From assembly GCA_009103225.1 (NCBI GenBank), contig RHPI01000671.1, positions 322,838-386,837 on the forward strand: a stretch of DNA of 64,000 nucleotides, given 5' to 3'. The stretch is from Chlorokybus atmophyticus. Taxonomy: Eukaryota > Plantae > Mesostigma and Chlorokybus algae. Made by a program: the position numbers and the translations under genes. Numbering within the stretch: position 1 is the first letter of the stretch; each line of letters opens with the position of its first letter. The notes beneath the pieces are model-generated. The model was given only the letters and a program-made list of their open reading frames with translations. It was not told where the DNA came from and did not search any database. Of the stretch, positions 1-64,000 are shown one piece after another.

Positions 1-2050
1 TGCAGATGGCTTCCAAGTGCAATGGAAGACCAGCAGCATGGCGGCAGCTATCGCGGCCTGCGAACACACACACCACCCGTCCCGCTTCGACCCGGACAAG
101 CTCAGCGCCGACACAGTTGGACAGATGTGCCTGGCCAGCAGCAGCAACGGCGGCCGGCCAGTGGGCCCAACCCTGCGCTAGCGGGCACGTCTGCTCCATC
201 CCATTCCAGCATCAGTTACAGGTTGGTGGTCTTGGCATGGCTGCGAAGCCTTCATGCACAACGAGGGGAGGTTGGGTGTTCAGGTTCATTGAAGGGAATG
301 GGACATGGTGGTGCAGCTGATGCTCACAGTCATGGTCACCAGCAACTAACTTGATTCCTGACTTCCTGGTCTGACATGACAGCATGTCTCTCTCTTGCAG
401 TGCTTCTCCATCTCCAAGGTCGGCCTCGCCAATGGGCAGGTTCCCCCCGCCGCTTCTGTCCTCCGGCCCCGCAGAGGCCGCTTGCATACAGCGCACAACT
501 AGCGCTCCAGTCAGCATACCCAGGCCAATACCCGCACGCCAGATGTGGGGAGAGGGCCCGCATGCGCAGGATGGCACGTCTGGCATGACGCCCCCGCAAA
601 ACGCATCCCTGCCTCCACGCACAGGTACTACTAGGTTGTCAGCGTGATGCATGGATTCGGGAAGCTAATGCTTTGGTTGCGAGCAGGTAGTTCTCTGAAG
701 CGCACGAGCTGGTCACCTTCACCCCCCGGCGCACAGCCCTCAACTGTTCCAGTTGGTTATTACCACGGACCATCCCCTGGAACATCGCTTCAGGACATGC
801 CGCACAACGCCAACACACTTGTCAGAACCAACAGCCGTGACGCTGGCCAGTCTACATCATCACAGGTGCTGTAACAGCACGGGTTGCTTCCTTGGCACTT
901 GACTCGACTTGGTAGCAACGTCATGTGTGCAAGGTTGCTGTCGCCCGCGTGTGCAACAGTGAACGCACTTTTGATGTTGACATGTTGTTCCGCAGGGGTC
1001 TACCCCACGGCTGTCATACAGCCCGCCACTGCCATTCGCATTCACGCCACGCTCCTCGTCATCCTCCTTTCTCATTGAAGGCGGTGAGACAGTATCCGCA
1101 GTGTCTTCGTTGACAGCGCCACACAAGATATCTCCTCCCTTAGCGTCCACATTTCATGACCACATGCCCATCCGCCTGCCGGTCATGATGATGGCGGCAG
1201 CTGCGGATCCTGCATACGAGCCTCTGCGGCTCAGCAACCTGCCTCATCAGAGCCAAGAACAACAGCAGCAACAACCCCTCACCCCCTCACCCCATGCGAT
1301 TGTGCCTCCAGTGTCCAGTGGTGGCTCCGCGTTCAGTGAAACGCCCCGTATGCTGGTTGGTCCCTTAGACTACAAAGGTGCGTGGACGCGATACCCGGTT
1401 GACTGTGCTCCGTAATTGCATGTTGCTCAAAATTCTCAACAGTCTCTTGCACACCGGCAGAGCCCACAAGCGCGACAGAGGCTGATGATGACACGCATGA
1501 CTTCCCTTTTGTGGTGGACACTGACAGCCACGACGGCAGCCAGCCCGCGACTCCAGGACAGGTAAGTTACTTATGCACACCTACATTTTTGTCCAACCTT
1601 TATTTCTTACCAGTGCGAGTCCATCTGTAGTTGTTGTGTACGCATACAATGCTGCAGGTCAGAACTTTTGTTACATAACGCTTGTAAACAGGTAACTACA
1701 CAACAGCGAAAGCACTGATGTGGTACAGGCGTATCATCACGTTTGCATGGTTGCAGGAGGACTCGTGCACCGTTTCTGCAGACACGGCAATGGGCTCGCT
1801 GGTGCGTATGTTCAAGGCGGCCCCTCCACTACGCCCATCGCCAACAGAGTCTCACGACTCAACAGATGCTCAGCAGTCAATGCGGCAGCCATTGCAGCAT
1901 CAGCAGCTGCCACAACTATTGCTACAGCAACCAATGCAAGAGCCGCTCCGGCTCGGTGCCGTGCTGGACTCGTTGCATAAATTCAGAGCCATAAGCGCAT
2001 TGCTGGAGCGCTCCCATGCTCCGCCGCCTACCACAACTGCCGCGTGTTGA
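1..2050 (+). CDS. ATG13: Autophagy-related protein 13, 3' part (multi-exon, 5' end outside window)
   Basis: Ser/Pro-rich exons joined by GT-AG introns. Exon ~1451-1561 reads DDDTHDFPFVVD. The last exon (~1757-2050) reads DTAMGSLVRMFKAAPPLR...LGAVLDSLHKFRAISALLER and stops at TGA 2048-2050. These match the plant/algal ATG13 C-terminal motifs (D-rich ...PF; DAAVGALVxMLxxAPPLR; terminal helix). Upstream exon boundaries are approximate. Confidence 0.7.
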
Positions 2051-3584
2051 TGGTGGGGCATGTGAACTTTATGTTGCAGGGCAGACGTTGTTGGTGCTTT
2101 GATGCACAAGCATACTTGCTCTTTCCCCCTTTTGTTCAGAGAGCTGTAGAATAGATGCGGTGTAGTTTGCAGCTTGAAGTGTGCAGTGGTAGAAGTAGTT
2201 TGTACAGTTTTATGTATATAGCAGTTGCCATTCCTTTGCAATGGGGTTTGCTTGTACTTATTGGCAGGTCTTGCAGTTGATACGGTCACATCATGTTTGG
2301 TGTGCGCTGAGTTCATCCATGCTTCAATACGCATCAAGCATACCACGCAACCATGCAAGTGATCAATCTTCAACTACATTAACGCAACTCATCAAGCAAT
2401 GTAGCATGCGTGTAATGCAAATACGAGTGAGTTATGAGCTCAAAATTTAAGGCTCGCTTTTAAGTAATGCCAACGTTTCCATACGCGTTAAGCAAGGATT
2501 ATTGTACTTGGCTTGTTGTCACACCATATTTAAACTGAAAATGGCGTCGGCATTACCGTAAAAATCAGAGGACTTGCATTGCATTCAACCGGTTGATTAA
2601 AGTAGATGATGCCTTCAGATGTTAAACTCTATAAGTATATGACGAAGTCTGAAGAAAAATGAGCATCATTGAATCAATATATCTTTTTACTTTTTTTATT
2701 TTTTTTTTATTTTTTTTTTAGTATGAACATCTCATCAGTAATTATTGTGAACATACATGATATTGTAAGACAATACCGCTAGCTGTATGTACAAACGATG
2801 TACAAGTTTCGATAACATGTTAATGTATGTTTTTTAAATAATGTGCACATGGCTCATTTGATATACGCGAGGGTCCCGCATGTAACGTGAGCGCATGCAA
2901 TGTACTTTTGTTGACACATATTATTCAATGCGTCGGCAGCATGTATTATTCATCAAGTAATCACAAAATCTTGTACATGTATAAAGCAGTAAAAAAGTGC
3001 AGAACAAGTGCACACTCACACAAATATTGTCATTGCATTAATTTGAGTGCTTCTTGTACATATATAGCAATGCATGCTGATATGTGTATTTCTCATGTAT
3101 TGTACGAGTTACTGTAATGCTCAAATCCATGTGTATGCTCAATCGAACATGTATCTCAGCCCGTATAACTTAACATGTAATTGAAGTAATTTATGTGTAT
3201 GAAGTTTGACAATGCAAGTGTATATATTATTTATTTTGTACGTCATTTCTTGCTTAACGCATGTTCTATTATACGATGTGTCGGCATCTATTCTGGGCCC
3301 TCCATTGCCCTATATAAATGACGTAGTACATATGCACAATGTCACAATGTTAATGCAATAGCCCCGTAGCGTTGCCGCAATAGCCAACCACAAATATGCA
3401 TATTACATGTCACATGCAATTGATGAGGCTGTATACCAGGCATGCGTGGGCCATGCATGTATAAAACTTTATCAATAACATGTAAATGGCTACATACCGT
3501 TGATGATGCTCGCGATTGGCTGCTCTCCATGCCATGTTTGCTTGGGTGAGGTTGGGAGTCATTGCACGTTTTACCCAACACCAT

Positions 3585-3638
3585 CCCACCATCCCATCCC
3601 ATCCCATCCCATCCCATCATCATCATCATCAACATCAA

Positions 3639-3677
<39 letters not shown>
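3585..3677 (+). repeat. (CATCC)n followed by (CAT)n microsatellite
   Basis: Read directly. It generates the spurious poly-Met, poly-His and poly-Ser ORFs. Confidence 0.95.
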
Positions 3678-3678
<1 letters not shown>

Positions 3679-4048
3679 GGTCGATCCATCAACGACACTA
3701 GTCTGCATTCCGCAGAGGCGCTCTGAACGGTCGCGTCGCAGAGTTCAATCTAATCTTATACTGTATCCGTCCCCGCATTGTCCGATAGCGACTCAGCACC
3801 CGGCCCCGGAGGAGGCTCGTTGAATGGGGCGAACTTGTTCATCATAACGGGGCGGACCAGGTGGCCTGGTGACACACGCATCAATTCACACAAAGAACCC
3901 CCAACGTAGTACGCACTCGTTTGCTAGCTAGTTGTGACGATGGACAGTCGTAGCAGAAGAAGTCGTCCGCTACGCAGTGTCGTTGCAGAGCAGCAGACGC
4001 AGTAGGGCTGGTTAGAAGTTGTTAGAGGGGAGCGGTTGTTGTCAAGGC

Positions 4049-7000
4049 ATGGCTCGTGCTGCAGCCGTGTGGTCTTGCGGCCCCGCCACCCAGCGAGGCA
4101 GGTGAGAGGACAACAACAACAACAATAACAGCAACAGTATCAGCTGTCTTCATGTCTCATGATATATCACCTAGCTTTAGAGCAAAGGCACAGGCAGACA
4201 AGAAAGCAGCCCAACAGCATGACCTCAGCACAGATGATGTGGGTGAAACGCCTATGCTAGCATACCCCATCCGCAATGTGTGTCTGCATGCATTCACAAG
4301 TGTGTACCAAGCAACAGTTGCACTCCAATTCATGACCAGCACGCATGCACGTTGTGCTGTACTGTTGCAAATTCTTCGTCTCGATTCTGTCTCGGGATCG
4401 CAATGTGGCAAATACAGCCCACGTGGTTGCTTTATCTAGTGCAAGTACACCACAACTGTTCCACTAGGCCGGCGCAGCTTGACGCCCACGCGGCTTCCAA
4501 CACGCTCCTCTACGTGTGCGGCCGCACCGCTGTCCTCCTTCCCCTCCCAACAACAGCCCCAACTACAACAGCAAGAACACATGCGCCCGCACATGCGGCT
4601 CCCCTCACCGTCGCGCGCCTCTCGCCAAACGGGGAGTGGGCCGCCACCGCCGACGCACTCGGCAACGTCAAGGTGCACATTGCAGTGGTTGTTGTTGTTG
4701 TTGTTGTTGACGTTGTACTGATATTGTTTCAACTCGACAGGTGTGGGGAGTGATCAATGAGGACCATCCCGTGAAGCTCGAGTGCAGGCCGCTGAGCGGT
4801 CCCGTGCTGGATCTCGCCTGGTCTCAGGCATGTGTGTGCATGTGAGTATGTGTGTGCGTGTGTGTGACATCTACTTGGTGTGGTAGGAAAGAGCAAGCGT
4901 TGCTAATGTACTGTGTGTTGTACCTGGTGTTTGCACAGGATGGGCAGCGGATAGTTGTGTGCGGGGAGAACGCGCCTGGAGGGAAGGGCCCGCTAGTCAA
5001 ATGCTTCATGTGGGACTCTGGCAACAGGTGTGTGGGCGTGCGCGTGCGGGCATGTTAGGCAAAGTTGGATCAGACACAATTGCCACTTCACACAACCTAA
5101 CACTGCAGTGTGGGGGAGTTTGACGGGCACTCAAAAAGTGTACGCTCGTGCGATTTCCGCCCCACCCGCCCCTTCCGCATTGCAACGGGTAAGTGATAGA
5201 CACAACAAGCCAAAAGGCATACATACCGAGAGCGCGTTGTGACAAACCCAACAGCACATCACAGCACAACATCGCACCGCACCACACCAACACTAACACC
5301 CAACAGGTGGCGAGGACGGTTGCGCGAACATGTACGCCGGCCCGCCCTTCCGCTTCTCCGGCCGCCTCATCCCTCCAGACTCAGCAGCCACCACCTCCAC
5401 CAGCACCAGCACCAGCACCACCATCAACAACAGCAACAACAACAACCCCGCCATCAACTGCGTGCGCTTCAGCCCCGACGGTTCCCTACTCGCCGTGGCC
5501 GGCGCCGACGGCCGTGTGCGCATCCACAACGCCACGACGGGAGACCACACCACCAACATACACACAGACACCTCATCACCAGTCTATGCCATCTCCTGGA
5601 TGCCCTCTCGCCCGCCAACGTCATCGACAATGTTGGCGGGTGCGTGCGCGGACGGTAGCGTGAGGGTGTGGGAGCTGTCAAGAACAGGGGAGGGAGGGGA
5701 GAAGGTGGTGTTGGAAGGGAAAGAGGTGGGGAGGGGAGAGGTTGGTGCTGGTATTGGAGACATGCAGGTGAGTATTTGAGTGAGTCAGTGATGATTCAAT
5801 GAGTCAGTCAGTAAACAAGTGAACAGTCAGTTGATGCAGTGCTTCAGTGAGCTTATGTGCATGCGCATGTGCGGAAGTTTTCGCCGTCAGTGATGCCAGG
5901 CAGTGAGTGATGCAATTCGGTGCATCGCAGGTGGGTTGCGTGTGGGTAAGGGACCCGCTGCTGGTATCTCTCTCCCTCTGCGGCGACATCAACCACTTCA
6001 ACCCAACATCACTCTCACACGCACCCAACACCAACCCAGCAGTCCTCCACCCAACAACTCTCCACCGCGGCCACGCCAAAGCCATCACCGCCCTCGCCGT
6101 CTCACCCAACGCCGTCTTCTCTGCCAGCTGGGATGGCGCGATAGCAAACTGGTCAGCGTGTCCACATAACGAACACGCCTTTGGCACGCTTATACACTTC
6201 ATCAGGAGAGAAGGACCCAAAGTGTACGCGCTCGCGGTTGGACACGACGGATGTGTACACGCCTGCACCGTGGATGACAAGATGCATGTGTTTGGGAAGG
6301 GGGAGGAGCAGGGGAGGAGCGCGTGTGTAAGCGTGGGGTCGGGACCGATTGGGTTGTGCGCGGCGGGGAGACTTGTGGCGTGCGCGGTATCGGATGGTAC
6401 CGTCACGATCAGAGTTGCAAAGGCAGCGGACGGTGGTGCGGGTGGTGATGGTGATGTGGTTGTGTGGCGGAGTGGACTGAAGATCACTGCCATTGCACTC
6501 TCCCCAGGTGCCGTGAGGAATCACTTTACTTCATTAACTAGTTTGTTTTGGGGTCAACACCTGTGCTCGTCGCACTCAATCAGTTACTCGCTCAGACACA
6601 TGCACACAGACAGGCACGTGTGCATATGCCACACAGACACTCACGCTCGCGCACGTGCACACACAAACATGAAAAAGTTCAGGGGAGTCGGCCTTCAGAC
6701 ACCAACCTGTCAAACTCTTCTTTCCCTCCTGTCTACAGATGCTAGCGAGCTGGCTTTGGGCACTGACTCCGGCACCCTCCACACCTTCTCCCTCCCCTCT
6801 TCCTTACTCTCCTCCTCCTCCTCCCCCTTCTCTCCGCCTCCCCTCCACTCCCTGTCCGCTCGCCACCGCGCGGCCGTCACCTGCGCGGCGTACTGCCCAT
6901 CAAGGGCGATGATGGCCAGCGGCGACGCCGGGAGGGAGGTCGTGGTGTGGAGATGCGACACTGGAGAGGTGAGAGAGGTGTTGTGTGTGTTTGTTGTATT

Positions 7001-7293
7001 TCTGACAATGACACTTGCTCTTGTGTAAGGCCCTCCCTGTGAAGTTGGTGCACCACACTGCGCGCGTGACCTGCCTGGCGTGGTCGCCAAGCGGGTCCAC
7101 CTTGGCGACGGGGTCTCTGGACGCGAGCGTGATCGTATGGGATGTGGGTGACACGACCACCGCCGTGAAGAAGAAGGACGTCCTGAGGAACGCGCACGAG
7201 GGCGGCGTTGCGGCCGTCGGGTTCCTGAAGGAGGATCTGATCGTGAGCGGGGGACAGGACGCGTGCCTAAAGACTTGGCATGTGGATGTGTAA
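4049..7293 (+). CDS. AIP1: Actin-interacting protein 1 / WDR1 (WD40 double beta-propeller), about 10 exons
   Basis: Spliced reading: [18 protein letters not shown]; [23 protein letters not shown]; LDLAWSQ|[10 protein letters not shown]...[10 protein letters not shown]|[28 protein letters not shown]; [10 protein letters not shown]; [11 protein letters not shown]; [30 protein letters not shown]...AHEGGV...[11 protein letters not shown]; TAA at 7291-7293. The RPFRIATG and GPPFxF motifs are characteristic of AIP1. Confidence 0.92.
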
Positions 7294-8977
7294 CAGGGAG
7301 GACTCTTTGTGATATATGACAGCTTGGATAACTTGCTTCAAGGGTGTTGGTGTTGGTTGTACAGCTTCAAGTCGATGTGCGCAGCAAAAGCGGGTATGTT
7401 AGTCTCACTCAAGTGGCAGCTACCATGGATTGGTCGAGTGTTGCTGTGTGCTAGTGCATTCCCATGTACAGGTGGTGCCCGTGCCTGCTCTTAGCAACAT
7501 GCTTCTGCGGCCACTGAGACTTGTGTTTGGCTGACTGTACTGCTAGTAATATGCACAATCCTTCGGATGAAATGTACGCAGTTCCCAATTTGCACTGAGT
7601 GGTCAGGTTGTTCGCACGCTTGCGCTTGAAATGAATGTTGATTACCAAACATCTACATTGATAAGGCTTGCGGCTGTGGCGTACTTGGCTTCAGAGGAGT
7701 CGCTTCATTGGACAATGTGCAGGCTGCAGAGTAGGCAAAACGGGTAACAGCGATTGCACACGGACGGCAATGACGATGACTGTGCCCACCACGTTGAATC
7801 CTACTTTCATGAGTTGTTGACGCTGCGTGTGTTCGCCCAGCGTTTAACGAGCTGACACTCCGTGTACGTTGCCAGTGGGGATACTAGCTGGTTTTGGCAG
7901 TGTTTGACAGTGTTTCGCTCTGCTACACGGAGGCGTTGCCTCTACTGTAACCAAGCGCGACTGCGCGGTTTGCTGTGTCAAACTGGCAGCATGCGGGCAC
8001 AGTGCATCCTACATCCATTCTTCAAGTGGTCTGAACGGACACTTAGCTTTGCTGGCTGTCGCTTGGGTTTGCATAGGGTTGAGGCGGTTTGTGTGATCAT
8101 TGTGGTAATGTGCTGGTAGGTATGGACACAGCATGGTGCACATTGGTTATTGCTTTCGTTGGTAGTTTGATGTAGGTGTGAGATGTGCGATTGGCAACTA
8201 GCGCGCATCATCATGCGCATTCCTGTTTGGTCGTGGTGTGTGAGCTGTGTGGTAGCAATGGTCGCTCAGTACGTAGCGTGACACTTGTGTGCTATTCGAG
8301 GGAATATATAGGTGTGAGGACTGGTGCTACGAGGCCTTGCAAAACAAGTCCTCATGCATACCAGTGTTTCTCTATTCCTGTGTTGGATTGTGCGCATATT
8401 CTTGCGTGTTGGAGCAATCAACATCATTGCTGGAGCATCTGGCATGCACTTGACGGTTGCAGTGATTGCGTACACCAAGCTGACATGACAGCCAATTTGA
8501 GTTAGGCGAAGCACGGCAGGAGCCAGTGCAAACAGCTGCAAGGGGTCGGCCTGAACTCCAAGCTGGCTTACAACCTGCGTGCACCCACCTTGCCACCATA
8601 CACCACTTGTCCCAGACAAGTCAGCCAGACTCATGGCCATGGCAACATGCAGCCGTCACGTTCAAGAAGTTCAGAGCCAAAATATGTACTGGCACAAGGC
8701 CAATAGCCACATTTAACATCTAAGCCAAGACTGGTGCACTGTGATGTCACTTTACTATATGGACGCTCACAGGCTTTTATTTATTTATCAGCAGTGGTTA
8801 TGTACAGAGCGATGAGATAGAGTTGGTGACTTGAAATCGCACCTACAGCCGTCTCACCACCAACACCTGGTGGTCTACTTAGCGGCAGGGGTTACGCATA
8901 TCCTGCGCTTGCCGGGCTTTGCTTTAGTCTTGTTTCCTTGTTTTCAATTACTCCAAACTCACCCACGGAGCTGGTCT

Positions 8978-11900
8978 CTAGCACCAGGCAGGGAAGGCTT
9001 CCCTCAATGCGGTGTCGGTAGGGTTCTCCTGCATGTAGGCAATGCGCGACGACCTCCTCAGGATTTTCGTTGTGGTTTCTATTAGCTGCTTCATTTCTTC
9101 CGGTAGGTCCTCTGTTGAGAAATAGTCACTAGAAGCTGCCGATACCACCAGTCTGATGGTCTCTCGCACCGTTGTCGTCTGTTTCACGCAAGCATCCTGC
9201 TCTGCTGTTGTCTCATTTGACTCCCTGTCGCGAACTTGCGACAGCCTGGCTGAAGCTGAGTTGTCCTCATTTGCTGCAGCTTGCAATCGTTGCTGCTTTG
9301 AGGTCGGGGCAACATTTGCCCTTGAATTTTGGCGCTTGGGACCTGCGGGCATACCAGCACATGCTCAGCGTATGCATACATACACATTGTTGGCTTGTCA
9401 CCCAGCCAACATGATTACGGTTAGTAAAGCAAGTACCTCGCGGCGGTCTGCCACTTGCAACGCGCACCAAGGTCGATTTCTCATGCCTTGTCGTGTGTTG
9501 GACAAATGACTTCACCACAATCGGGCGCGCAGGTCGTTGCTGTTGATGTCTCAACTGCTCAGCCCTAACCTCGGACTCGAGAAGCTGCTTCAGTCTGTCT
9601 TTTCGCTCCTCGTCCGAGAGGGAAGACATTGCATCAAGCTCACCCTGCGGAATGCACGTGAGTTGTCACTCCATAAAGCCCTATGCCACTCCATGGCATA
9701 ACAACACTTGTTGATGCGATGTGTACATGCACAAGCTCCATACCTCCAAAGCGGCTAATGCTGCGGCAGGATTATGTGCTGCTGCGAAGTCAAGGGCGTT
9801 GGAAGCCAGCGGGCCCTCTTTTTCTTGCGACATGGAGGGGCTCATTCCTTGAAACTACACGCGACAAGTTTGGTAAGCGCGACTGCTTGATGGTCATCAC
9901 ACCGGACTGCCTCGCTACCAGGCACTATGCACACTGATAGGCTTACATATGCATGAGAAAGAGCCTCTTCCGCTGAGCACCGGCGTTGCGGGTCAAATGC
10001 AAGCATGCGCATCAAAAGGTCCATGGCTTGCGCTCCACCCGTGGATACTTTCTCCATCAGGCATCCAACCTGAGCAGGTCACAAAGCTTGGGCCTCAATG
10101 TCGCTAAGTAAGCGCATTCAGAATGGTACCAACATACCTGGCCCGGAAGGCACTTGAGATAGTTGCGCCACATTTCCCTTTGAATGCCGTCAATCTCATG
10201 CCATGAAGGAGTGCCAATTACGCTCACTATGCTTGCTATCTGCACCCGCAATGGTACAAGTTGTGGGAAATGGAGATTGATCAGTGTTTGCAAGAATAAA
10301 GCATTTTGCTCATGTGCAGAGTGACATGCAAATCCACCTGCTCAAAAAATCAGTACCTGCTCCAGCAGAGGTCGCAAGTCTTGTTTGTTCTCCATCGTGC
10401 TGCCAGAGTATCCTGGCTGATATCTGCAGCACACTCCCTGTCAGTCTACATGTATAACCACCATATGAACTACCAGCCTAGCATTTAAGTGCCGCACTCA
10501 CCGAATCTCAAATAGCGGCGTGGCACCTGGTGCATACCGGGAAGGTGCACCTTTGGGACGCAGCCTCTGCATTAATTCCTGCACATGCTTGGTAAGTCTC
10601 ATGCACTGACCACGCATTCAGCCAATCTCACGTGTCAGATGTGGCACGCCTGAGCTTACCCCAAATATGCAACCAGCGGACCACCTGTGGCAACACACCC
10701 ACATGAAACCAAGAGTATAAGTATTTCAGCATCGATTGTTGGTGCACCAAGCATCACAGCCGAACCTCAATAATGCTTCTGCAACAAAAAGCATGGACTT
10801 ACACATCAATCTTGTCGGTGTAGTAACCGTTGGACATGATGACCTCGGGAGCACGGTAACAGGGCGTCACCACCTGATTTCCATTGGCATATGAGAAGCC
10901 GCAAATGCATGGGGATGCTGATGCTATCAACACCATGGAAGGTGCAAGAACGTGGCACAATACAATGCGTACCGCACGGGTGTACTGTCTGGTGAGGCGT
11001 TGATTTGGACGAGCCTCTGTTTGAGGTAGCTCGCTGGACACAAGATCAGCCTGCCACAGCGATTTAGGCACAACAAAACAACGCAGCAATGCCAGCGCAT
11101 ATCTGAGCAAGACATCATGGACGCACCGAAGGAAATGCAGAACGTGCAAGCCCAAAGTCGCAAATCTTCACTTGATTGTCGCTGGTGACAAGCACATTCT
11201 GGCTTTTCACATCTCTGTCAAGATGTGAACAACACTCAGAACCCGCGTAACAGCAGCAATGCTGACACAGGCACAACGGCAGCACAGCACGTCACAGCAC
11301 CTGTGCCAAACTCGACAACTGTGAAGGTATCGCAACCCTAGCAGCAGCTGGTGCATGATTTCCCTCACACGTTGCGCAGTGAGAGTGCCCTTGAATGCGA
11401 AAAGATCACCACTGCAGAAATGCAAGCAGCATGAGCACAGAAACTCTTGCGAATTTGGCTGCAAGTTATAAGAGCATATATCTCACCCAGCGGCCAGCTC
11501 TGTGGCTATATACATGTCGATATCACTGTCATGTGTTGCAGGTTGCAGAAATGCGTCTGTCACTGCGGATCAACGAGATGTTTACGTCATGCAATGGCCA
11601 GACCCTTACAAGACCCTACACAGCAATTCATTGCGACTTGAGTGCGACAGATAGATGGATGGTGGACCTCTGGCCGAAAATGCAGAAGGATTTCCCGCTT
11701 TTCCTGCTTACTTGCAATAATGTTCGGATGAGAAAGGCGCCGCAGTATGCAAACTTCGCGGAGGATGCGCTTTGTCATTTCAGGGTGACAAAGCACACGG
11801 GGGATGCGCTGCAGCCAAGACCATATCAGCAACAGCCATGGAACAAGTGCAGCACATAGAACTAAAGCTCTAACATGTCATTATTATGGTCTGCAATATC

Positions 11901-12285
11901 AGCTGAGAACATGTGCTAGCAGTTCCGCCAAGTGGCTCACCTTCAGCGCAACTTGCCGGTTTAATTCTGAGTCAGAAGCCCGCACAACTTCCCCATAAGA
12001 GCCTTTACCAAGCACCTCATGCAGCACATAACGCTTGGGCACTGCACGATGACAGCACAAATACATGCGTCAGACCTGTCCACGTTGTACCTTGCACAGC
12101 AAACCCCCAAGAAGCAAGCAGGCGGTCAGAAGCCACATGGGGCATGTCTGCATGCAAGATGTTGGTGTCTGGTACGAGGGACAAGCTCAATTGCTTGAAC
12201 AACCTGTCCACAGATTGCCATTGACAGTGTAGCGCCCCTCATCGCGATTGACGGCAATGACGCCAGGATGCCGGCCTCGCTGCAT
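8978..12285 (-). CDS. MAP-kinase-family Ser/Thr kinase with atypical activation loop and C-terminal extension
   Basis: Spliced: MQRGRHPG...YTVNGNLWT|VPKRYVLHEVLGKGSYGEVV...VALK|RIPR...TKRILREVCILRRLSHPNII; GDLF...LRYLHSCRVWHR|DVKSQNVLV...KICDFGLAR; LTRQYTRA|VVTPCYRAPEVIM; IGTP; AMDLLMRMLAFDPQRRCSAEEALSHAY. The main kinase subdomain motifs are present. Confidence 0.9.
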
Positions 12286-13927
12286 GGTTGAAGACAGCAG
12301 GCAGGAGCTTCTAACGCTTCAACTCATCACCAGCCAAGCACGCGTCCGCACTATACTCTGCAGGAGCATAGAACACTGTTTGCATAATGTGTCTGCCTGC
12401 ATGTGCGTGTGTGTGCTTGCATGGATCTGTGTCACGTTCGCGAGTCAGCAAGAACGAGAGCAGCCCACGGCAAGCAACTAGCGAGGAACAGGGAGGGAGA
12501 ATGCTGCATCGTCAAACATTAGCACCAGGCATCCATTGTCTGCCTGGTACCCAAAAATCGTGGGCACCATGTCAACTGGCATTGCACACCAGCGCAACAA
12601 TGCACCTTCGGCGTAACACCGAAGGTGCAAGTGGGTGGTTGCTGACTTGGATAGGACGTCCAAGTACAACTGCATGCCATGCACTCACACCACATCACCC
12701 AGGCCGGCAGAACACTGACAGTGAGTCCATGCACAACCTTTCAACTCGAGTAACGTAGCTGTTTGACGGTTAGCTACGCTGGTCACGACCAACGCTTGCT
12801 TAAAATCTTGCAACCTGCTTGTGCGCAGCTGCAGCGCTAACAATGTGCAGCTCTCCGCAGCAGACCCGACCGTTGTGTTGGGTTACCAAAGCGCTTGCAC
12901 CAAACACGCACACGAAACGTAACAGCTCACGACAAAGCAAGATTAGGCGCGAGTAAAACTCTGCTCAGGCAGCCGCTCCCCAACTAACCAGCTTTTGGGC
13001 ATTGTGCACCGGCCAGGCAGCGGGGGACAAGCCGGTGCGGGGCAGCCCGCCTCCTCACCCCGCCGCTCTACAGACACCCCGCCCGGCGCAGTCGGTCACG
13101 GCAACCCCCCACGACACTGCACCCGACTGCACAATTCCCAGCCGTCGCCAACACCGCCGTCGCCCTGCCACACGCCGCCCACGTCCCCGCCGCCGCCTTC
13201 ACTGACGAGCTTAACGTCCCTACCAAGAACGCCGCAAGAACGCAGAACGTTAGCAATGAGGAAACCTACCGTCGCACACAGCAGGGTTCAGCATCAATCT
13301 TGAACGCTCGCTGTGTGCAGCTGATAACAGTGATAAGCTCGAGGGGCCGTGCGATCACTGAGACAACGAGACTGACGCGACTACCGTACCACGGCACACC
13401 TTTGCGCAAGTTGAGGTTGACAGTCCAGTCGCGAGTGCAATTTTGGGCCTGATGGTAAACGTTCTACCAAACGGCGCGCCAAGGCGACTTGCCTGGGTAC
13501 CGCAGCTGTCGGCAGGCCGAAGGCAATCTCGGGGGTATCTCGTGAGCGATTCCTGCGGGTTTCGCCAGTACTACGCCACCAAGTCCCCCGCAAAAGTTTC
13601 TCAAGTCGCGGGTTTGGTAGCACAATTGTAATGTCTATGGCATGCGGGTTATGTAAACCTTTCATACACACATCACCGACATGGACCGTAGTGCCGCCAA
13701 TCCTGCGTGACAAATTACTCGGGCTGGCCGCTGTACGAACTTCTATAAGCTATTTGCCGGCATCTAACATGCGTTTCTGGAGGTTATCATATGGTAGAGC
13801 GCGGGGTAACAAACTTAAAAGTAACTTATGGGCGCTACTTCTGACAAAGATTTCGCGGCACTACGGTATACCAGCAGTTAGCATGCACAGTGTGTTATGG
13901 CACACATGACCCATCCCAAACATGTGC

Positions 13928-14000
13928 CGAAACCCCAAATGAGAAACCAGCTAGCATGACATGACATGATATGCTAGCTGGCTTCTCATTTGGGGTTTCG
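13928..14000. other. 30-bp near-perfect inverted repeat (hairpin, 13-nt loop)
   Basis: cgaaaccccaaatgagaaaccagctagcat (13928-13957) is the reverse complement of 13971-14000 with one mismatch. Confidence 0.9.
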
Positions 14001-14838
14001 CCAAGCACCAGATGAAGGAGCCGGCGATAGCAAAATGTTGCTCTACCGCAGAGCCTCTGCGTACACAGCTGCGAATCCCCGCCAAAGTCGCAGCTCTAGG
14101 CCAACCGTACCACTGCAGTCCAAGCCGAGGATCCTGGGATGCTGCATGATTGGGGACTTCGTTTAGTTTGCCTGCGTCGTCTCTGTAATTGACTGCCAGG
14201 ATTAATGTGGTCTACGGTGGCTTCGCCGTTGTAAGTATCAATGCAGTCGACGGCATAAAATGTACTGTGCGGCACCCTAACTGCGCCGTAGCAAAGTGCT
14301 TCAGAGTTTTGGTGACGTCACGGTGGTGTCACGACATGAGGCAAAGTCTCGCCGACACCAGTGCAATAAGTGTCAGTGCAGGGCCGCTACTAGCGGCAGA
14401 AGGCCGCTAGACAACTCGCCCTGCAAGTTGCAGGCGACTGGCCGGCGGCGAAGGAAAGCAAAGAATACCGGCCACACGTGCCCAGCATGGCGAGTCGCCA
14501 TAGCCGAAGCCGTAGTTTAACCGCCCATTCACAAATGCTCCTGATTGACAAAATGATCGTGTCGATTAGATGCAGCTGAGCTGCAGTAGCTCAGCAAAAG
14601 TTGCCGGCAAGTCACCAACAATGCAAATCATTCAATAGAAGTGAATGACTGCTAGGCGCTTCCGTAACGCGTAGCGTCGCGTCTCTTCCTTACGCGCGCA
14701 TTTGTCGGTCAAGCAGCATCTGCCGAACAGAGATTGCATGAACAAGCTGAACCTGCTGAACACCTGTAGGCCGAGGCTACAGCAGGCCGCGGTCTTACCG
14801 ATTACGGACGCTCGCGGTACCGTGTTTGACAAATGCCC

Positions 14839-15062
14839 GTGAGAGACGGTGTAATGACTGACCTTCGGTAACATGGGGTAATTCACAACCACCAACCTCT
14901 ACGCATGGACACTCTTGATGCATGTTACTCGGATGCGTGTGCAGTCACACGTGAGAGACGGTGTAATGACTGACCTTCGGTAACATGGGGTAATTCACAA
15001 CCACCAACCTCTACGCATGGACACTCTTGATGCATGTTACTCGGATGCGTGTGCAGTCACAC
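14839..15062 (+). repeat. Perfect 112-bp tandem duplication
   Basis: 14839-14950 is identical to 14951-15062 by direct comparison. Confidence 0.95.
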
Positions 15063-15189
15063 AAGTGCATAAAGGTGCGTTCTATTAAAGGCGTTGATGA
15101 AAATAGCGGATAATAGGGTGCGGCTGATTGGGCGGTTTGATTGGGCCGGCCGGCATTAGGGCACAGAAATACATTACGTGGAAGCCATC

Positions 15190-15700
15190 ACATACGGTAC
15201 CCGCGACTGCCGAACTGCGCGGAGTCGGAACCCCTCCGTCTACGGAGACGCCCGCGGCGACCCGCGGAGACACCGGACGGCCGGCGCGCGACCGGAACCC
15301 CGCCGCGCGGCCGGCGCCCCGCCGGCCCCGCGCGTCTCCGGTTAACCGAGGCGTCGGCGGTCGACGCGCACGCGCCGACGCTGACGCCATTAACGTCGGC
15401 GGCCACACCCGTTGCAATGGGGCGGTGGTCTGGGCGGGCGGGAAGGCGGCGAGCTCCTTGCCGCCTCCGCCCGGCAAGCAGCGGAGAGAGGGCGGCGGAG
15501 GGCAGGGTGGTGTGGGCGAAGCGGAGAGGGCAGGGTGGCGTGGGCGAACCGGAAGGTGGCGAGCTTTTCGCCGCCTGCTCCCTGCAGGCAGCGGAGAGAC
15601 GGCTGCGCTGGGCAGGGTGGTGTGGGCCGGCGAGAGAGGGCGATGGGTGACTGGCGGTGCGTGGGGCGCGAGCGAAGCAGCTGCTTTGTCGTTTGTAGGT
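15190..15700. other. Very GC/CpG-rich structured segment with two ~80-bp imperfect direct repeats
   Basis: ~15440-15518 resembles ~15551-15628 (ggaaggYggcgagct...gccgcct...gcagcggagaga...gggcagggtggtgtggg). Composition is sharply different from the flanks. Confidence 0.7.
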
Positions 15701-15849
15701 TACTTTTTCATAAGTGTTCAATCGTTGGCTTGTTAGCAGTCGCTGCAGTTGCAGGGGGTGTTCTGTGCCTAGGCTTGTTTATTTAATGAATGGCTTACAA
15801 GACTGCAAGAGGGTGTATTCTGACATTTGCAGGGTTGTTGTGTGTGTAG

Positions 15850-16520
15850 GCATACACGCACATTGCATGTAGCAACTGTAAGAGTGTGACTGGCGAACAA
15901 TTGCAGTGTTTGTTTTAAGTGTATGCGTGCACACGCATGCAAGCGTACACACACACTATATGCACGCAGCAGCTGTACCAGTGTATGCGTGTGTACTTGA
16001 CTGCGCACGCACACTGCATGCAGCAACTGTAAGAGTGTGTGACTGGGGAACAATTGCAGTGTTTGTTATAAGTGTAGGCGTGCACAAGCATGCATGCGTA
16101 CACTCACACACACAATGCACGCAGCAGCCATTACATGTAGCAACTGTAAGAGTGTGACTGGCGAATAATTGCAGTGTTTGTTCTAAGTGTATGCGTGCAC
16201 ACGCATGCAAGCGTACACACACACTATATGCACGCAGCAGCTGTACCAGTGTATGCGTGTGTACTTAACTGCGCAAGCACACTGCATGCAGCAACTGTAA
16301 GAGTGTGTGACTGGGGAACAATTGCAGTGTTTGTTATAGGTGTAGGCGTGCACAAGCATGCATGCGTACACTCACACACACAATGCACGCAGCAGCTGAA
16401 CGGGTGTACTCGTGTGTACTTGACTTGTACTTGACTGGCAATAGTTGCAGGGTTTGTTGTATGTGTAGGCGTGCACATGCACGCGCACACACACGCACAG
16501 TGCACGCAGCAGCTGTACAA
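15850..16520 (+). repeat. Minisatellite with ~268-bp higher-order unit (two related monomers of ~150 and ~118 bp)
   Basis: gcaactgtaagagtgtg recurs at about 15871, 16022, 16140 and 16290. The ORF track shows near-identical peptides offset by 268 bp (15906 vs 16174). Confidence 0.9.
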
Positions 16521-16882
16521 GTCTAAGTGTGTACATGACGGGCGACAGTTGTAGTGCTCAGTTGTATTGGTTAGCTAAGTTGTTTGAAAAAGAATTGGCC
16601 GTGGGTGGTCAGCCCAGTCATAGTGTAGGTGGTAGCTGAGTAACTAGATGAGTAAAGCCCCGTGGTAAGTAGTACTTGCTGCTGTTGGCATGATGTGCGC
16701 TCATTACTTGAATGTAACATGCATGGACATACGCACCTCATTTCATGTACATTGTGGCACATGTATCTACATAACCAGCCAGCACCAATTCCCGCCCACT
16801 TCACTTACAGGTACACTACCTAGACTTCAAGCATGGCTCAATGTGCTTATGTATACACACATGTACATGCTCAACTCTTAAC

Positions 16883-19800
16883 TCAATCAAGGCATGCCTC
16901 CTCTGCTCCTGCATCGTCATTCAAAGCTTTACGCTTGCCGGAGCGTTGCGCGCGCAGCTGATCACAAAGCTGTGTGATCGTCATTGCTTTTCCTCGACGG
17001 TGTTGTGCGGGGTCATTTCTGTGAGCATCAAGTCGCATTGCTGCATTCTCTTCAGATACGCCAAAGTCTTTGGCCGTCCTCATTATATGCTGATAGATGA
17101 TGTTGCGCTTGTCGAAAAGCTTCGCCATGGCGCGGTCTCCTTGCCGCCAGGCTGTCTTATGCAATCGCATAAGCTTTCTGACCGCTGGTCCACCATCCAA
17201 GCCGGATGTGTATTCGGTCCAGATGTCCACTACAGTCGACAACTCCTTCTGCAATTGACATTTTGGCGGAATGCCGCGTGCGTTCGACTTAGATTGAGGG
17301 AGTGGTTGCGATATCAATGCACAACGTGTATCTCTGGCAGGTGCTGCGGAGCGTACGTTATTGCCTGCTGAGCTGTCCGCTCCGAAGTGCACTCCCTGTT
17401 GTGCAAATCCTTCACGCATGAAGCGCTCCATGCGAGTGAGTCTCACATCCACAGACGCCTCGAAAGCAATCAGCATCTGCTGCTGCGCTGTCACGTGGTC
17501 CATCACCATCTGCAGTAGCCGCTCTTGCTGTCGCATGATGGCGGCAATCTGCACAATGGTTAATATTAACATGTATTTAAATATACTGGTTGTATATTGA
17601 AATGAGTTTGACACATTACATTACATGCTCAAAATAACATACTCGATCAGGCAGTGTGTCGTACTGTGGGTTTGGCGCAGCCATTGACTGATCGTGAGCA
17701 ACACATACTTGTGCGGCCCAAGCCTCAAACTCTGGAGTCTGGAACATAGGGTGTGCACATACGCTCAGAGCGGCGAATCCGCACTGCTGCACATCGCCCC
17801 GCGTAAACGTTATGTCACGGCGCATCACAGCTACATCCTGAGTGATCAATACAACAAGTTATGCATTGTTCACATATGGGCAATGAAAATTTGCATTACC
17901 CCATAACGTTAAGCACGTTTCTGACCTGAGCAATGACGTCACGCATGTAATCGAGGAACTCGCAGTGCTTGTAAGCGGCATAATCGGTCTGACCGGACGC
18001 TCGCTCTCTCTGGCAATACACGCTTGTTATTAAATAATTGAATAAATAATAATACAACATACACAAACAAACACATCATGTCTGCTCATACCGCGCGTAT
18101 CGCCTCCATAGCCTCATTAAGCCATGGGAAAATCTCATGCCGTAGTGTATGCGGTAGTAAAAATCGAGAGCGCGCCAAAAAGTATTTCGATGACAGTTGC
18201 TCACCACCGTGCCCGGCTATTACAGCGCAAGTAGCCACGTCCAACTTGATGACGTACGACAATGAAAAGTGCTCATTGTTCCATCTTCCATTCTGCTTAA
18301 TCCCTTGCTCTGTAGCGCTGCATAGCATAAGTATATAAGTTTACGTGCTCGCAGCCATTCATCATTGAAGCAACAACACATGTAAGACTTACCCTGCATT
18401 CATAGCTTGCTGCGATGACTCCTTTCGCGAAGCATGTACCTTCTGCCTCCCGCGCACAATATCGCACTCTTTAAACGCCTCACAAGCGTTAACGTACTGC
18501 TGCTTGTATGACAGGTGCTTGCTGGGGTCTTCTCCTGGAAACAGTGGTTCTGCATACCTGTTGAAATGATCACAAATGTGTTGACTTAATCATATACGTT
18601 GCTTCTATAACTCAGTCATATACGTTGCATTTATCGTGAGTTATAGCTATAACACGAGCAGCATTGACAGACTTTACACACTAACCAAGCTGCTCGTGTT
18701 GAGAAGTCTGGCGGTGGGCGCTCCTGCAAGTGATACTTATGGAAGAGGTGCATCGCCATTGCGTTCTGCCAGCACGCTACTGGGTTCCAATGCCCGAGCC
18801 CGCCAAAGTATTCAACTCCACCATTCTGTTGAACAAACATATTTGTGGTTAACTTATGTGGTATCGCATGCATTGTGCATTAAAATCTTATTAAATCAAG
18901 CCGTGCGCATGCAACATATATACCTTGTTCATTTTGCCGTTTCGAGACACAAAGCACAGGATGACGCCTTGATCCGGGCCTAAAAAGGTCTTGTCGGGCT
19001 TGTAGATGAAAAGATCGCAGATCTCTACAGCGCGAGAAACATCTCCACGCGTGAGACACACGTGCCGTAAACACAAATCAAGCCTAGAGTGCATACACAA
19101 AATGTTAGACAATAAACATAATGCGAACACAAGCATCTAACTACTGTACATACCGTGCTCTCAGTGCTGCTGCCTGTTTTGCTGCGTTCCCTGATCGCAG
19201 CGCCTTTTGCAACCAATACTCGCTCATCCGTTGATAATCATCTGCAGTGTACGACTCCGCACCCGTGCCGGCCAACCGATCGCGAAACTCACTGTAATAA
19301 CAATCAAACTATAATGCATAAGGTAACTAAATAAGCAGTTGTGCAATGAAACATACTTAGACTGCAATATGTGTAATACACACACATGCTCGAAGTGTAG
19401 TACATGCATGCAGTGCTTACGCTTTTGCTTTGCTGGAGATGTTTCGTTTGGCTACATTCAAGATAAGCTGTACTGCTTGCTTCTTTCGCAAGTCTTCAGG
19501 AAAACAGTCATCTACAACACTTTGATCTTTCAAAGCATCTTGCAAGCCCTTCACATAATTCTCCAAAGTGCTCCAAGACTGGTCTTGTTTGGAGATTAGA
19601 AACTCTAACGCGCGATCAATGGTTACGCGCGTTAGTAGGCCATGCTCTGTGCACCAACCCTGCAAACATGTACATGCACACTTCAGTCAGCATGCCATCA
19701 TGTCGTCACACATTATGTTGATGCTCCAAGACACTTAGGCCTCATACCTCATAAGCCTTCACAGCGCGTGTATAGGCAGCTCTTGTGGACGATGGTCGAG

Positions 19801-19891
19801 CTGCTTGCTTGGCCGATAAGAGATCCGACACTGTTCCTCTGCGTAACGGCGCATGCTGCATATTATCATCATTAAAGTCTTCGTTGTCCAT
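16883..19891 (-). CDS. Crypton (CryptonF-like) tyrosine recombinase with NDC10-II-like core and C-terminal GCR1_C-like domain, about 9 exons, apparently intact
   Basis: GT-AG spliced reading has no internal stops: MDNEDF...RPSSTRAAYTRAVKAYE|GWC...|EFRDRLAGTGAESY...R|LDLCLRHVCLTRGDVSRAVEICDLF...RNGKMNK|NGGVEYFG...DFSTRAAW|Y...KVHASRK...G|ATEQGIKQNGRWNNEHFSLSY...IFPWL...|...VIAQ|D...HPMFQTPEF...|...LSTVVDIWTEYTSGLDGGPAVRKLMR...WR, TGA at 16883. The R, K, HxxR, W and Y catalytic positions are all present. Confidence 0.88.
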
Positions 19892-19924
19892 TGTGGCTTG
19901 ACGGGCGTTCCTGCCCACACCTCA

Positions 19925-20320
19925 TTGAGTTGCCATAGCAAGACACAACAACAGCAACAACACAACCACCAGCCCTTGTGCTGGTCGTTGTTGTTGTTGC
20001 CACAGCAAGACACAACAACAACCACAACAACCACAACAGCAACAACAACGACCAGCACAAGGGCTGGTCGTTGTTGTTGCCACAGCAAGACACACCAACA
20101 ACAATAACAACCGCAACAAGTGCTGGTTGTTGTTGTTGCGGCTACAGCAAGACACAACGACAACAACAACAACAGCAACAACAACCACCAGCACTTGTGC
20201 TGGTCGTTGTTGTTGTTGTTGTTGTTGTGTCTTACTGTGGCACTTGTGCTGGTCGTTGTTGTTGTTGCCACAGCAAGACACAACAACAACAACAAGCACT
20301 TGCTGTTGCCACAGCAAGTC

Positions 20321-20363
<43 letters not shown>

Positions 20364-20570
20364 GCACGGACGCTTGTTGTTGTTGCCACCGCAAGACACA
20401 ACAACAACAACAAGCGCTAAGTGTTGCAACATCAAGACACAACAACAACAACAACAACAACCAGCAGCACAAGTGCTGGTTGTTGTTGTTGTTGCCACAG
20501 CAAGACACAACAACAAGAGCTTGTGCTTGTTGTTGTGGTTGTGGCAACACTTAGCAAGCAACAGCAACAA
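19925..20570. repeat. Fold-back satellite built from (CAA)n-CCAGCAC-NN-GTGCTGG-TC-(GTT)n-GCCACAGCAAGACA units
   Basis: About 8-10 imperfect units. Complementary (CAA)n and (GTT)n tracts alternate around a short palindrome. Confidence 0.88.
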
Positions 20571-21299
20571 CATGGACGACATATGCTTACAGGGTTGATG
20601 TCGCTGTGTGATGTCGCTGTGAATCCTTGCTTTGCTGCCGTGAGCTACACCCGCTCCTGACATGCCGCACCTGCATGTACGCGTGTAAGCGCGCATATTG
20701 CAAAGACAGAGTGATAGAGCATGTGCATGGTCATGCGTGCGTGTATGTATGGCCAAGTGTGTGCTTTGTGTGCGTTGGTGCAACGATTTGCCCTCCCCAC
20801 CCCCTTACGCACAGGAACCACCGCCCTACGCACACATCCTTACGCACAGCAGCCTGTTGTGCGTAAGTATGGCTCCACCGCAGCTTGGTGCTTTAAGCCG
20901 TGCACTGCAAGCGCAGGCAGCGCCTGCACCCTTAACTTATCTAATCCATGAGAGCATTACAACCCCTTTTCCCACTCCTTCAAGCTACTTTTAGCGCCGC
21001 CGCCGCCGCCGCCGCCAACGTCAACGCCAACCTGACGCTCACTGGCTCACTGTTAAGCGTTAATCTCGTAACGCTTAGGCTGGGGGGAGAGGAAAACTTA
21101 ACCTAATCACTACTTGGTTATGTACATATAACGTACCTAACCTAAATGACTGGCGGAGACATAATTGTCTACACACATAGCCGGCACACTGTCTACGTAG
21201 ACAATTATCAATACATATACGCGTTCGGTATCATACGGCGGGATGCGCGGCCCGCCTGCCTCTCATTGGCTAGACGGCGACTACGAAAATTTGGCCGTT

Positions 21300-24200
21300 G
21301 GATTTAGTTTTCAAAAAACTTGACCGTCCGTAGCACATCCCCACTTCATGCAACTGCTCAACAAGTATGCGAATATCAATGAGCACAACAACAAGGTGCA
21401 CATATGCCGGCATGTTGTTTCATGTAGTCCACATACCTATTAAGGTAGTAGATTAAGTAATAGCAATATGACCATGTTATGTATAGCGGTTTGCAGTGCC
21501 TAACATTGAGGTTACAATCAGCAATATAACGCTAACCTTAAACACCTTAACGTTAAGATTCAGTTAAACAGAAAGCCTAGCGCCGTTAGACCACCATTCG
21601 GTTGTATAATCTACAGAGCAAATGGTGTATAGACGTTGACAAGGGCCGTTGCCACGAAAAAGCACAAAAATGCCAATCATTGCAAAAATGCTCAAAAATA
21701 ACTTAAAGGCATTCCGGCGGCAACTCCATTCCTAACGGTGAATCCAAGTACGAGCTTTTTTGCGCTAACTTGGCGACAGCTATCGGTTAAGATGCGCGCT
21801 TTGGTGGTACGAGGTCGGGGCGAGCCCCATAACCCCAACATTTGCCGCCATCAGCAACCAGCACTGTAATGAATTGACGTACTGCTACTGAACTAATTGA
21901 TTGTATCTGTCGTTGATGTTCCATTAAATATGGTCTTCAGCCGATATGCGCTGGTTGCCACTTTGTTATCTGTATTGATTATGCATGCTTTCGCAAGCGT
22001 TGCCTTCATACTTGCGATCCATACCAAGAAATGTGTATAAAGTTGCATACTTGGCATACAAGGAATGCGCCTCCGGTAATAAATTAGCGGTGATGCTCAT
22101 TGCAAGCTAGCGTCGGTCCTATTAACCATGGTAAACGGTCTACGGCCGCGGTCTCTAATTGGCGTCAGTGCTGGCATCGTCGGATACAAACAATGTAGAT
22201 CGTGGCCGTTTAACAGACATCCCTATTTAATTACTCTAACATATAGTACATAAAAATGAGCACAGCCACGTGCATTTGACGCCACATGGCAAAACTAATC
22301 TAATCTAGATTTACGCCATAACCATAAATCACGTGCACGTGCCCCTCGCAGTGGAATTTCCATCACATCACATTTGGCTGCTCATAATGAATAGCAAAAC
22401 GTAGCAACCGCTATGCCGCTTCGCTCGAATACACCGCGTAAAAGTAAATCACGTGCTCCCCCTCGCAGTGGATTTGCAATCACATCACATTTAACAGCTC
22501 ATAATGACTAGCAAATTGTAGCAACCGCTATGCTGCTTCGCTCGAAGACACATACCGTCCGTCAATGTACATATGAACCTCGTCCACCCATAGTGCACCG
22601 GCTTCGCTGCCATCGACGGATTGCAACTTGTAGGTTGCCCTATCGTGACCCTCGTATGCATATTTATCTATGTACATTACAGCCGTCACGTTGGTGCAAA
22701 TCTCCACATTAATGTGTGCGTTGTACCTCAATTACGTCTATGGGGAGTAAGGTACAACCCAACAGTTATCGAGATCAACCGTCACCATATTGCCCGTCAT
22801 TGGGTCTTTCACCGTCTTTTGACAACTGTACGGTTGTCCTTACGACATCTGTACGCGGGGTAGCTTGGCTGCGACACGTCGGTCAAATCCAAAAATTGCT
22901 TGGGGAAATCTTTGCTGCATATCGGCTTGCAATCAGGTTCTTTTTCCATGCAGGGTGATTCCTTGTTCATCGCCCCACATGGTACGTGTATCATGCAGCT
23001 GGTTACGATGTCGTACAGCTCGCGCGCGTTTGTGTGATCAGGGATTTCAGCACATACATTCTAATGAATCTCCTTAGTGGTACAGGGTACGTCATCGAGA
23101 TGTAACAGTATTGAAATATGCGCGTGCGGTAGCCCCTGTCACAAAAAACATAGGTTGAGACGTCGTGTGCATTTACATTTGCACAAACACGTGATAGCTG
23201 TATTGTGCTTAAGTGTACATTTACATCCCTATTGTTAACTACCATTGTGGATTTGCCTTTTGGCCATTCAATGACACATCAAAACACCTCGCCATGTTGT
23301 GTGTCTCGCAGCAGTTGTTTGAGCTAAGTAAGTTAAATACGCGACTGACGATGTTCAGATGATGGTTGGGTTGTTCACTGGGGCGCAGCTCTCGTGATTT
23401 CTTCCCATTCTCCATTACATGTGAAAGTCACAAGTATATATCGAGAACGCCGAGCTTGCGTATGATTGCCATCGAATTATAATATAACATAATACAGCTG
23501 CACCATTGCTCTTGGCGTGCCTTATGATGACGATGGTAGGATTATCTTGCCCCACATCACGCCCTTGTACATTCTCGTCGTTGGCCACAGTATCCGCCAA
23601 CCCTGCAACACATGTACATAGTCCAACACGGGTGCCTTGTATAGCGCTTGCTGTATGGTGATGATTGTACTTAAGTAGTAGGATTATGCACATACGGTAG
23701 TATGATGTAATGTCATTATGCGTGGCATGCATACCTCGATAGCAATCAGCTCGTACTTCTTTTTTATGGGGCCGAATGCAAAGCAGGAGTTTGTCGTCTA
23801 TTTTGCACCAATTGGGTAACAGCCACTCCTCGTACAGGCGCTGGCCGCGTGAACATTGCACTCGTGTATTGTCGATCTCGACCTCGCATCCAGTAAGCAG
23901 CATACTCTCTGGCAGTCCTTGTGCGCGTGCTTCCTTATGGCGCAATCGTTGGCTCTTCCGGATCCTCCATTTCGTCAACATGTTATTTGTTGTCATCGGC
24001 GTCCGCCCACGCATTGCTTGCTGCTTTAGGTTTTATTTTTGGGGAATGCCCCAATACCAACCCTCCTCGCCTTGAAGGTGCAGCAACACAAATTGCATTG
24101 GATCATTGGCCGCATACAAGGAGTCAATCTTCTGCACAGCGCCATCGTGGCGCTGTGCAGAAGATTGATGAGTAAGGTGACCCTACTCATGATAACGTGT

Positions 24201-26300
24201 CGTAAATCCACATGCTGCTTGCTAAGGCACATGTATACGCGTGTCATTGCCAAGTGGCTCTTGCATCATCATGTAATACAGCTTACCCAATAGCGGATGA
24301 CAATATCGCAACAGTTGCACTCTTCGACGTTGTCTCCTATGAAAAGGTATAGATGCGGCCAGTTCTTTAGCTGCATGGGTGCATTGTAACGCCGCTTATC
24401 GAGTGTACCATCCAGATGTGATACACCAGAGCCCAATTTTCAGCTTCCTAGTCTCTCACTTCTTCGTGAGATGTCCGAACATTGCGCACGTATTTGTTTT
24501 GCGACAGCAGCATCTCATGCAGCTCATTTAACAGCGCGGAGTAAGATACATTCGGTCAATGCCGATATAAATTGGGCCTCTGCTTCTTTGCCGCATTTGG
24601 ATCAATAATGTAGAGCTGGGCTGATATCGGGTCATGCCCTATTTTGGACACCAATGGACTGACCCGATGATCGCTATTACCGTGCAAGCTCATCATCCGC
24701 ACATCAGTGTCCAGTCGTTCATTGCAAGCGCTGTCATCGCTCTACAATATTAACAACCAAGATTAATACCCGAATGCGCAATTGCGTTTGCAATCCACTA
24801 TAATACCTAGTTGTTCATTAATGTCGATGCCATTCCCACGTTGAGATTGCATTTACGTATGTGCTTGCGGAAACTTTGCGCGCGAAAAGTGTCTTGTGTT
24901 TGTAGCTGCAGCAATGGAGCTTACAAGCGGCGTGCTAGTGGAAATGATGACATCAAGTCCACCTAACCTTCCATGCAGCAGATTGCACATCCTTTCGTAG
25001 CCCTTTCACCTTTTTAAACTTTTGTGTAGCAGCTAAGACATTCCACGCGCACCCCAATCCGCTTCGTATGTTGCGCCTCATTCTCGTGTCATTGAACCCG
25101 TCTGTGTAGCGAGCTTCCGTATAGCTTCAAAGTTGCTGCATTGCGGCAGGTTTATGCGGTTGCTGCGCCGCGTCTTGCTGTCGCTGCTCTACGAACAGAT
25201 AATAATCTTATTGTTGCTGATGCGACGTTGATGTTGACGCTGCGCCTCGTTAAATAGGCGTCGCTGCACGAGTTTCTTTAGATTGACGCTGACATGATTG
25301 TGCATGTTGTGATGCGTGAATCTAATAACGTCGGATATCGGTTTTTGGAGTTTGCTTTGCACAAATATTTTGCATGCGTGCAGCATTTTTTCGTTTTTCA
25401 TTTGTTGTGGGATTCACTTGAAGCTGCCGCGTTCGCCGTGCTGTCAATTTGCTTGACTGCATTCGGCATAGCATTGTCGCGCGCATTGTCTTGAGCTTCG
25501 TGTTCATGTTGACCATTGCATTCATGCTCATCTGATTGCTGATGCAATGGCGCAGCCAAAGTGGATGCGATCGAGCGGTGCATGTGGTGGACTTTTACGG
25601 AGAGACCGATCATCTTCAGAAGACAGCGTGATCTTTTACTGCATCATGCGCTTTTGTGGCGTGTATGCTGCCTTGAGCAAGTTGCAATCTGTGTCACGCT
25701 GACGGAATGTAAGCAATGAAGCCAATGGTATGTTCGACACTCGAGCTCGCCAAGCCTGCCCATCAGCTAGAGCGTAATTTAAGTTGTATGCTCCGGTGGG
25801 TCGTTGCCGCCGTTGTTGCACTGCATGGCTGCGGCTTGCAGAATGGACTCGCGAGATGCAATTAACGCTTGTTGCAAAGCCTCCAATCCAGCGCGTACAG
25901 CAGCTAGCGTCACCATCGGATGTTGCGGATGACAATGTTGCTCTTTGTCATGTTGAACGCTTTAAATGACAGGCGCCCCACCACATATAGCTGCTTGCAT
26001 CATCGGTTGCTGCTCGCTCTCATGCGCAATACTTGTTGTGGCTGTCACCGTTGCTGCAAGAGAGGTGGTACGGTAACGCGCGGTCGCTGTTAAAACGTAA
26101 TCATTAATCTATGGTCGCTTTGTCTGCAATGGTACCCATTGCGGCTTAAATTGTTCTCCTTGTTGCTACTTTTGTTCACATATTTTCTTCTGCGCTTGCG
26201 CCTGCTGATACTGTTCGCGTCGCCACTATAATCGTGTTGCACATTGCCCACTGCTCTCGTTATCATGCCTGCGTCGATCGGATGCCGCTTTTGCATACTT
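21300..26300 (-). mobile_element. Decayed Helitron (Rep/PIF1 helicase pseudogene)
   Basis: Ordered fragments with stops and frameshifts on the minus strand: ECLSC...CCMEG (~25000); FRKHIRKCN (~24870); LHGNSDHRVSPL...AQLYIIDP (~24650); CIRPHKKEVRADCY..GLAD..VGQ (~23600-23780); EWEEI..ELRP...IVSRVF (~23380); CSKDFPKQF...YPAYRCRKDN (~22850); YNAHINVEIC...KY.Y.GHDRA...DEV..YIDGRYVSSSEA (22528-22731); helicase-like ANLLPEAHS (~22070) and GGK (~21850). Boundaries are approximate. Confidence 0.88.
22326..22556 (+). repeat. Imperfect ~120-bp tandem duplication inside the Helitron
   Basis: taaatcacgtgc...cccctcgcagtgga...catcacatcacattt...gtagcaaccgctatg.cgcttcgctcgaa occurs twice in tandem. Confidence 0.85.
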
Positions 26301-26510
26301 CCGTTGCTCACTCCCACATGCATACGGTCTTCCGTATTGCAACTCAATCACTCGCCTGCACATTAACATGACTTGAAGCAGAGAACCCTTTTCTTAAAGT
26401 TTTCGTAATCTGAGTTCGGTATACATGCTCCCCTGTACAGCTTGCCCCGCAAAGCTACACACAACATACAGTCTATTCCCAAATGATACGTACAATATGC
26501 ATCCCTTACT

Positions 26511-27010
26511 CTATGAGTCTCCGCTACCCTCCGTACTACCATGGAATAACCTACACGGCTCTTGAGTGCAGCTGTCAAACACTCCGCGCCAACACACTTG
26601 GCGACTTGATGCTGCTTTGTTTGACAAACTTTGCAACAACTGATCAGTCCCTGACTCTGTATGCCATATAACATAGCGATCATACAATCCTTGCCGCTCC
26701 ATCTGTTTTGCAAGGCGCACCGCTGCCTTGTTAACCACTTGTTCTTCCCACCTAGCTACTTAAACCTTCAACTTGACATTCTCATCAATCAACAGTCCAT
26801 TCTGAAGCTCGGACTCCATCTTCAGTCTTCTGAACTTGGACTCATACCGCTCATACCGACGCTAGTACTCATCACGTTTAAATCGCATTGACTCAAGCCC
26901 TTCACGAAAACGACCAACTTTCACTTCAAGTTAACGCTTCCCGCTTTAATATTGCCTCTGCCGCTTCCACTCTGAGTCTCGCTGTGCGATCAACCCCTCT
27001 TCCACCTTCT
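26511..27010 (-). pseudogene. Degenerate coiled-coil-like coding remnant of unknown origin
   Basis: Reads RLRVEAAEAILKREAL / frameshift / LEVKVGRFREGLESMRFKRDEY*RRYERYESKFRRLKMESELQNGLLIDENVKLKV*VARWEEQVVNKAAVRLAKQMERQ. Composition is protein-like, with two stops and one frameshift. Confidence 0.4.
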
Positions 27011-27827
27011 TGCATGCTTTTGGACATCACTGCATATTATAACTCAATCCATCAACTTAGAATTGATGAGCAAAAAACACAACATAATTTCTATGCCCTT
27101 TGTTTGATCCAGTTTGGTCTTTGATTTGATTTTTAATTTGATTGCCAAAAGGCCAGAGAGTTGATGCAGGTTGTACCTCTCAGAAGCGTTGTTGGAGATG
27201 CGGACAACATGCCAAGATGGATTGTTAAGCGTGTGAGGAAGCGTATGCGCGTATGCCTGCACAGACACACGGATGAGCAAGCGTTCCTGCAACTGTATGT
27301 GTGCATGAACGAACGAGTAAGTGCAACTATCAATACCCTACCCACCCCACCTGACATAAATACAGGCAGACTGCCTCCCCAACCCCCCACTGTCATTTCT
27401 CATCAACATACCTTGCTAGGAATCAGCTGTGGCAAGGTCGAGGGACAACTGGTAGAGAGATCGGTTGCTTGTCTGATCTGGCCAACTTGCCAAAATTTTA
27501 TGCGTGCAACTCCTGCACACACCAGCGCATGCGTTAGTGGAAGGGGAGAGGGGGAGGGGGAGGGAGGCGTATTGTGTAAACCTTGTGTGTGAAATAGGAG
27601 CACCATATGCACACACACGGGCATGGGTGGAAGAGGCGAGCATGCGCGCACATCAACAAACCTTGAAGACTGCAGGGGTTGGGGGGCTGACTGGCTATGG
27701 ACTGGCTGATGCCTAGCTCTTATATGTACAGCTCATATTACACACCTGCGCAAGCGTTGGTGGAAGAAGAGGGACTAGGTGGGGGAGGCGAGCATGCATA
27801 CATGCTCACACGCGCGCACGCGCGCGC

Positions 27828-28076
<249 letters not shown>

Positions 28077-31000
28077 GTTACAAACCTCGCACACTTGCGC
28101 ACACGCACAATCATGAATCCTTGCGAACACAGCATACATGTGCAGAACAACCTTACCACTTGTGAAATGTGCGCTTGGTGAGAAGAGTTGTTGTGCTTGT
28201 TTGGTCTACTGCCCTGACTGAGCTTGAATGATGGGGGTAAGGGGCAGCAACATCACACGAAATGCACATATCACACAGGCATGCCGCAACTCACTAGCTA
28301 ACAAACGCGCCGCCTGAATGAAGGCCAGGCTAACTGGTCGCTACTACAACCTGGGTGACATGGTCGGCCTGGCCGGGCCAAGGGTGATAGAGGGAGAGGG
28401 GGAGCGTGCATCCAGGAAGCCAATAAAGTGAGCAGTGTGTTAAAAGCACGTCAGGCATGCGCTTGTGCACAAACTTACACTCACCTCTAGAAAGGTGCCG
28501 CCTCCTTGCTCGCCGCCGTCCCGGATGCCGCCTTGACATGTTCGCCTGCCTGGCGAGGTCATGGGGTGAGGGGGCAGCTGTGGGGGACGCTTTAGACACA
28601 GATTAACTTTCAGATAACTTCTCACCTGAGCAGCTGCAGCCGCCGCCTCGCCCGCCGTCTTGGCCTAGTTGCCGGCCTAATCCACTAGCTCATCGGCTGC
28701 TGCCGCGTTCGTCAGAACAATTTAATGTTTTCATGATTTAAAGAATGAGTGTTTCGAAACCGCCCAAAACACATCTCAATGGCGCGACCGAACCCAACTT
28801 GCAACGGCAGGTCGCGCGTCGGGGATGGGATGCAATCTGCCTGGCTGTGCGCCAGAATATGGAATGCGTTGGGTGAGCCCATGGCGGCGCTCAATGCATC
28901 GCGCGGCAACGGTGGGGTCACTAAATGCATTTTAGAAGGCGACTGCAACTCAACGAAACCGCACGCACAAACGGGGTAATTTTAAGTATGGTAGTAGGAT
29001 ATACAGTTACGAAAACAATACGCACATACTGTCAGCTTCACTATCAATGCACAATACACTACATGCATGCTGGACGCACATACATGTAGAAAGCATGGTT
29101 GAAGATGTTGCAGTTAAGGTGTATCGCTTCAGTTGCTCTGCCTCACCGTGATTACCCCTACTAAAAGAGTTAGTACCTTTTAGATTAACAGCATGCAAAT
29201 CGTCGCACACATTCAACATCATGCATAATGTCAAGCGCACACCATTTGCAAGTTTACCACTCGCACTTCATAGTAAGCACAACCGAGCGATGTACAACAC
29301 TGTTGATATTGTAGGCCCTCGCTATAAGAGCCCTCGATTGGATATGTCCCCCAAACGTGCGGAGGTAAAGTTGCCTCTAAGTAAGAGTTAGAGCATCTAG
29401 TGTAAGAGCAATCAATATCGCGGATTGCTCTTACACCAAGAGCAATACCCACGGACTTTTATTGATATGCCGCTATCTATGCGCTGCTTTATGCGTTGAC
29501 AGTTGGCGTACTACTTTACTAAAGCATCCGTTGACACCAGCAATCGGTAAGCGGTCGGCCGACAGTTGGCCATCCTAGCGTGACCCTTGCTATAGGAGCA
29601 ACATATGCTCCTTCTTTTAGGTCAGAGCACCTTAATACAATAGCATCGAAGCGCTCTCCAGTCCTGGTTCTTATATCGAAGGCAAACTGTATGTATGTTT
29701 CCATTGCAATTTGCCATTTCAATAGCGATGACCACTCACCGAAGTATATGTGATTTACATATGTGCAAACCATTGTTTAATGGGTGATAATTACACTGAT
29801 GAACATTACGCAAATCGACGCCTTGCACAACTTGAAGTGTGGGCATACTTTGTGATTGAGACCTTTTACACGCAACACTGCAATTGAAAGACCGTGACTG
29901 ATGCAACGAAGTTGTGGAATGCACGACATGTTATGCATAATTGTCGCGCGTAACTCCCACAACATTTAAGTAGTTTAATGCATACATTTGCTTGCAAGTG
30001 CGCGCATACAACAGCATAGATTACACGCTAAATGCACGGCGAGTTTGAGTTGCATATGGATAGGCATCATTGTACACGCATTACGTTGGTCATTCTGCAA
30101 CTCTTACGCACAGCAGCACCGCACATAGTCACATGCACTTGAGCATGTGGAATGCTCATTGATTGTTGGTTCAGAGTGCTGCAGCGAATAGCAATCCGCT
30201 GCGGCATTTCAATTGATTTGTTAGTTTGATGAACATGCTGTAACCGAAGCTGCGGCACCGCTGTGTCCGCATGCATAGAAAACCAATATTAACGTAAACG
30301 TCACCTATACTTGGAAGTTGTTAGCTCGTGTGAGATTGCAGCAACCGATTGCTTGGTGTGCTGACTGCTAGCGGTGTTGGCTCATGTGCTGACTAGGGGT
30401 TGGTTGCATGACTATATTACTTGCTGCACTAATGTGCTCCTGGTATTGATTTGCTGCGGAATTGATTCACACGCATGCAGACTCGCGGGATTGCACGCGG
30501 GATACGCTAAACGCATACAAGAATCCCAATGTTGCAGTGGCTCGTTGCTCCTTTGTGGCATCTTACTCTCTCAGCGTGTTGCTACCAACTACATGACCTA
30601 CCTTGCTAAGCGTGCTACTGCGGAGCCCAATAAATACACTCACGCCTTGATTATTTGCTTTGCCTTGCCTATGTCTAACAGCAAACTTACAACTCGTGTA
30701 ACTTGTGCATCGGTTTGCACACTAGTTTGACTTTGTTGACAAGGTGTTCTGGTCATGCCATAGTCTTTGCCGGTACAAGTGCCTGTGCCCAGTGTCAAGT
30801 CAGCGCGGAGCAATCATCCCTGAAGAATGGCTCTCGTTTACCATGTAAACGGCTTCAGCATGCAATTATACATCTCACATCAAGTGCAAGTAGTGTTTGT
30901 AAATCTGAATATAGGTGACAAGCAGACATGGCCTGCTAATGCTCAGTGTACTGCCACAATGCTATTATACCAGATGTAACAATGCAGATTGTAACAGCAG

Positions 31001-31292
31001 ATTGAGCACCAACAACGCCCACTTACCAGTGCCCAATCAAGGTGACCCACCAGCAGCTCTATAACTGCGGTGAGCGAAGCAACAATACTAGTACATGGGA
31101 AGATACACACACATACACAACTCTAAACAAGTGCTACCTATGAATGCCACTGGCAGCAATGTGCATGCAGGTTGTGTGGCAGGACCATTTACGTGGCGCC
31201 CTAGTCCAGATGGTAGTTACAATGCGCCTTTCGTGACCACTGTTTGCGTATAGACAACCAGATATCTTCAGAGGAGACTCTGAGAAGCGTCT

Positions 31293-32802
31293 TCAGCTAG
31301 GGTAGTCAGCATTGATACCGAAGATGCGTACCTGCCCATTAGCAAGTTGCTAAGCAAACTGATGGGTGCATCAGCACCAGAAGCAGGTGCTTGCATCCTA
31401 AAACTGCACGCTAAGATGTGAGAGAATTGCATGACGATTGCACCTGCTCAATACATAACATACCTTGTGCATGTTAGGGAACTTAGCAATCAGCAGAACC
31501 ATCACGGCAATTAGGTTTAAACTGAGCAGCTGACTTGAGTAACCAGTTGTGTGGGAAGCGAGCAGGAACCTGCCAAGGAAGACGTAGCATCAACTGCTAA
31601 TCAACGCACACCACCACTCAAGGCTCACGCTGACACGCAGATCAGTACAACATGCAGCCCTGTCCTCAGATCATGCACGCTGTGCACACAAATCATATGC
31701 TACAGGTGCACTCGTCAACAGACATAGCACAGCCTACACGCAATGCATGAATCCCCTCAGCAGCATGTATGACCAATGCGTTTCAAACACACAGTCCACA
31801 CGGAATGAAACTTACGTCAAGACGGGCATTACAGTAAAGAACTTGCGGTTGCGGGTGAATTGTACGCCACTGTCAACCTGCTCCCACCAGGTCTCCTTGT
31901 CATGTGCTCCCTGATCCTCTCTGAATGGTGAGCCTTTTTTCCAATGGAAGAAGTAGTAGGTGATCTGCAGGAAAGCACAGGCCAACCACATCATTGCGGA
32001 ACAAGCCGCCAAGACAAAAGCTGCGTGTAATGCACAAGCATATCGTAGTCAAAACGTCTTGCAGAATTCACGAATACCCTTGTGGAACAACCCAAGTGTA
32101 GTATGCAAAGCGCTCTACAGCAATGGGTAGCAAGAAGCTGTGCGTTGTTTGCTGCTGGTATGGTTTGACAACCAAGAAAATTTGCTTCTGCTTTGTCAAA
32201 CCAGAAGCAGTACGCACAGCGCTTGAAATACAACAGGCAGGAAGTTGAGTATGACATAGCATGCCATGGACGGCACAACTAGTAGGCTTGCACATTCGTC
32301 TGGGCGTGTAACGTGCCAGTCGCCAATGAAAACTGCATAACAACGGTATGCGTCCTACTGTCGTAACACTGATAGTTGCCTCTGAAGACAACATGCGCTT
32401 GCTCTATCAGGACTGAAGGAGCCAAAGAGTATCGACCCGCCACCCACAAAGAGACACAGTAGCATTAATAAAAGCTCATCAACGCCGGGCACGTTTGGCA
32501 TGAAGCAGTGCGTCATCTTCACAGCCACGGGTCGGGAGACAACTTACCGCAAAATGCACAAGATGAACAGCTGTCCAAGCGTGCCCAGCGGAGAAGCCAA
32601 CAGCTGAGAAGCAAAGAAATAGCAGCAGAAGAATCAAGACGTAGCTGGTCCATACACCGGGGTAGTCAATCCAGCTGGTATTCAGGTTCATATCCGCGCT
32701 GGGCTGGTAGACAGCCGTCAGACCATGCGAGTGATGTCTGTGCAGCAGCTTGCCGGTCTGCGGAGGCGACGATGGCGACGGCGCCGCAGACGCCGTCGCC
32801 AT
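31293..32802 (-). CDS. ORMDL: ORMDL/Orm1-like serine palmitoyltransferase regulator, 4 exons
   Basis: Spliced: ...PSADMNLNTSWIDYPGVWTSYVLI...AWTAVHLVHFA|ITYYFFHWKKGSPFREDQG...ETWWEQVDSGVQFTRNRKFFTVMPVLT|FLLASHTTGY...LLIAKFPNMHK|VRIFGINADYPS*. All family motifs are present. The start codon (32802) is inferred. Confidence 0.95.
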
Positions 32803-35800
32803 CGTCTCCACCTGCCCTCTCACCGCCATTGTCCAACCCCCTCCACCTGCCCTCTCACGACTCGCCCAAAACCCTAATTAAGCTGCGCTCAAGCCCACTG
32901 TACTCCCACGCTTCCCCTGCGTCAAGCCTGCCGCACCCTCCTTCTGCTCCTCACCCTCCTTTACCGCAGCAAACAAGCCCTGACCACAACCCACCACCCA
33001 CCAGTGCCAGCTGCTCCTCAACCTCCTCTTCGCCACCGTCACCGCCGCCCTCGCCAAGGATGTCGCCTATGTCCGTGAACGATAAGCTTAGCTCAGCGCA
33101 TATGTTAGGCGTACACACGTGGAAGGCAGCGTCTGGGCGAAGGGAATACCCCAAACACGGCTCCCAATACGCTGCTTACGTCACCAACCGCACAAACCGC
33201 CAAAACACGTCGTAACACAAGGGCAGTCAGATCTGGTTTAGAAACATCTAAGGTAGATACTTGGTTAGGTTTCTAACCGAAGTGCAAGTCGCACATGAGT
33301 CACCTGTACCATGACCTACTGAACACGAAAGTCAAGCGCTTTGCCAGAACCACTTCACACCCTTCGTCAGTACTTCGTGATGGTGGTTCATGAACTAAAA
33401 CGGCAGGTTCGCAAACCAGTGCATCGTTAACTATTCACGTTACATCTGACTGGCGGGAAAATCGAGGGAGCTGCGCGTGCCAGTCGTATCGCGGATCTCG
33501 GCGGGCAGCGTATCTGGTGGGGCGAGGAGCTTGATCCGACGGCCAGCAGGTTCTCAGCGGCCGGTCCGTCCCCTCTCATTTAAGGGTTCTCGACGCTTCA
33601 GTCCACGTCGGCACTGCGCAGACAAAAGATCACGCACGCAAGATACCACGGTACAAACCAGTAAAAGTATCTTGCCTTGCGCAGGCCCGTCCCTGCTTGT
33701 GCGTTCTGTGCTTGGCGATCGGTAGAGCGCCTGCCAGGTGTGCTGGCTACAATTTGGCCGCAGTAAGCAGTCATGTCAGTGAGACACATCTAGGCCATCT
33801 CAACCTACTCTTACATTGTACATTTATCTCTTACATGTTGTCTCTTTTTCAAATCTCGTTAAACGGTAGTTAGAAGCCAACAAGACCAATTGAACCCTTA
33901 TTGATGCGATCATTGTAATAAAAATCAACCATGTTTATGGTTTTTACTATGAAGGCAATATATATGGACGAAATTAGCAAACATAGTGCACCGTTCCGAA
34001 CGTCATGCATGTAATGTTTACCAGGCTCGGGAATGTAGCAAACATAAAGGGTATTTTGTAGTGTTCAATTTTTGTTGTGAAACGCCATAACGGGGCAATA
34101 CTCCAACTTTTAAACAAACGAATCATATTGTTAGGTATATATCATCTTGCAAGATAATGCGCACTACATAGTATTATGCCACTATGTTATTGTGTGATTG
34201 AAACTTCGTTGAATACATGTGTGGCAATCAAAAGGGCTTGTCATGCACACTTGGTAAACCTCTTTTTATTATTATATATTTAAGTGCAAGCGGATACAAG
34301 CCACCCGTTATCACAACCTCGATGTGTACTTTGTGTAATGATAATTTGCAAATGCTTTGCAAAGCCTACATGATTGCCAATGGGGTCAAATTCTAAAGTC
34401 AGCACACATAAAACTATACAAGAATGCAAATGCAAGTGCCATGTCATGCCATGGCTAGTTTATGCAAACGAGGTGACACAAGATCATGATATTGTGCAAT
34501 GCCTTGCACATTCACCAAATCCAGGTAGCTACTCAACTAGGGTGAAATGAACGCGCCCCCCACAACCACATCCATAGTTTTTATACACAACGCAATGACG
34601 GCTATGTGACGGGTGACTCAGATTCCATCCATTCATGACTAACGAGGTTTGGGCAGTAGTGGATGTTGATGTACAGATATAGTAGTTGAAGAAGTAAAAG
34701 GGTAGCCCAATGATGCGCCTATTGACCAAGTTGTGTTGTGTCACACAACTTGTATGCCATGCGATTGCCATGCAATAATAGCATATGTTCAGCCCATGTC
34801 ACAAACAGCATTGCAGCCGAACTACTTGTGCAACTTAACTTGGGTCTTAAGCGCTGACAGGTGTAAGGACGAAAGGGCCGGCAGCGGCATAACCACCGAC
34901 ATCATAGTAAAGCGCAGGGGCCCAAGCTGTCTAGGCGTCTGTCCGTTCACAAGTGCATGCCGAAGTCTGCCCAAGCCCGGCTTAACCTCTCCTCTCCTGC
35001 CCTGCGCTCTGCAGGTGGCAATGTTGCTGTCGTCTTGCCACTTCCCCTGCTTGTTGCTGCCTGAGGGTCTAGTGTGGTTATTGTGGTTTTTAAGATAGCT
35101 GTGTAAGCGGTCAGCTCTGTCTTGGCCCTCGCCTAAATCTAAGTCTTCTTTGCTTGCTGTGCGGCCTGCTTTGTGTGTTTGCTAGCACAATCATTCTAGC
35201 ATTCTCTGAGCGTGCCTCGCGAAGCTCTGATGTAAGTTATATATGCCGTGTACATAAATCTCCTAAGCTATTCGAGATATGCAATGAATGCCTTGCACAC
35301 ATTAATTGTGTTTGGCTAGCTGGTAGCATGTACCTGCCAGCTATGCAATGTCACGTATGCGCGACGTGCATTGCACGCAGCCAATATCCCCGGCGTTCTT
35401 TTGTATACAAGGGGCAGAACCAGCCAATAGGGGTTAGGGGCCGCCCTTTACCTCTTTTGCTGTACTGGTTAATGTGAATGGTGTTTGATGGCGATCTACC
35501 TCTACGTAGGTGCCTGTTGTCAACAACCTAAAGTAATCAAGAGTAGTGAGCAACTCACGAGGTGCTGCCAGCAGTGCCACACAATGCTCTGACACACAGC
35601 AACGCCAACCTGTAGGTGGGAGGCAATTGTTATTCCATGCACTGAGTCACAACAACCGCAAGACACATGAATTGCGGCCTTCAGCACACAGAGTTGCACT
35701 GTTCAGCGGGCATGCAAGCAAGACATGCGGGCACAACACAAGCGCTAGAAGCCCAACCGTCGGTTAGGGCCTTCCCAGGTGTGGAGAAACCTCAGTTGGT

Positions 35801-35922
35801 AGTAGAAAGGCCACATCAGGTATGAAGGAACACAGCAGCGTCGCTGACCAGACAGAAACTGATGACATAGAGAAGCAGGTTGTATGTATAATGCTTACAA
35901 CACATGTACACGCGAATGCACG

Positions 35923-36452
35923 TCACGCATCGCGAACGCTGGTTGCTGCTGGTGCTTCGCTGTTGACCATCCATGGAATGCCGAAGCGGTCGGTGAACAT
36001 GCCGAAGCGCTGCGCCCAGAACGTTGGTGCGAGCGGCATGGTTACGTTCCCGCCCTCGCTCAGCGCCTGAAACAGCTTCTCCGCCTCCTCAGCCTTGTCC
36101 ACGCTAAGGTTGACACAAAACCCTTGGGGCTTCTTGTAGTAGGAGGGCGGGGCATCGGCGCCCATCAGGACAGTGTCATTCCCTATGATCAGCGTTGCAT
36201 GCATGATCTTGCTCTCCCACTCAGGGGGCACCTGGGTGCAAGCAGTGGATGGCTGTGTTATTCTTTGTTGGCAACAAGGTAGGCAGCGATGTGGCTGAGA
36301 GAATGCGTAGTGTCGTCAACAATCAGTACCTGAGTATCAGCGGGTGCGCTCTTATGGGTCGTGAGGGTGGCTTTGCCCCCCAGGCAGCGCTCGTAGAACT
36401 TGAAGGCTGCTGCGCAATCACCGGCGAAGCGGAGGTACGCCACAATCTTCAT
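35923..36452 (-). CDS. PhnB/YjdN-like VOC (glyoxalase-fold) protein, copy 1, 2 exons, 144 aa
   Basis: Exon 36452-36330 MKIVAYLRFAGDCAAAFKFYERCLGGK...DTQ; GT-AG intron; exon 36231-35923 VPPEWESKIMHATL...MGAD...GFCVNL...LSEGGNVTMPLAPTFWAQRFGMFTDRFGIPWMVN. Matches the bacterial PhnB-family consensus. Confidence 0.93.
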
Positions 36453-37937
36453 TTTCTCACTTCCCTTGCGTCACAAGTTGTGTGCGAAAGTCAAGAGAGA
36501 TGACAGAAGCATGTTGGTGTGCACTACGCAACTTGACTGACGGAAACAAACAGATCAACTGCACGATGGTTTTAAAGAGGCTTAGCGGTACACGTCACAC
36601 CAACTTGATCTTGTAGATGGCTGTCACAGGTGCGCTGCTTGAAAGCCACAAGTGTGGTTGTGTGTGATAGCTTACATTATGACAGCTGACCCACAGGTGT
36701 CCGTGCTGCATGCCTTGCAAGCATTGTCGTTGACGGTGCGTGCAGTGCAAAATCACAGCTGTGGGGTTGTGTTGCGTTTCCGGCGTGGTGGACAGTCGAC
36801 TTGGAAACCGTTTACAAGTGGTTGTTTCATGATTCCATAAAACAACGTAACAGCATGTTCACATATAGCTAGCTGTTGTAGCGCCACTACCCATGCAACT
36901 CGCCTCAGTATGACTGCGTGTAAACGTTACCCCGCAGGTTGCAACCATGCACAGCTCGCGAACACCAAGCACATAAGAGCACACATCAAGAGTGCAGTAC
37001 CCAGCATTGATTACCGGACCCAAACATTCAAGTTTGCAAGCGACACACTCACCAGCACAGAAGCACACGGCGGCCGCCAAACCCTGCTTGTGTATACAGT
37101 TGCTCAGCAGCTTCGTACAGCAAAGGAAAGCACCAGCTCGCAAGCCTCGCTGCGCCCTTTTGCCGCCGACGCCGCCAGCGCTGCGGCCAGCATCACCTTC
37201 CCCCTAATGAATAATGTCCACCTCGTCGCCCACCGCCTCCCCAGCCACGACGTCAACGAGGGCGCTGACACGGACGTCACGTCACATGTCACCGCTTGAT
37301 GTCAGCGCTTTGTTGGTGGAAGCTGACAGTGTATACGTAGCAGCCGCCAAGTGTTGATGGGGACATGTGCTGTGCCTGGTGCCATCCATCCATCAGTCAG
37401 TCAGCGTGGTGAATTTGGTATTACCTCAAAGCAGTAGTTAGTTGGGGATGATTGGTGCGTCCGCCCACCCCTGCTGCTTGCATTTGAAAAGAGGGTGCCC
37501 CCCAACCAGCGCAGGTAGGTGGCTGAAGTGCTGCTGCAAGTTGAGTGCATGCACGCAACCGTGCATTGTGCATGCATGCTAGCAGCACAATGTACTTGGC
37601 TGACTCCGGCGAATTGCATTGTGCTGCTAGCATTCAGGCAACGCTGCGTCTCACACATGCACTAGGTATCCAGTATCGTCACATTTGCATACACAAGCTC
37701 AGCTGAAGCCCACATGTACACACCATCTCTGCATACAACCAGGAATTGCTAGTGATGATGCATGTGTATGTTTGCGCCAGCTCATGCACGTCGTTTTCAC
37801 AATATACGACGCTGCACCCATGAGTCTAGCAGGGCACATAGACAACAAACAGCAATAAAAAGCTTAATATCAACGCTGCAACCAACTCGATGTCTACTCA
37901 AATTGATGCATGTGGTATCTACCCCGTGTCACTTAAC

Positions 37938-40215
37938 TCACACCACGTTCAGCATTGCGTCCAGTCGCGGCGAGTCTCTAATGCGTTGGCTGACTGAGTT
38001 GGACAGTGGCTCTGTTGGCTTGTCAATGTACTGGTGCAGCTCATCAAAGCAAATTCCGTTGTTGCCAACTTGCGTCTTACCAGCCGACACGTACGTGTAG
38101 ATGGAATTGTAGGTGTCAAACCAGGAGTAGTATCAACTTGACGACTCACGCCCACGCCTTGCGCCTCGCACAGTGCGAGCATGGTGAGGGGTTAGGTGAC
38201 TTGCGCACAGTGGATGAAGATGTGTACCCAAATTCGGTGTTTGTCAAGTAACCTCCCCAGTTTTGCTTATAATAAGAGCTTTGCTCGACCCATGTGCACA
38301 AGTACAGGGGGGGCCACTCCCGTACGCGCAAGTGGTTGTTACCGTTGCACTTTGTGCCTGAAAGGCACATGTAAAGGGCAACGGTAACAACCACTTGCGA
38401 GTCGGTGTGAAGTTACACATGTCGTCTACACAATATGCCACGGTGATAGTGTTGCCATGCACGCACTGCGTATGATGTTTGGCGAGTCTGGACCATTCAA
38501 GAACTCGTACCCATCCACTTCGCGGTAGGCGTTGCTAACGACTGTTGTTGTAACGGTTCCCAGCGAAGTCTGCAGTGACAAATTTTCGCATGTGGGTGAT
38601 GACAATGGTAAGGCTTACCAACATGCATGTGGGAACTAAAGCACGCACGTTGGTGATGCCGACGTTGGTGATGCCGAACCTTCGAACTGGCTACAAAAAG
38701 GCCGTGAGTCAGTGTGGTAGTAGTAGACGAGCCTGTGGGTTCTGGGTTCAGGCGAGAGGTGTTCACCAACTCCAAGCCGTGTGTGGCTTGTGCAAGCGAC
38801 ACTGTGCCCGTAACAGCCACAACGCCATATGCAATGTACAGATGCAACTTGGCATCCACCTGCTCCACGTCGAGTGCAGATAACCGATTGTTGCATATGA
38901 CTGATCAGCCTGTAATACCACAGAAGGAAGAGGTTGTGCAGTAAAATGTGCACTACATTAAGTTCTTTCCTCACCTTGTATCCGCCATTAAGTTGCGGAT
39001 TGTTACTGGCCTGGTCTGGATAACGTTTCTGTAGCAAGGAAGGCGGTGATGTAGTTGATTCCATGGTTGAGTACGCCAACAAATGGCATTATATCGACTT
39101 CCAAACCTTCATCATAAATGCAGGGCTGTCAAAGTCCACGTGGTAAGTCGTGCTGTACGCCACGCCGGCAACGCTCACGTCCAACAAGATGTGCACAGCG
39201 AAGGGTGCGTGTTTGACAGATGCGTAGATGTGGGGATACAACAGCTTGGCCTGAAAATGGCAAGCAGGCAATGACCCCCAACCCACCCACCTTGTAGCCA
39301 CACGCCGGAAGTGATGGGATCTGCGGCTAGTGTCTGTTCCGCGGTGTTGCGCGCGCACTTCACTGGTACGTTGACGCCCGTCCACGCGCGGCCAGTCTGT
39401 GCCGACTCCCCCGTAACACGAGGTGATTGGGTAGAATTACTAACTAGTGGATGTGCATGAACTGCGGCGACGCCTTTGTGAAGGAGTGACGTGCCAGCAA
39501 CACTGTGCATGACGGTGTTGGAAGTGGTGTGGAGGGCGCAGGCCTTGTCACGTACCACTCCTGCGTTCGAGTGAAGGTGCAGAGGTAAAGACAACCTAGC
39601 ATAGGCCCTAGTGCTGAGCATCAGAGACTTGTGTACTACCTACTAGTAGTAGCAGCAGCACGTGCTGATGCTGGTCACCACAGTGGAGTGGTAGCATCAG
39701 CACGGTGCAGCACGCTCCGACCTTGTTTATCAGCAGCATTGTAGTATTGCTAAGTTGACAGCTACGACAGCTGCAACGATGACGATAACGATCGCACAAC
39801 AGTCTTGACAACAACAGCTGCAGTCCTTGCAGCAACAGCAACAGCAACGTGGCGGTGGCCGTTGCTGATGGCTGTTGTGGTTGTTCCTACAACCACAACA
39901 GCCACCGTTACCACCACAACAGCAACCAACACAGAAGTAAAGAGAAACAGCGACACCATGTCCAACCTGAGCAACAGCTGCAACAACAACAACAACAGCA
40001 ACGGCAACGACAACAGCAGGACTGCACTGAAGGACCTGTGGCCTGGCACTAATACACGCCTTCTGGAATGTTGGGTCCGTGTCAGGGTTGGGCCACGCAT
40101 CGGTGTTGCAGGGGGTCTCGCCTTCAGCCATCGCCTGTGTTGCAGAAGCCGCCAGAAGCAGCAGCAGCGAACACCACAACGAGACGACGACCTGGCCGCT
40201 TGCACGCTTTGCCAT
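37938..40215 (-). pseudogene. Multi-exon predicted secreted protein, paralog A (probably disrupted)
   Basis: Signal-peptide-like exon MAKRASGQVVVSLWCSLLLLLAASATQA...NTDAWPNPD. Later exons: EWYVTRPAPSTPLP, HAPFAVHIL, GLELVNTS, YREVDGYEFLNGPD, EQSSYYK, YTYVSAGKTQ. An ~10-nt insertion relative to paralog B creates TAG at 39444-39446. Function unknown. Confidence 0.55.
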
Positions 40216-40794
40216 GGCCGCCTTCAGCAGCACCCAACAAATGTGCTGTTGTGTGCAATGCAGCAGCTGAGGGACTGTGTTCTGTAGATTCCAGGCATGC
40301 GCACGCTGGTGGCATCAGCCAGAGAGGGCTTTACATGTGTGCACCGCTCACGCCTCCCCAAGACGCACACACCGCAAAAGCCCTGTTCACACCTGCAAGT
40401 TGTCCTCTACAAATGCGTACTGCACATCCGTGCAACTGAGTGCTTGTCACACATGTGTGTACCCCTCCTGACTTATTACACCAGGTGCATGAACAACTAC
40501 AACGGGTATGACATGACAGTACAGCAAGAATCTGAGCTACTCATGATGCTATACATGGTGGTCTGTGTATGTGACGTGACATGCATAATGGGAGCACGTT
40601 AAGAAGCAAGCGTGCTCGCCACACAAAGGCATCCAGTCTACAACTGGGCTGTCACTGTCATTGCTTGACGTATGGCTACTGACCCAGAGTACAACGGTAA
40701 GTATGACGTAGTAGTTGCAGGTCTAAACGCTGTACAATGTAGCACTCAGCGTGCACTTGCCGATGTGCACGCTGCGTTCCCTGCGCAATTGTGT

Positions 40795-41460
<666 letters not shown>

Positions 41461-41937
41461 CAACAGCAACGCGGTTTTTATACACTTTTTTGAACAGGCT
41501 GTCACGTCAGGCACCGTAAGTAGCTGCGTGTCATGTCACATCGCGCAGCAGCATTAACCCATCGGGTCTAGTCAACTGAGAATACGGTATGAACCGTGGG
41601 CGTTGTGCTAAAAACATAAAGAAGTCAACTGCGAGCCTACTTTGTCAGGCAATAAGGACATGCTGCCAGTAGACAGCTGTCTTAGGCAACTCCTGACCGT
41701 TCAACAGTTGCCAAACGGGGATTGTCTGCAGCGGCAGTGTAGTGAGCATACCACACAATTTGATTGTGCGCCCAATCTGATGCTCAAGGTTGGAAACTGA
41801 GTGAGCATTCACTCGTGCAAGAAAGTGTCCAGGGGAAGGTTCAGGTGTGATATATGCATACAAACAGCACTCTGCGGCTAATGAGCGACAGTGTATGTAG
41901 GACACAGCTGCCGCTGCTGCGTGGCACATAGCGCGCT

Positions 41938-42194
41938 ATGGTGAAGCGTGCAAGCGGCCAGCTGATCATGATGGAGGTGTTGCTGCTATGGTGGTCGCTG
42001 CTGCTGCTTCTGGCGACAAGTACTGCTGCACGCCCGCAAACGCCCCCTTCAACACCGATGCGTGGCCGGACCCGGACCCGGACCCGGACTTCCACAAGGC
42101 AAGTTGCCAAGTTGGTCCAGCTACTCAACTTACCTCCCACACATTCGGGCACCTGTCTCTGCAATTGGAGTGTTGTGGTGGTTGTCGTTGTGGC

Positions 42195-42225
<31 letters not shown>

Positions 42226-44560
42226 GGTGTCGCTGCAACACATTGCAGCTGTCACTGCCGTTGTCACTGCCGTTGTCGTGATGATAATCGCCTTCGTTGC
42301 TGTTGCGTTAGACGTTGTTGGGTTATCAACACCTGCTTTCAGCAACAAGAACATGCCATCATCAAACACCAAGAATCTGCGTGCTTGTGTGATGTCCAGC
42401 AGCACTGCGTATACTTGCATCTGACCTGCATCTGCACCTTTTCCAAGCACGTGCAGGATTGTACTTGACGAGACCTGCGCCTTCCACACCACTTCCAACA
42501 CTGTCATGCACAGTGTTGCTTGCGCGTCACTCCTTTACAAAAGCGTCGCCCCACTTCACGCACACCTACTCCTACCCACGCACCTCTGCTTGTACAGGAG
42601 TTGGCACAGACTGGGCACGCGTGCAGTACGCCTTCAACACAGCAGACCAGAGGTTTGCTACAGACCCAAATCACTCTCGGCGTGTGGCTGCAAGGTGGGT
42701 GAGATGTTGTTTGTGATCACCGTGTACGCATGAATGAAATCACTTGTGTGAGCAGGTGTGGACATCTTGTCGGTGTCGGACCTTGCTGCTACGGTCAAAC
42801 CAATCGATCGACAGAAGTATCCGCCACTGGACCCAATAGACAACAAGTATTGGTATGACGACATTTACCAGCGACATCACACAGGTGGCTATGCATTCAG
42901 ATACAGATACAGATCTACCTAAACTAATCACCGCACCAGAACAAGTTAATACTATCAACCTACCGTTGCAGTATTCCACTTTGCTGAAGCGAAGGGGTGA
43001 GTTGCGCTTGTACGCCGAGTTCCCCGTCACTCGCAACGTCACGTACAACGCGACGGTGTCTGCCACCTTCTTTGCCTCATCTCCGCAGCACCCCGAACCA
43101 GTGGCAGCTCACAACATAATAGCCGTATCGCTGTGGCATACAGTCTCTGCCGCGTGTGATTGTGACCAACGCGACCGTCATTAAACCGTCCCCGTCGGTG
43201 ATGGTGGTGACACCTACCAACGTACGCAAGGCTGTTCTTGAAGTATATACATGATGTATCTGTGTATCACAATGACCGTTGAGTGAGTTGACATCAGCAT
43301 GCTAGTGACTGCCAGTCAGTAATACATCTTTCTTGTTTTGGTTCTTTTCTTCCTTTTTCTTCTTTATTTACCCCTCCTTTTATCTTCCTTCTCTCTGTCA
43401 GGCGAAGTTGGTGTATCGTGCAGGCAGTTAATACTCTGACTACGTGAAACAAACTCCCTTTGCTGTGCACATCTTGTCGGATGAGAGAAGAGTGGCCGGT
43501 GTCGCGTACGGCGTGAGCGAGAGCGTGGACCCAGTAGCCCAGCTTCTATACTGAAGGGGTTCGAGATTGACACAACGCCCTTTGTTGGAGTAATTAATGA
43601 TGGAATGAGCCACAGCGTAGCCTTCCTCGCCAAAGAGAAATACCTGGACACGCCTAATGACGATTCTTTTGCTGGCGGTTACAAAATAAGGATAAAAACA
43701 GTCACTGATTTCCTTCCCTTCCTTTGTTTGGTGGTGCTGCTTATTCTTTGATTGTCATGCACAGAACAAAATGGCTGATTACCTGTCATGTGCTGTGCAG
43801 GTGGATGCTAACTTGCATCTGTATCATGATTTTGGCGTCGTAGTAATGTGACGGGGAAAGTGGTATGCGCGCGTGCAACATTAGGTTTGGAGTTGGTGAA
43901 CACCTCTCATGTCCAAGTCCCCAGCAGCTTTGGCAGTCTCTTTATTACTCATAGCCTTTATGTTGGCAACTGCTGTTGTTATGTTGTGTTGCAGACGTCA
44001 TGTGGATCTATCACAACAGTAGTAGTTGCCAACAAATCTTATCGTGAGGTTAATGAGAATGACTTCAAGAACGGTCCAGAGACTTGCTTCACATCATACA
44101 GCGTGCGTGTGTGCATGTTAACAAGACTTACAATCTCACTGTTATATGGAGTACTAAAATAACATCCTGCATGCCTCAGGTTCAAAACACAACGAAAATT
44201 ATCACGCATGCGTACGGGCGAGCTAAACCCGCGTATACGCAAATTAACACTTATACATGGGGTGAGCAAAGCTTCAACTATCATCAATACTTCTATAGAA
44301 ACTACCATGATGAGTTCTTTGAATACGCGTCTTCGAGCACCAAGCGCAAGACACCCCACATCAACATGCTGGCACAGTATGACTCGTAGGGTGTAAGTGT
44401 AGTGTAGACACAACAAGCTACTACGATCGTCCATCATATACTTTCAAGTTCAACTACACATACGCGGCTGCCACCAATGCAACCTGCTACTGAGAGTGGT
44501 AAGAGTACTCTGTGTCCACAGATGGTAATGTGGATTATGAAGCACGCAGTGACTCGACGC
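41938..44560 (+). pseudogene. Paralog B of the secreted-protein family (frameshifts and stops)
   Basis: MVKRASGQLIMMEVLLLWWSLLLLLA; frameshift before PFNTDAWPDPD; YLTRPAPSTPLP (mostly synonymous differences versus A); TPFAVHIL preceded by in-frame TAA 43429-43431; GLELVNTS; SYREVNENDFKNGPE; EQSFNY. Confidence 0.6.
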
Positions 44561-44645
44561 AATGCCAACATGTGTATGGGTGAACACTTGTACACTTACG
44601 TCACCTTCTTGATGGGAGGAAAAAAAAAAAAAAAAAAAAAAAAAA

Positions 44646-44841
44646 NNNNNNNNNNNNNNNNNNNNNNNNNNNNNNNNNNNNNNNNNNNNNNNNNNNNNNN
44701 NNNNNNNNNNNNNNNNNNNNNNNNNNNNNNNNNNNNNNNNNNNNNNNNNNNNNNNNNNNNNNNNNNNNNNNNNNNNNNNNNNNNNNNNNNNNNNNNNNNN
44801 NNNNNNNNNNNNNNNNNNNNNNNNNNNNNNNNNNNNNNNNN
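44646..44841. other. Assembly gap (N run) between poly-A and (CT)n
   Basis: N bases. Confidence 1.
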
Positions 44842-44926
<85 letters not shown>

Positions 44927-46958
44927 GCGTGCACTGTATGTATGTGACACACCTGTAGATAGAAACACATGTGCCCAGGTGTTGGTGCGTGCATGTCTCT
45001 GTGTCTGTGGTTGTGTACTTGTCCAGCATCTAGTGCGACCGCACGCCAAAGCAGAGTAATAAAGAAGGAAGAAGTTATGCCCTACTACATGGCATGCCCA
45101 TTGGGTTCTGGCATTCTGACACGAAGATATGCATGGGCGCCTGCAGCTCCTTTTATCAGCAACCCATCCTGAGATCAGAACAAAAACCAATCGACTATTG
45201 CCTGTTTGGGGGGGGGGGGGGGGGGGGGGNTCATATGTATGTGTAGTGCACTCTCAAGCAGATGCGTACATACACTGGTCAACACCTCAGCTGTGACGCG
45301 AATGACGTTGAGGCGGGCTTGCTGCAACAGTATGTCCAACAATGTCTGATTTGTGTTGCCATCCCTGCATCAAAGTTGTGCGACTGAGACCATCTGAAAA
45401 GCGGACATCCAGCACCGAAGGGAGAGACACAAACACGCACACGCACATGCCCGCACACAAACATCCACCGCATTGCACGATGTGCACACACACACGCACG
45501 CACGCAGGCACGCGTACATAAATGACAAACACATGCGTACACGCAAGCACACACGGATGCGCATGGATTTACTTGCACGTGCATGCGTGCGTGCGTTACA
45601 CCACACCTTCACGCCCACACGAGCGCCCACACGCACACATGCACACACACACATCAATCCCCAATACACCCCGAACGTGACAACTGTGAACAACAACAAA
45701 GATGACAACAAGGATGACAACATCAAGTACCTCCAGTCGTATCGGACGTGTGCTGTGGTGGAGTGGGGGTTTGTGTCGCACGGTGCCGTGCGTGTTGTTG
45801 TGTCGTGTTGTTGGGGTGGGGGTTGTTGGGCGGGTGAGTTGGTGAGTGAGTGAGTGTTTTAGTTGTTGTGTTGTGAAAGGTGGGGAATAGTGGGGTCGCT
45901 GTTGTCGGGTCAGCGGGGTGTGGGGAGATTAATCGCGCACGAGGTTGCGATGCGGTTCAATGCCGGGATCGCTTGTTTCTGAGTTGCCACAATTCTGCTA
46001 CTGTGATGCACACGCGCGCACGCACGCACGCACGCGCACAAATGTATTCAATGTTGATGATTGGTATGTTGGCTATAGACACGCTTGTTGACGTTTTACT
46101 TATAGGTTACGAGCAGCATTTGTTGGGGGGCGAAAACAACATGGCGGTTACGCAACAGGCGCGCTGGTGACTCGCTGTGTTTTTCTTGTGTGCCAGGAAG
46201 TGTTGTGAGCATATGGCCTATGCTGCAACATGCACATGGAGTCAAGACCAACAAAGCCAACCACTGCGTGTATTGGTATGCGCGTGCGTGCATGGTATGC
46301 GCGTGTTGTGTGTCTGCGTATCCGTTCGCCCACGCGACAACAGTGAGACGTTTTTCTTGACCTTTAGTTCCTTTTTCACGCCTGGGAGGTGTGCGCTGTT
46401 GAATGCATCGGTTGTGTGTGTGTTCAGGCTCGTGTACACGTTGTCACGCGGGGGCGTTTTGCATGTGCACTCACATGCACAAACGTATGTGGATGTGTGC
46501 ATGAATGCACGACGCATGTACACGCTGTACTCGTGCATACATGCGTGCAGACGTATGCACGACACGCGCTCACGCAAAACACGTAGCTACAGGCACACAC
46601 ACATGCCACTTCCCCCAGCTCCTCCGGCCTCGTCACAATCGTCTTTGCTCCCTCCGACTGTGCGACTCGGTCACACAGCCTGTGGACATTCCAAAAGGAA
46701 ATGACGCATGCGTGCGTGCACATGTGATCGCGCGTCCGCATTCGCACGTGTGTACAAAGATTAAAGTGGAAGGCACAACTAGCGGCATGCACAAGGTGTA
46801 TCGCAACCCAACAGCGCAAGTCACATGCATAGCACACGTGAGACGCAGACACCAGCCAGTGCGTACACAACCACCGTGTGTGTTCCCCCTCCACCCCCAC
46901 CCCCACCCCCACAGCCACAGCCACACACCCACAAATGTGTGCGTGTGCGTGCGTGTGC

Positions 46959-47020
<62 letters not shown>

Positions 47021-47607
47021 NNNNNNNNNNNNNNNNNNNNNNNNNNNNNNNNNNNNNNNNNNNNNNNNNNNNNNNNNNNNNNNNNNNNNNNNNNNNNNNN
47101 NNNNNNNNNNNNNNNNNNNNNNNNNNNNNNNNNNNNNNNNNNNNNNNNNNNNNNNNNNNNNNNNNNNNNNNNNNNNNNNNNNNNNNNNNNNNNNNNNNNN
47201 NNNNNNNNNNNNNNNNNNNNNNNNNNNNNNNNNNNNNNNNNNNNNNNNNNNNNNNNNNNNNNNNNNNNNNNNNNNNNNNNNNNNNNNNNNNNNNNNNNNN
47301 NNNNNNNNNNNNNNNNNNNNNNNNNNNNNNNNNNNNNNNNNNNNNNNNNNNNNNNNNNNNNNNNNNNNNNNNNNNNNNNNNNNNNNNNNNNNNNNNNNNN
47401 NNNNNNNNNNNNNNNNNNNNNNNNNNNNNNNNNNNNNNNNNNNNNNNNNNNNNNNNNNNNNNNNNNNNNNNNNNNNNNNNNNNNNNNNNNNNNNNNNNNN
47501 NNNNNNNNNNNNNNNNNNNNNNNNNNNNNNNNNNNNNNNNNNNNNNNNNNNNNNNNNNNNNNNNNNNNNNNNNNNNNNNNNNNNNNNNNNNNNNNNNNNN
47601 NNNNNNN
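47021..47607. other. Assembly gap (N run) after (GT)n
   Basis: N bases. Confidence 1.
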
Positions 47608-48212
47608 CAGGGGCATGACTCATGTGACATGATGTGGGTGCGTGATATTGAAATGTGTGACTTGAACTATACCCACAGGCAGGACCTTCGAACGAGGGTG
47701 GATGCTTGCGTTGCCATAATCTGGAAGGAGCATGCGAATGCTCTTTTTTCCAAAGCGCGTCGACGCAACGAGGGAGGCAAGCAAGAGGCTGTGTGTTTGT
47801 GCGCATGCATGTTTTCTGCATTGCGAGATATAACCACACAGAAAGCAGAAATACCGGAGGTAGGCCTACACACATGCTATGGGGATTGTCGAACCCACAG
47901 GCATCGTTGCGTTGGCAAGACAACAGTGGTTCACAGCCTGCGAGAGTTGATGTGAGAATCACAGACTGTCACGGTGTGACTACAGGCAGGGGAATGAATG
48001 GGTGACAGGAGTTTTCAACTTTCTAGTGACGTCCTTAGACAGCAGAGCTAAGAGAATCTCTGATCTACCCACACAGTCACACACAGGCAGAATCCATCAA
48101 AGGGCACATCAAGTCTGCCAGCTGATACATATTGCGTTGGAGAGGCACAGTGTGCTTGAGTTTTTGGTGGTTGTGTTGGCGGCTCAGGTTGGAGTAGGAG
48201 TGGGAGTGAGCA

Positions 48213-48811
<599 letters not shown>

Positions 48812-50099
48812 ACTGTATGTGAGAGAGTGGCTGTCTCGTGGTCCTGATGATGCAGTGTGTTTGTGTGTGACATGTTGTTCTGTTGCTGTGTAATGACTTG
48901 TTTAGTAACGACAACTACAATGCCTGCGCACTCCACTGTTGCTATGAAACCCACTGCCGGTTCGCACATTTATATTTGTGAGTCGTAAACGCGGTCCATT
49001 GTGACAAGTTGTAGCATGATCATAGACTGCGTGCGCACACCAGTATGGGGCGATTGCTGCCCTGATGGTCCCCGCATGCGCAGCGGGCCGCCACCGTCAT
49101 CACACTCACATGCTGACAACACAGCCTCCCTTCCTGGGCATCCTTGTCCCCTTCCCTCTGCAAGGGCAGCGAGTACGCCACACTCCACCACCCGTGGCCT
49201 AGCTGCCCTTTGTTGTTTGCGGTGCGTGTGTTGCTTCCACGTGCTCGCGTGCAGTTGGAGACCTACTTGCACTTGTACACATGTCCGTGGGGGTTAGGTG
49301 TCGCTGCTGATCTTCTGTCTTTCAGATGGTCTCAACCAACACGCATTGACTCCCGCTTCCAGCATGGTCGTCCAGGCTGGAAGAGTATACGCATGTAGGA
49401 AGGGGTCTGGCTAAGTGCCCCGCGCCCTGCCCCGCCCCTTGCAGTGTGCTTTTGGTACAAAAGAACGACGAGGGAACTGTTTTATATGCATTTCGTACAT
49501 GCCAACATGTTGCATCCGATTTCTTCAAACACTGTATAACACGCATATGCATGTGCACAGGTTGTACCATCCGCCGGTATGGGTGATGCATCCATGCTGT
49601 CAGCGTTCGTTACCTAGGGGTTGCAAGAGAGGGTGAGTGCTCACGAAGCTTGTGAGCCCCTCCCGACAACTGGTCATGCGCCCGCCCGCATGCATGCACA
49701 CGGTAACATGTGGTTGCAGACACATCATGGTATACGGGGTGCATCACACATGCTGACATATATTCGCACTCGGTTGCGGCACATGCTACAGTCACATGCA
49801 CAAAGCATTCACTATTATCATCAATTTTACACCACCACCGCCAGGCTATGTGCTCTACCTACTCAGTCTGGCTACCCTCTACATGCACATCCCCAGACAA
49901 TGGTATGGCTGACTCAAATGACGGAGGTATCCATGACCACTTAAATGCGGACTGTACAAGCCTCATTACATGTCGCATGTATCAGTAACAAATAAGTCGA
50001 GAAGATGCTACCAAGCAAACTCAGCTCCAAATCTTGCCATTGACCGACGTTGACTCACAACAGCATAGTCGTGTCATTGCGGATTTGCTTTGAACTTTA

Positions 50100-50680
50100 G
50101 CAACAAGGTCGTAACATGAAGTGGATGGGTACAAAGTCTTAAACGGTCCTGACACTTACCCAACATCATATGTGGTGCGTGCATGGCAGTGTCAATAGCA
50201 TGACATTGGCAAGGTTGCATAGGCAACTTAGAAATGTTGTTAAACAAAATGCAACCCGGTTTACATGTGCCTCCAAAGTACAAAATGCAACTGACAATTA
50301 CTTGCGCATACGGCAGCTGCCCCCCTCCCCCCCCCCCCTCTCGCGTACACTCCATTTAGTATGTACACGTGGGCCGAGCAAAGCTTTTATTATAAGGGAA
50401 AACGAGAGAGGACATGTGCCAAACAACAACTTGGCGTACTCATTTTTAATCAAGATGAGTACAGAGAGTTGTTGTTTGCAACACACCTTATATGACGATG
50501 CTCGCGATGTATAAGGCACAAGCTGTGCGTCTGAGCATGTCACGTTCTTATTACTCATAATTTGACACATACACTTCCAACTACACGTACGTGTCGGCTG
50601 GTAAAACGCAAACCGGCAGCAACAGAACCTGCCATAAAAAGCTGTACAAGTACATTGACAAGCCAACAGTGAGCTAATGC
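50100..50680 (+). pseudogene. Paralog C fragment (3' exons) of the secreted-protein family
   Basis: HEVDGYKVLNGPD preceded by TAA 50112-50114 where A has TAC; EQSFYYK; YTYVSAGKTQ...KYIDKPT. Colinear and inverted relative to paralog A. Confidence 0.65.
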
Positions 50681-51091
50681 AAAACTGGCAGCAACTCGGC
50701 GCTAATGCTAACGATGGTGAATTGAGTGACACATTACTAGTAAATGCTCGTGCAGCGTTCTCAGTACTCAGTATTCAGAACTAGCAGTTCTTGGTTGTCC
50801 CTGTGCTTGGCTAGCCATCATGAGTGCCACAGGTCCATGCAGTACAATGGTGCGAATAAGCTTCAGCTATTTGTATATGCATATGTGATGGTAATACTTC
50901 TTAATGCATGCGCTGGTTGCTAGTACGGTGCCTTGGCCAAATTCGCCAAGTACACACTGTGCTGCCAGCAGTGCTAGCATGCATGCACATAACATGCAGC
51001 AACACTTCAGCTAGCTTCGTGCCTCCCTCGTTCGCCCGAATGCAAGCCGGGGTTGCACATGCACATAAGCCAGCTCAACTCGCTCCTTCAA

Positions 51092-51135
51092 CAGTCGCGA
51101 CGCCAATGGGTCTTGGCTCTGCAAAAGCTTATGCC
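51092..51135 (+). repeat. Left terminal inverted repeat of the Academ-like element
   Basis: cagtcgcgacgccaatgggtcttggct...gcttatgccg matches the reverse complement of 62244-62276 (18 of the first 19 nt, then gcttatgccg after an indel). Confidence 0.8.
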
Positions 51136-53077
51136 GGCCCGGTCAGGGCTGAGCACTGTTGAATGGCTGTCAGCAGCTGTCGGGCTGCACTGGGCGGTGT
51201 AGATACTCGTTTGATCATGAGTCGCATTGGTTCGAGGATCGACGTTGATGTGGTTGTCAAGACTACTGCTTTCGACAGCGATGCACAAGGTTCCAGCGCT
51301 GACGGATCAGTGTCGACTGAGCTTGTGTTGTTGTCGGTTTAGGGTTGTAATGCCCTGTTGAGTCAACGCATTGAGACGTCTGAGTGTTGTCGTGCACCGT
51401 TTGCTGTCTATGCTGCGACGGTGGTCTATGTGGTTAAAGGGCTGATGACGCGGCGGTGGCGTGTCGTGTTGCAGCGTCTGAATAGCGGATGTATGGGTAT
51501 TTCCCGCGCAACGGGCGGTGTGGTTGTAGGTGGGTGGGGTTGCTGTAGGCGGTGAGTGTGCTCACCCTGGGGTGGCTGTGGAAGACTGGCGGAATGTCGG
51601 CTGACGGCGGAGCTGGCTTGGATGGAATCGCCGGCGTCACATTTTCGTTGTGTGCTACTTTGCCGTTTATCAGGCGCACTCAGTCTTTTTATCAAACAGC
51701 GTATGAGCAGGTGAGCAGGTGATTCTAGGACATTGTGTTGGCGATGTATCTGTTATGTAACTTGATGTATTCTGTGTAGTTGATGTTGTGTTCAATTGTA
51801 TGCATGCTGTAGGTGTCAATTGGGTGGCCGGTGCATGTAGCTGGATCTTCCAGGGGTCCTGAACAGGGTGTGAGGGAGCTTCATGTGGAGTTGCCTGGGG
51901 GTTTTGGCTTCAGATTTAGCTTGCATCGTGTGCGGCAGGGGCTTGCTGGCTTCCCCACGCGATTGGCTAGTGACCTGTTAGTTGTCGAGCATGTGGTTGG
52001 CAGCGTGTCTCTTGCACGCTGGGTGATTGGTACTGAGTGTGATATGGATCTTGGGCGACGGCGTCACTGGGTTGAGCAGTGGCACGACACGGAGTGGCTA
52101 CCATTCGAGGTGGGTCAGTGGAGCCTGCATCCACTGCAGGGCGGCGATGCAGGTGATGATGACAACCCGGGCTTAGCACACACCCCCCCTCCCGTCGAGG
52201 GTGGTGGCTGGCATCCCGTCATGCCTGCCGTATCAGGTGCCTTGTTGTCTGAGTTGTAGTCTATGGGAATATCATAGCATTCTGCAGATAAATCTAACCG
52301 CCATATGTGTTTTGTCGGTGTTCGTGTGGCATTAGCTGTTGCACACAGTTCAGTGTAACTGTGTGCGCGTAGTCGCCACTCTAAGTACATGTTCAAAGTC
52401 AAGTGATATGCATGATGAGGGGGTTGGATTAATGTTTGGTTTGTGTCGTGTGTAGGGCCTGCTGATGTTGGTGCGGCACAGTGAAACTGGTGAGCGTGCC
52501 TCTGTCGCATAGTTGTTTGAATGGCACAGTAGGTGCATGGCATTGCAGTATGGTCAACTGATAGTGTTATTGGTGCTGGTGCAGATCTTGGCGACGTACC
52601 ATCTGGCGCATGTCTCCAACAATGCAGTCGTGGCTGTGTAGGAGTGTAGGGTGTGCAGGTCGTCTGTAGGCACACATGGCAGTGCTGAGAATGTGTGTGT
52701 GTGTGTGTGGGCACGTAGTTCAGCATGTGCAGGCAGCCATACTCAGGACACTATGGGTGGGGCATTCTTGTGACTGAATGTGCTGCAAAGAGCTGTCTAT
52801 TGATGTCTGTTGTAACAATGAGTCAAGTATGCAATTCAACATGTAGGACTGTAGTGTCTAGTGCACGTGCAATATGGGTGAGGTGCGGGCTGGTTGACTG
52901 CGTCAACATTGGAAACAGTGATGTTGAATGATCAGACTTTAATGCTATAACAGAGCATGTTGTACAAGTATCAATGACGGCGTCACATGAGTGTCACTGC
53001 ATGCCCAAGCGTATGTTCATAAGGTATGCGAACAGCACCACACGAAGCATTGTTTGCAACAATGGCTGTGGTATGAT

Positions 53078-54980
53078 TTATGCTGACCATGAAATGGGAG
53101 GTCCGCTTGGTGTGTACCCCAAGGCCAACAACAGCTGCCTGCCTACATACTCTGAATAGGCCGGAGGGATGCTCTCCACCAACGCACACTCGTCCGTAAT
53201 CCAATCAATGCCGAGCGCCATGCTCCACCCACTGACCTTGCCTCTAGAGGCTGCCTGCCCATACACGGGATGCATCTGTTGCATGTCCGATACAGCCTCC
53301 TGTCGTACGCAGTCCTTTGTTGACTTGCTACTCTGACAGTGTCTAGATAGAGCACCTAAGTGCTTATCAGTATGGTCGCAGTGCATGTCCACAGACAGAA
53401 GAGGATGCGTCTCGAATACCCTGTGACGGAAGGTGGAGAGGGAGAACACGGTGCCGCATAACACCATGGTCGCATTCATGTAGGTTCGTGCATCAGGAAT
53501 GTTCTCTATGACGAAGCACTTGCCACTGTTTAGTAGCCGTGTGCGCACGTCGTGAAGGACGGTGCTATGGTTCCACGTGGCGGAGTGTTGTGTGCGCTGC
53601 GATTCTGGTATGCAGCGTGCGAAGGCCTGGCAGGGCGGGCTGGCCCATATGACATCGTAGTCTGCCAGGTCCACCAACAAGGCATCACCTTTGACAAATG
53701 TGAACGGGTACTGTGGCTGCTCATTGATATCAACCCCCGTGATGTCGAAGCTAACGCGATAAAGGCCCATGCTGGCGCCTCCACCACCACAGCACAAGTC
53801 CAGCAGTTTGAGGCGATGAGGTTCTCCGTTAGGCCGGCGCGGTGATTGTGTCAACAGAAGTGGGGATGACTGACTCCACAACGACATCATGCGCAAGGGT
53901 GGATTCACCTTGCGATTGGTTTGCACTCTGCTACCGCCTATGCGTACACACATTGAGTCTGTGTACTGTGTCTCAACAACCACAACAATGTTGTGTTTGT
54001 CAATGACCAGCAGCTGTACATCACCATCTTCGAACCGGACTCTGTGTCTGCCTGCAGTCAGCCCATGGTTGAGTGGTGCTGCTTGCTGAATCGCAGATAA
54101 GCATAAGTGCACAGGGAGCGGCATGTGTACAGGTGTGCAAGCACTGACCAAGTCTGTTGTTGTGGGCGTAGATGACACCCTTGTACCATGATTTGTCAAG
54201 CGGCCAGTAGACCATGACCGTGCAACCTATCAACGTCGAGCCTCCCTGCTGGCAGCGCTGATGCAACGTCTGCAGGTTATCACAGGTTGCAGCAGCTACC
54301 TGTCGAAACAGCATGTTGTCATAAAGGAGACGCATGCATGAGTGTTCCTGTTTCTACCACTGTCAAGCATGAGCGCATACACACTGCGTGTCACACACGC
54401 GGAACAGTGCGTACATTGACGTGCAGGAATCAGCACGCGTACCTCGTGCCGAGTGTTGTTCGCGCGCAAAGGTTGCGCAAGTGACGGCGGCGCCACCTCG
54501 CCGCGTCCGCATCGAGCGCGTTGTTGCTGTTACGTGTCGTGTGTAAGTTACAGACACGAACGGTGGACCACTTTGCATACTACGCACAGTCAGCACATCA
54601 GACTACTGGTGATAGTGTCTCACCGGTGAGACGTGAACGGCCTGACCAGATGACACCGTGCCGGGGCGTGCATACGGCATGTAGCGAATGGGCACACCTT
54701 GCCACTCAAATGGCGCACACGCACATTCAGTGCATGTGCACTGCTGTTGGAAGAACTTGGGCAGTATGCACTTGTGCTTGGAGCGGCAGTCAATCATGTG
54801 TAGTCCAGCAACGTGATAGTGCCAGCAAGCAGCGGTGAACCCATATAGGGCCAGATACCTTGTGCATTCGCTCTCATGACGGCTCATTCTGGATCGCTGA
54901 CCATTGGTAACGACATAGGCATGGCAAACAGAGCAAACTAGTGCTTTCTTGAGCGGTGCACCCGCCATGGTGATCGTCAT
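53078..54980 (-). CDS. Tudor-domain / C5-cytosine DNA methyltransferase fusion (phage/actinobacterial Dcm-like catalytic domain)
   Basis: Tudor is split by a phase-1 GT-AG intron: LIGCTVMVYWPLDKSWYKGVIYAHNNRLG|RHRVRFEDGDVQLL. The catalytic domain (~53813-53078) is uninterrupted: motif I LLDLCCGGGGASMG, GVDINEQPQYPF, GDAL, motif IV ASPPCQ, motif VI VIENI, LCG..F, motif VIII RHRVFE, ALGIDW, motif X ESIPPAYSEYVGRQL. The 5' exons (Cys-rich, from 54980) are less certain. Confidence 0.88.
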
Positions 54981-55343
54981 ACTCTCACCCGCCTGTGCAT
55001 AGCCGCTGTGGGTGCTACGGCCGAGTGGAGATTAACCCTAAAGTTGTGAGGTCAACCCTAAAAGTATGTGTCGCCCAGTAAAGCGCTGTATCAGCGGTGT
55101 GGCATATAGGTGGCGGCGATGTCCTGGTGGGCGGCGGCGGCGGCGGAAGCCTCAGCGACTTGGACACGTTGTGATGGTTTGCATGTCTCCAGTAGTGGTG
55201 GATGATACTTGTGTTGCAAGCCCAGTCAGCGCTGAGTGAGGTGTGGGTCGCAGCATGGCGCCGGCCCATGCAGGCGTTCTCTGTTGTTGTGGGAGGCGTA
55301 GCCATACTGGTGAGTACGGAGCAGTAAGGCATTGGTGTGGTAG

Positions 55344-58300
55344 CTAGATGTCGTCCATGTCCATGTTGGTCAAGTCTTCGACGTCGCTGTCTGAGTTGTC
55401 TGTGTCTTCCCAAGCCCAGGCTTCTGGCATTTGAACACCCGGGTCTGCGTGCATGCTGTTTGATGGTGGTTGAGTACCACCAACTGGCGTTGTTGCATCC
55501 TCAGAGTGGGCTCCATGGTTTTCGCAGCCAAGGCAAGAACAGCTTTGTGTGCATTCCTCGCCAGCTTTCTTGCACTTGCACCTTCGGGTGTTGCACCTGT
55601 TTGCCTTGCAGCCGCATCCACGCATGAGTAGATGGCGCCTAGACTTTGCAGCCGCCATGTTTTCCTGAAGGTCATGCACTGCATACCACACGCCGTCCAC
55701 TTGATGGTAACCATACTCATCCAGTTCTGGCAGATGCATGTCCGAAGTGCAGCTTTGCATCCACATGTTGACCGCGTAAACAGCGCATAGTGCATGCAGC
55801 CATAATGCATCGACTGTTGGGATGCTGTCGCGTGGTGTTGCAGTTGTATTCCACACTGTCTTGTGTATTGCCTCTAGCCAGTCCGACAAGTACACCTTGT
55901 CGCAGGTGGTAGCACCTGCACCGTGCAGCTCAAAGTACAAGGAAGCCGGTGTTCCGCTGTCGAATGATGAACGGTGCTTCTCAAAGTAAGCACATCCGAT
56001 GAGGCGCAGAACAAAGAAGCACATCTCGTGCTCTTCAGTAGTTACACCGCCAGTGATGAATGATGCATGCTGTGCCAACACCGTCCTCGATATGAACTGC
56101 TTCGTTATGCCACCAATGAAGGATGTATACTCACACCCTGTTGCGGCGTACACCAACAGCAGCAGCCAGCCACGCCGCGTTTCTGAGATGCTGTTAAGCT
56201 GATGCATGCTGCGTACATGCAGCTGCAGCTTCGTCAAGCTGACAAACGGTGGGCGCGATCCCGCACGGGAATGCTGAGCAACCTGTACCGTAACTTCCTT
56301 GAAGGACATGTCCAGAGTCTCGCTCATTGCGAGACCAATCATGGTGACATCGGTGTCCGGCGAGAAGATCATCACCCTGTTGTAAGGTGAGTTTTGTGCA
56401 TGAACCCACACGCGTGAATCTGCCTCGCCATGATTGCACATGTAGTCCTCAACATCCATGACAGAGACGTCGTTGCTGCTGCTGCGCGCCACCACACGTG
56501 CATGGTCCCCAACACCGTCCATGTCAGACCCACCAGCCAGCACCAGCTCCTGTTCTGGTCTCAAGTGCAGCGCCACCATGGCTGGCAAGTGCTCAGTAAT
56601 AAGCTGACATAATGATCTTTTCAGGCTGCGATCTTTTAACACATCACGCCATGACTTAGGCAACTCAGTCTCCAAAGTGAGTCGACTGCCAGAAGAAGCC
56701 TCAATTCCGTCACGAGCGCGCTGCAGAGAAGATTTCACCCCTGACTGCAGTCGAGGTGTGTCGAACACAACATGAACGCTCTGGACACTGGGGTTGGCGA
56801 GTCTGTTGACTACACTGGTACGCATTAGGTGTTCAATGTAGTCCTTGATGGTGCCTTGCGCCAAGTGGCACTCTTGGTTAATCAGGAACATGCCCTCCAG
56901 CACGACACATTGCACGCCTGCAGGAGCTGTATGCGACCAGCAGTCTGTGTCATGGGGAGCTATCTCTGCTAAGAACTTGGCCTTGTCTCCAGATCTCATC
57001 TTGCCAGTAAGCTCATCAAATACAGCCCACCGGTGCTCGCAATAACGCGCCATGACCGTCTCATGGTCAGCTCCTGTCGACGCCAGCCGTTTGGCAACCA
57101 ACATCTGCTCGCGGTACTGTTTGAGGACTGTTGCTTGCTTGGTTGTGCGCTTCTTAGCAGGAGCCATGGTGTGGAGGTTGAACCTGCGATTGACTTTGCA
57201 TGCCTGCTCCTCGTTGTAGATGTCCACCTTAACAAAGTTTGTCATCGCCTCCACACCTACTAAGTACTGCCTTGCTAAATTTGCTGATGCGGCAGCTGAA
57301 GCGGGGACACCACTGGTCAGGTGCGTCAGGTATGGTTGAGGTGGCCTCTGCAATGCCCGCGTGTTAATGAGAACTTCCTGCATATGCCTGATGTCACTCC
57401 CACAGTGTGACGCATCTGCGCAGATGACACGGAGCACCCTACTGGCATCATCGTCAGCGTCAGCATCCATGTCAGTAATCCCAGGTGCGTTGTCTAGAAG
57501 CAGCTGCCGTCCTAGTTGCTTCTGTGTGTGACTGCGTTCCCCAAGGTACTGCGACTTCTGTCGCAGCTGCTGCGTTGTGGGATTGCACAGAGACATCTTC
57601 ATGTCTCTGTTTACCTGACACTCGTGCGCCTCATCCAGCGCAACCATCCTGCCTGGTGTACCAGTCAAGCTGATGGCAAAACCCCCATCCGCCAACATGT
57701 CCAGCAGAGATGGAGGCATGACTTGCAGTTCCGCAAGGTGCAGCGTCATCACACGTTGGTAATTGAAGCGATCCCATGCAAATGACAGTGGGCTAAGGCC
57801 CTTCCAGCTTGCCAGCCTCAGGTGCCAGATAAACGCGAACAGAACAAGAAGAGTGCCAGGTAATTAAACATGTCTCTGTTGATGAAGTTCCACCACAAGT
57901 CCCATGTAGCATCCTCCTTTGCCTTCTGCTCACAGAATATTTCAAAGAACTTGCGTGCTGTTGTTGCCATGACTCCATGCAGTCTCAAGTCCTCATCACA
58001 CTGTTCCTTTATGTTGGGAGCTTCATGCCTCCACCAAATGTCATGCATGTGCCTGTACAAAGCCTCCCACACTTTGCACAGGAAGTTGTAGATGCGCTTC
58101 CAATGAGAGCCGTCCAGTAGATGGTTGCGAAATGTTGAGGCTGAGAAGCCACCCTCCACTGCCATCGCATCCATGCCAGCGTCCAAGTAAATCTTCATCG
58201 ACACAGGCTGTGTGTTCATCAACACATGAAAGTCGCCAGGAATAGGCACAACCCAGTCCCAATACCCGGGCTCTGCTCTCTTGAGGGCTACCATGAGGGC

Positions 58301-61300
58301 AAATGTCTTTTGATCTCCCGTTACACATATCTTGCTGTCGGTGTCACTCAACATCACCTTGTTCTTCAATTGCAGCAACGCAATCTTCAAGTTATCAATC
58401 TTGTTGGGACAGAATGGCAGTACTGGCAGGTACTCAATGTCATTCACCACGGGCGGAGGCTCATCATTGGCTATTTGCAGATATCTCGCCCAATCATCCT
58501 TGAGAGGAGGTAAGGATGCCTGCTGCTCTTGTCGCATCCTGAACAGCACAGTGTTGTGCATGGTAACACGGAATGACTCCATAGCGCTCTTCTCTGACGG
58601 CTGCAGATTGAGCATTGGCCCGCTGCGCACTGACACAGGTACCCTCTGGCGTGGTGGTGATGGTGGCATGGACTCAGCCACTGGCTCAGGAATGAGTGCC
58701 TCCGACAGCGTGCGGTTACGTGTTGGCTGCAACAGCACATGCAGGTTAACGTAGCAGTAGTTCAAGACAGTTTAGGAGTTAGAACATGCGGTGCACACAG
58801 CTGTATACATCCACCACAACTGCGCATCAGAAGAGCTCACCTCCAACTCCAGCCGAGCGGACACTTCGCGCCCAGCTATTGAGGTGAGCTGCGTAGATGT
58901 TGCATGTATATCCCCAGTAGTCCTGCCTTTGTACTTTGCTTGATGACCAGCTCGGACGTCCAGGTTGTCGATGGATGCCAGCACATGCCTCCCCGGACCT
59001 GGCTGCAAACGTGCCATCGAGTCCAGGTTATGCGTTGCACGGCGGTGTATATGACGGTCCATGTGACTCCTGCTGGAAGTCACTCCAATGCGATTCAACG
59101 TCTTGATCAACTTGTTGCCCTTACTCAGCATATCAACCGTGTTCGTGATGACCATGTGCACCGGCGACAATGCCCACTTACTACGTGCGTAAATTGCAGA
59201 ATGCATCAAGTACAGGGTCTTGTTACGCAGGATTGCCAAAGAACGTGCATGCCTTGGCCCTGGAGTCTTCACCCGCTCCAGCGCATTGAATCCAGTCAAG
59301 GCGCCAAACACTTTTCTCAACGCCACACCGGAAGCTTCCCACTCCTGCTGCCAGTCCACGAACCGCAGATCATGATTCACTTTGTTGCGCTCTACCATGC
59401 GACGCCGCTCCGCTTCCATGAGATGACTCAGAGTACGCAACAATTTCACGGGAACTTCTTGTGCATCATCATCCACCACACCGGGACCCTTGGACTGCGT
59501 TTATGCAGGCACATCCGTCACCTTCATTGCATGCCGCAATAGACACGCCCATGGGTCTGCCCAAGCTGCTATCAACAGCGTTCCGTGCTGCCTGGCCCGG
59601 TGACAGGTACCACGGCACCTGGCATTCTCGACTGAACCGCACGCACCAGCACCATTGCTTGCCTAATGTTGAACTGTGCCGCCACAGCGGTCAATAGTAC
59701 CACAGCATCCCGTTGCAGCAGCTGCACCGCCACCTCTTTCACAGCACGTGAGAGATCATCTGTCGCTTCCTCTTCCGCAGCTGCGCGCACAACATCCTCA
59801 TACAAGTGGCGAACCTCTTCAGCCACTCTAGCTTCATAAGCTGATTGATTTGTGTGCCTGCTGCTTCGCAAAGTATCGCGCAGGCCTGCCACCACATCCT
59901 CCAACTCCACCAGCTTACAACGGTACCCATCCCGCTCATGTTCCGCCGCCTTGGCAGACTGCCTCTCCAAGTTAGACTGGTCGATCTCTTCCTGCACCCT
60001 CGCCTCCAAGACCTGAGGTAGATATCAATCAGGACTGCTGAGCACTGTTGGTTGCATATGCGTTTTCATCTACACAAGTACACCGCACTGCTGAACGTAC
60101 CTGTGCTTGTTGCTGCAGGTTATCAACCTCCTCCTGCAACTCCTCCAAAGCCTTATCAGTCTCACGTCTCTGTGCTTCAAAATCAGACTCCTTGCGCCTG
60201 AGCAGGTCCTTGCCTTCCTACATCAGCCATCAGATTACACCCAGCCCTGGGCATCAGCCAGGTAGCTATGACGGAACTTACATGGCACTATGAACAACGC
60301 ATCAGCTGCCATGCTCTACATCACACTCACCTCCCATTGCGCGTGCCAGTGCGTCGCCTCTCGCTGCGCACGCAGCAAGGCTTCGTTGTCAGCAGGCACC
60401 GCAGGAGCTGCGTGACATTGTTGCGCAGCAACCATGTCAGCCAACTGCTTCGCCACGTGCTCTCTATCCGCACAAACAGTGTCCAGCTCGGAGGACAAGC
60501 GCTGCACCTCCCTCCGCAAGCACTATGCAGAGTATAACACTATCATTAGGATAAGGTGCAGCCCATCTGAACCAGCTAGGCATGACTGTGTGTCAATCCT
60601 GTACAACATGCCATATGCCTTCTATGTCACACACGGCACACATGCATGACACAGTCCCTGCATACTATCCTATACACTCATCATTTACTTGTAATTGTTA
60701 CAGCCCACACTACAACAACCATAGCAAGTTACACATGTCAGACTTCAGTGCCAGCAGGGTGTACCTCAAGTTGGCTGAACACTCGGGTCTGCCTACACGT
60801 CTGCTCAAATTGCACAGCCTCAGAGTCCACACCCTCGTTGCTCTTAGGTTCTGCACACGCCACACCATAACAATAAAGCACTGCCAGCTGAAAGCCTCAC
60901 ATTATCCAGTTACATCCAATACAATGTCACTACCAGCTACATTATGGATTGCCCAAGAGATAAGCCGAGCAAACTATGTAATCACAGGCACGCACGTCTG
61001 CTGACTAATGACTTCGCCCACCTGGCTGATTACCAGCCGGGGTTTTAGGAGTTTTATGCACATTCTTGTTGGAAGAATGCATCCGCTGCAATGTAGACCC
61101 CAGCAACACACGATTCCCGTTCTGATCGACTCGAGCAAGCGGGTTGTGCTGCGGGTGAAGAGCCTGGGCTGAAGACACTTGCTGTTGAACCGCCGCATTG
61201 TACTGCTTCTGGCGCTTTGACATCTGCGATGAGAAAGGCGCCACGTTTTCTTCGTCATCATCCTCCGATTCAGAGGGATCGAGGTCGACGTCACCTCCTT

Positions 61301-61840
61301 GCCAGGCACCAATATCTGCTAAGGTTGCACAGCACATTACTCATCGACATACACACCATACATCACACCGCCTGTCAATGGTACCTGCGTTAGCTGGCCA
61401 ACTGGAGTGGCCGCCGGCTCGCGCTGTACATGTGCACATTCCTGATGACACAAGATACAGAGTCAGCAAACAGCGCACGCACCAGAACACACACACACAC
61501 ATTGGTACACAATGCAAGGTACTGCATGAAAGCAACCAGCACGTGTCATCAAACAACTCACCGTGCACTTGGGTTGGATGACCAGGTCGTCTCCGTCCCA
61601 ACACCATGTACGACCCAAAACCAAAGCAGCAAAGAACACACTGGTGGTGTTCATACGAGACTTCTGCAGATTCAAGTCCCACTTCAGCTTGTTGACATAC
61701 ACCTTGTCTTCTTTGCGACGACGCTTGGCATAATCCCGCTGGTTGTCACAGCGCTCCCTTCTTTGTTTGTCGAATGCCTCCAACCGCTGCCGCTGCTGCT
61801 CGACTAGACTGACAATCGCCTCCTCACCATCCTCAGCCAT
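55344..61840 (-). CDS. Academ-like transposase polyprotein (N-terminal coiled coil, DDE core, XPG/PIN-like nuclease, C-terminal CXC finger), with one frameshift at ~57820-57865
   Basis: LIKTLNRIGVTSS; ASIDNLD..G..HAT; VTGDQKTF..WVVPIPGDFHVLM; WHLRL...FAWDRFNYQR..LHL; ALDEAHECQVNRDMK; VLEGMFL; VVFD; CNHGEADSR; SPDTDV; ATGCEYTSFIGGITK; PTVDALWLHA; GCGCKANRCNTRRCKCKKAGEECTQSCSCLGCEN. Exons above 59.5 kb are inferred and could be a separate gene. Confidence 0.75.
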
Positions 61841-62243
61841 CACCGCCGCCGCCGCCGCACCGCAACACTGAATGCAACCCCGCCCTGTGCACAAATTTTG
61901 AATGCACACACCGTTGACCTACGCCGATATAACGGATACAAACAGGGCTGTACAACCATAAATCCACGTCGTGCTAGATATACAACGCGAGGCGTAACGG
62001 AGACGAAATAGCTAGAATTACGTCGTCATACACATCGACACAACACCCAAGGCTGATCGACAGCCGTTAGAACTCGTCAGTCGGCGCACCAACAGCGCCG
62101 CTCAACATCGCTGAACACACCGAACGCGACGCATCAGATCAGTGTTTGGTCAGAGTCGTTCACACTCTGTTCGCCTCATTTCACAGGTGTTCTACGTCGC
62201 GAGGCTCGATCGCGGCCGTCCGTCTACTGCAATCGTAGCATAG

Positions 62244-62276
62244 CGGCATAAGCAAAAACCCATTAGCGTCGCGACT
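62244..62276 (-). repeat. Right terminal inverted repeat of the Academ-like element
   Basis: cggcataagcaaaaacccattagcgtcgcgact. Confidence 0.8.
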
Positions 62277-63381
62277 CAAGTGATACCGCCAGTACAACGC
62301 TGACTGCTAGGACTTTTGTTTTGTTTCTTGTTTCCTTGTTGTTCCGATATTAGAACCCAGCCTGTTCCGCTGCTCAGCGGAGACAACAGCGCGCACGAGA
62401 GAAAACACCGACACCACACCTTGACGGCTGCCACGTCACACTCATCGGCGCTCTGTCCCAGAAACTGCTGACATCCGTGACACGTGACTTAACGGCCGTG
62501 TCAGCGCCCTCGTGGACGTCGTCGCCGGGGGTGTGGGCGATGGTCAGCAAGACGGGGAGAGGGTATTAGCTAGACACTGTGTTAGCCAGTGCTGGCGGCG
62601 GCGGCGGCGAGGAGGGCGCAGAGAGAGTCTTGCGAGCTGGTGATCTTTCTCCACCTAACTGGACTGCTGAGCAGCGCATGCACAAGCAGGGTTTGGCAAC
62701 CGCCGCGTGCGCCTCTGAGCTGGTGAGTGTGTCCGCTTGCGATTTGTGTGTTCCAGGTTGCAAATGCTGTACTGCATTCTCGATGTTCGCTGCCATGTGC
62801 TCGGTGTTCAGAGCTGTGCATTTGTGTGTGCATGCAACCTGCGGGGTTCAGGTAACATGTATAGCGCAGTCAACCTGAGGCGAACTTGCACGCGTGGCGG
62901 CGCTGCGAGAGCACTATCTATCTGTGCACATGTTGATAGGAATCATGGCAGTCAACAACGGCCTGACGGTTCAACAAATGCCGCCCACCACGCCAAACAA
63001 CCCAACACAACCCCACAGTTGTGTACACTGCACATGGAGCGCAACATGCACCATAGGGCATCGGCTCTCCTGTCATTGACATTGCAAGGCATGCAACATG
63101 TAGCGTGTGCACCTGTAAGCCAATTCAGGTGTCATCACATAAGCCAATACACGCGTTTGCACACACGTATGACTTCTGATCAGCACGCCTGTAACAGCCA
63201 CGTGCAACATCAAGTTGGTGTAATATTCAGTCCAGAGCAAAACAATGTGCAGTTGGCCTGTGCATTTCTGCAATACACAATCTGTTTGCTCGGTGCACAA
63301 GATCATGCTGTTATTTCATCACCAGTGGTTACATCTCTTCAGTCCAACAACCTGTGACACAAGGGAAAGAAAACCGTCGCA

Positions 63382-63942
63382 ATGAAGATCCTGGCCTACC
63401 TCAGCTTCAACGGCGACTGCGAAGCAGCCTTCAAGTTCTACGAGCGCTGCCTGGGGGGTAAAGCCACCCTCATGACCCACAAAAGCGCACCCATCGACAC
63501 TCAGGTACTGGATGTGTATTAACATTACGCATTGTCTCAGCCACACCGCTGCCTTCCTTGTTCCAACAAGGAACAGTGCAGTGCATGCAGCTCTGAAGTA
63601 ACACTACAACTATCCCCTGCTTGCGCTCAGGTGCCCCCTGAGTGGGAGAACAAGATCATGCATGCGGCTCTGATGGTGGGCAATGAAGCTGTCCTGATGG
63701 GCGGCGATCCTCCGCCCTCCCACTACACGAAGCCCCAAGGGTTTTGCGTCAACCTCAGCGTGGACAAGGCTGAGGAGGCGGAGAAGCTGTTTCAGGCGCT
63801 GAGCGAGGGCGGGACCGTCACAATGCCGCTTGCACCGACATTCTGGGCGCAGCGCTTTGGCATGTTCACCGACCGCTTCGGCATCCCATGGATGATCAAC
63901 AGCGAGGCACCAGCAGCAGCATCCAGCGCTCCCGATGCGTGA
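63382..63942 (+). CDS. PhnB/YjdN-like VOC protein, copy 2, 2 exons, 144 aa
   Basis: Exon 63382-63504 MKILAYLSFNGDCEAAFKFYERCLGGK...DTQ; intron; exon 63631-63942 VPPEWENKIMHAAL...TFWAQRFGMFTDRFGIPWMIN. The intron is at the same position as in copy 1. Confidence 0.93.
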
Positions 63943-64000
63943 CATGCGTACGCGCTGATTGTCAGCATTGTACAGACAACCTGCTCCTCTGTACCATACT

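Follow-up and report, generated by a model that had tools for sequence, protein, structure and literature searches.

The 64,000-nucleotide stretch of Chlorokybus atmophyticus DNA analysed here, called the window throughout, raises the question of whether a DNA transposon can carry its own chromatin-guided DNA methylation system. An earlier note on this DNA had described a compact, phage-type C5 cytosine methyltransferase that is joined in frame to an intron-split Tudor domain and lies between the terminal inverted repeats (TIRs) of a DNA transposon. The answer that we favour, with modest confidence, is that this cargo is the second gene of an 11.2-kb cut-and-paste transposon and encodes a Cys/His module, a Tudor domain and a compact C5 methyltransferase, in which an N-terminal histone reader has taken the place of a methyl-CpG-binding domain (MBD).

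The methyltransferase and its gene

The open reading frame (ORF) on the minus strand at 53078-54199 was present as described and encodes 373 amino acids; another ORF of 373 amino acids in the window, at 5907-7028, is unrelated to it. The last 254 residues of ORF 53078-54199 constitute a C5 cytosine DNA methyltransferase domain (53081..53842, minus strand) with a small target-recognition region, and its reading frame, at 53078-53842 including the stop codon, is uninterrupted. The methyltransferase motifs follow one another in the canonical order, DLCCGGGG (I), SPPCQ (IV), ENI (VI), RHRVFE (VIII), MALGIDW (IX) and ESIPPAY (X), with the codon of the catalytic cysteine of motif IV at 53630-53632. 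In a family alignment of 38 sequences the window enzyme retains all of the 15 invariant columns, and the claim of an intact, compact enzyme with a full set of motifs was thereby upheld. Database searches returned 1370 matches (best E 5e-54) and, among representative proteins, 3637 matches (best E 1.7e-64), these 3637 nearest proteins being of the short type.

An AlphaFold2 model of the domain reached a pLDDT of 85.5 and a pTM of 0.85, with a low-confidence stretch between motifs VIII and IX (pLDDT 47-72). When this model was compared with the PDB using Foldseek, all of the top 50 matches were C5 DNA methyltransferases (E about 1e-6 to 1e-7), including DNMT3A/B, DNMT1, MET1, M.HaeIII, Dnmt2 and a prophage enzyme. 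As modelled, the domain is a class I methyltransferase fold with the catalytic loop of the C5 methyltransferases, and motifs and fold together suggest that the enzyme would methylate cytosine in DNA.

At the level of sequence, the standard references barely recognise this protein. Pfam PF00145 scored the window protein at 19.3 bits, below its cut-off of 22 (E 8e-4), and covered the N-terminal half only; many of its close relatives do pass the PF00145 threshold, and we take the short subfamily to be poorly covered by the Pfam model. A PDB sequence search recovered DNMT2 and tRNA methyltransferases only, at E 0.14-0.15. Both results agree with the view of the earlier note that the enzyme is non-canonical among eukaryotic DNA methyltransferases (DNMTs), and by sequence it appears to fall outside the DNMT1, DNMT3, CMT, DRM, DNMT4, DNMT5, DNMT6 and DNMT2 families. 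Two of its motifs carry minority residues, namely a Cys in place of Phe in motif I, found in 19 of 372 family members, and ENI at motif VI, found in 14 of 423 sequences, and both are present in intact prokaryotic relatives. A concern that the F-to-C change might affect SAM binding is weakened by this count, and we rejected the stronger proposal that it disables SAM binding because Cys is a natural variant at this position.

Upstream of the methyltransferase, we built a gene model of three exons. Predicted exon 1 (54624..54980, minus strand), with an ATG and 119 codons, encodes a Cys/His-rich module with the pattern C-x2-C-x15-H-x3-C followed by a second Cys/His cluster, and ends at a phase-0 donor, CCG/GTGAGA. 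Searches of Pfam, the PDB and the atlas gave no family or structure match for this module, and on the sequence it would form part of the cargo gene. Predicted exon 2 (54149..54299, minus strand) begins at an acceptor, CAG/GTA, that is in phase with exon 1, encodes a linker and the N-terminal half of the Tudor domain (…LIGCTVMVYWPLDKSWYKGVIYAHNNRL), and ends at a phase-1 donor, TTG/GTCAGT. The Tudor domain is then split by a predicted GT..AG intron of 97 nt in phase 1 (54052..54148, minus strand); if this intron is retained, the frame of exon 2 ends at a stop at 54021. Exon 3 (53078..54051, minus strand) contains the C-terminal Tudor half (RHRVRFEDGDVQLLVID), a linker of about 70 amino acids, the methyltransferase and the stop codon; as it is a single uninterrupted frame, the C-terminal Tudor half shares an exon with the methyltransferase. 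The two pieces from which a Tudor domain can be recognised, VYWPLDKSWYKG in ORF 54021-54335 and RFEDGD in ORF 53078-54199, are thus brought into one reading frame, and the predicted spliced product of the three in-frame exons is a protein of 493 amino acids with Cys/His module, Tudor domain and methyltransferase. The in-frame fusion across a spliceosomal intron, as had been proposed, is borne out by this model. The range given for it, 53078-54310, was correct at its lower end and not at its upper one, since 54310 is neither an acceptor, exon 2 starting at 54299, nor a start codon.

Including its intron, the Tudor domain extends over 53969..54245 (minus strand) and is of the RDM15/PDS5C/MSH6 type known from plants. 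Query residues 2-50 of the predicted spliced 61-amino-acid domain matched the Tudor domain of Arabidopsis RDM15 (PDB 7DE9) at E 1.4e-9, in an alignment of 49 residues with about 47% identity that runs gapless over the splice junction. Pfam Tudor_KDM3B matched the unspliced exon-2 ORF (E 9e-4), and the Tudor region gave weak matches to nine Tudor-type Pfam families, several of them across the junction. The RDM15 Tudor domain is a reader of H3K4me1, and the cage and Asp residues with which it selects mono-methyl-lysine have been defined (PMC8184781). In our alignment the cage residues Trp616, Tyr623 and Tyr641 of RDM15 (PDS5C) correspond to W, Y and F, giving the two domains a W, Y, Y/F cage in common, and Asp643 and Asp645 are likewise retained. 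Glu647, which contacts H3R2, is replaced by Gln in the window Tudor, so the bound mark may differ from that of RDM15; Q654 lies outside the aligned stretch. MSH6-Tudor fusions occur in green algae; however, Tudor domains of the RDM15 and MSH6 type sit on cohesin-regulator or mismatch-repair proteins, whereas that of the window sits on a methyltransferase. The splicing and expression of the cargo gene are predictions, as is the histone-mark specificity of its Tudor domain.

Relatives and origin of the enzyme

The broad family of the enzyme consists of short phage and bacterial C5 methyltransferases of about 200-240 amino acids, which share 35-43% identity with it over about 90% of the domain; the matches comprised 312 actinophage records (about 35% identity) and 474 bacterial loci. 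These actinophage, prophage and bacterial enzymes have the same order of motifs, a common wording (DLFCGxGG, YPF, SPPCQ, ENV, RHRxFE, AMGIDW, AIPPAY) and a tiny target-recognition region, and examples such as gene 113 of Mycobacterium phage Kalah2 and gene 8 of Streptomyces phage Muntaha are annotated 'DNA methyltransferase'. They are, however, single-domain, intronless proteins with no reader module, and the window protein has extra viral-clade signatures instead.

The nearest relatives, at 45-50% identity, are encoded on giant-virus-like contigs and carry an MBD inside the enzyme. This MBD clade (P0121, P0001/L001, P0125, P0132, P0163) gave the highest identities and scores against the window protein, the best matches, P0121 (48%), P0001 and P0125, all being MBD-bearing. 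With the window protein it has in common an N-terminal P.G..RR..LDLFCG, a segment that follows motif IV, CxH..K.LG, PVYG and, at the C-terminus, an exclusive tail, GYT..Y.P; searched as G[YW]T..[YG].P among 431 sequences, the tail was found only in the window protein and in four distinct MBD-clade proteins, which make up eight entries (L001-L004, each with a P-id duplicate). The contig of L001 encodes a D5 primase-helicase, a PLOD glycosyltransferase and a MIP channel, that of L005 an mRNA capping enzyme, and P0136 is encoded on a contig of 245 kb that also has Rpb1 and PolB. On L002, the contig that bears the closest relative, the neighbouring genes are orphans.

In an unrooted maximum-likelihood tree the window protein grouped with the MBD clade (support 91/94), and the two together with a second viral clade were separated from 57 bacterial and phage rows (93/95). 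An AU test did not reject a placement of the window protein outside both viral clades (p 0.61), and the clade assignment therefore rests partly on the exclusive sequence signatures; since the trees are unrooted, they do not establish the donor. Given that its nearest relatives belong to the giant-virus-like MBD clade, a giant virus of algae is the likelier source than an actinophage. The label 'phage-type' in the earlier note accordingly fits the broad family and does not fit the nearest relatives, and a specifically actinophage-derived enzyme was rejected on the best matches and the tree.

Compared with the MBD clade, the window protein has gained an N-terminal Tudor domain, a Cys/His module, introns and a location in a transposon. 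In that clade the MBD is situated between motifs VIII and IX, whereas the window protein gave no MBD match and has only about 40 residues between these motifs, a region in which P0121 and P0125 have about 60-100 residues more. The reader module thus seems, from these comparisons, to have changed from MBD to Tudor. No Tudor-fused relative emerged from an exhaustive search of representative proteins, in which no match began before query residue 84 of a query containing the second Tudor half only.

The window protein also has the longest terminal branch of its clade (0.94), and this, together with the minority residues in motifs I and VI, would suit an intact-looking but dead or decaying passenger, that is, a relic of a giant-virus gene that was captured by transposons and whose enzyme is inactive. 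Against such decay, 493 codons have stayed open over three in-phase exons, the invariant residues and the catalytic Cys are retained, the cage residues of the Tudor domain are kept as well, and the two minority residues are those that intact prokaryotic relatives also have. We consider it rather unlikely that the gene is a dead passenger.

The transposon carrying the gene

Taking the longest inverted repeat of the region as its boundary, the DNA transposon is 11.2 kb long (51093..62276), and its two genes are both read from the minus strand. Its left TIR (51093..51118, plus strand, 26 nt) is 88% complementary to its right TIR (62251..62276, minus strand, 26 nt), so that the gene does lie, as had been claimed, between the TIRs of a DNA transposon. 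A 19-nt core of the TIR has two sites in the window, the two ends of the element only, and none of 100 shuffles gave two matches. The tetranucleotides flanking the element, CAAC and CAAG, are identical at three of four positions in this one copy, for which a diverged paralogue serves as comparison, and they may represent a 4-bp target-site duplication with one mismatch; the target-site duplication of AcademX elements is 3-4 bp (PMC10045372). The paralogous 'empty site' is found at 37250..37600 (minus strand), where the joined flanks of the element align through the junction at about 37428 with 67% identity overall, an identity at which the site is a paralogue and no allele. Relative to this site, which is without the whole 11.2 kb as one piece, the TIRs coincide with the exact edges of the insertion. 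Within the window there is no second copy of the element, which matches itself only.

The transposase gene (55344..59479, minus strand) has at least three long open exons, at 58772-59479, 57818-58765 and 55344-57752, and further exons probably lie upstream, up to about 61900. Its product contains a DDE-like part, a putative XPG/FEN1-like nuclease part and a C-terminal CXC domain. The DDE-like part gave a weak match to Pfam DUF6589 (E 3.4e-5) and led in the atlas to DUF6589 clusters (0.94-0.95), the C-terminus matched TCR/CXC (E 4e-4), and a protein of 1093 amino acids from another organism (P0267) unites the DDE-like and nuclease parts. The nuclease part has wording like that of FEN1/XPG (VVLEGMFLI, VHVVFD.P.R, GEADSRVWVHA, FSPDTDV), and atlas leads pointed to the XPG, Pox_G5 and 5'-3' exonuclease families with scores of only 0.77-0.82. 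It gave no Pfam match and, searched with a single sequence or a 3-sequence profile, no PDB match; two homologues were found, and its AlphaFold model (pLDDT 45.5) was unusable. Its TIRs, together with a transposase that carries a putative XPG-like nuclease part and a CXC domain, make it plausible that the element is AcademX-like.

No recognisable domains were seen in the rest of the element, at 51119-53077 and 59500-62250. The first of these two intervals is a stretch of about 2 kb from the stop codon of the cargo gene to the left TIR, and its lack of recognisable content would fit a cassette that is an independent unit, a mobile element of its own or a host gene, that is nested or trapped between the TIRs and is no true cargo. 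We think this improbable, as the cassette is not flanked inside the element by another pair of inverted or direct repeats, the gene follows the transposase at a distance of 360 nt in the same direction and with a matching GC3 (0.62 versus 0.60), and the paralogous site is without the element in its entirety. The gene is thus best regarded as cargo of the transposon.

Comparison with known systems, mechanism and significance

Both retrotransposons and endogenous giant viruses are known to carry cytosine methyltransferases, and such cases are usually read as genomic parasites tampering with host silencing or hiding behind it. A base-modifying enzyme in a DNA transposon has a partial parallel, since Iyer et al. 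2014 reportedly linked TET/JBP genes to KDZ cut-and-paste transposons in basidiomycetes. There, too, the transposase is said to have CXC-type Cys-rich domains; however, the enzyme is an oxidase of 5mC and no writer, the transposons belong to another superfamily, and no histone reader is involved. Other cytosine methyltransferases of eukaryotes are likewise parasite-encoded, as in DIRS and other algal retroelements and the SymbioLINEs of dinoflagellates, or virus-derived, as are certain orphan DNMTs (de Mendoza et al. 2018, Sarre et al. 2024; PMC12344493). In that account, however, retrotransposons or endogenous giant viruses carry them, rather than a TIR-bounded cut-and-paste element, and none is described as fused to a Tudor domain (PMC12344493). 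Our literature searches gave no description of a Tudor-methyltransferase fusion, nor of MBD-containing viral DNMTs. Among animal enzymes, DNMT3A/B, with their PWWP/ADD readers and a catalytic domain with a small target-recognition region, would work alike, as de novo C5 methyltransferases guided by readers of histone tails, and in structure the window enzyme matches the catalytic domains of DNMT3 best (TM about 0.55). With 10-12% identity to them, different readers and no match at the sequence level, the window enzyme is nonetheless no member of that family.

That the enzyme is no chromatin-guided DNA methylase at all, having an RNA or tRNA target as DNMT2 does or serving nuclease protection only, with a Tudor-like fold for another role, might be argued from the PDB sequence matches, which are all DNMT2 or tRNA methyltransferases, and from the fact that we know of no short-family C5 methyltransferase that has been characterised by biochemical testing, but we regard it as very improbable in that relatives encoded by phages, prophages and giant viruses bear the annotation of DNA methyltransferase, the mCpG-binding domain of the closest relatives is sensible only in an enzyme that acts on DNA, the fold comparison retrieved DNMT3, DNMT1 and M.HaeIII in DNA-bound form, and the Tudor domain resembles a proven histone reader.

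If the cargo gene does encode a histone-guided DNA methyltransferase, the following mechanism can be envisaged. The cage of the Tudor domain would dock on mono-methylated H3K4 tails and thereby tether the enzyme to H3K4me1 nucleosomes, away from H3K4me3 promoters. Through Cys71 of SPPCQ, the enzyme would then move a methyl group from SAM to the C5 of nearby cytosines, probably in a CpG-containing context in view of the mCpG reader of the closest relatives. The transposon might thereby possess a portable module for de novo silencing or camouflage; methylation at marked nucleosomes might also serve self-regulation or protection from the element's own nuclease. In Chlamydomonas, H3K4me1 is present on about 80% of H3 and is linked to silent chromatin (PMC3664811). 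The full proposal, an active, self-contained reader-writer in a DNA transposon, in which a giant-virus methyltransferase has lost its MBD, has gained an H3K4me1-type Tudor domain and introns, and deposits 5mC on marked host chromatin as the first histone-guided case borne by a DNA transposon, is one that we put forward tentatively and think less likely than not.

What this locus would add is a cut-and-paste DNA transposon as the carrier of a methyltransferase. The fusion of the enzyme to a kind of reader with demonstrated recognition of H3K4me1 would provide a directly testable targeting rule, and its history, if true, is traceable from a viral enzyme with an internal mCpG reader to a transposon-borne one with a histone reader, as a case of reader swapping on one writer. 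If active, the enzyme of about 250 amino acids could be used as a small programmable domain for methylation. The DNMT survey cited above required a PF00145 match at E < 1e-4, which the window protein, at E 8e-4, would fail (PMC12344493). Since the protein falls below the Pfam thresholds of such surveys, enzymes of this class may have escaped notice in eukaryotic genomes.

Methyltransferase and Tudor domain of the cargo gene

As read from sequence, our analysis demonstrated an intact-looking Tudor-methyltransferase fusion gene inside a transposon bounded by terminal inverted repeats (TIRs). On the minus strand, an open frame of 373 amino acids (53078-54199) has as its C-terminal residues a complete C5 cytosine methyltransferase domain of 254 amino acids (53081-53842), in which the motifs DLCCGGGG, YPF, SPPCQ, ENI, RHRVFE, MALGIDW and ESIPPAY follow in this order. 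The Pfam PF00145 match was weak (E 8e-4, 19.3 bits with a cut-off of 22) and the best match in a PDB sequence search was DNMT2 at E 0.15; the large protein searches, with 1370 matches in the protein database (top E 5e-54) and 3637 among 50%-identity representatives (top E 1.7e-64), made the family assignment by homology unambiguous. An alignment of 38 sequences has 15 invariant columns, all of which the window protein keeps, and the AlphaFold2 model computed from this alignment reached a pLDDT of 85.5 and a pTM of 0.85; it is weak only between motifs VIII and IX. Using Foldseek against the PDB, we found that all of the top 50 matches were C5 DNA methyltransferases, with the small-TRD catalytic domains of DNMT3A/B ranking first. 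Thus, open frame, alignment, homology searches and fold agree with the complete enzyme with its main motifs proposed in the earlier note. The concern raised there that an F-to-C change in motif I may impair SAM binding was not substantiated, since among the 372 relatives in which motif I could be recognised, 19 carry Cys at this position (Phe in 329, Tyr in 23); likewise, a minority of relatives naturally have ENI in place of ENV. The alternative that the cargo gene is a decaying passenger, against which the fully kept invariant columns speak, we consider unlikely.

Upstream of the methyltransferase ORF, a minus-strand ORF at 54021-54335 ends in …LIGCTVMVYWPLDKSWYKGVIYAHNNRL, the first Tudor half, while the second half, …RHRVRFEDGDVQLLVID…, lies within the methyltransferase ORF, far ahead of the enzyme domain. 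A predicted 97-nt GT..AG intron of phase 1 (GTCAGT…TGCAG; 54148-54052, minus strand) joins the two halves in frame. The predicted spliced Tudor of 61 residues weakly matched nine Tudor-type Pfam families, several of them spanning the junction, and it aligned gapless through the junction over 49 residues (E 1.4e-9) with PDB 7DE9, the Arabidopsis RDM15 Tudor with bound H3K4me1 (PMC8184781), supporting at the sequence level a Tudor domain split by a spliceosomal intron and fused in frame to the methyltransferase. In this alignment, read with PMC8184781, the window Tudor has W, Y and F where RDM15 has its cage residues Trp616, Tyr623 and Tyr641; it retains the two mono-methyl-selecting Asp, and the H3R2-contacting Glu647 is replaced by Gln. 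Because the C-terminal Tudor half and the entire methyltransferase share a single exon and a single frame, the fusion is independent of splicing; the integrity of the Tudor, unlike the fusion itself, depends on the predicted splice. The unspliced exon-2 frame terminates at 54021. A predicted exon 1 of 119 codons, with an ATG and a Cys/His-rich content (54980-54624, minus strand), has a phase-0 donor (CCG|GTGAGA) that pairs with a phase-0 acceptor at 54300/54299, giving a predicted cargo gene model of three exons and 493 amino acids. Pfam, PDB and atlas searches recognised no family for exon 1, and its inclusion is the weakest element of the predicted model. Ahead of the predicted ATG, by ~53-83 nt, lie two plant-telomere-like or telo-box-like motifs, TAACCCTAAA and CAACCCTAAAA, at 55033-55042 and 55053-55063, which may be promoter elements.

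The carrier transposon

The element is delimited by a pair of 26-nt TIRs (51093-51118 and 62251-62276), the longest inverted repeat in the 50.5-63 kb interval, and their 19-nt core has no further occurrence in the window. A diverged paralogue of the outer flanks lies in opposite orientation at ~36.9-38.1 kb and, when the flanks are joined, continues unbroken across the junction at ~37428; the 11.2 kb therefore acts as a single repeat-bounded insertion, the empty site being a paralogue at 67% identity and not an allele. The TIRs stand at the edges of this insertion, which lacks a counterpart in the paralogue, bearing out that the gene lies between them. With a single element copy and a diverged paralogue, a putative 4-bp target duplication (CAAC/CAAG) shows one mismatch. 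The flanks (50540-51092 plus 62277-62830) and 36940-38150 form a diverged inverted duplicate 13 kb off, 67-81% identical, and since the flanks are themselves duplicated, the host site is probably another repeat or segmental duplication.

Long open transposase exons lie at 58772-59479, 57818-58765 and 55344-57752, on the same minus strand as the cargo gene. The first part is DDE-like with a weak DUF6589 match, the second reads as FEN1/XPG-like by its sequence wording, with no match in PDB searches, and the C-terminus carries a Pfam CXC domain. A related protein of another organism (P0267, 1093 aa, on a 5.5-kb contig) unites DDE-like (PGDWH-type) and nuclease-like parts in a single polypeptide, which supports a single multi-exon transposase gene. 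AcademX elements combine a transposase and a nuclease and make 3-4-bp duplications (PMC10045372); because the transposase and putative nuclease-like part match this description, an AcademX-like label is reasonable. The Academ-like assignment of the earlier note is plausible from the layout, but the nuclease part is read from sequence wording and the duplication is mismatched.

From the transposase stop it is 360 nt downstream to the cargo gene, whose GC3 (0.62) is similar to that of the transposase (0.60); that the Tudor-methyltransferase cassette is an independent unit, merely nested in the element, appears quite improbable. The open frames of 51119-53077 (~2 kb, left end) and 59500-62250 hold no detectable domains; an ORF at 59572-60009, upstream of the recognisable transposase exons, has a coiled-coil appearance. 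Outside the element, long ORFs overlap on both strands at 46.2-48.8 kb; N runs at 44646-44841 and 47021-47607 (gaps or masking) fall among them, pointing to low-complexity or repeat sequence.

Relatives and origin of the methyltransferase

The broad family of short methyltransferases includes 312 phage records of ~200-240 aa at ~35% identity, mostly from Mycobacterium, Streptomyces, Gordonia and Arthrobacter phages, with further members at 35-43% identity in IMG/VR contigs and many bacterial phyla. The label phage-type fits this broad family but not the nearest relatives, a separate small group comprising P0121 (48% identity), P0001/L001, P0125, P0132 and P0163, all of which bear a methyl-CpG-binding domain (MBD; PF01429, best E 2.8e-8) between motifs VIII and IX. 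Giant-virus-like contigs carry such enzymes at L001:2874-3716, L002:2028-3050, L003:447-1616, L004:30-1043 and L005:6806-7819. The gene on L001 neighbours a D5 primase-helicase, a PLOD-type glycosyltransferase and a MIP channel, and that on the tightly packed L005 an mRNA capping enzyme and UCH proteases; in the next clade, P0136 lies on a 245-kb contig with PolB and an intein-bearing Rpb1, and P0143 adjoins a cap N7-methyltransferase gene. Where present, the genomic context of the nearest relatives looks like that of giant viruses. These MBD-bearing enzymes may be compact mCpG reader-writers, of which we found no description in the literature searched, incomplete in coverage. Some relatives (P0122, 453 aa; P0124, 447 aa; P0129, 377 aa) have two complete short C5 methyltransferase domains fused head-to-tail, P0129 being circularly shifted or truncated in appearance.

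An unrooted maximum-likelihood tree of 67 rows placed the window protein with the MBD clade (support 91/94); these and a second viral clade together were set apart from 57 rows of bacterial and phage sequences (93/95). The AU test did not reject a placement slightly outside both viral clades (p 0.61), which makes the exact branch tentative on likelihood alone. Among 431 sequences, one C-terminal tail, G[YW]T..[YG].P, is confined to the window protein and four different members of the MBD clade (L001-L004, reappearing as P0001, P0121, P0125 and P0132), and four more short signatures are almost as exclusive to them; on these rare signatures we place the window protein with the MBD clade. Because the trees are unrooted, we infer the direction of transfer rather than show it. 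Pfam detected no MBD in the window protein, which in the alignment is ~60-100 residues shorter where the MBD sits in relatives; it carries a Tudor instead.

Comparison with known systems and proposed function

The fusion would be like DNMT3 in its logic of histone readers with a small-TRD catalytic domain but differs in ancestry. Diatom DNMT5b proteins also carry Tudor domains but belong to a different methyltransferase family (PMC9998398), and MSH6-Tudor and PDS5C-Tudor fusions occur in plants and algae. Parasite-borne DNMTs are described from retrotransposons and endogenous giant viruses, and 'orphan' DNMTs of viral origin occur in eukaryotes (both as summarised in PMC12344493). In the literature searched, incomplete in coverage, we found neither a DNA-transposon-borne DNMT nor a fusion of an RDM15-like Tudor with a short C5 methyltransferase.

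CpG observed/expected is 0.78 in the whole window, with TpG and CpA at ~1.5 throughout, and 0.72 in the element, with TpG at 1.57 and CpA at 1.61; the pattern fits long-term deamination of methylated cytosines without proving it, and (TG)n tracts add to the signal.

We propose that the Tudor would anchor the enzyme on H3K4me1. In Chlamydomonas this mark is found on ~80% of H3 and is tied to silent chromatin, a link whose generality the same paper doubts (PMC3664811). Such tethering would hold the enzyme on bulk inactive chromatin, away from H3K4me3 promoters, where it would methylate cytosines nearby; a rival reading that gives the enzyme a substrate other than DNA, set against the C5 DNA methyltransferase fold, is very unlikely. 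For methylation of DNA, a CpG-containing target context would be expected, since the nearest relatives have an mCpG reader within the enzyme. For the element, the benefit may be to limit itself, to pass as DNA that is already silenced, or to interfere with its host.
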